In this document: positions 1 through 63,551 of the stretch, one piece after another | Position numbering within the stretch: position 1 is the first letter of the stretch | How the letters are laid out: every line of letters begins with the position of its first letter | NCBI GenBank assembly: GCA_029717555.1 | Contig: JAMDHS010000109.1 | Location: 1-63,551, forward strand | DNA: 63,551 nucleotides | Direction of reading: 5' to 3' | Source: Peribolospora baueri | Taxonomy: Eukaryota | Notes under the pieces: model-generated | The model's database searches: none | Seen by the model: the letters and a program-made list of their open reading frames with translations, nothing else | Told to the model about the DNA's origin: nothing | Translations under genes and position numbers: made by a program

Positions 1-38
<38 letters not shown>

Positions 39-115
39 GCGAGCGAGCGGACATCGGAGAGGCCGCGAAACGACGCGACTCGACTCGACTCGACTCGACG
101 TGATGCTGTGCTCAC

Positions 116-2838
116 GAATCCAATCTTCCTCCACGCGCTACTGTCGTCAGGCTCTCGCCAAAAGCAAAGCAATAACAACGCCTGAACTGTCTCCAAGCAG
201 GATGTCGCGTCGGTGCCCATGGCGTGCTCCACGCCCTGTCGAGCCGAGGCGAGCAGGCGCGGGTAGAGGTCGAGGCGGGTGAACTTGGACGAGACGGCAA
301 GGAGGGCCAAAAGAAGGAGGTCCGAGTGCGGTCGTCGGTGAAGGCGGGAGAAGGAGTGTAGGACGGGGTCTAGCAGCGCGACGAGCGGGTTGAGCCGCTC
401 GAAGTAGCTTTCGGTCGGGGAAATGGGGAAGCGAGTCGCGGGGAGATAGGAGATCAGCGAGCCCGCGACGACCATGTCAGGACAGCGTGGGGCGTGGCGA
501 AAACAGGTTTGCGGCCACTCACAATTGGAAGAGCTCCCTCGCCTCGGTCGCTTCCAACGCGACCTCAGGAAGTCTACCGAAGGGGCTCTCGACTGGCCGA
601 TCCTGATCGGGGGGGATTGCGGTGGACGAGCTAGCGGCGTACGGCTCTGGAGGCAGAGGAGGTGGTAACGGGTTGAGGACGCTTGCGAGGGAATGCTTGG
701 CGTGGCTGGACGGCATAGGTTCGCTCATGCCGTCTCCAGCGTCGATGTAGTATGGAGGAGCGGAGGTGGGGTGAGGAGGGAGGGTGGGTGGAGAGGCCGA
801 AGTGGGTAGAGGACGGGAGACGGTGGGATCCGAGGGCTTGCCTGGGGAAGCTAGGACGGGAGCGAACGAAGAAGATGGGTCTGTGGGACTACCGAGATGT
901 GGGTGCAAAGGCGGGGAAGAAGGCGTCGACGCGGACGTAGACGCGGTTTTGGGGCGAACGAGCGTGAGCGCGCCGGAGGCTGACTCGATGCGACCTGAGT
1001 ATGGTGCCGGAGTGTGTTTAGGGAAGGGGAGCATCATGAGAGCGTGTTTAGTGAAGGGGAGCATCATGCGTCGCGCGTCGAGAGAAGCGGAGCGGGACGG
1101 ACGCAAAGGTAGAGAAGAATGCATAGAATGGCAAGCCAAGGTTGGACAGATTGTCAGGGCGGACAAAGCTCGTGTGAATGTCGTGGAAACGACAAGGAGG
1201 TGGTAACCAAGACTGCTCACGGCTTGCCTTTGAGGCGGAGGTTGAGATTCTCAAAGGAGCGCATACGTAGAGACCATGTCAGCGTGGCGCCTGTGGTGTG
1301 CTCCGAGGCATGTGCTTCGGTCCAGGAAACCGAAAAATATAAAACGACAGGGACAAAAACAAAAGAGGAAAAATTAAAGCACGTTTGCTCACTTTGCGCC
1401 GGGCTGTCGGCCGCGTTGGTGTTCTGGCACGACGCAGTCCATGTTCAGGCGGACGCACCGGGTGCAAGCCTTGCTGCCTTCGGCTGCGCGTGGGGATGGG
1501 AAAAGAGGAGGATCAGTGGAAAGAAGGTGGACATTGCAAAAGGGTGGAGCGGCGGGAAGGAGAAGGAGGATAGGACGAGGGATATCGGTTGGAATTTAGG
1601 CGGGGTCGACGTCAGCGAAGAGCAGACAGAGCCATCTGCCCCATCCGACTATCCGCTGTCCTTTCCGAAGCCATACATAAAGGTAACACAAATACGGTAC
1701 TCACGAATATTGCATCGGACCTGCGGTGTTGGTGATAGAAGGTGGCAAGGCGATGAAGCAAGCCAAGAGGGAGCGACGTCAGCCAAGGAGAAACCGACCC
1801 GACTCTAGTCTACTTCTGGGCACAGAACCGCGCATGTGTAGATGCGGCGAATAACTGGAGAGAAGGAAGGAATAGAAGGAGAAGGGAGAATGGGCGGGTA
1901 CGAAGACGTAATCGTCCCAGCCTGACTTCCTCGTACGATGTGAGTCAAAAAGCGGACGGGACAAAAGACGAGACGAGACGAGACGAAACAAGAAGGGAAA
2001 AGACGCAAAAGAGACGAAAAGAGAAGATAACCGACGAGAAGACGAGCCGTCCGTCCGTTCCGTCCTTATTCAGAGCCGGAAAAAAAAAGGAAAAACACGA
2101 CGCGCGTTGCCGGGCGGGCGAGGTGGTGTAGGCAAGGCAGCCTCCGCTGGCGGAGGTAGGATTGTCAAAATGGATGGAAAAGGAAGGAGGCGGCGGAAAT
2201 GGAGGAAGACAAAGAAGCAGAGAAGGAAGGAGAGGAAGAAAGGAAGAAAGGAGAAAAGCCGACGGGACTGATAGGGACGATGAAACGACATGAAGGAGCA
2301 CGACTCGCGCAACCGTCCAACGCCGGCAGCCACCACGGGTCATTCCAACTCGCCGGGACGCTCGACTCGACTCGACTCGACTCGCCTTGATGGACCGACA
2401 ACCGAGGCAGGCCCTCCTCTGCGCGTACTCGCTGCTGGACGAACGGGTTTTCCGCTTGCCCACCGAAGCCCGCGTCCCGGTCCCGGTCCCCGCCGTTGTT
2501 GCTGTTGTCGTTGTTGTTGTTGTTGTTGTTGTTGTCCGTTGGACTCGGACTCGGATCCGGTCGTCGCGAGTAGGGTCGTCGTCGGACGCGGGCGGGCGGG
2601 GGGATGGGGGCAGGGACGGGTACGACGGTGATGGCGGTGGTTGCGATGGACGTAGACGAGGGCGGGCGCGGGTGCGGGTGCGGGTGGGTAAGACCCAGGA
2701 AGGGCGGCGGGCGGAGAGGGAAGGAGGAGGGACATGAATGCGGGAAGGAGGGGGAGGGGGGAAAGAAAGAGGAGCGGGGAAGAAGACGCGGCGGGAAAAT
2801 GGGAATGATAGCCTTTGAAGGGTAGAAGTCCGGCACAT
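116..2838 (-). CDS. Zn(II)2Cys6 fungal transcription factor, multi-exon, 3' end beyond left window edge; start codon uncertain
   Basis: Spliced reconstruction RRACLGCRSIK|VRCNI|PEGSKACTRCVRLNMDCVVPEHQRGRQPGAK (exons ending 2386, 1720-1705, 1483-1393) gives C-x2-C-x6-C-x8-C-x2-C-x6-C. Downstream exons (EARELFQL; YFERLNPLVALLDP...QALLLLCFWREPDD..AWRKIG) resemble the fungal TF middle homology region. Confidence 0.85.
2494..2534. repeat. (GTT)n trinucleotide microsatellite in the TF 5' exon
   Basis: Direct reading: gttgttgttgttgtt run. Confidence 0.9.
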
Positions 2839-4285
2839 GACCGTGGACTAACTCTGCTAGCCAGACAGACACACACACAGACATTCACGCACACGCTCCT
2901 TGGACGATACGCGCGGGTGCGACGCGGCTGGTCTCGAGACGTATTGTCTCGTCGTCTCGTCTGTCCTAGTCTGGTCTGGTCCCAGTCTGGTCTCGTCTTG
3001 TTAGGTCTATCTGGTCAACCGGCGTATGCGCCTTTGCCTGACCCACGCACGGCTCGGAGCGGCACCTGCTGCCGTATATTCACGTACGATTCAGCTATTT
3101 CGCTTCCGTCCTGTGCGTGCACGCGCTGCCCGTCCCCGTTCCGTTCCCTTCGTCCTCCCACGGCACGGTCTTGGTCTCTTGCGTCGCACAGCAAGCCCTG
3201 CCCTGGCCCGTCGGACGAGGCAAAGGCAAAGAAAGGCGTTGGTCGGAGAGGAAGGAGTGCGTTGCGCAGCGAGTTGCGAAACACGACCGAAAGAAAACGT
3301 CCGTCTCGCCGCCGCTGTTGCCGTTTGCCCCGGCACGCTGGCTCTGTCTGTCGCACCGTGTCCAGTAACCGCGCTATGCAGTCGCTCGCTGCAGTAACGA
3401 CCCCACCGATCTTTTACGCAAGAGCCCGCTCACCTCGCTACCGTCGGCGTTGAAACAAGGAGGACACCGATCGCCGGTCCGGTCCCGTCTATCGGCGTGT
3501 TTGTCCGCCCCGGCCCCGGCCTCCAGCCCGACCTGTCCAGCCCAACCGGCCTCCGCGCTTCCTTCCACCCGCCTCGCCGCGTTTTCTCAGCCTCTCCCAT
3601 CATGCGTCCAGCAGTAGCAGTGGTAGCGTAGCAGTAGTAACGAGCTAATTAGTCCACCATTTAAGGAACGGACAGACGCCGTGTCCTCCGAGCCACATTC
3701 ATACTCGGCGGCTCCATGCACCCAACCGACGCGACGCATGCGATGCCATGCCCTGCCCTGCCCTGCCCGGCGCGATCGATCGACTCGTGCGTTCGCCCGT
3801 TCTCCCTTGACGCTCGCTCGCTCGCTCTCATGAGGCGCGACCATGCAGGAATGGACAGCCTCTCTCGCTAGCTCGTACACCCCTGCGTGCCCCCCCGCCG
3901 ATCTCTGGCACGACCCAAAAAAAAATAGGAATGAGAACAAAAGCGTAGATCCATGTCGACCGCCACACCCAGGTCACTCCCACTCAGTTAGAGAATATAG
4001 ATGTCATGTAACGTGACCTGTCACGTGAGGAAGATCTTTGTACCTAGACCAACACGAGGTCCACTGGCTCCTGTGAAGATAACTACGACGAAGTATACAT
4101 CATCAACACAACGTCTAATAACTCACTCCCCTCGTTCGAGCCGCCGTTGTCGGTCATTCTGCCGCAGCACCGCCGCTCTCACGTGCTTCCGCCCATCCTC
4201 GTCCTCCCCGCCTCGATCGGGGTTCGCCGCCGCGCTTTGTCTTCGCATCGACACCACCTCCGCGCAAAAAGAAGCCAGGCCAGAC

Positions 4286-6351
4286 ATGACTATGGCCTCT
4301 TCGCCGCCCCCTCCCTCCTCCACCTCTTCGTCTTCCTCCTCCTCCTCATCTTCCTCCTCTCCTCTCCCGAAACTGTACCGCATACCCGACTCCGCACGGT
4401 CCAAGGCATCCGTTGCGGAGAAGAGGATCCGCTCCGATCATGATATGCTCACGTGGGCTCACTCGCCTGCCTACGCTCGTTATACGCTCTTCGTTCGTAG
4501 GCTTAACGAGGCTGTCGTCGATAGGCCTCTCGATGAGGAAACGCACGTCGGAGAGGTGAGTCCCGGGCACCGTCCCAGAAGGGCCAAGAAGAAGGGACGC
4601 TTAGTTTCCCCCTTCGTCGTCCGCGCCCACAGTTCGTCCACCGTCTTCTCCATCTCCTCGACGAGATGTACGCATGGGTAGACTCCATCCCGCCTCTCCA
4701 GACTCCGCAGCGGTTTGGAAACCTTGCGTTTCGAGAGTATGGAAAAAAGGTTGAAGAGGTGGGGTGGCCGTCTCCTTTTGAGCAATTATTTAATTTCTCA
4801 CCAACTGCTGGTTCGCAATTGATCGTCCACCTCGTCCTTGATCCCCATCGCCGCCTCGCGTCATCGCCCCGCCGCCTCCAGTCCGCCCTCGACCTCCACC
4901 GCTCTTTGCTCCCTTCCTCCCTCCACCCGCTCATACCCGAGCTGATCCCGTACTTCACCGACTCCTTTGGCTCCTTCGTCCGCATCGACTACGGTTCTGG
5001 CCATGAAATGTCCTTCGCCGCCTGGCTGGCCCTTCTCTACATGGCAGGCGCCTTGGAAGAACGAGATGAAAGGGCACTCGTGTCGCGGGTGTTTGTACGC
5101 TACCTTGACCTCGTCTGGACCCTTCAAAGTACCTACCAGCTCGAGCCGGCTGGTAGCCATGGCGTGTGGGGGTTGGTGAGTGGCGCGCGCGGGACGGACG
5201 AACGAACGAGCGGACGATGGCCTCTGATCTGCGGTTTCGTTTACGCTCCTTTTGCTTCTTCCTCGTCATGTCGTTGCTCGTTCGCAGGACGACTATCACT
5301 TCTTACCCTACATTTTCGGATCGGCGCAACTCCGACGTGGGCATCCTCCTCGTTCTATTCCTTCTCCGCCCTCCGCTCACACACTCCTCTCTTTTGCCCA
5401 CCAGACCATCCCACCCTCCTACCCTCTTCCGTCCTCTCCCCGCTTACCGTCTCCGCCGAAGCACGCACGAACCTCTACTTTCGCTCCATCGCCCGCATTC
5501 ACGACCTCAAGCGCGGGCCGTTTGCCGAACACTCCCCCATCCTCAACGACGTCGCCACCTCCGTACCCACTTGGTCCAAAGTCAACTCGGGCATGCTCAA
5601 AATGTACGCCGCCGAGTGCTTGGGTAAACGGCCTGTTGTCCAGCACTTTCCCTTCGGTGCGCTCGGATTTGTGTGGGGTGTGGCGCCAAACGAGGACGGT
5701 GATGGCGAGGGAGGCGGCATGCAGTCCTCGGGCAACGCTGCCCCACCCCCGGCGACCGTGCCGTCGCGAATGCCCGACCGCCCTTCGCCTTCCTCCTCCC
5801 TGATGAGCCTCACAGCAGCGCCATGGGCCCTCGCCTCCGGATCGTCCTCCGTTCCCATCATGCCCGCTGTCCATCCGTCCGGCGGAGGCGACATTGGTCG
5901 ATCCGCCGAGGCGGGCGCCTCCAAGTCCAAGAGGGTCTTCCCCTTGCCTTCCTCGTCCTCCTCCTCGTCCTCCGCCGCGTTCACGCCCGCAGACGCGAGC
6001 TCGGGCTCGTCGGAGCCTTACACCGTCTCCGGGCCCTCTCTTCGTCCCCCTCGGCCCACGCCCACGCCCACGCCCACGCCCACGCCCACGCCCACGCCCA
6101 CGTCCTCGCCCGCCCCCGCCCCCGCCCCAACGACTCGCTCGGCCACGGCCACGGCCACACTCGCCGATACAGGCTCCGCCGCGGCGGGGTCGAGTCCGTT
6201 CGGGAGCATGCCCCCGCCGAGCGTGCCCGTGGGAGCCAGGAGGTCGCCCGGCGGTGGGACGCAAGAAAGGAGACGATGGATGGACGGTGGCGGCGGGGGG
6301 GAGCGGTTGAGGAAAGTCGACGCGGACGCGGACGCGGAGGAGCAACGATGA
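4286..6351 (+). CDS. RRD1: Phosphotyrosyl phosphatase activator (PTPA / PP2A activator, RRD1-like), multi-exon
   Basis: PTPA motifs PQRFGNLAFR, SFGSFVRIDYGSGHE, YQLEPAGSHGVWGL|DDYHFLPYIFGSAQL, KRGPFAEHSPILND, WSKVNSGMLKMY..ECLGKRPVVQHFPFG. The RRD1 versus RRD2 call is inferred from the long low-complexity tail. Confidence 0.9.
6055..6102 (+). repeat. (CCCACG)n hexanucleotide coding repeat giving (PT)n
   Basis: Direct reading of tandem cccacg units within the PTPA C-terminal tail. Confidence 0.9.
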
Positions 6352-6793
6352 TGGGTTCGAATCGAAATCAAGATGGACTCGGGACGTTCGTGGCGTGTCG
6401 TGACGTGTCGTGTCGTGTCGTGATGATGAACGCAATATCACTTTGACGACACGCTACTCGGTTGCCGTCGTCCGTCTCTAGCCTTTTGCTCGCACGACCG
6501 ACCGCAAAGGTGTATAAGAGCGTGAGGGCAGATAGATTGAAGGACCGGGACGTGGGGAAGGCGGGGTGGAGAGGAAATCGCAGAGTCCAGAGCGGCAGCG
6601 ACGGAAACGATGACGACGGACGGAATGGAATGAACGAGTTAAGACGACGTCCATTCTTCCTTCATTCACGGCGACGACACCGACCCGTCCTCCTCCTTCT
6701 AACTTGCACGACTTTAGACCGCTTCGGGGAAACCTTAGGGGCGTCTGGCTGCGGTTGGTTCGGCGCATGCTACCAGTTCGCTTTGCTTAGTTT

Positions 6794-6794
6794 C

Positions 6795-6845
<51 letters not shown>

Positions 6846-6871
6846 CTCTCTCTCCCTCTCTCCCTCTCTCT
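6794..6871. repeat. (CT)n microsatellite, interrupted
   Basis: Direct reading. Confidence 0.9.
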
Positions 6872-7435
6872 CGTGCTTTCCGCCCGCTCGTCCGTCCGTC
6901 CTTTCTTGCCAGCGCCTCTTCTTGTGTGGCTCCTCGCTGGCAGACGGGCGCTCGCGGACGGGCGGCGTGTGTAGTGTAAGGAGGGCGCTATCACTATCAC
7001 TGTTTCGGCGCGACGCGATGAGACAGACCCGTCTTAGCGAGATGTCCCCCCTTCGTCGCTAGTGGCTAGATTAGTATAACCCCTCCCGACGGGACGGCCG
7101 CAGCCAGTCTCGATCATGACGATGACGATTACGGCCACCTTCGTCCGTCCGCGTCTGTCGCCCGCACGTCCCTTATCTGTTAACCTTACCCCCGCCGTCG
7201 AGGGCCACTTTTGTTTTGTTTTTACTTTTTGTTACTCAGCCCTGACCCCTTTTTTTCAACATCCCGTGTGTAGAAGAGGCCGTACAATATTCTAAGCGGC
7301 GAACGAACGAACGAGGTAGGCACTTGCCGCACCGTCCGGTGGTTATCGCGAATCGGATCTTTCGACCGCCGCCGCCGCCGCCGCCGCCGACAACGACGAC
7401 GACGACCGCTCCTTCGACGTTCACTTCAGGCGAAA

Positions 7436-9580
7436 ATGACGACATCGTCGGAGCCTCCCGCTTCTTCACATCCTACTTCCTCTGCCGACCCCTCATCGGA
7501 CCGCCCGGCCACCACGTCATCTTCCCGCCCACCCGGCCTATCACCCATTTCCGCTCCCGCTCCCGCTCCCTCACGATCTCCCTCTCCTGCCTCCTCTTCC
7601 GGGACGACACGCAGGCCGTCCTCAGGTCGGGGAAAGTATCTGCTCTTGGTAGATCGGGAGTCGGGAGAGGCGCACGAGGTCGTCCTCGACCCTCATCCCT
7701 CGGACCCATCCTCGTCAGCCGCGCCGTTGCATGCGCTCTTGCTAGGTAGCGACGGCGGCGGCGGCGAAGGCAGTGTAGGAGTCCTTGGAGATCGCGCAGG
7801 AGGGGGACAAGGCGAGGAAGACGAGCTGCCGCCTTCGTACGAGAGCGTCGTCTGCGCCGGCACCCGGCGTGGGGACGGAGCGCGAGCCCGTCGTGCGTCC
7901 CACGACCGCGCCCCGTCTTCGTCCTCCCCTGGGCCCGGAGGATGGGCTTTAAACGCCGAGCCCAGCTCGAGCACCGGGCAGGCGGCCAGCTCGGTTCGAC
8001 GACCGTCGGCGATGACGGCGGCCAGTGGCGAGCGCTCTGTCACCACGACCCCCTCAGCTGCGGACGGGGACGGTAGACGGCAAGGGCGAAGTTCGTCTAC
8101 TAACACGGCGAGCGAGGAGCTGATCATCACGCCGGACGGAGACGTCATCGAGGTGGTCCGACGACGAGAAGGTTCGCGGCCTTCGAGGCGGGTCAGCGGC
8201 GCTTCCGTGCGCTCGCTCGGTGACGCCGCCGGCGGTGGGGCCGGGGTGACGGTGGAGCAGCTCGGTAGAGTACGAGGGTTCGCCCTGTCGCGCTCGAGGT
8301 CGATGGGCGGCAGCAGCAACAGGAGACCCGCAAGTCTTTCCGACCTCGTCCCGGCGGCGCCGCGGAGCATTGACTCTCTCCTCGCCGGCTCTGGTCCCAC
8401 CGAAGCGGACGGGCCCCGAGAGTATGAGCTCGACTCCAGCAGCCGCCCTTTGCCTCCTTCGTCCGCGCATCTACGGTCCCCGTCGTCGCGCCGCCGCCGA
8501 CGCTGCACCTCCTGGTCGATGAGCGCCTACTTGGCTCCGGCGACGTCTCGACAATCCTGGCTGAGTCTGTGCCACCTCGTGGTCATCAACTTTCCCCTCG
8601 CCCTCTTCGGATGGGTGTTGCTCTTCGTCGGCACGCTCGCCGGCACCGGTCTCTTGGTCACTTTGCCCATAGGGTGCGTCTCCCTTACGTACCGTCCTCG
8701 TTCGTTCTTTCAGAGCGCCCGCGTGCTCCCTAGGACGACGTGCGCAGGGTGGAACTGAACATTTCTTTCCATCTCCTCTCCCTTCCCGCCTCGTCGCGTG
8801 CGCAGAGCCATCCTCTGGCTCTTGACGTTGTACATGTCCAGGTCCCTTGCGCGGTTAGAGGTGCGTGGCCAGGGCGAATGTCGTTTACATGCGACTGACG
8901 GACGTAACGCTGGGCGGCCGTATGGCTCACCGAGCTCGTTGGCGGTCCGCATCTTTCTCTTTCCTTTCCACCGTCTTTGTCCCCCTCCCTCCCTCCCGCG
9001 CCCGCCAGCTCGCCACCCTGTCTTACTTCCATGGCTCGCTGCCTTCCCGACCAACTTCGCCGCCGCCGCCGCCGCCGGCGCTCCGACCCGTCTTCACTCG
9101 ACCGCGACGCTCGTCGTCACGACGGGCCGTCGTCGGCCGAGAGGAGGGTGGCGTGTCCGACGTCGGTAGCGGAGGCGGAGGCGGAGGGGGGGAGACAGAG
9201 CCGCTCCTGGGAGGGCGGGCGGCGCGGGAAGGAGAGGAGGAACAGAGTTTCTTGAGCAAGTGCTACGAGATGGTGACCGACGATTACTCCTACAGGGTGA
9301 GTGGGCGCGGGCAGCGGAGGTTGGGATTTCTCGCCGACGGACGGACGGGCGAGCGCTGACTGGGACTGTGTTCGCCTCGTCGGCCCGCCCGGCCATTGGC
9401 GATCAGACTCTGTTCTACCATCTCCTCATAAAACCGGCCCTGACGCTCCCGCTCTCCATCCTCCTCGTCCTCGTCGTCGCCGTCACCTTTCCCCTCGTCT
9501 TCACCATCCCGCTGGGCATGCGCTTTGTGCGAGAGGCGGGAAGGATGACGAGGGATGTGGGGTGGGAGTTTTTGAGATGA
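7436..9580 (+). CDS. Uncharacterised multi-pass membrane protein with disordered N-terminus (PPSY motif); membrane part resembles the putative sensor domain family
   Basis: ORF 7436-8672 plus GT-AG exons: HLVVINFPLALFGWVLLFVGTLAGTGLLVTLPIG|AILWLLTLYMSRSLARLE|LATLSYFHG...EMVTDDYSYR|TLFYHLLIKPALTL...; ELPPSYESV and ETEPLL motifs. Confidence 0.65.
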
Positions 9581-10646
9581 TCCGTCCCGTCGTGCTCGGC
9601 CTGGATGCGTCATATGGATGGGGATGAAGGAGGGCTTTCTTTCATTCATTCTTTATTTGTATTCTCTTTCGCCGGCAAGGAAAGCAAAGCGAGCTGGCGT
9701 CGTCCGACCGCATGTTCGTTCGTTCGTCTGTCTGGTCGTCTGGCCGTCTGTCTCGTCCAAATAAGGAAAAGACAAAGATGCGAGATTGATTCCGCCGCGT
9801 CGATCAGGCCTCGCTCGTCTCGTTCGATGCGCCGTTTCAGGCAGGCCGTATGCTCTGCGTGGAGTAAAAGGGGGGAGAGGAATGGAGGGTACGATAGGGT
9901 ACAATGCATGCTTCAAGCCGTTGGACGTTCGATTTGCTCGCGTGAGTTGTGCGTGGCCGATGCCGCCGGCCGGCTCGAGTTCGTCGTCGTCGGTTCGGTC
10001 CGGTGCGCCGGCCGGCGGCAGGACTAAGACTTTGCGAGTCTGTTGTGGGGGCGGCGGCGGAGGAAAAGGGGATTGGATGATCATCAGTGACGGAGGAAAA
10101 AGAGAGATGAGGATGATCGTCGGTCGTGCTCTTTCATCCATCCTCTCTCTCTCTTTCCAACGACGGCGAGCGAGAAAGGACGTCGTAGTTACGACCTCGC
10201 CCCCTGCACACGTTCATGTCGCTCGTCGCAATGATGTCTCTCTCCCCCCTCTCTCTCAGGCACGCCATGTCATGTCATGTCATGCCCATTGTTATGTCCA
10301 TGTCCATGTCCATGTCCCCGCCGCCGGCATGTGCGTCATGTGAGCTGAGCTGAGCTTGCCTCCGCCGTCGTCTGCGAGCAATGTCGGCCTTTCCCTCTTC
10401 TCTCTCTCTCTCTGTGTGCCTGAGCCAAGACGTCCTCTTTCCCTTCCTTCGTCATCGCCCCCCTTCTTCCTTCATCTCCACCATCTCGCCCTCTCCACCA
10501 TCCCCCATCCCCCGTCCTCCCCCACTTTGCACCTTGCGCCTTGCACCTCCCTCCCCCTTTGACGATCCACAACCCCACGCTCCTTTCACGCCCACATACT
10601 CCCTCCCCCAGGACTCACCACCATCGCCGGCCATCGGCCACGCACC

Positions 10647-13600
10647 ATGCGCTTTCTCGCCGCCCTCGTCGGCTCGTTCCTCCTCGCCGCCGCCTCCGCC
10701 TCGGCCACGGAGCACGTCCGGCCGAACACGCTCCCCCGCCCCCTCCACCGCTCCTCCTCCTTCGCCCCCGCCAGCCACGGGCACTCCCCCTCCCGCTCGC
10801 GCCGCCAGTACGTCGACCAGCAGAGCCCACTCTCCTACGCCGGCCCCATCTGGAGCCTCGGCTCCAAGACCAACCCCAGCGGCCAGTCCGACCCGCACGT
10901 CGTCGGCCTCCACTGGCACCTCCACAACCACAACCGTTCCGTCGCCGTCCCCGCCCAGTTCCCCAGCTTGGCCCACCTCGATCTCATTCGCGCAGGCGTC
11001 ATCGCCGACCCAAACGTCGGCCTCAACGAGGGAACAGAACGCTGGATCATCTACGACAACTGGACTTACACCGCCGACCTCACCCCGCTGATCCAGCAGA
11101 CCAACTTCAAGGACTATGACACCGTACGTCCTCTATCTTTGCTTCTTCTCCTTCCTCTTCCCCGCTTTTTCTTCTCTTTTTTCTTCCTTTCCTGCGCGTA
11201 TGCCTTCTTTACGCTGACGACCTTGGACGCGCTGACCCTCCTTTTCCTCTCGCAGTACATTCTCGTCTTCCAAGGCCTCGACACTGTCGCCAATATCACC
11301 ATCGGCGGCAAGGACGTCGCCTGGGTCAACAACCAGTTCCGCCAGTGGGAGTTCGACGTCACCCAACAGCTCAACGCGGCCGCCTCCTCGCCCGCCCACC
11401 GCAACCTGACCATTGAATTCGAGTCCAGTTACCTCTACGCCAAGAACGTGTCCGAACAGCCCGGCCAAGAGTACTTCCCCACCTCGCCCATCGTCACCAC
11501 CCAGGTGTACGAGTTCGAGTACAGGAACTTTATCCGCAAGCAGCAGAGCGATTTCGGTTGGGACTGGGGCCCGGCTTACATCCCCTCCGGCCCTCACAAG
11601 CCGGCGTACATCGTCGGTCTCAAGGGCTCCTCGTCGTCCGGCAACTCGAAACGCCTGGCCGACGACGGCGACCGCTTCGCCCAGATGCAGCTCGACAGCC
11701 GCGGCGAAATGTGGGACGTCCGCGCGGAGCAGACGGACGACTGCGAGGAGATGGACACCACCACCACCACCTCCTCCTCCTCCTCCTCGTCTTCTGCAAA
11801 CCAAGGCAAGGCAGAGACCGTCTTCATCTCCGAAACCTCCGTTGACATTTATCGCAAGGGTCAGGTGAACAACCTCCCGCCGTCGCAGACGGCCAACTGG
11901 ATCGTCAACGTCTCCCTCGCCCTTCACTCCACCGCCTCTCACAGCTCCCCGCACGTCTACCTCTCCCTCGACGGCACCAACCACGCCTCCGGCGCGCTCC
12001 CCGTCAAGTCCATCGTCAAGGGCTACAACACCAACATCACCGCCTCCTTCGAGATCCCGGGATCCGGCAGCGACACCCCGGAGCTCTGGTGGCCCAAGGT
12101 GTTCGGCAACCCGAAGCTGTACAACCTCTCCATCGCCCTCGACCTCGGCTCCGGTTCGAGCCAGGGCGGTGGAAACAACAAGGTGGAGATCAAGAAACGC
12201 ACCGGCTTCAGGACGATCGTCGTCGATCAGGAGCCGTACACTTCCCAGGAGGTCTCACAGGGAAAGCAGCCGGGTAATAAGTTCCAGATGCAGATCAATG
12301 GACGGCCGTTCTTTGCTCAGGGCAGCTCGTGAGTCTGGTGCGGTGCGGGGTGTCAAAGTGGACCCGCGGTCTTACCGTTCTTCCTTCTTTGCTCTCCTCT
12401 GCCTCTGCTTCCGTGCTCCCTCTGTTTGACCTCCTTCCTCTCTTCTCCAGCATCATCCCCTTCGACACCTTTTACCCGCGCGTAAACACCTCCACCCTCC
12501 GCTGGCACATCCAGTCCGCCCTTCACGCCAAGCAGACCGTGCTGCGCGTCTGGGGAGGCGCTAGCTACCAGAGCGATGAATTTTATGACCTCTGCGATGA
12601 GCTCGGTATCCTCGCTTGGAGCGAATTTATTGCTGCTTGCTCTATGTATCCTGGTGGGTCGCCATACCGTTCCGGAGGGAGGGAGAGATGAGCTGACACG
12701 TCTGCCTCCTCGTACCGCCTCGTCGCAGTCGATAAGCCCTTTGTGGAGAACGCGGTTGCTGAGCTCAGTCAGAACGTCCGGCGCACGAACAGGCACCCCT
12801 CCGTCGCGCTCTGGGCCGGCAACAACGAAGGAGAAGGTCCGAAATCAGATTTCATTCGACCCCCGTTCTTCTTTGCCCGCCTTTTTTCGACATGCCACCC
12901 GTTCGTTGTTCGCGCTGACCGCCCCCGTTTCGTTCCGTTTGGACGTGGGCAGGTTACATGCTCAACGCTGTGGCTCAGCTGAAGAACGGCTCGATCTACG
13001 AGGTGCGGACGAGGTGCTCCTCTCGCTCTCCCTTCCTCTCGTCGCGGCTCACCGTGAGATCCTCCTTGCCCCGGTTCGCGCTCCCGCAGGACCAATACAA
13101 CTACCTGTTCAATGACGTCCTCCGCAACACCGTCCTCGCCAACACCAAGGCTATTAGCTACATCCCCTCGTCCACCACCGCCGGTTACATCTCCCTCAAC
13201 CCGTACGTGCCTCGGTACAACAACAAGACTGCCGGCTCGAACTACGGCGACCAGGAGCACTACGACTACGACGTTTCCGTCGCCTTCCATCTGTCCACCT
13301 ACCCCGTCGCCCGCTTCGTTAACGAGTTCGGCATGCACTCCATGCCCTCCGTGTACACCTGGGACCGCGTCCTGACCAGCCCCGCCGCGTACACCATGAA
13401 CGGCACCGAGGTGGCCAACCACGACAAGCACAACCCGCCCGGGTCGACGGAGTACCCCTACTTCCCCGCCGACGGACAGGCGCAGCTCACTGAGGCCGTG
13501 CAGGAGTACTACCCCACCCCAAACGTGCTTGGCGACGTACGAAAGACGTTTGCCCAGTGGGCCTACTCCACCCAGGTCTTCCAGGCCCAGTACATGGCCA

Positions 13601-14939
13601 GCCAGATCTATTACTATCGGTGGGGCCCGACACCGACGGTTGAAACATTCTCTCACCGTCTTTTCTTTTCTTCCCCTTTGGCTGACAAAGCCCTCCTCCT
13701 TCCTTCCTTTCCTGCAGGCTCGGCGCGAGCCGACCGGAGAACAACCTCGGCGCGCTGTACTGGCAGTAAGTGACGCGTTTTGGCGCACCGTTCGTTCGGG
13801 ACGGCGAGTCATGGGCATCTGCGCTGGCCGCTCAACTCACATTTGCCGCTCGCTACTTTCCGTTCTCTTCCCTTCCCATCCCCCGCTCGTTCGTGCCTTT
13901 TTCTCGCAGGCTTAACGACATTTGGGAGGGTAGCACTTGGTCGTCCATCGAGTATGGCGGCAGGTGGAAAGTGTTCCATTACGTCGCCGCCCGTGTACAG
14001 TGAGTTTTCGACGTGTGCCGACGTGCCGGTCATCGTAGACGTGTGATTCGGGATGGGGGATGGGGGATGGGGAGACGCGGTGACTGACGTGATCGCCGCC
14101 CTTCCCCCTCTTGGCTTTCAGGGACCGCGTGATCAGTGAGTGACCCGGAAGATCCAGCTGCGCTCCAAGCCGGGATACGACGCTTACCCGCCGCCTGCCT
14201 GCCTGTCCTTGCTCGCTTCAGTACACCCGACTTACTACGCCGAGAACAAGACTCTCGAGCTCTACGTCACGTCTGACCTTTGGCAGTCGGCCGCTGGCAC
14301 GGCCACCTGGACGTGGTACGACTTTTCGGGCAAGCAACTTGCCCACACTACCAAGCCCTTCACCGTCGGCAGCCTCAGCTCGCACAAGCTCTACACCTCC
14401 CCATCTGGCTCGCTCCAAGACCTCGTGCCCAAAGGCGCGGACCCTACGAACGCCTGGCTCCATCTCGAGGTCCAAGCCAAGGACCAGAGCGGCAGGTTGT
14501 ACTACAACGAGCAGTTCTGGCAGCCGGAGTACCTCAGCAAGTCTCCGCTCCAGGACCCGCACGTCCAGATCAAGTCCCTCGGCGGGAACAAGTTTCAAGT
14601 GTCCGCCACCGGAGGCGTGGCCGCTTGGGTCAACGGTGAGTTTGGGACGACGGTCTCGATCGGTCGGTTGTGCCTCGCCATCCATCCATCCGTCCGTCCG
14701 ACGATGGGAGCGCCCCCACGCGTTCGCTCACCTCTATTCCATCCTATCGCATCGCAGTCGAACATCCGCCTGGCGTCACCGGCTACTTCTCGTCCGTCGA
14801 TCACGGCCTCCCCTCCAACGACTTCTACCTCCGCCCCGGTTCCCCTCGCGTGCTCCAGTTCAACGTCTTCGAGGATACCACTGGCGGCGCTTGGGCCAAC
14901 CACCTCACCGCGCGCAGCTTCTGGGACAACACGCATTGA
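10647..14939 (+). CDS. Secreted glycoside hydrolase family 2 beta-mannosidase, multi-exon
   Basis: Signal peptide MRFLAALVGSFLLAAASA; FQGLDTVANI, RKQQSDFGWDWGPA, LRVWGGASYQSDEFYDLCDELGILAWSEF, HPSVALWAGNNEGE (acid/base), RFVNEFGMHSMPS (nucleophile), LNDIWEGSTWSSIEYGGRWK. Confidence 0.93.
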
Positions 14940-15432
14940 TTCGTCCGATACGGGAACGCGTGCACATTTTATCTCCCTTGCTTGTCCGCACTGCCGGCCA
15001 ACACGAAAACGCGTACCGACATTCTTAACTCTTCCCTATCGGTTTCCCCCCGCAACAATCCTATTCCTTCCTAGGCATCGTTCACCATCTGGACACGTCC
15101 CCTCTTTGCCCATCGCTCCGATCCGAGTTCGAGCAGACGCGCCCGTTTGTTTGTACGCTAGCCCTACCGTGAAGGAAACACGATTCCCGCCAAGGTGCCG
15201 CACGCCTTCACATGTACCGCGCAACCTTTGGCCGTCCATCCATCCGTCCGTCCATGCATTCCTGATGATATTGGTCGCTGACAGCTTTCGTATGGCCTTT
15301 TTTCCGTTCATTCCCCGCCCTGCTCGCCTGCTTTCCATCCCGTTCCGTCGTCCCCTTTTCACCCTCGCCCCACCGTCGTCCTCCGTAACGCTTTCCTTCT
15401 TTCCTTCCTTCCTTCCTTCGTTCTTTCACCTC

Positions 15433-18400
15433 TCACTCCTCTCGCCCATCTCGTGCCTCGTCCACCAACCGGCCGTCCACGGCAGGCGCCACCACGGCCA
15501 GGTCCCCATCCTCCCTCCTCAACGCCGCCTCGTCCACATCCATCTCCTTCCGCTTGCCCTCCGTCTCCGACTCGTCCGCATCCCCCCCGTACCCCTTCGA
15601 CGCGCGGTCGTGCATCGAGTGGCGCTCGTTATCGCCCACGTGCAGCGCGTCCGCGATCGTCCGCGGCGCGTGGTCCACCACCAGTCGACGCGCCGACGCC
15701 GACGCCGAGGCGAGCTTAGCATCGTCGACCGTCGAGTTCGCACCGCGACGGATGGCATTTGGCGAGGTGGGAAGGGACCGCGTCTCGTCGCGAGCCGTCT
15801 TGACGATGTCGCTCGTGCGTGAGGAAAGGTGGTCGTCGTCGTGGTGCTCTCGGAGCTGCTTCAGGCGCCAGATGTAGCTCGCCCCGATGAGGTACTTACG
15901 TACCATCGTCGACATTAGAACGCCTGAAGTTGCCGGGAAAGACAAGGAGAGCAGCGGGAGCAGAAGCGGCGCCGTGTCAGAAGGAGTATCCATGGCTACT
16001 CGCGCGGACTCTCGATCAGTCTGCCAACCTACCATTCTCGTCATCACTGCGGTTGTGGAACATCAAAACACCACAAATCAGAGTCCACGTTCGCCCTATA
16101 CATCCTGGAGGGCACGGAACCGAGCTCACATGATGTACCTGCCCGTCTTCAGCGCCTCATAGCCGTCCCAACCTTGTGCCACTGTTAAAGAGGAAGGTGT
16201 GTCGTTTAGCACATCTCTTTGGCTACTCCATATCGCCAGAGTCGTTCACGTTACACACGCACTGTATTCTCTGGTGACGACCCTGTACGTGTCCTCCTTC
16301 TTGAGCGGACCCATAACCTTGAGCGGCAGTCGCCGCACCTCAATCGTACACCCTCCGTCCTCGTTGGGACGATGGTTGTGCACCTCGTAGGAGCAGCCGT
16401 TGTCAATATCCTGCGCCTCGCGGTGGTTCCCATCGAGCAGGTCGACGGAAAGGACTCGCGAGCCTGGAGGCTTGGTGGAGTCCCAGCGGACTTTGAGACC
16501 GGCCACGACGGGGAAGCGACTAATTGGAGAAAAAAAAAGTGCGGTAGAAATGAGCGAATAGGGACAGCACGAGGAGACGCTTTTTGAGACGCTCGAGGTC
16601 GAACTGACCGCTTACCCTTCTTGAGCAGGATACTGGCTAAAGCCGTTCTCAAGGGCGTCCCAAATCGCTTGACCGCTTAGCTCCTTCACCACTATCGGGT
16701 CCTGGGGGTTGAACCGTCAATCGAATGAAGCCGAGTGGAAGAGAATGTCCTAAACGCTCACTTCAAAAGGAAGTATTTCGAGGATGTCGCCGATGGAGAC
16801 CAAGCCGGGCCCGTAAACGCTATCTCCTCGCAAACTTCCGCCGCAGATAAAGGCACAGTCCACGTGCCTCGGCCGCTCATCCTCATCATCCTCGCCGGCC
16901 TCTTCTTCCGCCGCCTCTTTCGCTTTCTTGTTCCCGTTACTGAGCGTCTCCTCATAGCTCGCCATGAGAATGTCTGCGACCAGGTCGCCAAAGGCGCTTT
17001 CGCGAGTGCGGACGATGTCGCTGCGCACGTCCCATGGCGTGAGCGTCCAGCAGACTGGCTGGGAGGTGGACTTGCTGATCTTGCGCAGGAGATCGTCAAG
17101 AAGCTTCTGAAGGTGCGGAGATGAGGGGTCTTCCGGGCGGGTTCGGTGGCGCTTGACTGGATTGAGACGTTCGTGAAGGGGAAGAGACAAGGAATATCCA
17201 TGAGATGAGGCGGGCCGTCGTTCGGCAGGTCGTCCAGCAGGGGAGAGAGAGGATCTGGCATAACGCTTATGCTCACCGTTCAGTGCCTTTACCTTCGCTC
17301 TCCCTTCCCCGCTCTCCTGCAGAACCAACTCGATTTCGCTCAAGTCCCTAAAGTCCGTCCCGCTCTTAACGAGCAGTGCATCCTCATCCTCCTCCGCTCC
17401 TGCTACGTCTTGGTCGAACGGTTCGCCTTGGTACTGTGCGGCTTTACCGACATAATACATATGATCGTGGCCACCTAAAACTAGATCAATTCCGTAGGGG
17501 TGAGAACGGGTCGCATTGCAAAATTGGACGTCCTGAGAAGATGAGATCACAAGGATTGACGATAGCGTCAACACCAATAGCCCGTCTGCCTGCTGATGTA
17601 TGGTACTTTTCACAAAGAGGCCAACGTACATTGGGTAGCCGAGCGTGAGTGAGAGCAATGACAACGTCGCAGCCATGTTGTTTGCGGAGCTCTTCGGAGA
17701 GCTCGAGGCCGGTGTTGACCATGTCTTTGTACTTGAAGTTTGTAGGAAAGGAGGGGATCGTGGCTATCCATTCTCTGGGTTGACGTGGGGGTAGTCATGC
17801 AGGATCAGCCAGACGTAGAAATCACACCCTTGTCCGTACCTCCTACTCACTCACTTCTCAACAAGGCCTATCACCCCCACTTTAACGCCGTTCACTTCCT
17901 TGACTAAGTAGCGTTGAGTACCTTGCACTTGTCCACGGCGCTTAGGATCGTTGAGCACATGGACGTCCACCATGTTAGAGAACAGCCAGGGAAAGTTGCA
18001 CTTGGCCATTACCTTAGTCAGATGAGGCATTCTTTCAAGACGATGATGTCGTTGACGGCGGTTGGTCGGGAAGAGGCGTCAGTGTGGACTAAAGTGAGCT
18101 TTAGCGACCTAGTGGTCGTGCGCCGTTTCATGTCCTCGTGCTCACCCAAAATCCATATCATGGTTGCCAACACAGCCAGCGTCAATAGTGCAGGCGTTCA
18201 GGACGGGAATCTGCAGAAACGCAGCCGGGAGCAAGTGACATGTCAGCCTGATATCAAATCGACGCACAGCCGCGCGAGGATCTTCCACCTACTTACCATG
18301 TGCTCCCCTCTCGTGACACTCTACAAGAGGGAGAAATTAAGGGATATTTTCAAATTTGGTTCCACCCGAGAGCAAACCAGACGCCGCTGGAAGCTACTCA

Positions 18401-18632
18401 CCGACTCCAGACTCGGGTTAAGACTATCCCCCGAAAAGAGCACTAGGCCATCGCCGCCGTCTTGCTTCCATCTCCTCCGCAAGTTCTCTATCTTGGCAGC
18501 AAACTGGTCCGCCTGAATAAAAGTCTCCTTGGGTTTGCTCGAAATTTTCTGTCGCACCCTGTACACGTCGTTGAAGTGCGCTATGCGCTGCGAACGCGAA
18601 GAGAAGACGGTCGAGGAGAAAGTGCTCGTCAT
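15433..18632 (-). CDS. 5'-nucleotidase / calcineurin-like metallophosphoesterase with 5'-nucleotidase C-terminal domain
   Basis: IAHFNDVY, LVLFSGDSLNPSLES, GNHD-type exon near 18150-18170, IALTHAR, DLVLGGHDHMY, VKSGTDFRDLS, RTRESAFGDLVADIL, ICGGSLRGD, DILEILPFE; no signal peptide seen. Confidence 0.9.
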
Positions 18633-18838
18633 TTTGACAGCTCCTCAGTGTCGCGCGTCCAGCAGGTCGTAACTCACAAGCGTCTTAGTAGCCATTCCGA
18701 TCCGGGATGATGCTGGGATGGACGCAGAACGGTGCCACGGGCCGCCGGCATTGATCGTCGCGGGCGACTCGCCGCAGCACGACGAACCCACCATCTATCC
18801 ATCCCCGCCCGGTCTGCTTGTCATCTGGTCCGCCAAAC

Positions 18839-20152
18839 ATGGCGACAGCATCACCACAGCCGCTGCTCCCGACGGACCCCATCTACCGCCGTCCTTCCTA
18901 CTCCAGTTCCTCAGCTGCTCCGTCTCGCTTTCGCCACCGCGGTACGGCAGAGCAACTGCGACATGACCGAATCAACGTCGCCAGGCTGGTGGTCAACTTG
19001 GAGAGGAGCGTGCAGGAGCTGGCTGCAGAGCGGAGGTTGGACGAGCAGGGGAGCAAGCGGAGGTGGTGGGATTCTTTGAGCCTTTTAGCCGTGAGTCAGG
19101 CTGTCCTTTTTTTCTGTTTCGACGGACTGTACGGGCTGGTCAGGCTGGATTGACGAGGCTCGTGTCGTCAACGTCCACAATCGCCGGCTACAGGAAGTGG
19201 AACATGCTCAAGGACTGCTCGTCAACGTCAGGGAGTCATCTGGGTCTGCTGGTTCTTCGTCTCCGAGGTGAGAATCCTGGGTGTTAGGTCCAGCGTGTCG
19301 CCTATGGTGTTGAACCTTTTAAAACCCGCTTTATCTGATCGTACCTCTCCAAAACCAAGCTCCTCCTCATTGAGGCCGGCGCTTGAGGACCTGGAAGCGC
19401 GGCTCGCCCGCATCGAAGCGAGTGCTAAGATCGCTCATGACAACTCGACTCGGCCTGTGGCTCCCTCCGCACCCTCCATCACGGCCCGAGTGCGACGCAA
19501 TCTGCTCAAGCCTCCCCCCGCTGCAGTGGCCATTCCTCCTGCCGTCCCTTCTCCAGAAAGGGACGACGTGCTCGGCGCGACGTCGACGAGCGAAGATGCC
19601 TCTGTACCTGTTTCCGAGGGTACGGAGCTCAACTCTCCCCTTCACAAGCGCTCGCCTTCAAACTCTCCCAGGTCTTCACCGCCGGTACCTGTCAGTCCGA
19701 CGCACATGCGCGCGCGTTCCCGCTCGGCTCGTGACGACTTGCTCGGAGGGGATGATGCCTCCGGCGCGCCCACTGCGGTTCCGGGCGCCGGCGATTACAA
19801 ACCGGCGGGGGTGAGGAAAGGGGCGACGACGGACACGACGCCGCGGAGCATCGACACGCTCCTCCAACACCACCGCGAGACTCAGGACAGCCTCACTGCC
19901 GACCTGGCGCTCATGGCGTCTCGTCTGAAAGCGAACACGCTCGCCTTCTCACACTCGCTCGATGAAGACAAGCAGGTGCTTGAGGATGCTGCAGGGAAGC
20001 TGGAGGGCAATCTTACAAGGATGCAGAAAGAGGGAGGGAGGCTGAAGACATATACGGGCGAGAACAGGGGGACGACTTGCTTGACTTTGGGCGCCATCGC
20101 CGTCGTCGTCATCGCTTGGTGCTTCATGTTCGTCGTCATCCGCATCACCTGA
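18839..20152 (+). CDS. USE1: ER Q-SNARE Use1/Slt1
   Basis: C-terminal SNARE helix LLQHHRETQDSLTADLALMASRLKANTLAFSHSLDEDKQVLE...NLTRMQKEGGRL followed by a tail-anchor TM ending VVIRIT; divergent from the 5'-nucleotidase gene across ~200 bp. Confidence 0.82.
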
Positions 20153-20637
20153 ACTCGCAAGGCAATCGCTACTGATTTTCCCCGTGCATGACGGCGAAGG
20201 CAGACGACAATCTCATGTGCTCAACAGTCCCGAGCTGCGATCGCTGCACCGCTTGAATGCTACGCGCTCGGTGACCGTCACTGAGAGGTAGAACTGGCAG
20301 CGCTTAGTTTATTGTAAAATAGAAATGTTGGTAGGAACGTTGCAGCGAAGACAAGGAAAGAAGGAGGGGGAAAAGAGAAAAAAGAAAAAGAAGAAGAATG
20401 AACTGCAGCATTGAGGATTCCCGCGTGGTCCCCCACCGCAGTACTGACTCAACGGTACCATGCTTAACTTTGCAGATCGGACGGGATGCAGTGCTTTCAT
20501 GGTCCTATGGCCGCAGATAAAGATACACATTCGATCAGCCTTCATATGCCTCTCTCCACCGCCGCGCTGTCCACCTCGATCGCCTTCCTCTGCTCGCTAG
20601 CAGACGACACCTCCTCTTCCAACCACCCTCGCCCGCC

Positions 20638-21887
20638 ATGCGACCTCCATCCCCCCCTCGCTTCTCCCCGCTTCCCCTCTTTATCCTCTCCCTCCCTCTT
20701 CTCGTCCTCTTCGTCCGCGCAACACCTTCTTATACGCTACTCCACCGCCTCGCCCCTGCGCCATACACACCCCGAGCCCATCTCCGAGTCGGCTCGGACG
20801 GTGACGATGCGCTCTTCTTCCAGAACCTCGACGGCATGATGCCTCCTCATTCTTCTGCCGGCGTGCCGGAGGGAAGGGCAGATGGGTCTGTGAAGGACAT
20901 GGGAACGGGCGTGTATCAAGTCAAGCTGGTGAGGGGAGAGGTGAAGGACAGCGATATGGTCGGCGACGACGTCCAGGGCCCAACTGCCTTTGTGACAGAG
21001 GTAAGTGGGTCCGCGTTTGCGTGCACAGACGGGCGGGCAGGCAGGCAGGCAGTCGAGCTTGCACTCGGGTCGAGGAGACTACCAGTCCTTCCCCGTCGCT
21101 CCCTCTTAACCACTCTGTCTCCTTCGTCATTTCACGATGCAGTGCCTCCTCCGCCACGCCGCCTCGCCCGACGGCCAGCTGCATGACCTCCTCACGCTCT
21201 ATGTCGACCGCGGCGACGTCTCTGCCATCGACTACCACATCACCGACCCAGGCGCGCAGTACAATTGCACCGGCACCGACGCCGATGGAACCCCGGTGAG
21301 CTTCCATTCCTTTCTCTTCGTCTCACCTTGCTTTCGGCATCGCTGGCTGACTTGCCGTGAGGGCGTCTTTCCATGTCTCCGCGTATATCCTGCTGAACCC
21401 TTCAGCTCGAGAGGGCGCCTAGGTTCGATACCCAGGTCGCTCTCCGCTCCCCGAGCCAGCCAACCTTGTGAGCGTCTTCCTTCCTCCTCTCCTCGTCCAA
21501 GTCGAACACTACTTCTTTATGGCCGACACGGCTAACGCACGCTTTCTTTCTTCTGCCCTTCCTTGTCTCTCTCCCCTCTGCCCCTTCTCCCGGACTGAAC
21601 CTCGCCTTCCCTTCCCTTTATTCTTCCTCCCCTCCCGCAGCCCCCGTCTTCAAGAGCCCGTTCCAGTAAAGCCAGACGGCCAGCCGAAGGAGCCAGAGGT
21701 GCAGAAGAGCTGGATCCAGCGCAACTGGTACTACCTCGTCCCCCTCGTCGTGCTTTTGCTCATGCCCGCCCAGCCCGCTGAGGAGGGGCAAGGCGGCAGC
21801 GGTGGTGGGGGAGGAGGAGGTAGAGGAGGAGGAGGAGGAGGAGGAGGAGGAGGTGGTGGTGGTGGTGGTGGTGGGTCCAGGCGCTGA
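20638..21887 (+). CDS. EMC10: ER membrane protein complex subunit 10
   Basis: Signal peptide followed by YTLLHRL; C-terminal KPDGQPKEPEVQKSWIQRNWYYLVPLVVLLLM TM and a Gly-rich tail typical of EMC10. Confidence 0.75.
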
Positions 21888-22450
21888 TCGTTCAATTCGA
21901 CGGAACGACCTGCGTCAGTGCTTATACCAATTTAGAGCGTCACCGCCCCTTTTGGGGGGTTGGGGGGGGGGGTGGCAATTTGTAACGACGCCTGTCGCTC
22001 GCTCGCACGACCCAAATGGAATTCATCCCCCCATCCATCCCTCTCAGGCCGGCCGGTCTTTCATCTTCCCGTCTCTCTCTAGTTTAGTTAGGACCGACAG
22101 GCCTGTCTGTTGCATTCGATCGATTTCGAGCTATCCATCTCTCTGCCGTTCGCCGTCTCTCTCACCTGTCGTCATCTCTTTCGCAGCCGGCTCGAGAGAA
22201 CGACGACTTGACAGAGCAAGGCCGTCCGTCGTAATATTGCAGATGTAACCCGGTCGCACCTGCTCACTCCTTTCGAGGTATACCAGACCAGCTCGGGGCA
22301 ACGCTCCGCGGAGGGAATTTCTCGTTCGGTCGACACACCCACCGGAGCATGACGTTTTTTTTTCTTGCAATTCGCCAGTGACCCCTACTTCAACGCACCC
22401 CATCCACCACCGTCCCGTCCCTCCATCCCTCTGTACCTCCCGTCCCCTCC

Positions 22451-25400
22451 TCATCTGCTCCAGGTGGACAACGAGAACCTCTTCTCCAGCACTGTCTTTA
22501 AGCGGCCGCATAGCTCGCGCGTTGTCATAGACGTCGGCACGAGTTCCGGGTTTTGAGCGACGCTGAGCAGCTCATCGAATAGCGTGTACGGCAACCAGGT
22601 CGCGAGCGACGCTTTCGCAGTGGGCAGCGGCGTCTGAGCGGGAGCGACGGACGACCGAAACGAAGAGGGGGCGGAACGGATCAGTTCTATGTTCCTATCG
22701 TAGTGTCGGCTCCCCCTCTTCACTCACCTTTTCAGTCAACCGAATGGACTGGTCCAAGGCCTCGTCAATCAGGCCGTACCGCAGATACAATCGGATGAGG
22801 CCCGCCGGGTCATTATCGTCGAACCAAGCCAGCAGCCACCGCGGTATCCGCACACGTCTGCCCTCGCTCAAGATCCTCTCGAGAACCACGTGTCGGTAGC
22901 GGAACTGCGACCTCGCGCCCTCGTCATGCTGTTCCAATAACAGGTGCAGGTAATGCCATGCGCGCTCCAACGTCGTCCCTTCCCATGTTGCCACCCGTGG
23001 ACAGGACACCAGCCACTCCGCTTCTGGTCTGAGGGCGCATAACACGATACCCAGCGGTCGGTAGTCAGCACAGGGGCCAGACAGATAGCCGATGAGGCCG
23101 GAGAGATCGGAAGAGGCTGCTCACCCATCCTCAGCGCTAGATGTAGCCAATGCGACGCATCGAGCCGTTACATGCTCAAAAATGCTGGACATGTCCACCT
23201 CCAAAACCCTCGCGAGCGTGGTTGCTTCTTCGAACTTGTCCATTTGCGATAAGAGCGAAACTGCGTCTATCGGGTTCATTGTCATGGCTAGGGAAGACGG
23301 AAGAACGTTTAGGGTGAGCCAATCAGTCAGGGAAAGGAAGCACGGATCGAACGGCACGTAAACGCACTGGACTGCGCTAACTCCGGATACCTGCTCGCCA
23401 GCTGCAGCCGTGCGGCTACGAGCTGGTATTCTCGTCGCATATCTTTGAGGTCGACGACTTGAGTCTCCTTCGTGCTGAGAGCCCAGGTACCCTTGGGTAT
23501 GTAGTGGGACAGTTTCCGACGTTGTCGCGGAGGCTGGGCTGAGAAGCCTGCGCTCTGGTAAGTGACCCAGGCGTAGCGCTTGTCAACGAGAGCGAGCGCA
23601 TTGATGGCGGCAAGATAGCTCCGAGCCTGCATGATCGTGGCATCCATGAGTGTGCCTGGTCGAGACGGCAGGTCTGTGAGCAGTCGAGCTTGCTCATACA
23701 TTGTTTGGGCAGCTGTATGAAACCACGCACAACAGGTGGGTCGACAATTAGAGATCAATGCCCGTCCGTAATTCCTGAGATGGACAAGGCTTAGCTCACC
23801 ACTTCGATAGTCGCCCCTGAACATGTAATATGCATAGAGAACCTGGTGATAGTTTGGGTGTGAAAGAGCGTCCCTATTGCGAGCCCTGAAAGACAACATT
23901 TGCTCAACGTAGGCTTGGAAGCCGGAAAACGGCAGCCTTGTGAGGAGGGCCACCTCGCTGGTCTCGCACATGACCGAGACCAAGTATGTAATCGCCTCTC
24001 TTTTGCTGCATGAACCGGGACAGAGTACGGACGAGGAAAGGTCAGTTTTCTGCCAGCATAACATGAAGTTACTACTACCAGACTCACAGATCCTCATAGG
24101 GTATGTCCATGGCCGTCAAGTACGCCTCCTCATATCGCCCGAGGGCGACTTGCGCGTGGAACAGCTTTCGCCACGAGCTCTTGACGCCTTCATCATCGAC
24201 AGGTACCATCTCTTCCCCTCCGTCCGAGACCTCCTTATTCGCCGCCTCGATAGCGAGCTTTGAGAAGTAGGCGATGTACTCGTGCACGCCAACTTCCTCG
24301 AAACATCCGGAGACGTGTCTGTAGTAAGACGAGAGGCCCGCTTGGACGGATAGAGGAAGCAATCCAGCGACGGTGGACGGGTCGGAGGACAGTATCTTGT
24401 CGCCGACTGGAAGGCGACCGCAACGAGCATTGGTTGAGAAGTTTAGGCAAGATTTCGTGACGTGACAAACCAATCGAACGCTTACCAAGTGTCGCCGCCG
24501 CGTCCTCGAAATTCTGGCGCGCTTCTTCCCACTTGCCCAGCTCCACTTCCAGCCTAGCCTTGATGTACCATCCGCCGCCAGTGTTGTCGAACAAGGGATA
24601 CATCGTTATCAATTGCAGAGCAGGACTAGCAAAGCCAGCTCGCCGCATCTTGTCTGCAAGCAGGACGGACGTTCCGGGCACCTCGATGATGGAGGGAAGG
24701 TCGGCTTGAGAGGTGACCAAGTTGGGAGCTACCGTCCTGAGCAGGGCCGTGGAGAGGTGATATAAAGCATGAGGGAGCATGCGCTGTACATCATCTGATC
24801 GTTGCTCCGCGGTCAAAGAGACCGGCCAGTGGCCTGACTGAAGCAACCGCTGGAGCAAAGCTATCGTGGCAGAAGGGAAAGATGTAGATTCGAGAGCTCG
24901 CGCGTTGCCCACGACGCTCAGACTGCTGAGCTGTCTCGAGAGGCCCTCATCCCCGCCGGCCTCACTGTTCGCCCTCGTTCCGTGCAATTTGAGACTGCTG
25001 CCACCCTGTCGTACGAGCCAGTTGAGGACGCGCAGCTGATGCCAGTTGTTGAGAGCCCGGGAGAGCAGTGGGACAAGCGAAGGGACGAGGTGAACGGCAT
25101 CGGAGCAGGAGACAATGAACAGCAACAGGACAACATGCCGAACGGCGAGGTCATAGCGGACTGCAATGGCTTGGCTGAACGAGTCTGTGAGGAAGGCCAG
25201 CGTCGCTGGACTGCCCTGGGTATTCGTGTTGACCGGCCCGGCCTCCGTCCCCTCGCCGTCTTCTCTTTCTCCTTCCCGCTCTTGGGATGCCACCTCGACG
25301 GACGCGATCAGGTTCTCTGATAATCTCAGCGCCCGCTCGAGCGCTTCACTGCCCATCCTCTCCAACGCACCTTCAACCTTCTTTCCCACGCGCTCGATGC

Positions 25401-28058
25401 CCGCCTCAGAGGCTGTCTCGTCCGTCCCGACGCCGACGTAAGGCTCTAACCATCGCCCACCGAGGTCACTGAACATGTCCTCGAAGGAGTCGCTCATCGG
25501 CGCTGAGCAGACAGATCCGAGTTCGGCAAGGAAAGCGTTCAGAATGGCGGGAGGTATGGAAGAGAAGATGATGGAGGACAGGTGGAAGAGTCGCAACAAG
25601 TTGGCGACGGTCGTGGACTCCGTAGGCGGAAGATGGCACCTGGCCAAAGTCGCCGAGAGGAGCCCTGTGAGCCGACTCAGTTGGGTCGAAGAAATCACAC
25701 AAGACTCGTCCAAAGCTGGACGGTCGCCTGTTTCTTCTTCGTTGTTGGCTAGGCGACTCAAGAACTCCAACTCGTCCTCCCGCACGATGGTGCCCACCCG
25801 CTCTCGGCAGAGCCAGAACAGAACACCTCTGCGCTCCTCAATGGCGAGAGCGAGTCCCCACTTCGCTTGCCTCTCGAGCGCCTCACAGAGCCATACGAGC
25901 CGTAGCCACTCCATCTTCACGCGTGTCCTGAACGACTCGTAGAGAAAGGCGCCCGTCTGCGGGCTGGTCTCCAGCGAGACGTGACAAGCCACGATGCTAG
26001 CGACGCGTTCGGCCAGGGTTGGATATCCGACAAGCAGGGCAGGGGGGCATTGAGAGCCTTCATGTTCGGCCAAGAGAAGACGCTCGTACTCCTTGATGGC
26101 CTGCTCGATCGTGAGGGCAGAGTAACGACCGGGCTCGAAGATGCGTTCCATGAACACCTCTGAGACGTCTCTTGTGCTGTCGTGCTGCAAGACCTCATCG
26201 AAGTACACGCCGTCGAGGATGGCCGGCCTGCCCAGCACGGCCGATGCGGGCGAAAAAGGAGATACGGTCGTGGTGGCAAATGACGGGGCGATGGTCGTCC
26301 AGACGTCCTGATCTGCATAGGTCGTAGATTTGTCCTCGCCGACCTCCTCGATGGTCGTCTCCGCGAGAAGGCCTGTCCTCGTGCCTCCAAGGCCAGCGAG
26401 CGTAGCGAACTTGATGACCGTGCGATTCTGAACCTCCCAGAGGGTCCAAAGCGTCCAGTCGCGCGATGAGTCCGTCTCTTCTCCTCGCCCATCCGCCCGT
26501 ACATCCTCGTCCACCTGGCCCGCGGTAGGATTGAATCGCTTGATCTGGATGTCCCTCAGCTCTGCGCCACCCCCCTGCACTTCCTCATCGCACGTTTGGT
26601 CCCACTGAAACTCCATGTCGACGAGTTGACCGGAAGAATCTGTGACGAGACCGTAGCACACGAAGAAGTTGGGGTTCGCGGTTGTCGTCAAGGGTTCGGG
26701 GGACCCGCCGCGGGTGACGGTGAGGACCGTAGAAGGGATGAAGACAATGAGGTAGTGGCTGAATGGGCTATCCTCGTCAGGGTCCGAAGTTATGATGCGG
26801 AGCAGAGGTCGCGCGGTGGGCGGGAAAACCGATGCCGCCTCTTGAAGCTCCTTGCCGCTGGCACCTGCTCGGTCGAGCTGCAATCTCCACTCGTCCTCTG
26901 CTAGGTCCGGCTTGGTGGGAAGGTCAAACTGGCGTAAGCAGTTCTCTGCGTTCAGTGCCCACACGCGGAGCTTGCGATCGCGTGAGACGGTGAACGCGTA
27001 GCCAGGCTTCTCTTCTACGGTCAGAGATGTCATCGAGAGCACGTGTGTCGGTGCAGATGTGAACACTGGAAGAAAAGGCAGGATCGGAGACGTGGCTACC
27101 ATGGACTGGCTCTTGGAACCAAAGGGCAAAAGCGATCGCACGCCGGAAAAAAGCGAGCTCGATCGGAGGTGTGTGACCCGGAAACTACCTGTGCAAGGAC
27201 AGGAAGAACGCACAACGATCAGCAAATTAGAACCCATGCGCGACAAGAATTGCGACGACGCGCACTTTTATAGAAATGAAGGTGTCCGTCACTAACGAAA
27301 CCTTCTTTTGATCGCGCCTGGTCGATCTTGACGAGGCTTCCATCAGCGCAAGCCACGAGGACGGAGTCGATGCTTGAGGAGGTGACGAGCGTCGGTACCT
27401 TCCCCTGCGAACCAGCCGCGCCTGGTAAAGCTGCCGTCGCTCCAGCACCCGTCGCGGACAATGTTGAGACATCGAGATCCATGCCCACGCCTTGGACATC
27501 GTATTCCTCCCACCAGTGCGCGGGTAAGGGTTCGGTGTAAAAGAGGTGAGGCCGAGGGAAAGAGAGACGGTACAGCTGTCCCGAAGCCGTAAAGGCGAGG
27601 ACGTGAAGGGCGGAGGCTTGTGCGTCAGAGTACAGAGCGACGTCGGGTACGATAGGGGATGGGAAAAGAATGCGGACCGGAGGAAGGGGCGGCGCTTCGT
27701 CTAGAGAAGGTGAGAATGCGGATGCGCCACTCTCGTCCTCCAAAATTCGCGCGACGGCGACCCCATTGGGGGTGGACGGTTCTTGAACAGGAACGCCAAG
27801 GTTCATCCACCTGAGCTCGAGGGCGTAACCATTTTCGACAAGGCGTACGAGAACGAACCCCTCCGCAGAGCTGGTGCTCACTGGGGGGAACCACGTCGTC
27901 ACATATAGGGCATGATCCGGGTGGACAAAGTCGGAGGACGGCCGACGCGCGCTTGAGGAGGACGCGCGTCCGGATGGAATGATGTGAGGAGAAGCAAGCT
28001 TGAGGGGGGAGAAGGAGTCGAGGTGTACGGACGACTGCCGGAAAGTGAAGGTGGTCAT
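22451..28058 (-). CDS. NUP120: Nucleoporin Nup120/Nup160 (Y-complex), multi-exon
   Basis: AFTVSRDRKLRVWAL, FMERIFEPGRYS, LVSVMCETSEVALLTRLPFSGFQAYVEQMLSFRARN...NYHQVLYAYYMFRGDYRS|AAQTMYEQA, QARSYLAAINALALVD, WLPYTLFDELL. Confidence 0.88.
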
Positions 28059-28808
28059 CGTTGGGTGAAGACAAAAGAGGCTGCTTCGCTTGCCCAGAGA
28101 GGCTGGAGTAAGGCAGCGCGGACAGAGGAGCAAATGGCCCAATGCTCCCCTTGTTACACGGTAAACCGAGGGTGACAAAGGGCAGCTGAGCGCTTGCTCT
28201 TGCCGAGCAGCTCGGTGAAGTGCGGCAGGGAGGTGGAAGTGTGATGGATGGGTGGGTGGATGGAATGAATGCGACGAGCGGCCTTGGAATTCCTCAGCGG
28301 TGGATTATCTCCGCGTATCGACGTCGATCATCCTCGTGACCTCAGACGACTGGACCGAGCGGCAAAAGATCGCGACGGACCTTTCTACACTTGCGAAGGC
28401 CTTCTCGAACAAGGACAAGCAAACCCGTCGGATTACACTCGAGGAAGACAACCTCACAGGCGTAGAAAGATGAGGTAAACTGGGCGTCGACGACGGCAAG
28501 ATGAATACGTCAAAACCGGAAGCATGAGCTAGGCTAGACGGGGTTCGTTACAGGCGTAAAAGGGAAGAAGAAAATGTGTGTACGGCCGGACTGACTACAT
28601 GCGTGGGAGGACTCATTGATGACAGGCGAGGGAAGGGAGGGAACAAATGAGACAAGACGGAGAGGGTTAGGTGGGGCTAAGCGGGCTGATGGGGGGGTGA
28701 CTAGTGAGCAGCTGCGCAACATTTAAGGAAATGAGGAAAACGGAATGGAAACGGAGAATGGAGAAACGAGAGGCAATAAGGGCAGAAACGTCTTCAGACC
28801 CCTTGATC

Positions 28809-30002
28809 CTACTCCTTCTTCTCCTCCTTGGCCTCGGACTCCTCCTCCTTCTTCTCCTCCTTGGCCTCGGACTCCTCCTCCTTCTTCTCCTCCTCCTTAG
28901 TCTCCTCCTCCTTAGTCTCCTCGGTAGCTCCGCCGGCCACCGAGGGCGCCTCGCCCTCGGCAACGGCGCCCTTGAGGCCCTCGTTAAGCTTCTGACCCGC
29001 CTCGAACTGCTCCTTGAACTGGTTGGCATCTGTAGAAGAGTGATGGGTGAACAAAGGGGATCAGACGCTTTGGCATAGAAATGGGTCGTTGCCCCTCTCC
29101 CGGGAGAGGACAAAATTGACGAGGAAGAACGGCATTCACTCTCAGAGTTGGCGAAGCGGATGGCAAGCGTCTCCGCGCTAGCCTCGCCATCAGCGACGTC
29201 GGCGGCGACGTTCCACACCCAGGAACGGTCCGAGCCAACGTTCGGGGCCAGCTTCATGTCGGGGGTGACTGTCTCGTCAGCAAGAGTCCATCCAATCAAG
29301 AAGTATGATCCGTAAGTCAGCATCCGTCCGCGACGCAACAACCAGCCTGCCCGTAGTCTGACCGCGAACCGTGCGTCAGCGATCAGGCGAGATCAGAGGC
29401 GACGCGCTACTCACGGTAATGGTTAGCGCACACCTTGAGCGTCTTGTCTCGGCGCATGACAAGGCGGACCTTCTTGGACTCCTTGTGCTGGAGCAGCCTC
29501 ACGTCGCCCGTGCCGCGCTCCTTCCATTCCTTGGATTCTTTGGCGAAGCGGAAGAGCTTGGCGCGCCTGGTGGCCAGAAAAAGGGATGGCGGAGAGGGTA
29601 TAGGTGAAGCATGAATCGAAGAAAGTAGCACGTAAGCGAGGATCAGTCGTAAGAGTCGACATCGTTTAGAGTGTTGGCTTCCACTCACATCTTGAAGAGC
29701 ACGTCCTCGTCCTCCTCGTGAGTCTTCGTCTCGACCTGGTCGAGCTTGACAAGAGGCTCAAAATTAGGGTCATTTTCAACGTTCTCCGCCTCCTCAGGCT
29801 GTGTCATAGAAAACAACAGTGGAAAGATAATGCAAAGTTAAAGGCTGATCGAGCGTAAAGATGATAAGGACGCCATCCAGCTCCGCACTAGCCCGGTGAA
29901 GCGTCCGTCGAACGAGCAGCTCCCACGGCCGATTCAAGCACCTCCATTTGCCTTTCTCACCTTGGCGGCGGCGACGGGCTCCTTGGGCTCGGTGTCGGCC
30001 AT
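28809..30002 (-). CDS. YRB1: Ran-binding protein 1 (RanBP1/Yrb1)
   Basis: [94 protein letters not shown]; acidic repeated tail ([11 protein letters not shown] x2). Confidence 0.95.
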
Positions 30003-30381
30003 TTTTGATGTGGCAAAAAGAGAAGGGTCTAGTGGTATACGGGGGCGTGAGGAAGTGAAGGAACGAAAAATGCAACAAGGGGGATATGCCCGTGGTGGGA
30101 GATAGTGAGGTCCGCCTCCACAGTCAACTCTTCCCTTTCACCCCCATTCGACCAGCAGCCGAGAAGCAAACGCAGGCGCACGCGGCTAACCCTAACTGCA
30201 GATACTGCTGCGGCCGCTGCGGCGGGCGAGTCGAGCGGTCTTCGACGGCCAGCTCAACGCACGCACGACGAGCCCCATCCCGACCGATCACGACCAGCGA
30301 GCCACTTAAGTCACGCCCACGGTGGCACCGCGGCCCTCACGACGACAACCCATTGCCCCTTTCATCCTCTCCTACTCCTTC

Positions 30382-31600
30382 ATGCTCTTCCTAGCCGTTT
30401 TCCTTGCCCTCCTCGGGCTGTCTTCGCTCGCGCGGGCGCACATGATCGAGCTCCCGCCAGCAAGCAAGGAGTGCTTCTTCGAGGACCTTCATCAGGGTGA
30501 TCAGGTGTGTTGATCTGCAGAGAGTGCTCCATCGTTCGTGCTCGGGAGAGACCGCGTTCCTCAAATTTGTTTGAGAGAGAGTCTTTGCTCAGCTGAAATG
30601 AATGAACGTGTATCGTGTTGGTGTCTCCATGGCGCAGATGACGCTCACGTATCAAGTCGGAGGAGGAGGTCATCTCGACATCGACGTCTGGGTGAGCATA
30701 TCTCTTCTTTAGACCCTTTTTTTCTTTGCATCGGCTCACAGGGACATTTTCTCTCCGGTTCCGATTCCATTTGCGCAGCTCCGCTCTCCACAAGGTTATG
30801 ACATGTTCAAGCAGTTGAAAAAGGACACGGGAACATACTCCTTCACGGCTTCCGACGATGGTCGATACACCTACTGCTTTAGCAACGACTTTAGCACGGT
30901 CAGCGATAAGACTGTTAGGTGAGTTCGACCCATCTATGATATGGCGTTGTTTGTTTGGCAATGAACTCAGAAGCTGATGCCTCCTTCCGCTTCCCCCTGT
31001 TTACTCTTATCCCTTCCATTGCGGCCATCCTGCTTTCTTACACGTAGCTTCAATGTGCACGGAATTATCTACGTGCCAGACGATGGCGAAACGCTACCGA
31101 TTGAGAAGGAGATTCGGGAGCTGGCGGCGGGCTTGCAGACGGTCAAAGATGAGCAAGAGTACTTGGTCATCAGGGAGCGGGTGCACAGGAATAGTGAGTT
31201 ACACCGTCTCCTTCAACGTATTAAAAGGCCCTCATATCGGTCCCATCCCTTCTTGGGCGTGTGGGTCAACAGTGGGCGTGCTGACTGACTGATCTATGGT
31301 TTCCTGGGATCTTGCGGTCTCTTGCTTGCTCGTGTCCACTTTAACCAGCGGCCGAGTCTACCAACGCGAGGGTAAAGTGGTGGTCCCTCATTCAGGCCAT
31401 GATCCTCATTTGCGTGTGCTCATGGCAGGTCTATTATCTCAAGCGGTGAGTGGGCCTGCCGGTCGCCCTTCAACAAGCCAACCACAGCGGCAGCTCGCTC
31501 GTGTACGAACCGTCCTTCGCACGTCTGGGTGTTGATTCATATTTCTTGGTCCGTGTCTGCTCTATTCCACAGGCATTTCGAAGTCAAGCGCATCTACTGA
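30382..31600 (+). CDS. EMP24: p24 family cargo receptor (Emp24/TMED2, GOLD domain)
   Basis: Signal peptide, KECFFEDLHQGDQ|MTLTYQVGGGGHLDIDVW, GRYTYCFSN, VKDEQEYLVIRERVHRN|AESTNARVKWWS, QVYYLKR|HFEVKRIY*. Confidence 0.93.
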
Positions 31601-32128
31601 GCTTTGGTTCTTCCTACTCGATACCACCTCGTTTACACACCGAGCTGGCTCATATGTCGTACTATTCGCACTTTAATAGAGGCTGGGCAATGGAAGTCGT
31701 CGTTGATCCGCTTCACACGAACGTATGGACGAGAAATCTAACAGCTGGAAAGAGAAAGGGCGCAAGCTTGAGGCTGGTCTCGAAAGGTCCAACGTTCGTG
31801 CGGGAGAGAGAAAGAGCACGAAGCGGGGCCGAAACGAGAGCGCTCGTGCAAGAGTACCCGACCAGAGACGTGGATTGCTGCACGCCGAGAACAATCGGCA
31901 ATCTCTGCAGGAGGGAAGGAAAAGCCTGGTTTTACAGCGTCTGTTATTAATACGAACAGGAAGGCGGCGTTCGGTTTGCGGACGTCCTCGTAGTTCTGAT
32001 GCACGTGACTGGAATGGAAATTGACCTCGATCGTATTCGCCTTCGTCTTCCTGGGCAGTTCTGGAGGAAGGAAACGTCCTTGTCTATCCATGCCCTCCGT
32101 CGCTCTCCTCGAAGACGCCACTGTCGCC

Positions 32129-33037
32129 ATGTCTGTTCATACATCCTCCCAAATTACATCCTTGGCGCCCACGGGAGCGGCAGGGCTGGCGCCACCGCCG
32201 CCGATGCTAGGCGACCTCGACGACCTCAATCACCTCGAAGAGACGTTCTACCGCACAGGTTACGACGCAGGGTTCGAGCACGGAAAGCTCCACGGGACGT
32301 TTGAGGGGAGGGAGCTTGGAAGGCAGAAGGGCTTTGACGTTTGGGAGGAGGTCGGGTACTACGAAGGCATGGCCGAATTTTGGCTCGCCATCGCAGAGAG
32401 TGGCCGGCAGAAGTGAGCCTGTGTGCCCTGTCCAGTCTCGCTCAAGGCATCTCTCTTTTTCTTTCTCTTAACGTGTCCTCCCAATGATGGATCTATTTCT
32501 CATTCGATTAGCCGAGCTTCTCAAAGACACCTCCGCCATATTGGAGCGCTCCAAACGCTCATTGCACGCTTCCCCACCGCCAATGACTCCTCCGTCCTCG
32601 ACTCTACGCCTGCTCACAAAGCTGGCGAAAACGACGAAACCATGGCGGTCGATTCGAGCGCTGTACCGAATGGAGATGTCCGAGACCACAAGGACGACGA
32701 AGACGCAATGATGGGGGATGGCGAAGGCGCAGACGGGTCGTCGGAAGGAGACAAGCAAGGCGACATTTCCACTCAGCTTGAACGCATCCGCGCTCGATAC
32801 CGTCTCCTGTGCTCCTCTCTTGGCGTGAGACCACGCTCAACCGTTCCGGAGGATGTGGGGCTGGACGGTGCACTGGCTCTTCCCGAGGATGGTAATGACA
32901 ACACCGGAAGCGGAGACCGAGTGGTAGGGCGGAGGACGGCCACGGGGAGGGGTGGGGAGGAGACGGTACAGGGCGGAAGGGATCGCAGGGTGTTGATAGG
33001 TGGCACGATGGTCGATACTCGCAAGCTCGCGTACTGA
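32129..33037 (+). CDS. LTO1: Lto1/ORAOV1 (Yae1_N deca-GX3 domain), Fe-S assembly adaptor for Rli1
   Basis: LEETFYRTGYDAGFEHGKLHGTFEGRELGRQKGFDVWEEVGYYEG (GX3 repeats); LERIRARYRLLCSSLGVRPR. Confidence 0.82.
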
Positions 33038-33376
33038 GGGCCAGCGACCAGCTCAGATGACCAAGACCAACATTCAGACCGGCGAACTTTTTTTTTGTCA
33101 CCGACTCTTGTCGTCGGCGGCGACTTCAACCTCTGGGGCGAAGCCATGATACCTATGCTTGAAGCGCTCGAGATGGCTACATTACGACCAAGACAGACTA
33201 GGAGAAGAGAGATGACCGGGAAGAATACGAACTAGGAGACGAGGCGTGACAGGCGTGGATGTGATGGCGATGCTCACGAAAGGGAGAAACGCCACAAGCC
33301 GACAGGAAGGCTGAGAGGAAGGCGGTGGGAGGCGGTCGCCGTAAGCGAAGGCCCTTGTTTTGCTTCTTTTTGCTCG

Positions 33377-33680
33377 TCATGGACGCGGCTCGGTCGAGTG
33401 GACGCTAACCGCTTTCTTCCCCCGCAGCTCGACCGCCAACGCTACCTCGTCCAAGAGCGCCTCCGTCGGTGACTTGCCTGTCCCACCCTTCTCCACCTCC
33501 GACGCCCTTGCCTGACCTCTATCCACCTCCCTTCCCCCACCGCCCAGTCTCCTCCTCCGCCACCGCCTCCTCCTCCCACAACGCCGCACCCGCCTCCAAG
33601 CTCCCCTTCTCCGCCTCCGGCCCCGTCGCCGTCCAGCTCGGGCCCTTGGTGTCGCCGCCGGCGTCGCCGTCCTCTTCTGA
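33377..33680 (+). pseudogene. Inverted 3' part of the CFEM gene: intron 3' half, Ser/Thr/Ala stalk exons and GPI-signal tail
   Basis: Branch GCTAAC and CAG acceptor at 33427; exon 33428-33468 (STANATSSKSASV); intron; exon 33548-33680 (SSSATASSSHNAAPASKLPFSASGPVAVQLG, then after a 1-nt shift ALGVAAGVAVLF*). Splice phase matches exon 2. Confidence 0.8.
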
Positions 33681-33686
33681 TCTCAC

Positions 33687-34050
33687 CCGGTGACGTTGGA
33701 GCACCCCTGCTGCAGGAGGGCGAGACCGGCCTGCTGGTTGGCGGCGGAGCAGCTTGCCTGGAGGCAGGTGCTAATGGAGGTCACGGCCATGTTGGTGCAG
33801 ATGCAGGTGAGGTTGGCTGTATGGGAGAGTTGGCGGTGAGCGTGAGTGGTCGTGTGGGTCTCCGTCTATCCATCCATTCGTCCATCGCACACCGCGTCGT
33901 CGCGCCGCCGGCGCCGCTGGGCTACTCACTGACGGACGTGCAACTGAGGAGGGCTTGGTTGGTGCAGCTGAGCACGCACGGGGGCACGTTCTGGGCGAGG
34001 ACGCCGGAGAGGGTGGCGAGGAGGGAGAGGAGGGGGAGGGAGACGAGCAT
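33687..34050 (-). pseudogene. CFEM-domain GPI cell-surface protein, exons 1-2 (signal peptide + CFEM); 3' exons lie on the opposite strand
   Basis: Exon 1 34050-33930 and exon 2 33816-33687 encode MLVSLPLLSLLATLSGVLAQNVPPCVLSCTNQALLSCTSVTNLTCICTNMAVTSISTCLQASCSAANQQAGLALLQQGCSNVTG (8 Cys, CFEM spacing); donor GTGAGA at 33686-33681. Confidence 0.85.
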
Positions 34051-34130
34051 GATGGGCGGCGAGTGTGGGGCGACTAGGTGGGAGTGGTGGGAGGAGAAGA
34101 GGCGAAGGGAAGGGAAGGCGCTGGCGTGGC

Positions 34131-34136
34131 TTTATA
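34131..34136 (-). promoter_or_regulatory. TATA box of the CFEM gene
   Basis: TATAAA on the minus strand ~80 nt upstream of the ATG at 34050. Confidence 0.55.
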
Positions 34137-34374
34137 CGTATCCCCGGCGAGCCGTGCGTGCCTCAAGCGCAAGCCAGTCCAGTCGTCTTTCTTGTTTTCC
34201 TTCTTTTCTTGTCTCTCTCCCTCCTCGCCTTCTTCCTTCCCCCTGCCAGCCTCACCCGCGCCACCCCTGTTTCTGGCCCAGACGAGACAATCAAGGCAGG
34301 AGGAGGAGGAGGTCGACGGCGGAAGGATACCATCCATGAGCCCTTCGCCCGTCTTTTGTTGGTATTGGCGAGAG

Positions 34375-35674
34375 GTAAGAGCCCCCGACTTCGAGATCAC
34401 CCTGAAGCAGAAGGACCCCAAGAACCCCGTTCTCACCCATGAGAGCCCCTCGGAGCTAAAACGACTCGTCGAGGGCGCCCTTAAGACACACCACACCCTA
34501 CCCCCTTCCTCCACTGACGCCAAAGTCCGCGCCGTCAGTCGACACGCTTCTAAGGACATCCTGATCATCTTTGAATCCGCTGAGTCTGTTTCCTTTTTGA
34601 GGGAGCGCAACGGCTGGGTGGCAAAGCTGGACGGGGGTCTCCTTATCACACGTCCGACCTTCCCGATCATGATACACGCGGTCCCCCTCAGCTTTGACCC
34701 GGAGAAGGATTTGGGAGAGCTCGCGGACTCCAATGCACCCATCTTCAGGGTTGATGAGGCTAGCACAATAGAGCGCGCTGTCTGGGCCAAAAAGAACTCC
34801 CTCAATGACCCCACGAAGTCCCGCTCCTCTCTCATTGTCTACCTCTCATCTCCCGACACCGCTAACCGCGCTATCGACCGCGGCGTCGTCTACCAGAACC
34901 ATCTCCTGCGGTGTGAGAAGGCTCTCCGTCCCCCCCGCCAATGCTACAACTGCCAGCGCATGGGGCATACGTCTGACCGGTGCACGGCACCGCCTACATG
35001 CTCTCGGTGTGCTGGGTCCCACGAGACCAAGAAGTGCCCTTGCCCTAATGACCCCCCCTGCACCACACCCCGGGAGTGCACCCACTACTCACAGAGATGC
35101 GCTCTCTGCAAGTCAGTGGAGCACGACAGCTCTCACGATGACTGCCCCTTCAAAATCCGAGCCAAGACGCACCAGACTCTACTGAAGGGCCCCGGCGACC
35201 TCTACCTGGTCCCCCCCTCTCGCCGTTCTGAATGAACAGGTCGCTCCATCTCCCTTCGCTGCGCTCACCCACCCCCTCTCCGATTCCCTCCCCACAACCT
35301 ACTTCTCCCTCCCCCGCCACCACAGGGCCCCCACCCCCACTCCCTCCCCCTCCTCGCCGAACATCTACATCTCCTGCAATACAACCTCCACCACGACCGG
35401 GCATCCACCCACTCCCTACTCAATTCGTCATTCTCCGAACTGCTCGACCTCTTACTCGTCACCGAACCGTACCTACTCCCCAACTCATCCACCTCGCCAC
35501 CCTCCCACCCCTGTTGGCGCCCCTTCCTCCCCACTCCCCCTCCTCGCACACCACCCAACGCACGCGTTCGATCGGTAATCTTCGCCTCCCATAATCTCTC
35601 ACCCAACCAGGTCACCCCCCTCCCTACCCACTCCCTCGACATCTCTGCAATCCGCCTCTCCATCCCTGACTTGC
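34375..35674 (+). mobile_element. Non-LTR (LINE, Tad1-like) retrotransposon fragment: 5'-truncated ORF1 gag-like plus start of ORF2 APE endonuclease, cut by an LTR
   Basis: ORF1 to 35235 with zinc knuckles CYNCQRMGHTSDRC, CSRCAGSHETKKC, CALCKSVEHDSSHDDC; from ~35359 a frame reading HLLQYNLHHDRASTHSLLN..DLLLVTEPY...RSVIF...DISAIRL (APE motifs), ending at the LTR edge. Confidence 0.85.
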
Positions 35675-35945
35675 TGAAAGGTCTCAGGGACCTCGGTGCA
35701 CACACACGCAGACAACAGACTAGCGACCAATCTGTGGGCTGTCTGAAGGATGCGAATAGGTGTGACTTGAGGGGAGGAGAGCAAGAGTGGGCAAAGCGTT
35801 GCCAGCTCATCGCTCTCTGCGCGCGCAAGTCTGCGCACGCACCCCTCGTCACACGACCGCCCGCTCGCATAAGGCGAGCGGCAAACTACGTACATGTCCC
35901 CGGTGTCTCGCCCAAGTCCCCTCTCACTGACCCCGGATCCTAACA
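35675..35945 (-). mobile_element. 3' LTR (~271 bp) of a Ty3/Gypsy chromovirus
   Basis: Minus strand TGTTAGG...CCTTTCA with imperfect inverted ends; immediately preceded by the polypurine tract AGAGGGGGAGGG (35957-35946); interrupts LINE ORF2. Confidence 0.75.
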
Positions 35946-36093
35946 CCCTCCCCCTCTAGGCCGGCTGCCGGCCGACCTAAGAACTCATAGCCTCGTCCGT
36001 GGGCGCAACGAGGACCTCCGAAAGGGGAGGGAAAATTTGCCTCGGCCCAGAAGGGTCGGCCGAGGGGAACCCGGGATTAGTGACGGGAGAAGG

Positions 36094-36300
36094 TCAGTGA
36101 CCCTCTTTGCGCCGAGGCAGTTGCTTCGGCGTGGCAACACCCATAAGCTCCAGATAGCGATCCAGAGCCTCAGTGTCGTCTACTCCCGAGAGTGGCTCGG
36201 GTGTAACACCTCCTACAGTCCATTGGACGAAGAGGAACAACGAGTTGCCGCGCCACTCATGGCCGACAATCTTGTCGATGAACCATTCCTGGTCCGACAT
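36094..36300 (-). mobile_element. Chromodomain at the C-terminus of the Gypsy integrase
   Basis: MSDQEWFIDKIVGHEWRGNSLFLFVQWTVGGVTPEPLSGVDDTEALDRYLELMGV, upstream of the PPT and LTR on the same strand. Confidence 0.85.
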
Positions 36301-37300
36301 TTTCACGAGATCCTGGGTCATCTTGGATTCAGGAAAACATTGGCAGCTATCTGCACTCAAGTGTGCTGGCCGTTAATTTACGCAGATGTCTCTGCGTTCT
36401 GCAAGTCATGCGCGACTTGTGCGATGATTAAATCATCGACTCAAGCCCCGCTTGGGCTTGCTCATCCTCTCCCGGTACCGAGGGTACCTTGGGAGGTCAT
36501 TGCCATGGACTTTGTGGGACCCTTCCCACCGTCACATGGATTCGATTACCTCTGGGTGATCGTCGACAAGCTGACCAGCATGGTCCGGCTTGTTCCAACT
36601 ACCACCCGGGTCACAGCGAAGGAGCTTGCTAAGCTCTTCCTGGACCAGGTGTGGAAGTTTCACGGACTTCCGAACGCGATCATCAGTGACCGCGACTCGA
36701 AGTTCGTCTCCAGGTTCTGGAGAGAGCTCCGTCGACTCTTGGGCACGCAGCTGCTCATGTCGACGGCCTACCATCCCCAGACGGATGGCTCCTCGGAACG
36801 GGCGATTCGCACCGTTTCGAGTATCCTCCGAGCGTTCGTGAGCTCGGATCAGACCGACTGGTCTGACAAGCTCCCGCAAGTGGAGTTTGCCATCAATTCG
36901 ACGGTCTCTGCAACCACTGGTTGCACGCCGTTTGAATTGAACTACGGGTACACCCCATCTTCCCTCCGCCTCGTCGCGACGGAGGTCTCGTTCCCTGGTG
37001 TCCGCAAGTTTGCGGAACAGGCCAGGCTAAACTTGATGAGAGCGCATGACGCTATCATCGAGTCTCGAACGCGCTCTACAGCGCGTACTAACTCCTCTCG
37101 ACGGGAGGAGAAGACTCCGTTCAAGGAGGGAGACCTAGTCTACCTCTCGACGGAGAACCTGGCCCTGCCGAAAGGGAGAGCCAGGAAACTTTCTCCCAAG
37201 TTCATTGGGCCCTTCCGGATCACGGAAGCACGACCGGAGTCGTCCAACTACACGTTGGCACTGCCTCCGGACTTGGGGAGGATTCACCCCAAGTTTCACT
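36301..37300 (+). mobile_element. Ty3/Gypsy integrase H2C2 + catalytic core + SH3-like region, inverted relative to the rest of the element
   Basis: HEILGHLG...CKSCATC; MDFVGP (D), ISDRDSKF (D), HPQTDGSSER (E); KLSPKFIGPFRI; IHPKFHS; open frame throughout. Confidence 0.92.
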
Positions 37301-37388
37301 CATCTGTGCGAAGTCGTAAGCCTTGCGCGAGTCCCGCGCAGGGAATTTCTCATCATCGTTCGGCACGTAGGGCCGAAGCAACGCCGAG
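37301..37388 (-). mobile_element. Integrase-to-chromodomain linker fragment
   Basis: Minus strand reads SALLRPYVPNDDEKFPARDSRKAYDFAQM, the segment expected between ...FHS and SDQEWF. Confidence 0.8.
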
Positions 37389-38019
37389 GGATTCATTTTT
37401 GCTGTTCTTCAAACGCCCTTATTATAAAATGTTTTATGTTGTATTGGAACGATTAACTGCCGCCCATACTGCTCAAGGACGCCTTACCTACAGGGACTGC
37501 CCAGTGAGCAGTGGCTCCTCGTCGGTTGTGGCTGCGCCAGAGAGACGGCTTGCAAACGACCGGACTCACAATCAAAAGGACACCGGCAAGTCATGTAGTT
37601 CAAAACTGCTTCACGCGGGGGAAGACTGTCCGTACCCCAGCCCTTCTCGAAATGGTGATAGGTACACCGCTGCGCGAGTACCATCGTACTCCCAGTGCCG
37701 CTGACCTGAAGCCATCTCAAGACGCCCATCGTCGTGCACGCCGGGACAGGAGGCGGGCGTTAGGCCTCTCTATCAAACGCACATAGATTTATAAATAATA
37801 CATCAACTATACTAAGTGTATTATTTGGCCATTGGCCGCAGTCAGAAGAGATAAATAGGGTTAGGGTCAGACACGGCGATTCTGTACAAGACCTTCACAG
37901 GACGACTGCGGAAGTGCTTCCGACTCGCCAGATCTTCCACGGACCCTCTCATTGTCGCTCAAGGCAGCGCGCAAGGCACCAATCCATCAAGGCAACTTCT
38001 CAAGCCAACCCAAAAGAAA

Positions 38020-39389
38020 ATGTGGGTTCTTGATTATGTTGGGCGGATTCGCCAGAGTGTGGTGATTTGGTTGATCTGACGGACGGTACTATCGCCGCTC
38101 CACTCGGCTTTGCGTTCGCTCTCGCTCAGGTCTGAGGCTCCTCGTGGTCGCGGTGGTTTCGGTAGGGGCAGGGGTGGCAGGGGCGGCCGAAGGGGCCCCC
38201 GCCGCGGCGGTCGCAGGGATGAGGAGAAGGAGTGGGTTCCCGTGACGAAGCTCGGCAGGCTGGTCAAGTGAGTGTAGTCGTCAGATGGCATGCCCAAGTC
38301 GCGATGGATGGACGAGGAGGGCTGAGCAACGGCTAGAGGCTGAACGAAGTCGTCTCTCTGGTAAACAACGACGCGCTCACGCTACAGGGACGGCAAGATC
38401 AAGTCTATTGAGGAGATCTACCTCTTCTCCATGCCCGTCAAGGAGTACCAGATCATCGACTTCCTCCTGCCCAAGCTCAAGGACGAGGTTATGAAGATCA
38501 TGCCCGTCCAGAAGCAGACCCGCGCCGGTCAGCGCACCCGCTTCAAGGCCTTCGTCGCCATCGGTGACTTCAACGGTCACCTTGGCTTCGGCGTCAAGTG
38601 CGCCAAGGAGGTCGCTACTGCCATCCGCGGCGCCATCGTTCTCGCCAAGCTCTCCATCATCCCCGTTCGTCGCGGTTACTGGGGTAACGCTCTCGGTGAA
38701 CCGCACACCATCCCCATGAAGGTGTCCGGCAAGACCGCCTCCGTCATGTGCCGTCTCATCCCCGCTCCCCGTGGTACTGGCCTCGTTGCCGCTCCCGCGT
38801 CCAAGCGCATGCTTCAGCTTGCCGGTGTTCAGGACTGCTACACCCAGTCTGCTGGTCAAACGTGAGTCTTGTTCAGCTGAGCGTCAGCTGCTGTTGGGCT
38901 TTGAAGGATTTCATTCCTGACGGCCCTTTCTTCCTTCAATTCAAATTTTCGGGTGCCGACAGCGCGACTATGGGCAACTTCGTGAGCAGTCTTGTGATTT
39001 ATGGCATCCGCGATACAGAGCTGACTTTTTCGTCTTTACGAATATTTTCCCGCTGGAACGACGTCTTGCGATCTACAGTTGAAAGGTGAGCATGCTGTCG
39101 CTGTCTTCGTTAGCATGATCAATCCTCGATCGGCTGTACTGACTGTTATCCCTTTTTGCTCCTCGTCGCAATAATAGCCACCTTCGAGGCAGTGTCCAAG
39201 ACGTACGCCTTCCTGACTCCCAACCTCTGGCGCGAGATCGCTCCTCCTCCGGTGAGTGCTAGAAGTCGTGTTGTTCTAGGCGTTTCCTATGTGCTCATGA
39301 CATCCGTGCATCCCTCATGATCCCTGCAGGCGCCCTACGACGAGTTTTCGACCCATCTTGCTCAGGCGGGCAAGAAGGCCGTCTACTGA
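38020..39389 (+). CDS. RPS2: 40S ribosomal protein S2 (uS5), multi-exon
   Basis: RGG-rich N-terminus, [101 protein letters not shown]. Confidence 0.97.
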
Positions 39390-39497
39390 GCTGCTCTCGG
39401 TTCCATATAGGCTTCCTCTCGTCATGTCACACTAGCCATTTTCTAAATGCATTCGCTTCAGATCCCATCCGATCGGATCCGTTCGTCTCGCATCCTC

Positions 39498-40337
39498 TCA
39501 AGGCCAGCCTACAAGCTTGAGCCAGGCCCCCAACTTGTCCACGCACTGATCCTCTTCCTCATTAATCAGGAAATGTCCCGTCTCGTCGTCCGATGGCGTG
39601 ACTCTGGAACGCCTTGGGATCTCTCACGAAGTCCGCCCACACGCGGTCGACGTCGAAGCGGCGCCGGAGGTGGGCGGAAGAGAGGATAAGCGTGGGGCAC
39701 ACGATGGGTGGCTCGGCGGGGCGGAGGTGAGGAGCGATTGAGGAGGACAGGTCATCGTGCAAGTCGACCGTGGCGCCAGCCCGATACTGGAAACGATCAT
39801 GGGTAGAGTAAGGCGTGTCTGAAAGAAAATGGCGAAGCGCTTTATGCGCAGAAAGAGAGCAGGACCAGCGCTCACGTCTTCACATGCGCCTTGAATGCAC
39901 TAGGGCGCATCGATATAAGGTCGCGAGGCGTCTTGGATGGCCTGTTCGAAGTCGACCTTGCGCTCCATCTTCCACCTCGCCCCAGCCCACGACTGGATGG
40001 TGAAAAGCAATGTGCCCTCTCAGGCTTGCCTTGAATGAGCATTTCGGCTGCTGGGCTGGCGAGGAAAATCCAGTGGTAGCTCTTCATCATCTCGCCCCAT
40101 CACCCCCCTCCCATCGAGCCTGTCGCCCGGACCGCTCTCCTTGGCGACGCCGTCCATGGCCGCCCAGACGTAGCTGCCCGGCACAATGTCTAGGAACACC
40201 ACGCCAGCGACGCGCTCGGGGAAGGCGACAGCGAGGTTATAGGCCAAGCGACCGCCGCGATCGTGTCCCAGCGCGATGAACGGGAGCCGAGGCCGAGGGC
40301 AGAGATGAGGTCGACAACGTCCTTTGCCACCGCGCGC
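39498..40337 (-). pseudogene. Alpha/beta hydrolase of haloacetate dehalogenase type, 5'-truncated and disrupted
   Basis: RAVAKDVVDLISALG, GHDRGGRLAY (Asp nucleophile), LDIVP, YHWIFLA, ACED|YRAGATVDL, ETGHFLINE; frameshifts and an in-frame TAG at 39902-39900; no N-terminal third. Confidence 0.8.
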
Positions 40338-40784
40338 ACGAGTACCGCAAGTACAAGCTCCGGGACAGCGTGAAAAGGCTGTGGCTCTATGAGGTCAAGC
40401 CTGTCTCCGCCATTACGTGCGTTTTTCCTTCGGTCGATGATCGAGACCTAGTGCCTCATCCTCTGTCGAGAGTCTCGCTGGCAGCCATCCTGCCAGCTTG
40501 CGACGATCTGACGACTCTTCGTCCACCACAACCTGATAAACAGCCACGTTATCGAGGTTGGCCCTGCAAGACGACCGGGAGAAGTGCGCGACCCGAGCGG
40601 AATAGGGAACGACGACTTCGATGCGGGACGTAAGTTATCCAAGTACGGCTATCCCGTGTTAGGCATGTATCGACTCGATCGGCCCCTCGACTTGCGCGTG
40701 CTCAAGGAGTGGCTCGGCGTCGCGCCGCCGCAGGCGTTCATGTACGTGCCGAGTGAACTGTGCGAAGGCGTGAAGGTGTTTTGA
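40337..40784 (+). pseudogene. 5'-truncated fungal protein of probable PUA/ASCH-like type
   Basis: Begins abruptly HEYRKYKLRDSVKRLWLYEVKPVSAIT, intron, then VIEVGPARRPGEVRDPSGIGNDDFDAGRKLSKYGYPVL...PPQAFMYVP; no start codon or N-terminus. Family assignment is from memory of motif shape. Confidence 0.6.
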
Positions 40785-41844
40785 TTCGATGGGGCCACGG
40801 TCGGCCATGAACTGCATCATCTCTCTCGTGCACCGATGACTCTTCTGATACCCCTTTGGAACGCCCAATGCAGCGTTGTCAGGGGCCGTGTCCACCAGGT
40901 CGAGCTGTACGACCACCTCGAGGCCGGGCCTCTTGTGGAGAAAGGCCCAAGCAAGATGGAAGGCGAGCGCAAAGCAAATAATCGTCCCAGCGTGTGGCGA
41001 GCTGTTCTGCTGAGCGCCGATGTGGAGCATCGATTTTCTCGACTCGTGTGAGTCATTTGTCTCGGAGAGAGACGCAGGAGCCACGCGAGTGTCTGGAGGG
41101 ATAAACCGACGAGGAGGAGCGAGTCGATGAAGTCGCGCTTCCATACGTAGCCTCCCAAGCCCAGGGGGTTATGGACGGCATAGTCGTGTTAAAGAAGTGG
41201 CATTTTGCTGGTGTCAGGGCGCGCGCTTTAACAAGGCATTTCGGTAGCACTGTTATTCGCAGCTGAGACCGGTTCCCTCATACTCCGGTTACGAAAGTCG
41301 GCAAGCCTCGTAGATGCAAAGAAGCAGGTGTTGCCTTCGAGAAGCAAATTGCGCATCGACCTGGACCTGCGATGAAGATCGGGAATGGCTGAAGGAGTGC
41401 ACACACCTGTGAGAAGAGTGGTCGAAGAAGGAGGAAGCTCGGACTGTCTATAAGTGCCCCGAGCTCGCACTGCAAAACATCTTTATGAACACCCAGACCC
41501 AGTTGATGGGGATAGAGAGTCGGACTGAGCCGTCCTTCCCGCGCACCGGCCACGCGACCCGCCGCGCAAGAAAGTAAACGCCCGTGATACGCACGTGATA
41601 TTTAAACTGCGGCGATCCTGCTTACATGGCCCTTCGATCGCGCGTGCCATCTCCGAGCTGGATCCGCGTCTCGCTGTCTTCGAGCTCGTCGTTCGTGTCA
41701 AATCCGTCCCTGGCCGGGATCAAGGCAAATAGGCACCGTCGGCCGTCGTTGACCCTTCTTTCTCTCTCCACCGCTCGACCTCATCTCGACAGTTCTCTGG
41801 CATCGCACAGAGAGCGCTCTAGGTCAAGCGAGAACTGATCCATC

Positions 41845-44800
41845 GTGGCCAAGAAGAAGAACAAGGGTGACCAGAAGCGCGAACGCTCCTCCGCCCCCGG
41901 CCTTCACGCGTCCCCCTCGCCATCGCCGTCGCTGGGCCCCGCGGAAGTGGACCTTCAAATCGGCGTTGGCATCGACCCGACCCTGTCGCCGGCCTCTGTC
42001 AGCCCGCTACCCGCTATGCCATCCGAGCCAGTGCCTCCACCCAGGGAGGTGCTCGACCTCCCCGTGCCCATGCTCACCGCGATTCGCTTCACCGACGTCG
42101 CCCAAGCCGTCGTCAGCGTCGTGTATCGCATTTTGGTTTATCTTTTCTTGAGATGGGTGAGTGAGCGCGCACGGCCCTTGTATTCTATTTACGGACATGT
42201 TTCCTGCCCCGTGGTTTTATGCGCCGCGTCGAGACGACCTGCTGACGTCGTCTTCGTTCGACCTTTGGCGATGACAACATATGCAGATTCCCGGTCGCTT
42301 CGGCCCCAAGCTCATCATCCCCCTCTACATCCTCTTCCTCGTCTTGTCACTCTACCACGACCAACTACTCCTCTCTTGGACAGCACGCGTAGTTGCCGCC
42401 GCTGGTCTTGACACCAACCGATCGGCGGACCCGATCGTGAAGGAGCTGGCTGAGCGCGTCGAGGTCGTGGCCGGTACGTTGGAGGGTAAGGAGGTGGATG
42501 TGGCGGTCGAAAAGGAGGTAATCGGTATAGAAAAGGAGGATGAAGGCATTGCAAAGGCGGAGAAGCCGAGCTACGCTGCCGTGGCCAAGGCCGGCACCTC
42601 GGAAGATCTCTCTGCCGAGAAGCCCAAGAACGGGGAGGAAATCGTCATTTCCAAGGAACTCGCCGTCGTCTCTCCCGCTCCGCCTCCTCCGGCTCCCGTC
42701 GCTCGCCCGCCGGGTCTGTTCTCAGGACTTCTGGGTCTACCCACCCTGTCTCGCCCGTTCAACATGTTCGTCCTGCTCTTGCACAGCCTTATCTTCCTCG
42801 TTTTCCTCGACTCCCTCCTCTCTCCTGTCTTGCCCTTCACCGCTCCCGGAGGCTATACCACGTCGACCAGCACGCTCACCTTTGCCAGGACTGGTGGCAT
42901 GGGTCCTCACTGGGCGCGCATTCACGTACGCTACCCTTTCTTCGAGACCGCTCTGATCGACCAAGAGGACGTGGAGGACATGCGCATCGCCGAGGACATC
43001 GAGGCCGAGATCAGCGGACGCGACAGGGAGCTCGGCGAGCGGCGCCGGGAGGGCGTGAAAGTGGTGTATAGGGAGAGGAACAAGGCGAGCGCCAAGTGGG
43101 AGCTCGGCAAAAGCAAGCATGATCAGGTGGCTTGGGTCAGTCCGGAAACCGACTGGACGGGCTCGGTGAGGTTGGATGGACTGGAGCCGGCTACGGAGTA
43201 CGAGTACCGACTCGCGTTCCTCAACAACACCTTCGCTCCGTATCCCGTCACATCGCTCACCTTCGTCACCTTCCCGGACCCTCGCGGTTTCACGATCCTT
43301 CCTTCGAGAGAAAAAGCCGTGCCCTACGGCCCTTTGCCGAACCCGAACCCTGTTGACGATCCGGCGCACTTCAGTTTCGTCGCCACGAGCTGCACCAAGC
43401 CCGACTTCCCCTACCCTTGGATCCCCAGCTGGGTGCCTCTATTCGGCAAGGGCTCAGCGGGGAGGAACGTGTTGCATGGCGCAGCTCTCATGGCCGAGAA
43501 GCTCATCGAAGGGATCGGGAAGGAGACGGACGGAGGGAAAAGAAGAGGAAGCGCGGTCCGGTTTTTGTTGTTCCTTGGGTGAGTAGGTGGAGGTCTCTAA
43601 ACTTAACGATTGATTCGATTAGCCTTCCCAGGAGCATGCGCTAAGTGTGCGCTCTATTTCTCTTTCACAGCGACTTCATCTACGCGGATGTGCCCTTCTT
43701 CGCCGGACCGTCGCTCGAAGCCTATCGCCGACTGTACCGCAACATGTTCGCCAGTCTGAGTTTCCGAAGGATTTATGAGCGGATACGTGAGCAGAGGAGC
43801 TAGGGGGCCACTTTCTTGGATTGTTTCGTTTCGACTGGCTGTGAGATTAAGTTTTCTCCGACTTCTACTCCGTACAGCCGTCCTGTCCATCTACGACGAT
43901 CACGAGATCAGCAACAACTACGCCGGCCTCGGCAACGACACGTCCCACGCAGAGTTCCGGCCCGCTGAGCGAGCTTGGAAGGAGTATCTCGGCCAGGCGA
44001 ACCCGGAGCCTTTGCGGGAGAACGCGAATTACTACACTTTCCGGTGAGCGTCGGCGTCTCACTCCGTCGACGAGATGGATCTCTGTAGTGCTCACGTCCA
44101 CTTACCACTCGCTCGGACCCACAGCTACGGCGACACAGCGTTCTTCGTGTGGGATACGCGCCGCTACCGCTCCAGCGCCTCCGCTCCAGATGACTCGTCC
44201 AAGTCGATGCTGGGCCAAGAACAGAAGGAAGATTTCCTGCGGTGGCTCGGGGCCGTGAACTCCACCGCCACGTTCAAGTTCATCGTGTCTTCCATACCTT
44301 TCACTTCGATGTGGAAGGGCCCTGACGGACACAAGGACACTTGGGCCGCGTACATGACGGAGAGGAATGAGCTGATGGACGTGATGCAATACGTGCCCAA
44401 CGTCATCGTCCTGTCGGGTGATCGGCACGAGTTCGCCGCGACCTCATTGAGGGACACGGGTGAGTTTCTCTCTGCTCGTTGTGGGCGCCGTCATCCTCAC
44501 TCACCTCTGACCGGGCGACAAAAATTTTCCCCGTCCTTTGTCGTTCGCAGTCCTCGAATTCTCTACGTCGCCACTCAACCAGTTCTACGTGCCCGTCAGG
44601 ACCATGAGCGAGAATAACTCTCTGGGGTACGAAGGAGAGGAGAAGGTGCTTAAGGTGAGACTGGATCGGCGACGCGATGTCCGGTGCACGTACGTTCAGA
44701 GAGACGGATTGCCCGTGCTTATCAACCGTGCCACGATTCCCGCAGTATTTGCCCGACGGGAATGTCAAATGGACGACTTTCGAAGTCGACACACGCGACC

Positions 44801-44961
44801 CTCTGGAGCCGGTGCTGCGCGTCAAGGTGACTATTGACGGCGAAGACAAGTGGCACGTGGACGTGGTTGGCAAGCCCGTCAAGGAGCCCAGTGTCGCCCT
44901 CGGAGGGTTGAGCAAGACGCTACAGGAGCTCCTAACCTTTTTGCCTCGCCCGTGGTTCTAA
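41845..44961 (+). CDS. Membrane-anchored PhoD-family alkaline phosphatase/phosphodiesterase; apparent GTG start
   Basis: N-terminal TM segments; LDGLEPATEYEY, FVATSCTKPDFPY, LLFLG|DFIYADVP, IYDDHEISNNY, FFVWDTRRYRS, TFKFIVSSIPF, DTWAAY, VLSGDRHEF, EFSTSPLNQFY. Confidence 0.9.
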
Positions 44962-46007
44962 ACGCCCCCACGGGCTTGCCCGGCGGGCGACGAAAGACGC
45001 GGAAGCGCCGGTCCCAACAAGCGAAGATAAGAGGCGAAAAATGGAATTTTGTCCACACAAGCAACGATCCGCACTAGCTTTTCCCCTTCGTATTATTTTC
45101 CTTCCGCTTTTGCTCCCTCGTTTTTTTTTGGTCTCTCGCTCGTACGTCCACCCTAATGAGTCCTTCTTGATCCATCTGCCTACCCACGTTTGCTGGCTTA
45201 AACGCCCGAACAGAACCGTATCTTTCAGGGGTTCTGTATGTCGTTCTCGAGTTGCGTCCTGTCCCTTCTTCAAGTCATGCAAGTAGATGATGACGAAATG
45301 CCCTGGCCGAGCCCCCATCTGACGGACGCGAGAAAGACCGGGTGCGCCACGGACCTGTTCCAGTCAACGTTACGTGTCGAGGGATAGTCGAGAGATACCC
45401 CATCATCGAAAGGTGCGGCGGGGTAACCTCGCCCGACTGTCAACGGGGAACCTGCGACATCCGCGACCTCCACTGCCTCTCGTGTCGCGGCAAGCAGTTG
45501 ACATACAACAGACATACATACGTACATACATACAAACAGACAGACAGACATGGGACACGGGCAGACCCTGCGCCGCGCACAGAGGCTTCGCACTTGGTTC
45601 GTGAAGGGTGAGGGGGCAAAGGTCATAAAGAGGTAGCAGGCGTCCGCTCCGCGTCCGGTGGGCGGGCGGATGAGGGAGAGAGGGGTGGGGGCAAATCGGG
45701 ACGCGGCGAAGGGCCCGCGGCCCCCCGCCCACACTTTGGTTTGCTGGTTTGCAGGCGCGCACGCGCGCGGTCCGACTAGTTCCGTCAGAGTTGGCAAAAC
45801 ATGGGGCTTTCGCGAGACGTATGATGATATGACATGGATATTGCGAAGACGAGGGAAGAAAGAAAGGAAAAGTACAGAATGGGGCTGGACTTCGGAATTC
45901 GAGGAGAGGCGTCGGACTTTTTTCCTGTTCAGTGAGCGATGGGCATCCCTGTCTCACGCAAACCGAACCGAACGGAACGGATCGAGTAAAGTCAGACGAG
46001 AGAAGAC

Positions 46008-48654
46008 TCATCGCATAGGACGAGCTGATGGTCCGGGAGAGAGAAGGGGCATGGAGAAAGAAGAAAGAGGCAAAACTCGCCTTGCGCCGCTCGGAGCCTC
46101 TTGCCGCCGTAGACGAGCCCGATGAACAGGGAGAATCCGAGAACGACGTTGAGCACGGTTTGTGTGACGAGCGATGCGATGTAGCCGTCCTTATCTGCCC
46201 ACTCGACGCTAGTAGAGGCGAGGCGAGGCGAGCGAGCGACGAACGAACGAATCACGACGGGTCAGCGCGACGACGACGACGTCGGTCTCAACTTGCGGAG
46301 GACGACGTGGGGGCATCCTACGTACTAGAAGTACGGCACGGCAAACGCAAAGGCGCACTTGACAAAGTTGAAGCTGTGAACGAGCGAGAGGTGAGGAAGG
46401 AAGACGGCGAAGAGGAGGAAGAAGGAAGGTGCCTCTTGGCTCACATTGCCACGCCGTTCATCGACTCGCTGACGTACGTGTCAACGATATAAGTCTGTAA
46501 CAGCGTCCGAAAAGACAGCCCGTCAATTCCGTTCGGGCGAGCGGCGCGGCACGGCGCGGCGCTTACCTGGACGACGCCGGCAGCGGCAACGCTTCCGACC
46601 CAGTAAATGGCGAGGCCGACGATCGGCACCGGCCACTCGAGGCGCTTGGCGACGCCGACGCCAAACATGAGTAAGCCAGCGGCGAGGAAGGGGAGGATGG
46701 GTAGCTGTTGGACGAAGAAGCGAGAGAGAGGGGCGAAGCGCGTCTCGATCGATCGATCAAAATCAACTCTTCCTTCGACCTTCTTTTCGCACTCAACCTC
46801 GAACTCCGCGCCGCGAACTCACGAGAAACCACATCCTGTACTCGGGCTCGCGAATACCGCCATTGCGTCGGACGAGGCGGGCGACCAGCGAATCGGCCAT
46901 GACGCCGCCGCCAATCTTGCCAATGACGCCTCCGATCAGGGCCGATAAAAAGAGGAGGCCGACCATGCTCGACTTGAAAGCGTAGGGCGGTTCGGCGAAG
47001 ACGAGTGGAATGGCCACGTTGACGCCTACGCTCCACCCAAAGACGAGAGAGTACCACACGGAGGGCAGGAGGATGGGCAGGTAGGTGAACATGACGAGCG
47101 GCCGGAGCGTCATCATAAGAAACTGGCGACGCAGGTGAGATCTGGTGTCAGGCCAGGGTCGTGGAAAGTTTCACGGAAGGACGTACTCACCGTTTTGGGA
47201 CGGTGCCAAGGCATCCACACCGCTCCGAGCTTTCCAGTGTAGGTCACAGGGGACAAGTCGGCACCCTCTCCTGTGCTCCCACTCGATGTCATACGACGGG
47301 TGTACAGAGCTGATGGCCAAAGGGACGACAAAATGAGAAGTGACACAAAAAAAAACTCGAGAACAGACAATCGGCTCCTCACTTTCCGGGACGAACAAGA
47401 CGATCAGCACCAGGCTGGCGGCGGCCAAGATGATGCCGAAGTAGTAGAGCCATTGCCAGCGCAAATGCTCAAGCATGAAGCCGCCGATGACGGGCCTGCA
47501 AAAGTAGAAGGGACGGCAGGGATCAGACCGTGTTTAAAGCAAGGGGGGGGATGGGATCGGAACTTACGCAGTCACCGGGCCGCCCGCAACAAACAAAGAC
47601 CAGAAGGCGACGGCGAATCCACGGTGCTCCTTGGAGAAGATGTCGGAGGCGGTGGTGGCGCCGAGGGTCAGGGGTGCCGCTCCTAAAAAGCCGATGACGA
47701 AGCGGGAGGCGTAGAAAGAGGCAAAGCTCTTAGTAAAGGCGGGCCAGAACATGGTCGCAAAATACAAGGTGGCGGACAAGATGTCTGCATGATGAAGGAC
47801 GGCTGGCCGTGAGCGGAAGGTCGGGCGGGCGCCGCGCGCGCTACGACGACGAGACGTATAGAGGGAGGGAGGACCAAACAAGCTTACAAGTGGGGCGACG
47901 GCCTACCGTCTTCGAAAGGGGGCCGTAGAAGAGAGGGCCAATGCCGGTGCCAAGAATGGTCAAGCCTTGAACGAAAAATTGGCCCACCGCGGGCGGGTAA
48001 GAACGGGGCCAAGTCGAACGCGCTCGGGGGATATGCAAGTTTGCAGCAGCGTCAAGACCCCACTCACCGAGCGAGTCGGCGCTTGCGGGTATACTGACGT
48101 GGTAATACTTGGCCACCTGGGGACCCGAGGGTCAGGGCGAGTGCGACAAGGTGATCAGCCCGACGGCGCGACACACAGCCACAGCCACGTCCGCCCGTGT
48201 CTGAGAGCGACGTACGGGTACAATAGCAATGATGTGGGCCGCGGCGCCGTAGTTAACTTGGGTGGCAAGGGAAGCGTCGGCACGACTCGGTCAGTCGTGG
48301 TCGGGTCGTTCGAGAGCGAGCTATGAGAAGGACTCACCGGAGGCGGCGCTGAAGGAGACGATGAACAAGATGAGAAGCTTTCGCCAAGTGGGCATGTTCT
48401 GCCGACCGGGGATTAGAATATGTGTCAGGATACGGTCGGGGCGACCGGGGAAGGCCAAACGGCCCGCCTGTCTCCCTTCCGGTGCTCCCTTCTCCTTGAC
48501 TTGTCCCCGGGCGACTCACCTGGGGATCGGCGGGATCATCGCTGACGACGTCCGTTCCTGGGTCGATGGCAATACCGCTGTCACACGCCTGAGGAGTCTG
48601 GGACTGGGTCAGGCTGCCCTTCTCCGCGGCGTCTGCGGCTAGGGAAAGGGACAT
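46008..48654 (-). CDS. Major facilitator superfamily transporter (DHA1-like), multi-exon
   Basis: DDPADPQ|NMPTWRK, GIGPLFYGPLSKTVGRRP, RFVIGFLGAAPLTLGATTASDIF..EHRGFA, WQWLYYFGII...LFVPE, RRNGGIREPEYR, TYIVDTY, YGGKRLR. Confidence 0.88.
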
Positions 48655-50604
48655 GTTGAGTGAGCTGTAGAGGGGTGAAGGACGAGGGAAGGAGAAGAAT
48701 GGGGGCTGCTCCGTTGCGGGGGGGATGCGGGGGCGTGTATAAATGTGAACAAAAACGCGGTCCCCTTCCTCCGTTTCTCTCGCACAAGCAAGCCTAGTCC
48801 GGCGGTGCGTGCGGTGGCGATCTGCTGCAGCCGTCCTCGCAGGGGGATGGAGATTAGGAGGGAGACGGCGTGCGTTGTATTGAAGAGCAGAGCCGACTGT
48901 CGAGACCCCGTCCATCCTCCTTGCTCGCCCCTCCGTCCTTGTCCTTGGCCTTCTCACGAGGATGCATGGCCGGACCGACGGCGATGCCAGGAACGAGCAG
49001 AGCAGCACGGACGGATGGGCGTGCTCTGTCGAGGTCGAGGGCGCGGCGAGTGGGTGGGGCGTGGCGTTGAAGACGACGTTCGGACGGCCAGCGAGCGCAA
49101 GCCCGGCGTGGACACGGGGGCCGGTCTGGACAGGATCGGGATCGACTCGTTGAGGTGATATGGGAGACCATGACCATGACCTGACTGACGTATGGACGCT
49201 GAGAGCCAGGTTGGCGAAGGAGTCGGCTCATACTCTGCCAGCGGGAGAACGATCGCCCTGACGCTGTCCCTCGAGCCCGTGACCAACTGGGCCGCCCCGC
49301 GCGGACAGCTCAGAGGGACACGGAGGACACCCCGTGCGCTGCGCTTGCCTTGCGGAGGGAGAGAGAGGGACGACGATGGCCAGTGAATGGGTGGGTGGCT
49401 CGTTTATGAGGCGGGCGTTGTCTCGGACGGCCAGGGTCGCCTCCGACGCTCCTATTTTGCCATTATATTGCGGGCTCGGAAGAATGGAGGCGAGGCGGAT
49501 CGTGCACGGTCAGTCGATGGGTCTCTCTCTTCGACGCTCTCCTCCGCTGTATATAACAGGGCCCATCGTCCAGATGCAGATGGAGACGACCTGACCTGAG
49601 AATGCGCTCCACGACGGGTGTTAAGTAGGCGCCGGGGGCTTAGGATGGATGCCACCTCTGCCGCCCACAGCGCCAGCCAAGCCAAGCCCCGGCCGGACGT
49701 GCGCGTTTGATAGAAAGCTAAGCCGAGAGTCCAAGTCGGCATCGACGGACATAGTCACGTTTGGTCCGGGCACGTTATTAACCGTCTTGCTATCCGTGTC
49801 CGGCGATCGTGTCATCAGTATTAAAAAATCGCATGTTTCACTCCACTTCCCTCGTCGCCGCTTACCATTGCTGCTTAGCTGTTGTTGCCCGTCGTGTTGC
49901 CTCCTTTACGCCACTGCCGTGCTCCGCGGACACCGGTGCCGACAGACGGACAGCTTCCGCCTTCCGGAGACTCCACCACAACTTTCCTTGCACACCACTA
50001 GCCCCCCGCCGCCCGGACGCTGTGCGATGAGGACCGGTCGGTGCCTGTCATCGCCGCGCTGTCAGAGGCCTTCCACATTCGTTCGTGTCGCCTTCCGTCC
50101 GCGATCAACGGCATCCATCCATGCCGCCAAGTCGTCGTGCCGTCGTTCTTCTTTCCGCCGTATCGACCACCGTCGCTTGCTTACGTCCTCAGCCTCACGC
50201 ATACAGTACGTGCGTCGCGTCTCCGGTCCGCCTCATGCTGGCGAGTGAGTCTGCGGATCAGACCAACGTCGGTCCACACCAAGTTCGAAGGACGCACGGC
50301 ACCAGACACCGGACTTAGCTCTTGGCCGTGCCCTGATGCTAAATAACGTCGGTGCCGGACCATGTCCGCCCGTCGTCGGGCTAGCACTGAACCGATCCTA
50401 CCCTGCGAGCACTATATTAAGGGAATGGGGGCCTCGTCTATATCCTCTTTATCTCTCGTCCTCCTTCCTCCCTCTCATTGACGCTTTCTTTCCAGCGCTC
50501 TGACACGTCCTTTCTGGCGCTCGCTGCGACTACGCACCGGAACGCATCACCTCCGCTCTCCTCCCGAGTTGCTGGCGAAACAAATAAAAACGCTTGAACC
50601 GGAA

Positions 50605-53600
50605 ATGGTCGCGGCTGCCATCAACCTCCCGACATCGTCCCTACCCAACCAGCATGGCATCTCTCCGGACAATCGGACCTGGACGCCGCCTGACTTCAGT
50701 ACTGACCCTGATCCCCTCCAGCTCGTTGACTGGCACGCGGAGAGGAGCCCAAACCATGTGCGGCACGTCTGGGAGGCAGCCGAGGGCGATGCTCAGGCTC
50801 AGAATGGATTGAGGCGCATGACCAACGCCGAGTATCGCAGGGCCGTCCATCGCTGCGCACGCTACCTCGCCTCGCACCTCGGCCCGAATTCGGGGAATAA
50901 GCGCTACACCATCGCCATCCTCGCCGCCATCGATTCGCTCACCTATTCCATCCTCTATTTCGCCATATGGCAGCTCGGCCACGTCTGCTTCCCCATCTCG
51001 TCCCGCAACTCCGCGCCTGCCGTCGTCCACCTGATCACCAAGGTCGGCGTGACACATGCCATCGTCGGCGGCGGCTCGATGCCCGACCTCTTTCAGCAAG
51101 TCGAGCAAGCCTTGGCCAAGGAGAGCAAGCAGGCGACCATCCAGGTCATCGAACCGCCGACGTTCGAGACCATCGCTCCCCAATATGGTCCCAACGGCCC
51201 CGACGAACCCGACGTGGAGCTCTTGTCGCCTCCGAAGAAGCCCGAGATGGAAGAACCGATGCTCATCTTGCATTCCTCCGGTGCGCTTGCCCCTTCCGCC
51301 CATCCTATCCTTCCTTTCCTCTTGCTCTGTGCTCTCCGACTGCCACGCTCAACCCTTGCCCCATCGTCCCGCCGCGGGGCACACAGGCTCGACCAGCTTC
51401 CCGAAACCCATCATCTATCGGTCCTTGCACCTTATTCAGTGTTTGGCCGCGCCCTGGTACGGTGAGGGCGACGCCTGCGGCTCTGGTGTGTCTTCTTTTC
51501 GCAATACATCCCACCCTACCCTCGCCCCGCTTTGCCGTTTTCTTGAAGACCCGTCGTTCACGCTGCTTTCGCCTTCTCTTCTCCGCTAGTCATCGGTGCG
51601 ATTGGCATTCCAGCCTTCCACGCCATGGGCGTCCATCAGCTCGTCTTGCAGCCGCCTTCCACCGGAGCCATCGTGGCCGTCCACCGCCCGACCTCACCGG
51701 TCATGGTCGCCACACCGGAGAACGTCCTCGCCGGCGTTGAGAAGACGCGGTGCGATAGCATGCTCGCCGTACCCGCCTTCTTGGAGGTGAGTGCTCGCTC
51801 GGGCTTTGACCTAAGTAAGGTGCCGGTCCGACTAACATTCGTATTGGGCGTGTGTGTTTGTTTTAAGATGTGGTCAAAGGACCCCGAGGCGATCAAGGTC
51901 CTCGCAAAGGTCGAAAACGGCGTGGTGAGCGTCACTTCTTCTGGGGTCTCCTCTAAATGCCTCTAGCCATCCCTTTGCAAGCCCCCTCGCTGATCGCGAA
52001 GATACCTTCCATCGTTTGCCATCTCAGTACTTCGGCGGAGGGCCCCTCAGCCGTCCTGCCGGCGACGTACTCGCAAGCCACGGGGTCAAGATCGTCAACC
52101 TGCTTGGAATGACCGAAGCATTCGGCGTGACGAAGTACCCTTGCAATCCCACTGGCGGCGCCGAAGACTCGGCCTGGGAGTACTTTCGCTTCGGAGACTG
52201 GGCCTGCATCCGATTCGAGGCGCAAGACGATGGTTCTGGCGTCTATGAGCTCATCTGCTGCGTGAGTGACATTCGAGATGACGACGATGCGTCGTGACAA
52301 CCTTCGTTCGTGGCCCCTTCAGACAGCTCAAATCGCGGTTCTTTCTACTCATCGGGTTTTTTTTTTTTGCAGACGAGCGACATCTACAGGCCGGCGTTCT
52401 TCAACGTGCCCGAGAAGCAAGAGTTTGCCACAAACGACCTGTTTGTCCAACGTACGTATTCTCCTCGCCTCTCTTCTTTTGTTCTTCTCCACCGGCCCGG
52501 TCCGGTCCGGCCCGGCCCGTCTGACCTTCCCCAACCCTCTCTGCAGATCCGAAGGACCCCACGCTCTGGCGTATGGTCGGACGGAAAGACGATCAGATCA
52601 TGCTTTCCACCGGCGAAAAGGTGCGACGACGACGACGACGGTCTTGCGCGTTTGCTGCGCCTCGTTGCGCCCTTCGCTCACCGATTCTTCGTCTGTCTTT
52701 TTTTTTTCTTCGCACAGACCAACCCTGGGCCCATCGGTAAGCAGAAGCAATACGACGCGGCCTAACTCCTTATCTTGCCTCGTATCCATCCCTCATCCTC
52801 ATCCTCATCCTCATCCCGTCCACGACCCATCTCAAGAGGGCATCCTCAAACAAAGCCCCTTCATCTCGGAAGCGGTCATGTTCGGACGGGCAAAGGAGCA
52901 GAACGGCGTCCTCGTCCAACCGGCGCCTGGACACGAATTCGACCCCAGCGACGAGAACAACTTGACAGCCTTCCGGAACAAGATTTGGTGAGACCCAAGC
53001 GCGAGCCCGACGGACGGGCCAGAAGCGGCGGCACCAAGACGGAGAGAGAAAGAGAGAGAAGCTTACAACCCGCCGTCCTTGACTTTTTGCAGGCCCAAAG
53101 TCGAGGAGGCCAACGCGTTCGCCCCGCAGCATTCGCGCATCTTCAAAGAGGTGAGCGGGAGTTCTCTTTTCTGCGAAGTGCGACGCGGCCCTCGCTCGCT
53201 CGCTCGCTCGCTCGCCGCATCGGTGTTGTCGTTCCTGTCTTAACTTTGAGCGCCCTACGCCTCGGACCTCGGTTCGCGTTCTACAGATGATCCTCGTCGC
53301 GAAGCCGTCAAAGCCTTTCCAGTTCACCCCCAAGCGTACCGTCCGGCGCAAGGAAATGATTCGCATTTATGAGGACGAGATCGAGGCGTGTTACAAAGCC
53401 GTCGAGGTATCATCCCGCCTCTCTGCCGGCATCGCTGCGCCGACATCGTGGTCCGAGCCCGAGACGCTTGGCTTCATCCGGACGCTCGTCGGCCAAATCC
53501 TCCAAAGCGGCGGGAGGCGATCCGAGGTGGCAGACGACGCGGATCTGTTCTCAAACGGCTTCGACAGGTGAGCGGCCACCGCACCGCATCGCATCGTGCT

Positions 53601-55336
53601 CGGCCGTAAGTTGAGCCGTCCCCCGTCCGCGTCGCTGACCGTCTCTACCGGCTCGGCTCATCCTATCCTGAAAAAAAAAAGCCTCCAAGCGACCCACCTC
53701 CGAAACTCCATCCTTTCCGCCATGCGCGCCAGCGGCGTGAAGACGGTCCAAAGCGTCCCCTCCGGCATCGTCTTCCAACACCCCACCATCGCTTCGCTCG
53801 CCGCTGCCATCTCTGCCGTCGCTCTCTCCGCCGCCGCCGCCGTCGGAAACGGCGTTCACCCATCCACCCAAAGCCCGGCTGCCGCCAAAGTGCGCGAAAT
53901 GGAAGCACTCGTCAAGGCGTACACGACCGACCTTCCCGCTCACAAGCCGGATCCGGCCCGCGGTGCGGCCGAGTCCGGCAAAGAGACCGTGCTCGTCACG
54001 GGAACGACGGGCGGCCTGGGATCTCACCTGCTCGCTCAACTCGTGGCGATGGAGTCGGTCGAGAAAGTTTATGCGATGAACAGACGCGCCAAGGACGGCC
54101 GGAGCCTGATGGAGAGGCAAGAAGCGGCCTTTACGGAGCGGCTCGGCAGCGCTGCAGCGGCTGGCAAAGTGCTGCAGAGCGCCAAGCTGGTGCTCGTCGA
54201 AGCCGCGACGGAGAAAGAGGACCTCGATGTTCAACCGGTCCTGCTGGAGGAGGTGAGCATGGGAACTTGCTCTGTCGCTTCTGCAGATCCCACCGGACTA
54301 ACCCCTCTCCGCTCCATCCCACCCCCCGCCCACTTCCCCCGCACCAGATACGGTCTTCAACGACCCTTATCATCCACAATGCGTGGCGGCTTGATTTCAA
54401 TCTTGCCTTGGCCTCGTTCAAGCCGCAGCTCGACTCCGTGGCGAACCTGGTTCGCCTCGCCCTGGGCTCTTCGCGGTCAACGCCACCTCGTATCGTGTTT
54501 ATTTCTTCTATCGGCGTCACGTCCTCGTGGACATCCCCTGGGTTCGTACCTGAAGAGCCGCTGCCGGACCTCAAGATTGCCGTCGGCGGCGGGTACGGCG
54601 AGGCCAAAGCGACGGCCGAGAGGATTCTCGAAAGGGTAGCAGAAACGACGGCTGTGAAGACGCTCAACATACGAGTCGGGCAGCTCGCCGGCTCCACGTG
54701 CAGCGGTGCGTGGGCCACGACGGACTGGCTACCGATGCTGGTCAAGTCGGCTGAAGATCTTGGCTGCTTGCCGGGCGGACAAGGGGTGAGTTGAGGGAAG
54801 AGACGGCTCGGACATGTCGTGGAGACAGAGAGATGCAGCCCCTGTGTTGCCGTGTCGCTCACCCTCGTCTCGTCCCGTTGCATCCTTTGCAGTCCATCAC
54901 TTGGCTTCCCGTCGACATAGCCGCCTCGGCCATCCTTGACTTCCGTCACTCGGCTTGCCAGACCCTTCATATCGTCCATCCGAACCCTTGCCCGTGGTCG
55001 GAGGCGGCCCGAGTGTTCTCGTCCTCCCTCGGCGCTCCGCTCGTTCCCTACGCCGAGTGGCTGCGCCGCCTGACGGAACGAGCAGACGATCCAAATGCCG
55101 CTGCGACGAATCCGGCGGTGAAGCTGGCTGACTTTTACGGGCACGGCACGACAGAGGTGGACGGCGAACACGAAATCATGGGCCTCCCCAGGCTCAGCAC
55201 GGACAAGGCCACGCGGGAAAGCGCCTCCCTGAGAAACGTTCCTCGCCTGGACGCCGAAGACGTCGAAAGTTGGATCGCCTTCTGGAGGCGCACAGGCTTT
55301 CTTCGTCCGCAAGCGGCGGACGTGCGGTCAGGTTAG
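50605..55336 (+). CDS. NRPS-like adenylate-forming reductase (A-T-R; carboxylic acid reductase type)
   Basis: FPISSRNSAPAVVHL, ILHSS|GSTSFPKPI (A3), PAFHAMG, GMTE (A5), FATNDLF (A7), GRKDDQIMLSTGEK|TNPGPI (A8), FTPKRTVRR (A10), GFDS|LQATHLRN (carrier), VLVTGTTGGLGSHLL, IIHNAWRLDFNL, GYGEAK, RVGQLAG. Confidence 0.92.
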
Positions 55337-56218
55337 GTTTCTGGGCTGAGCGACACCGCCGACACGTGCAGAAGGTTAGATTAGAAAAGAAGACTTGTCC
55401 CGGTACAATGGATCTCCCATTGACGATAGAGTCCATCATATCATCGCCCAATGTGGGGAGGCATGTAGACACGCACGGGACGTGCTCTTCTGTTTTTCTT
55501 CATATATAACTGCAACGTCTCCTTTCGCCCGCCTTTGGACGAGCTCGCTCTCCTCTCTCTCCTTTTCTTTCTCTCGCCCCGACGTCCAGTGTGTGAGCGA
55601 AGGGCGGACAGAGTGAAGCACGTGACGCTCCTCCTGGGCGACAGTGGTCGCCGTGTGCGGAGCCAAGCCGACGTTGCGTTGACAGGTCGCTCGGCAGCTC
55701 GGGCTTGGCCGATCGGCCTCCGCCCGGCAGCTCGGCACACGAAAGTGCCGCGGGCGGGCGACCGACCACCTCCACCTCCACCGGGAGTGAATTTTTATGT
55801 CGTCGGATTCGATGCGAGCATGAGGGACTCCTTCTCGTTCCACCACGAGCACCCTCGTCGCAACTGTCGGTGCCGTGGAGATTCCTTTGCCTTTTTCCAT
55901 CACAATTGCCCGTCGTCACCTTTCCCGCCGTCGCCTTGCTCGCCGTCATCGCCTTTCTCGCCGTCGCCCTTCTTCCTGTCCCTCCGCTGTGCCGCTCGGT
56001 TTGAACCCTGGAGGGACGGAAGGGAGAGAGAGAGTTTGGAGATACAGATACGTATGTATGGGTAGCCGCTCGTCATCCAATCGTCTTTTGCGACTTCAAC
56101 CCCGGCGCGCCACACTCGTTTTGCTCCTTTCCTCCGCTCGTCTTGCTTCTTTTCCGCCTGCCCCGTTTTCTGCCTCCACCCCGCCGGCCTTCTCTCATTT
56201 CTTCGGTCGCAGCAAGCT

Positions 56219-58346
56219 ATGAACGACCTCGAGAAGCTCCCTGTTTCCGCCCGAGACTCCAATCCGCTCACCGAACATGCTTCGCACTCCAGTGGTGATG
56301 ATGGGGACGGGCAGAAGGACGCGAAGGAGGACAATGGCAAGGACCGCCTCCTGGTCGACTGGGACGGCGACATGGACCCGTCCAACCCGCTCAACTGGTC
56401 CGAAACGAAGAAGTGGGCGGTCATCGTGGCCATCTCGACGGCGAGCATGTGCGTGACGTGCACGAGCAGCATGATCGCCCCGGCGTTCGCCGGCATCGCC
56501 AAGGAGTACCATGTCGGTACGGAGGTGGCCATCCTCGGCCTGTCGCTCTTCGTGGCTGGCTTGGGCCTAGGGCCGCTCTTCCTAGGGCCCCTCTCCGAGT
56601 TCTACGGGCGGAATAGGATCTACTACACCTCCTACATCATCTTCCTTCTTCTCAACTTGCCCGTCACGTTCTCCAACAACGTCGCCGTCTTCATGATCTT
56701 CCGCTTCGCCTCTGGCGTCGCCGGCTCCTCCTTCCTCTCCGTATCTGGAGGCTCCGTGTCGGACCTGTGGCCGAGGCATCGGGTGGGCAGGCCAATGGCC
56801 TTCTACACCGCGTCGCCATTTCTGGGACCCGTCATGGGCCCTCTCATCTCCGGCTTCATCAACCAGAACACGACATGGCGATGGACGTTCCGCGTCATCC
56901 TCATCTGGTGCGCCGCCGAGCTTGTCATCCTCTTTCTCTTCATTCCCGAGACGTACGGTCCGCTCTTGCTCAAGAAGAAGGCACAAAGACTCAGGAAGGA
57001 GACCGGCGATCCGAGGTGGAGGGCACCGATGGAGGAGAGCGAAAAGAGCGTCTTGAGGACTGTGCTCATCAGCTGCACCAGGCCGTTCAGTGAGCGTTTT
57101 CTCCTTTCACAGCCCGTGGTCCGTGTGGTTTGCGCTGACTCCCGGCTCTTTCTCCGCCCCATGCGCTCCTTGCATTGCAGAGCTTCTCGCCTTCGAACCC
57201 GTCCTCTTCCTCCTTTGTTTGTGGAGCGCCATTATCCTCGTGATTTTTTTTTCGTCACATTCCATCCGTTATGCCGTCCTTCCACTCACAATGCGCCTGT
57301 TATCTTATCGTCCAATCGCAGGGCATCCTTTACCTCTTCTTCGAAGCGTTCCCGATCGTTTTCCAGGAGGGGCATGGCTTGTGAGCACTCGGGTTTTCTA
57401 TTCACTCATGCCAGCCTTTAACTTTTGCATTTGCATCCTCACACTTGTGTCCCCTGGACTCCAAACAGCAACGTGCAATGTGGCGGGCTCGCCTTCCTCG
57501 GCATCGGCGTCGGCCTGATCCTGGGCCTCTTGAACGCATTGACCTTCTGGAGCACTCGTTACGAACGAGTCGTCAAGGCCAATGGCGGCTCGGCGCCTCC
57601 TGAAGCGAGGCTGCCCATGTGCATGCTTGGTGCTCTCCTGGTTCCGATAGGTTAGTGGAGATGGAGTTTCTGCGTGATAGGCTCGCGTCGAGACGAACGA
57701 ATGATGTCGCAGCTGGATGAGCTAATCCTCTTCCGGTGAAATGGGTGCAGGCATGTTCTGGTTCGCCTTCACCTCTTACCCGGCAGTCCACTGGATCGTT
57801 CCCGTTCTATCCGGCGTGCCGTTCGGCTGGGGAGTCATCATAATCTACATCGGCGTCTTCACCTATACCATCGATCATTACCGTATCTTCGCCGCGTCCG
57901 CTTTGGCTGCGAATAGTTTCATGCGGAGCAGCTTTGCGGCCGGCTTCCCGTTGTTCGCCACTCAGATGGTGAGTCGAGTCGTCGGAAATGGGAAAGCGAC
58001 CGAGTCCGACTGACGCAGCTCGGTCGGCCTCATCGAGTTCGGCGGGATCTGATGATGCGTTTACCGCTTTCCATGGCTGTGCTCGTTGCTCGACAGTACG
58101 ATCGCTTGGGCACGCCGGGCGCGTCCGCTCTCTTGGCTGGTCTTAACGTCCTCATGGTACCCCTTCCGTGAGCACTCTTTCCATCCCAGAGTAGCGAGGC
58201 CTCTTGGACTGCCATCAAGCTACGACAGTTTTCCCTCCGACTGACGCTTTCCTCTTCCTTTGCCCGTCTTCCACCCCCACTCCCGCAGTTTTCTTTTTTA
58301 CAAATACGGCCCCGCCTTGCGCTCGCGCTCGCGCTTCCTCTCGTGA
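56219..58346 (+). CDS. MFS multidrug transporter, DHA1 family
   Basis: VDWDGDMDPSNPLNWSETKKW, GPLFLGPLSEFYGRNRIY, SPFLGPVMGPLISGFI, WRWTF, IPETYGPLLLKKKAQRLRKETGD, PPEARL, YAASA-like FAASALAANSFMRS, YKYGPALRSRSRF. Confidence 0.93.
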
Positions 58347-59175
58347 TCTTGCCCATCATGTCATCTCTCGGCCTCCTTCCCTCCCTCCCCACTCCCCCTG
58401 TCAAGTTCGGTTTCATTCTCCATTTTATTCATGCTTAGACGGACTGGCCATGGCAAAATGTACCACACCATACATAGGCATTTCCAGTCGTCGCACTGGC
58501 CGAGCACTGACTGACATCGCAACAAGGCCCTCCCTTCCGCCCATCTCCGATCTTGCTTACGCCGCGTCGCGTCGATCCCGGAGATAATCGTCCGAACTGC
58601 TGCTATCACCAACTGCGACGATCCCCCAGCCTCGTCGACCGCTCGTCCCGTCTCGTCAGCATCACCGCCATGTCGAGTCATTACGAGCGGCCGGCTGGCT
58701 CCATTCCCATCCGCTCGACAGTGTTCCATACCAAACATCAGCATCTCCAGTCCATCCATCACAACTCACTGGCCGAGCACCGACATTGTGCGAGATGACC
58801 TCCGCCCATTTCCGATCTCGCTCGCGCCGCGTCGCCGCCGCACTCGGACGTATTCGTCCGATCTCCTATCGTCCAGTGCGGGGGACGGGTGGGAGGGAGG
58901 GGAGGAGGGGCAGGTCGTCCGAATATCCATGATCACCGCAACGTCGAGTCAGAGTCAGGGAGAGTAGCTAGCCAGCTGATCACTGCGCTGCTCGACCGCT
59001 CGTTGGCGTCTTCCAAAAGCCATACGGGTCGAGGTCAGAAGGCCGTCATAGAAGGAGACGGGCACTCAAGTTTAGATTCTTCGAGCCGTCTCTGTTCGCT
59101 TTTCCTCTTTTCTGCCTCTAGAGCTCGTTCAAAGAACGGCGGTTTTCCCTCCTCCTCGCTCCATCGCCGCTCCTC

Positions 59176-60454
59176 ATGGGATCACTCGAGCAGCGCTCTG
59201 CGGACGGCTCGCAAGACCGCCGGCCCGACGCTGGTGAGCGCATCCCGGCCGGAAAGACGTGGTCCACCGACGCCTATCGTACGAACGCGAGCTTCGTCTA
59301 CGACGCCAGCCACTCTGCCCCCGTACTCGGATTGCTGGACGTCCGGCCGGAGGATGACGTTTTGGAGTGAGTCCCCGATCGGTGCCGAGGCGATGTCTGA
59401 CGGCGAGGGGGTGTCGCGCTGGAGGGGGGTACTCGTTTGACCTTTACCTTTTGCCTGCCCCTGCTCATCGTGCACCAGTCTCGGGTGCGGCACCGGCGAA
59501 CTAACTATCCAGCTCGCCCGCACGGCTCGCTCCGTGGTGGGCGTGGACGCTTCAAAGGAGATGATCGCCGGCGCCCAGTCCCTGCTCGACCAGGTGCGCT
59601 CTTCCGTCCCCTCGGCTTCCACCACCGCCGCCAACGTCTCTTTCAAAGTCGTCGACGCGCAGCGCCTCGTGCCAGATCTGCTGCTGCAGCCGCCATCGTC
59701 CGCGTCCGCACCTTCTGTTCAGCCTTCGATGGAAGGAGCTTTCAGTGCCGTGTTCAGCAACGCGGCGCTGCATTGGATGACGGACGACCACGCAGAGGTC
59801 TTGAGAAGTGTCAAGATGGCGCTCAAGCCGGGAGGCAGGTTCGTGGGCGAGATGGGAGGGTTCGGAAACGTGCAGGGTGAGCGACGGGCGGTGTCGAAAA
59901 TTGCTTTCCTGCATTTCATAAGCGTCTGACCTGACCGGACCGTCCTTCTCCGCGTCCCGCTTGACGTTTTGCAAATACAAAGGTGTTCGAGCTGGCCTTA
60001 TCAACGCCCTCCTCACCCGTAATCTGCCTGGGCCGGACAGGGATCCTTGGTTCTGTGCGTCTCTCATGGTTTCGGAAATCGCATCCTTGGCGCCATGTAC
60101 GAAAATGCTCACACTTTCCCCTCCCCCGCCCATCTCGCCCTCCACTCAACGCCACTCTCTGTGTCTCTCTCAGTCCCGACGACGAAACACTACGCCCGTC
60201 TGCTTACTGAAGCGGGCTTCAACGTGTCCAGCATATCGCTCATCCCGCGTCCTACGCCTCTGCCCACTGGCGTCATGGGCTGGCTGCGCACGTTCGCGAG
60301 CCCGTTTACGGAGGGGCTGAGCGAAAAGGAGAGGGAGGAGGTGTACGAGGAGGTGTGCGAACGCGTCAAGTGGGATCTCAGGGACGACGAGGGACAGTGG
60401 ACGCTCATGTATGTCAGGCTCAGGTTTGCCGCGACCGTCCCGGAGATCGCCTGA
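59176..60454 (+). CDS. Class I SAM-dependent methyltransferase
   Basis: WSTDAYRTNASFVY, VLD|LGCGTGELT (motif I), VVGVDASKEMI, FSAVFSNAALHWM, LKPGGRFVGEMGGFGN, PRPTPLP, WTLMYVRLRF. Confidence 0.92.
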
Positions 60455-60679
60455 GTGGAACGAGGCGGATCGAGCTTGAGCAAGTCGAGGCAAATGCCTA
60501 GTTCCTTGGATTCTGGATCGCATCGTCCTTTCTATTATTTTAACGTTAAAATTCACATACGAGTCAGACTCTGCCTGTCAGATGCGAGCGGGCGGTGTGC
60601 TTTGTTTTGACGTCGTGTGGACAAAGAGGACACATGCGGTCGATCGGTCGCTAGTCATCAGGACGCTCGGTGGCCGTCT

Positions 60680-61096
60680 CTCTCGACGAAGTCACGGGTG
60701 GTCTCGGTGGACTTCTGGAGCTCGAGGACGGTCGCAGTGAGGGCGGTGAGCTTGGAAGACTGCTCGGCTAGTTGGGCAGTAACGGAAGTGGAGTTGAGGG
60801 AGCGGGACGCAAAGGTGAGGAGGGACTTGAGGTCGATGAGCTTGTTCATTTCGATTGAGCGAGATTTGGTTCCAGACCTGGCGCCCTCGATGAACTGGGT
60901 TGCAAGCTCGAGCGCTTTGACCATGGCTCTTGGGGGACTGGGCAGCGGCTGGGAGGATCCGGGAGATTCGCAGGGTGGAGGGCGTGGGGGGGGGTTGGGC
61001 GAAGGGGTTGGGGATGTTGATGGGCACGGCGTTGGGTCCTTGGGCGGGACTGATGTCCTCACTCCTGGGGCCCGCCGCCGTTCGACGAGCGGACAT
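60680..61096 (-). mobile_element. Possible 5' portion of a LINE ORF1 (Pro-rich then coiled-coil), truncated
   Basis: Intronless, C-rich coding-like strand similar in texture to 34375-35674; MSARRTAAG...(shift)...MVKALELATQFIEG...AQLAEQSSKLTALTATVLELQKSTE. No diagnostic motif, so this is inference. Confidence 0.45.
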
Positions 61097-61228
61097 ATAT
61101 ATGAGTAATGTCGAGTAGAGGGAAGGGCGATTGGGTATGAGGCTGACTACGTTGCTAGAAGGCGGTCTTTGTCTGGAGAGATGATGACCGTTGAAGGGGG
61201 GGAGTTGGGACGGGCATGAGTGGGTAGC

Positions 61229-61423
61229 TGTAACGGGACGGGCCTGTCCAACACCCATCCTGCCACTTGGCCATAAAAGGCACAATATCCCGCTGGTGGG
61301 ATACTTGGACAGGCCACATATATAGCTACCAGGCAGATGGATTGGATGATCTGATGGACTGGATGACGCCGCTCTGGGCACGGATTGGTACGGAACTCGG
61401 ATGTAACGGGCTGGACCGTTACA
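61229..61423. mobile_element. Solo LTR (195 bp) with 5-bp target site duplication
   Basis: Termini TGTAACGG...CCGTTACA (perfect 8-bp inverted); GTAGC directly on both sides (61224-61228, 61424-61428); internal TATATA. Confidence 0.88.
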
Positions 61424-61778
61424 GTAGCTCAGCAGAGTAATTTTTGGTTGGCAGTGGTTCTCTGCATCAGTGAACGATGCAATCAGGCCACCCGAACCAT
61501 GGCGTATTCTCAGAGATTGATGTAGTCACTCATCTGACCGACTCCAGCACTTTGGGAGCGAGAACCTAGATGCTCTTCCGGAGCCTGGAGAACCTTGGGC
61601 GGGTCAGTGGCTGTTCTCAACAACTCTCCAGACCTGGAAGGATGTATAAGCGTCAACAGCTTCTCTGAAGTTTTTTGACGCCACAAGGCCAGCACTCGTG
61701 AGACATGGTGTCCCAGAGAAAAAGATAAAAGAAGCAAAGCATGAAAGAGCCCAATTATAGAGAAAAGGAGCCAACACA

Positions 61779-62622
61779 TCATAACCCATGAGTCACCTCG
61801 ACCTCCTCTGTCTCCCTCATAATCTCGACCCACTCCAACTTGCTCCACCTCTCCGGCTCATTCTTGGCCATCTCGAAATGCTTGCACGCCAACGCATACT
61901 GGTTTGCAAAGCGCTCGGGTGAAATTTTGCCGACCCTGGTGCCGAGGCCTGGCATGAGGATCGTGCGGATCATGCTCTCCTCCTGCCCCTCTCCCTCTCC
62001 TGCTGTTGGGTCCAATCCTCGAGTGGCGGCGGGCACGGATCTGCTGTTGTGCCGGTCGACGGCGACCAAGAGGCTCCTGAACAATTCCACGTAAGCTTCT
62101 TCTCATGAAAGGCAGGAGATTTTGTATGCACTGAAGCAAGGGCCTTACTCACCAGACGCAGTTATAGACGACCTCCTTGTTCCACCGCACATCCTCAGGC
62201 GTCCTCATCGTCGGCAGACATGCCACATATCGACACCCAAACGGGTTGACACCGCGAATCTCCTCTGGGATCTGTACAAGCGTGCACGTCCCCGGCGGAG
62301 CATAGCCCTTCCACTCCTCATAAAGCTTGGCTTGCACCGCGCGGGTGAGGGCAAAATAGTCTGAGCGTGGGCTGAACTGGAGCGAGATGGAGTGGTCGAA
62401 AGATCCGTCCATTCTTCCGTAGGAGTTTGCTGGGGACACGATACAGTCAAAGGAGGAGATGGGTGGGGAGAGCCCGAGGAGGGCGTTGAGGCGCTCGTTG
62501 ATGAGTTTGAAGCGCGGGAGGGAGGTGGGTGGGAGGTGGGTTTGTAAGGCGGTGGCGCAGGCGGCAAAGAGGTCGTCGTCGGGAAGGCAGAGGAGGAAGG
62601 TGGGTTCGGAAGAGTTGGGCAT
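61779..62622 (-). CDS. Macro-domain (ADP-ribose binding/hydrolase-like) protein, two exons
   Basis: FDCIVSPANSYGRMDGSFD, PPGTCTLV, LPTMRTPEDVRWNKEVVYNCVW|SLLVAVDRHN, ILMPGLGTRVG. Confidence 0.85.
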
Positions 62623-63146
62623 GACTGCTAGTGGAATCGTGAGCAAAGATATGGGTAAAAGGATGAATTGAGAGATTGTGAGAGGCTCAAGAGGGAAAAG
62701 GGAACGATCAAAACGAGAGTCTTCTTATGTGCGGCCAAGAGCACACGTTGACGTCTTGAGCGAAACATTGCCACGTTGAATTCGGCCAGGAAAACTTTCC
62801 TTTACACCGCCTCTCCCGCCTGTCTCCACCTCGACGACGTCTGCACGGTGCCCAAGTTATATCGAGCCATGCGAAACTGCTATCTATCAAGCGTAGGCTG
62901 CAATTCCGCGAGTCGATGCCTCTGTGAGGCCAAGACTGTTGGAAGCTTGGCGAGCAGGTCAAGCTCAGTGACCCTCTCATCTGATAATCTCGACAGTCGC
63001 CCTTCCCAGGCTATTTCAAAACCACAATCTTCAACCCGAATAAGAAACGCAACCTGCCCATCTCTCATGCCGAAAACATCTCTAGCACAGCTTCATCCGC
63101 CCTCACCCCTTCCTCAGCCACTACGCATCCTCTCTGTCTCCTCTCT

Positions 63147-63461
63147 CTAATCGAATTTGATCGAGTTGCTCTTCATCTGTCGTCCCATCCTCGCGTTAGA
63201 CAACATCCACCATGCATCTTTCTCTGCCAGCCCTCACACCCTTCCCATCCCTCCTCCTGAACCTTCTCTACCCCCTAGACTCACCGTGATCTCCCCGCCC
63301 CTGTAGCTCCCCCTCTTCTTCTTGTTCTTCTCCTTCGTGAACGCCTTGCCGCGGGTGACGATCAGGTCCTTCGCTGCGCGGGCTCCAAAGTCGTTTGCCG
63401 AGAGGCCGATGCCTTCAAACGAGTTGTCGCGCAGGCGGTCGTCGCGGAAGGTCACGTCTCT
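63147..63461 (-). CDS. SRP40: Srp40/Nopp140 C-terminal domain (3' exons only; gene starts beyond right edge)
   Basis: DDRLRDNSF...FGARAAKDLIVTRGKAFTKEKNKKKRGSYRGGEIT|MKSNSIKFD*. Confidence 0.93.
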
Positions 63462-63551
63462 GTTTGAGTTTTTGTGGGGGGAGGGAAGACCAAGCAGAGA
63501 GGAAGGTGAAGAGGGAGCACTGAGAAAGGTGAAAAAGGGAAGGCAAAAAAA

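Follow-up and report, generated by a model that had tools for sequence, protein, structure and literature searches.

Haem-binding CFEM hemophores of the Rbt5/Pga7/Csa2 type use a conserved Asp as haem ligand; Csa2 is the name given to the soluble hemophore type. Bacterial invertons and the mating-type flip-flop of yeast have flanking inverted repeats, which are of kilobase size in yeast, and both orientations occur in the population. In Drosophila mod(mdg4), exons on opposite strands are trans-spliced. According to the available text of PMC4183699, the GPI-anchored CFEM proteins include Candida albicans Rbt5. Soluble secreted CFEM proteins and small CFEM effector candidates are described in the accessible portions of two other reports (bioRxiv 10.64898/2026.05.08.723727, PMC13030711). 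Small gene-breaking inversions and duplication-inversions arise, as far as the available parts of the sources tell, by end joining or template switching (PMC9199198, PMC9701231).

The window analyzed here is the whole stretch of 63,551 nucleotides of Peribolospora baueri (contig JAMDHS010000109.1). The first-pass annotation had proposed that it contains a CFEM gene split over both strands, and we found all sequence elements of that gene at the claimed places. Exons 1 and 2, with a putative signal peptide, an eight-cysteine CFEM domain and the donor GTGAGA, are indeed on the minus strand; the branch point, acceptor, stalk exons and GPI-like tail are on the plus strand, as confirmed by motif scan and codon bias. 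The CFEM gene is duplicated, and the copy at this locus has probably undergone a non-homologous rearrangement that became fixed; it would yield at most an anchorless secreted product.

The 5′ half of the gene is on the minus strand. Exon 1 (34050–33930) contains the start codon, a hydrophobic, putative export signal and the first three CFEM cysteines, and it ends in phase 1. Its translation is MLVSLPLLSLLATLSGVLAQNVPPCVLSCTNQALLSCTSV, starting with MLVSL and ending with CTSV; by eye, MLVSLPLLSLLATLSGVLAQ at its N-terminus is signal-peptide-like and thus a putative secretion signal. Intron 1 (33929–33817) begins with GTGAGT and ends with ACAG, joining exon 1 to exon 2 in frame. Exon 2 (33816–33687) supplies the other half of the CFEM domain, including five cysteines, and ends in phase 2; its translation is (T)NLTCICTNMAVTSISTCLQASCSAANQQAGLALLQQGCSNVTG (NLTCIC … NVTG). 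With three cysteines from exon 1 and five from exon 2, the domain has eight in total, in CFEM spacing. The Pfam CFEM profile (PF05730) was matched by exon 2 at profile positions 25–66 of 66 with an E value of 1.6e-4; the score is 22.1 bits when exon 2 is taken as part of a 60-residue ORF (cut-off 22) and 20.1 bits for exon 2 alone, and exon 1 alone did not match the CFEM profile of Pfam. A language-model look-up pointed to an Atlas CFEM cluster with a score of 0.81, which is under the 0.9 line of the tool and serves as a lead only. Judged by its cysteines and the profile match, the protein of this locus is a CFEM family member.

Directly after exon 2 lies an orphan splice donor, GTGAGA (33686–33681, minus strand). 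Over the 686 bases past this donor on the minus strand, a search for a CTRAY branch point followed by a YAG acceptor gave no candidates. One in-frame TGA (33685–33683) overlaps the old donor, so that the read-through product would end with NVTG. The open frame of the 5′ half is 84 codons in length, and it includes the complete CFEM domain, which in the predicted mature protein would have 64 residues. Upstream of exon 1, the 5′ UTR and a short promoter region occupy 34320–34051 on the minus strand; the likeness to a second copy of the gene, described below, stops at 34319, and the promoter region of the CFEM gene is reduced to about 270 bases by a retroelement.

The 3′ half is on the plus strand. 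When 33300–33700 was scanned on this strand for CTRAY-then-YAG, exactly two candidates were obtained, for which the first exon bases are 33428 and 33548. The 3′ part of intron 2 (33377–33427) contains the branch point GCTAAC (33404–33409), a pyrimidine tract and the acceptor CAG (33425–33427). It is preceded by a possible extra segment of 27 bases (33350–33376), either more of intron 2 or the old 3′ flank, which begins where a contig node starts in the reads. Exon 3 (33428–33468) encodes the stalk sequence STANATSSKSASV, and its phase suits the GG left by exon 2. Intron 3 (33469–33547) contains GTGACT, CTGAC and CAG in that order. Exon 4 (33548–33680) begins with SSSATASSSHNAAPASKLPFSASGPVAVQLG; it encodes a Ser/Ala-rich stalk, and carries a frame break near 33640, a hydrophobic tail and the stop TGA (33678–33680). 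The tail, ALGVAAGVAVLF, makes up the last 13 codons before the stop and is readable in the +1 frame of exon 4 only. Summed over the four exons, 121 + 130 + 41 + 133 bases give 425, and the frame is off by one modulo three. Members of the GPI-anchored CFEM subgroup have the hydrophobic tail in frame on one transcript; here the strand opposite to the domain encodes the tail, which is readable in the +1 frame. The 3′ half has neither a promoter nor a start of its own.

To compare the two halves we calculated the share of codons ending in G or C, and then the share ending in C. The values are 0.95 and 0.80 for exon 1 and 0.93 and 0.71 for exon 2, both on the minus strand. On the plus strand, in the frame predicted from the splice phase, they are 0.92 and 0.69 for exon 3 and 0.97 and 0.90 for the first part of exon 4; in the +1 frame, the tail of exon 4 gives 0.77 and 0.77. 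The GC skew changes its sign at about 33680. Given the anatomy, the splice phase and the matching codon bias on opposite strands, the head-on split gene is real, far beyond chance. As the first-pass annotation had put forward, flipping the block back gives an intron of 57 bases with matching phase; with the edge at 33350, the intron would have 82 bases.

The left neighbor of the split gene is a convergent gene with a Yae1_N domain (32009–33037, plus strand; PF09811, E 9.9e-12), called LTO1 in the earlier reading; its open frame ends at 33037, 340 bases from the block. On the other side, the locus is bounded by a retroelement remnant (34321–37704, plus strand) with gag zinc knuckle, integrase zinc-binding, core and SH3 domains. 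A gag-like CCHC knuckle is encoded in the ORF 34078–35235, and the integrase zinc-binding, core and Tf2-type SH3 domains in the ORF 35944–37704; no reverse-transcriptase ORF was seen between the two. Farther away, 28667–29392 has long Arg-rich and Leu-rich low-complexity open frames on both strands and is probably a simple-sequence tract, not a gene, while 38365–38865 (plus strand) is an exon for ribosomal protein uS5 with the N- and C-terminal domains of Ribosomal_S5, a housekeeping neighbor.

The arrangement was compared with four public runs from one study, taken as Logan contigs; X1 and X3 represent organism A, X2 and X4 represent organism B. One 165-letter contig, present in both X1 and X3, is identical to 33653–33817 and spans the head-on junction. 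The 31-letter words over the junction of block and exon 2 have a depth of 103 in X1 and 77 in X3, like their neighbors. Another contig of X1 and X3, 333/334 letters in length, covers 33350–33682, and the left-flank contig (4515 letters, X1 and X3) ends at 33379; the read contigs thus break at 33350–33379 and 33653–33682. At neither junction does any contig extend 31 letters or more to both sides: the contigs reach 30 letters into the block at the right junction and 27 letters into the flank at the left one. The 30-letter word at the end of the block is also present at a second locus. Owing to this shared word and the breaks at branch nodes, the placement of the whole block beside exon 2 rests on the assembly of the window, not on the contigs alone.

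X1 shows no difference from the window, of which it may be the source. In X3, five substitutions and one indel set the sequence apart; all six are inside the block, and none lies in the other 1117 compared bases; the chance of finding all six in 333 of the 1450 compared bases is estimated at about 1.5e-4. Three of the six correspond to the states of a diverged version found in organism B, and the block differences of X3 may reflect gene conversion with the second copy. In organism B, none of the contigs listed for X2 and X4 crosses 33682/33684; for X4, the listed contigs in the bin 33664–33717 account for about 83 of a depth of 351, unlisted contigs being present there. Across all four runs, no strand-changing joint or contig with the other orientation was observed among contigs, which drop rare variants. 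The depth of the block is 137.5 and 100.5, against 84–116 and 77–98 for the neighboring contigs, namely 1.15–1.3 times the neighbors; graph flow suggests a twofold value, and depth is thus an inconsistent copy counter here.

All four runs contain a contig that starts with 33653–33682 and then continues into sequence absent from the window (2116/2117 letters). Organism A also has a 171-letter contig of a diverged exon 2, with 10 listed substitutions and an in-frame 3-letter insertion. The 10 substitutions are at codon position 1 or 2, all of them change the amino acid, and none affects a cysteine codon, so that the window copy and the second copy differ at nine residues of exon 2; the divergence of exon 2 between the two CFEM copies shows a diversifying pattern in which the cysteine codons are kept. 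One further contig of organism A (9596 letters in X1, 2925 in X3) shares 34197–34299 with six differences, leaves at 34319, and consists beyond that point of sequence absent from the window. Inside the window, blastn found no second copy, and both alternative flanking 30-mers are absent. The gene is therefore duplicated, with at least two copies, and the second, diverged copy is located elsewhere with its own flanks. We also considered that the second copy might be an un-inverted allele. This was rejected, since such an allele would continue with the reverse complement of 33376 downward, and the second copy does not.

Two versions of the block coexist in organism B. Their intron 3 sequences differ by eight substitutions and two indels, and their exon 4 sequences by two substitutions and one 7-letter indel. 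Among the non-coding differences between block versions, 11 of 12 are in intron 3, and the twelfth (33395) is in the intron 2 part. That the differences fall mainly in intron 3 is what coding constraint on the evolving sequence would produce. The original function is probably carried by the second copy. From 34321 on, the contigs of organism B show another context, with loose ends at 34321 in X2 and X4, which indicated that the retroelement sequence belongs to a repeat family. In the intergenic stretch to the left of the block (32964–33350), organism B has a second context starting from 32964, a raised depth and several indels, among them 9-letter insertions and a deletion of two letters; organism B may have a larger duplicated region than organism A.

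The protein collections searched did not yield any ortholog with the ancestral layout. Exon 2 gave two candidates, neither significant, against a word-indexed collection of longer proteins, and one marginal match (P0005, E 5.9e-4), a repeated open frame with half-CFEM-like motifs, against 1.84 billion representatives. When ORFs of relatives were sought with the 288-residue antisense ORF that runs across the junction, none of 8000 scored candidates passed, and the search of solved structures gave no match.

The first-pass annotation had taken a TCA/TGA microhomology as the boundary of the inverted block. The two triplets are present; however, three bases are at chance level, and they do not fix the left edge. 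In view of the contig breaks, the turned segment may span 33350–33682 rather than 33377–33680. A left edge at 33377 fits the end of the flank contig at 33379 equally well, and introns of 57 and 82 bases are both normal. Of the 110 inverted pairs in 32900–34400, the 25 longest are low-complexity matches elsewhere and do not bracket the block; only the three bases do. Likewise, the proposed frame break near 33640 is present, but it is not the loss of a single base. One of the block versions in X2 (depth 45 of 117) is seven letters longer behind 33641, which places the hydrophobic tail in frame, and the lesion of the window is therefore best called a 7-letter indel. X1, X3, X4 and one of the two X2 versions have an out-of-frame tail; X4 also has an in-frame 9-letter deletion at 33596.

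Taken together, we favor a fixed non-homologous rearrangement in one copy of the duplicated gene. The ancestral gene would have had about 143 codons in four exons, encoding an export signal, the eight-cysteine CFEM domain, a Ser/Thr/Ala stalk and a GPI-type tail. A non-homologous break-and-join or a template switch would then have turned its last ∼0.3 kb, comprising the rest of intron 2, exons 3 and 4 and the stop, possibly in the same event that created the window copy. The second copy resembles the block up to 33682, and its resemblance to exon 2 stops at the same base. This coincidence of the end of the duplication with the inversion junction suggests that the flip was made together with the duplication, not later in place. 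Such an event would have copied a segment of about 970 bases (from 34319 to two bases beyond the stop codon) and attached its final 333 bases in reverse, either by end joining of two fragments or by template switch; the retroelement remnant starting at 34321 adjoins this segment. Left with no partner in cis for the intron 2 donor, the transcript from the CFEM promoter would read through into the TGA. The product would be at most an 84-residue precursor with a complete CFEM domain, secreted and anchorless, and the turned 3′ half, with no promoter, no start and a broken frame, would be a relic. The window locus would thus encode a small anchorless secreted CFEM protein, or be silent. We infer the mechanism of the break, the expression of the truncated product and the parent copy. 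A one-off inversion followed by pseudogenisation had been ranked first in the earlier reading; the one-off event is the best-supported part of that proposal, and pseudogenisation is not borne out for the 5′ half, in which the frame is open through the CFEM domain.

Among the rival explanations, it is unlikely that the assembly took a wrong path through a repeat. In this case the 333-base block would occur identically at two loci and the window would join the wrong partners. The true routes would be flank, block and other flank at this place, and the exons 1 and 2 of the second copy, the block and the reversed exons 2 and 1 of the window copy at the other; downstream of an intact collinear gene there would be an inverted, partial copy of that gene's 5′ half, and the head-on junction would still be real. 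The block contig of X1 and X3 is bounded by branch nodes on both sides, and its right end continues into two contigs. Past 33682, the diverged exon-2 contig has 32 letters that do not align; these could be two letters plus the node 33350–33379, in which case a single graph accommodates all eight listed contigs and two path pairs are equally allowed. However, the depth of the block is only 1.15–1.3 times that of its single-copy neighbors, not twice, and no joint was reported for the 171-letter contig. The assembler chose the path from flank through block to exon 2, presumably on read-pair or long-read support, and it would be equally odd to have a 3′ half by itself between the Yae1_N-domain gene and foreign sequence.

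Taken strictly, the first-ranked option of the earlier reading is a simple in-place inversion of 33377–33680 through the 3-base microhomology in an old resident gene, followed by decay and with no link to the duplication; this is improbable. It would account for the 57-base intron with matching phase, and 33379, where the flank contig stops, is the final base of TCA. On the other hand, the likeness to the second copy ends at 33682, right at the junction, and it would be a coincidence for two independent events to end within two bases. Inverted identity over three bases is no more than chance would give, and the block contig starts at 33350, not at 33377.

An amplification or assembly chimera with no genomic counterpart, also raised in the first-pass annotation, is very unlikely. 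Head-on junctions are typical of some amplification artefacts, and all runs come from one study. Nevertheless, X3, set apart from X1 by its differences inside the block, represents an independent strain in which the junction recurs, and in both strains the junction words have the full, neighbor-like depth.

We regard as highly improbable a programmed or reversible flip that toggles between an anchored and a secreted protein. Its off-state is predicted to still give a complete secreted CFEM domain, and CFEM families have both soluble and anchored members, as the available text of one report indicates (bioRxiv 10.64898/2026.05.08.723727). Yet no flanking inverted repeats longer than three bases are present, and the other orientation is absent from the contigs and joints of all four runs, so that the ON/OFF switch of the earlier reading is unsupported. 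In most block versions, the out-of-frame tail would leave even the on-state with no anchor. Among the 26 ORFs of at least 120 residues in 29000–40000, no site-specific recombinase was seen; six of them were scanned with Pfam, and the sole integrase is that of the retroelement. Hardly credible, finally, is trans-splicing that would join the CFEM pre-mRNA to a convergent read-through transcript of the Yae1_N-domain gene: both strands keep their splice signals intact and that gene points into the block, but a recent event would in any case leave the signals intact, the out-of-frame tail would leave the product with no anchor signal, and we know of no precedent for trans-splicing of this kind in filamentous fungi. 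That the head-on layout is put to use at all, by trans-splicing or by a rare toggle between secreted and wall-tethered forms, or in a milder version that it is kept as an anchorless secreted protein, has a very slim chance of being right.

With the fixed rearrangement as the preferred reading, one small event would have removed the anchor and kept a complete secreted domain; soluble CFEM proteins could plausibly arise from anchored ones in this way. The locus also illustrates that half-genes lying head-on in a fungal assembly need not be artefacts. Otherwise it is an ordinary gene-breaking mutation, and it would be a new mechanism only if RNA or long reads show joining or flipping. We found no published case of such an inversion in a CFEM gene in the available text of the CFEM/GPI-inversion and fungal intragenic-inversion literature.

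Like the Rbt5-type proteins, as far as their layout is given in the available text, the inferred ancestral protein had an export signal, one eight-cysteine CFEM domain, a Ser/Thr/Ala-rich stalk and a hydrophobic tail. Different from them, the window locus has the stalk and tail on the other strand and out of frame. In contrast to the CFEM hemophores with their Asp ligand, exons 1 and 2 encode no Asp at all, for which reason a haem-relay or hemophore role of the domain is unlikely. The only product predicted in cis, one export signal followed by a bare CFEM domain, has the same layout as the soluble CFEM proteins in the accessible portions of the reports on them. Since CFEM families include both soluble and anchored members, the truncated product could by analogy be functional. 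However, the soluble proteins are intact with their own 3′ ends, whereas the product predicted here ends at an accidental TGA in a former donor.

The window locus shares with the inversion switches one coding segment that is backwards to the rest of the gene, but it has no flanking inverted repeats and shows one orientation in the contigs. It is like mod(mdg4) in having its 5′ and 3′ exons on opposite strands with intact splice signals; unlike mod(mdg4), it has a frame-broken 3′ part, its arrangement is explained by rearrangement, and it is known from DNA alone. The rearrangement fits the known class of small one-off, non-homologous inversions and duplication-inversions. As in that class, two breakpoints lie a few hundred bases apart, with 1–3 bases of homology, no long repeats and a fixed orientation, and the outer breakpoint is the end of the duplicated segment. 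Such events are marked by 0–3 bases of homology at the breakpoints, a fixed orientation and a junction that recurs in related strains; in agreement with this, the locus has the three bases TCA/TGA, one orientation in the contigs and its junction in both X1 and X3. Nothing essential differs from this class. What is unusual is the position of the breakpoints, just past the splice donor and just past the stop codon, owing to which every splice signal survives.

What the first reader, a model, noticed from the sequence alone, without database searches (positions are those of the whole stretch)
36094..37388. Chromovirus integrase scrambled into three pieces (B, inverted A, C) with essentially no sequence lost at the joins
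Seen: core A (+, 36301-37300, ending AAG TTT CAC TC), linker B (-, 37388-37301, starting CTC GGCG TTG CTT CGG) and chromodomain C (-, from 36300). Joining A to B over the shared CTC and B to C over the shared ATG restores ...IHPKFHSALLRPYVPNDDEKFPARDSRKAYDFAQMSDQEWFIDKIV... in frame. A sits between CAT direct repeats (36298-36300, 37301-37303). A single inversion cannot produce this order; it needs two nested inversions or multi-step template switching. The frame of A is still open, so the event looks recent (inference).
Basis: partly seen in the sequence, partly recalled or inferred. Interest (0 to 1): 0.75.

Follow-up and report, generated by a model that had tools for sequence, protein, structure and literature searches.

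The report
Scrambled retrotransposon at an inversion breakpoint
A dead jumping-gene fragment in a fungal chromosome really is cut into three shuffled pieces, but it is part of a DNA-repair scar at one end of a 26-kb chromosome inversion, not a trick of the jumping gene itself.

Summary
The scramble is real. Aligned separately to 120 intact Ty3/gypsy Pol proteins, A's end abuts B's start in 120 of 120, and B's end meets C's start with one shared residue in 117 of 120. Two read sets hold the locus in one unbroken contig at single-copy depth. No DNA-level sibling was found in the assembly.

Two runs of a sister organism lack the element and show a fourth displaced piece: 88 nt of host DNA (D, 37382-37469). 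D borders a ~26-kb inversion that ends inside an SRP40-like gene on the next contig. Either side of the B|D joint mirrors the other: an 88-nt piece, then an inverted block, then the continuation. Junction overlaps are 3, 1, 7 and 0 nt, and the CAT 'direct repeats' need no duplication.

Best reading (0.6): several breaks at two sites rejoined by end-joining, the DNA between them lost. Main rival: fold-back or template switching (0.22). Complex inversion breakpoints with flipped fragments are known (Drosophila O7, mouse hotspot double cuts). The scan had already noted other repeat-free inversions and fold-backs elsewhere in this genome.

The parts
36298..37301 (+). Piece A: integrase zinc finger, catalytic core and most of the SH3 (Tf2-like) domain; frame open; inverted relative to the rest of the element
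   Evidence: Pfam PF17921, PF00665, PF24626; 52-61% identical to the 120 listed Pol proteins
37301..37388 (-). Piece B: end of the SH3 domain and linker, 80-88 nt depending on how shared junction bases are counted
   Evidence: Starts at the residue after A's end in 120 of 120 homologues; column check
36094..36300 (-). Piece C: chromodomain-like C-terminus of the integrase, with its stop codon
   Evidence: Aligns to P0026 725-785, where Pfam Chromo covers 728-770; no direct Pfam or PDB hit
35946..35957 (-). Polypurine tract
   Evidence: Read from the sequence; identification from general knowledge of LTR elements
35675..35945 (-). Single 3' LTR, about 271 nt, TG...CA (alternative left end 35667); single copy in the assembly
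   Evidence: a related copy in run X4 aligns over 35697-35895 and its loose ends resemble both LTR ends
37382..37469 (.). Piece D: 88 nt of host DNA upstream of the RPS2 gene, in opposite orientation to 37470+ in organism B; overlaps B by 7 nt (37382-37388)
   Evidence: Joint 37382/37470 'opposite strands', side 88, in X3 and X4; loose end behind 37469 matches own-genome C11:182-211
37470..63551 (+). Block S (continues to about base 185 of contig C11): ~26-kb segment inferred to be inverted relative to organism B; starts upstream of RPS2, ends in an SRP40-like gene
63285..63459 (-). Exon of an SRP40-like gene; the preceding exon lies at the start of C11 and the gene has no recognisable 5' part beyond C11:~185
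   Evidence: PF05022; consecutive exons in 81 of 120 homologues
34078..35674 (+). 5' part of a LINE-like element (ORF1 with zinc knuckles; start of an endonuclease-like ORF2) into which the LTR element had inserted
   Evidence: zf-CCHC E 8e-4, just under the cut-off; Atlas look-alikes include PRE_C2HC, score 0.90; no sequence homologue; the endonuclease call is a recalled motif with no Pfam hit
33350..34299 (-). Broken copy of a CFEM-domain gene whose 3' third (33350-33682) is flipped with 2 nt lost; the copy on C154 has the unflipped order
   Evidence: PF05730

Best explanation
This is a repair scar. A non-coding 3' remnant of a Ty3/gypsy chromovirus-type element was cut at three places (before A, between A and B, between B and C). 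A second site about one inversion away was cut at three places too (inside SRP40, and on both sides of D). The pieces were religated by end-joining, partly on microhomology, in the order C | A inverted | B | D | S inverted | R. The DNA that lay before A (gag-RT-RNase H, 5' LTR) and the 5' part of SRP40 was lost or moved. Shown: order and orientation of A, B, C; D and S differing in orientation between organisms A and B; junction overlaps. Inferred: that organism B keeps the older S-D-R order, that all joins come from one event, and that end-joining rather than copying made them. The remnant cannot encode a working element.
For: Both internal cuts of the integrase are used twice to within a codon, with no gain or loss; each piece is single-copy in the assembly and in read depth. 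Two of the four junctions that could be read are flush (1 and 0 nt), which PMC3638133 counts as end-joining. The others share 3 and 7 nt; 7 or more has chance 4e-4 at a random join. Organism B holds D the other way round and continues into C11:182+. C10 and C11 are neighbours through one SRP40 intron, and SRP40 stops at the same point, so the window's state looks derived. No inverted repeat above 24 nt/71% lies in 35500-37700. Other near-flush rearrangements lie next door: the CFEM flip and a clean-cut site on C220 joined to 32964 and 35540 in organism B. Precedents: PMC7584159; bioRxiv 10.1101/2020.06.23.168138.
Against: Six cuts are needed, and plain random religation does not explain why B and D are both 88 nt and mirror each other. 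The ancestral link between the element and block S is not observed: organism B lacks the element and has its own rearrangement here. D's start (hence the 7-nt overlap) is the read tool's placement at 80% likeness, not checked base by base. In a tree, C did not group with A's nearest relatives. PMC3638133 itself says end-joining and template switching are hard to tell apart.
Confidence: 0.6

Rival explanations
1. Fold-back or template switching at two replication forks or resected ends (ODIRA-like or FoSTeS/MMBIR). Each end turned back on itself over an ~88-nt single-stranded loop (B, D); the loops were opened, annealed on the 7-nt overlap, and the product was put back between C and R.
For: Explains the mirror symmetry and equal sizes. 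The A|B and D|S joins are what a U-turn at each end of one segment would give. ODIRA spacers are within about 100 bp (PMC10766183). Fold-back relics are common here: 7 of 9 selected element loci have inverted arms, and 8 of 18 element loci have Pol pieces on both strands.
Against: ODIRA junctions sit on 2-14-bp inverted repeats and give copy gain. Here the two fold-back joins share 1 and 0 nt and nothing is duplicated. In the mouse fold-back products the microhomology lies at the fold-back join and the other join is flush, the reverse of this case. Extra steps are needed to lose both original arms exactly.
Confidence: 0.22
2. Separate inversions and a deletion over time, re-using the same fragile points.
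For: The region is a patchwork with an older-looking flip (CFEM copy 93-96% identical to its paralogue); organism B has its own rearrangement here.
Against: Needs at least four reversals plus a deletion, with cuts re-used to within 0-7 nt and no repeats at the ends.
Confidence: 0.08
3. The retroelement machinery did it (reverse-transcriptase switching, auto-integration, or LINE twin priming).
For: The pieces are retroelement DNA nested in a LINE-like element; inverted A next to C has twin-priming geometry.
Against: B keeps the sense orientation, which twin priming does not give; no poly(A) tail or flanking duplication; no LTR end at any junction; host DNA (D, S) is rearranged in the same joins.
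Confidence: 0.04
4. Two unrelated insertions: A from one element landed in a B-C remnant of another, with a 3-bp duplication.
For: CAT on both sides of A; C's tree position differs from A's.
Against: A ends exactly where B starts in 120 of 120 homologues. B falls in a clade of 11 with A's four nearest relatives (support 0.78). C is only 68 residues and far from all homologues (distance 1.26 or more).
Confidence: 0.03
5. Assembly or library artefact.
For: Runs X1 and X2 may be the source of the assembly, are from one study and are held as contigs only.
Against: One contig per run spans four junctions at flank depth with 0 differences and no alternative joint, in two samples; no repeat copy exists to confuse an assembler.
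Confidence: 0.03

Closest known systems
Deletions with inverted local insertions at paired meiotic hotspots in mouse (bioRxiv 10.1101/2020.06.23.168138; passages and section 13 read)
   Same: Two break sites; small local fragments (16-709 bp) re-joined in inverted orientation; one case with an inverted insert from each site; left and right mirror each other; short microhomologies.
   Different: There the microhomology (median 5 bp) is at the flank-insert join and the other join is near 0; here it is the reverse. Here the outer ends are also re-joined to an inverted 1-kb and 26-kb block. No evidence for Spo11 here.
Drosophila subobscura inversion O7 (PMC7584159; passages read)
   Same: Natural inversion with a multi-break end, a microinversion at the breakpoint, a pre-existing fragile insertion-rich site, end-joining versus replication-repair models left open.
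   Different: O7 has inverted duplications of tens to hundreds of bases and a 2-kb microinversion; this case is copy-neutral to within a few bases and has flipped fragments from both break sites.
Mild one-off complex genomic rearrangements / chromothripsis (PMC3638133; passages read)
   Same: Clustered breakpoints, flush joins, loss plus unchanged copy states only.
   Different: Five junctions, below that paper's threshold of ten for chromothripsis; a natural fungal polymorphism rather than a tumour.
ODIRA inverted triplication (PMC10766183; passages read) and small inverted triplications (PMC13334657; abstract read)
   Same: Paired inversion junctions with a spacer under about 100 nt at the two ends of a segment.
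   Different: No 2-14-bp inverted repeats at the fold-back joins and no copy gain.
Chromoviruses (chromodomain-bearing Ty3/gypsy elements) of basidiomycetes (PMC2864245, search listing only)
   Same: Integrase with zinc finger, core, SH3 and chromodomain-like tail, then polypurine tract and LTR; named nearest proteins are from basidiomycetes.
   Different: Only the last ~1.7 kb is left, in three pieces; no clade assignment is possible without RT.

Membership tests
Chromovirus (Ty3/gypsy) | Ty3-type integrase: H2C2 zinc finger, rve core, SH3 (Tf2-like) domain | tested here: met
   nearest proteins have the order protease-RT-RNase H-integrase
Chromovirus (Ty3/gypsy) | Chromodomain at the integrase C-terminus | tested here: inconclusive
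   No direct Pfam or PDB hit; C aligns over the Chromo hit of P0026; 6 of 120 homologues carry PF00385
Chromovirus (Ty3/gypsy) | Polypurine tract followed by a TG...CA LTR | tested here: met
   35957-35946 and 35945-35675; related LTR in run X4
Chromovirus (Ty3/gypsy) | RT phylogeny, two LTRs, target-site duplication | not testable with these tools
   5' part not found: one LTR copy; no close RT among 28 scored of 61 candidates
End-joined complex rearrangement | Breakpoints re-used reciprocally, no copy gain | tested here: met
End-joined complex rearrangement | At least one flush join (0-1 nt overlap) | tested here: met
   A|B 1 nt and D|S 0 nt
End-joined complex rearrangement | All joins from one event | not testable with these tools
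   Needs population alleles or an ancestral haplotype
Chromothripsis (definition of PMC3638133) | Ten or more clustered breakpoints | tested here: not met
   Five junctions (six with the CFEM flip)
ODIRA inverted triplication | 2-14-bp inverted repeats at the fold-back junctions | tested here: not met
   1 and 0 nt
ODIRA inverted triplication | Copy gain of the segment | tested here: not met
   Single-copy depth and single match
ODIRA inverted triplication | Spacer within about 100 bp (mostly 40-80) | tested here: met
   B and D 80-88 nt, at the upper edge
Spo11 double-cut mutagenesis | Breaks at meiotic hotspots | not testable with these tools
   No hotspot map; D lies upstream of RPS2, B inside a retroelement
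LINE twin priming | One inverted 5' block, poly(A) tail, flanking target duplication | tested here: not met
   B in sense orientation, no tail, host DNA rearranged; features recalled, not from a call

The most novel reading that the evidence does not exclude
This fungal lineage uses a stereotyped break-repair route in which each broken end flips its terminal ~88 nt with a flush join before ends are joined, with no inverted repeat needed. The same route would account for its many repeat-free inversions and fold-back relics and for the destruction of its retroelements.
Probability: 0.13. Interest if true: 0.65.

Novelty: new member of a known kind. Interest (0 to 1): 0.3.

Why it matters
As it stands it is a base-resolved natural example of a complex inversion breakpoint in a fungus, readable because it cuts through a conserved coding sequence. 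It marks a ~26-kb inversion between two close relatives that also truncates one of two SRP40-like genes. If the mirrored 88-nt flips recur at other breakpoints of this lineage, the A/B pair would be a test system for how repeat-free inversions arise. It reveals no new retrotransposon biology.

Tried and rejected
Sibling element: none at DNA level; best other integrase relics in the assembly are 36-54% identical as protein and 67% over 146 nt as DNA, so junctions could not be read against an intact copy. Missing 5' part: no close RT among 28 scored of 61 candidates, a weak negative. 5' part of the truncated SRP40: not found, but one search also missed the N-terminus of the intact paralogue, so this shows little. 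A pattern from D found nothing in metagenome contigs. No RNA holder listed. Homologue search for the LINE-like ORF1 was empty. Organism B's loose end behind 33619 maps to C306 by a ~19-nt low-complexity match and was dropped as chance; the loose ends at 34224, 36178 and 38167 were not followed. Tree test of family identity: A clear, B compatible, C uninformative. CAT as a target-site duplication: rejected as unnecessary. Literature searches listed no report of this locus or of mirrored ~88-nt flips in a fungus; the library lacks most subscription papers, and no supplements were seen (breakpoint tables of the mouse preprint could bear on the comparison).

Full report
Setting. The window is all or the first 63,551 bases of contig C10 of a 22.7-Mb, 668-contig assembly. 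Intron-containing genes and named nearest proteins point to a basidiomycete fungus; the lineage was not narrowed further.

Observation. The + frame 36298-37299 holds an integrase zinc finger, core and an SH3 domain cut at model position 56 of 64. I aligned A, B (37387-37301, -) and C (36300-36097, -) separately to the 120 listed proteins of 1,035 homologues. A's end and B's start are adjacent in 120 of 120; B's end and C's start overlap by one residue in 117 of 120, abut in 2 and are misplaced in 1. Downstream of C lie a polypurine tract (35957-35946) and one LTR (35945-35675). The LTR interrupts the 5' part of a LINE-like element (no sequence homologue). The order needs two reversals. Trees per piece put A with P0001, P0002, P0003 and P0005 (support 1.0), B in a clade of 11 with those four (0.78), and C elsewhere at long distance, so family identity of C rests on position, not on the tree.

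Artefact check. Four runs of one study were laid on 31000-40000. X1 and X2 (organism A, possibly the source) each have one 11,200-nt contig over 34197-40000 with no difference, at the depth of the flanks, and no alternative joint. The assembly holds no second copy of the element or its LTR.

X3 (organism B) has almost no cover over 35541-37381, and X4 only a related LTR over 35697-35895. Both show a joint from 37382 to 37470 on opposite strands with an 88-nt side, and a loose end behind 37469. That loose end matches own-genome C11:182-211 with 2 mismatches. The window ends in an A-run and C11 begins with one; the flanking exons are consecutive parts of an SRP40-like gene in 81 of 120 homologues, so C10 and C11 are neighbours. 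Hence block S (37470 to C11:~185, about 26 kb) is inverted between A and B, and D (37382-37469) sits at the opposite end of it. Beyond C11:~185 the SRP40 frame has no serine-rich 5' part, whereas a paralogue on C516 has one. With the cut retroelement on the other side, this makes the window's state the likely derived one (inference).

Pattern. Reading outwards from the B|D joint: left, B, A inverted, C (older order A B C); right, D, S inverted, R (older order S D R). B and D are each 88 nt if the shared 7 nt are counted to both. Overlaps: C|A up to 3 nt (CAT, which can be A's His codon: His in 35 of 120 homologues); A|B 1 nt; B|D 7 nt; D|S 0 nt; at S|R four letters do not match organism B. Chance of 7 or more nt at a random join is 4e-4, of 3 or more 0.05. 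The CAT pair and the CTC pair therefore need no duplication. The four-piece order needs four reversals, if the element and S lay on one chromosome in that orientation, which is assumed.

Mechanism. Exact re-use of cuts without copy gain and two flush joins fit breakage and end-joining; PMC3638133 (passages) treats joins of up to 1 bp overlap as end-joining while warning that the two mechanisms are hard to separate. The mouse preprint 10.1101/2020.06.23.168138 (passages and section 13) reports deletions with inverted 16-709-bp inserts from each of two break sites, mirrored, but with the microhomology at the other join. PMC7584159 (passages) describes a natural inversion with a microinversion at a multi-break end. 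ODIRA (PMC10766183, passages) gives the paired-spacer geometry but needs 2-14-bp inverted repeats and copy gain, both absent; PMC13334657 was seen as abstract and outline only. I give end-joining 0.6 and fold-back or template switching 0.22. The equal size of B and D stays unexplained under the first.

Background. Of 18 element loci mapped with Pol proteins, 8 (this one included) have pieces on both strands; of 9 of them chosen for self-comparison, 7 have inverted arms of 72-95% identity. A CFEM gene copy at 33350-34299 has its 3' third flipped with 2 nt lost relative to the C154 copy. In organism B, 32964 and 35540 join the two sides of one site that is uncut on own C220. Earlier notes of this scan list other repeat-free inversions and fold-backs in this genome (unchecked AI notes). 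The region and the lineage are prone to such events, which lowers the surprise of this one.

Age. The open frame tolerates a few percent of drift (open in 68%, 34%, 17% and 3% of 2,000 simulations at 1, 3, 5 and 10%); organisms A and B differ by 29 of 1,993 and 66 of 2,516 letters in the flanks.

Verdict. Real, correctly described, but a repair scar of a known kind; the mirrored 88-nt pieces are the one feature worth a genome-wide test.

Noticed in passing
window 34355-35540: The LINE-like ORF1 stretch differs by 1 (X3) and 0 (X4) of 1,186 letters between organisms A and B, while the flanks differ by 1.5-2.6% (chance 5e-7 or less). In B it is joined to the C220 site. Suggests recent transfer between the two lineages; unexplained.
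   Followed up: partly
window 32964-35540 and G000:C220:~20440 (L028): In organism B both ends of this 2.6-kb stretch join the two sides of a site that is intact in the own genome, with at most 1 nt overlap: an ectopic insertion or a reciprocal translocation; contigs cannot tell which.
   Followed up: partly
window 33350-34299; L034/L040 (C154:203787-204772): Second copy of a CFEM-domain gene with a hydrophobic C-terminal tail, 93-96% identical to the C154 copy, with its 3' third flipped.
   Followed up: yes
window 63285-63551, L029:1-185, L038/L039 (C516): Two SRP40-like genes with different intron positions and little DNA similarity; the C10/C11 copy looks 5'-truncated at the inversion end.
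   Followed up: partly
window 33080-33150: A short frame with a VVGGDFNL motif that recalls a LINE endonuclease (recalled motif), upstream of the LINE 5' part; may be another displaced piece.
   Followed up: no
L018, L041, L042, L023, L025, L017, L012: Retroelement relics elsewhere in the genome are fold-back inverted repeats, the largest a 1.4-kb palindrome at 95% (L018:1770-3145).
   Followed up: partly
run X4 against window 35697-35895: A related LTR is present in one of the two organism B runs only.
   Followed up: no
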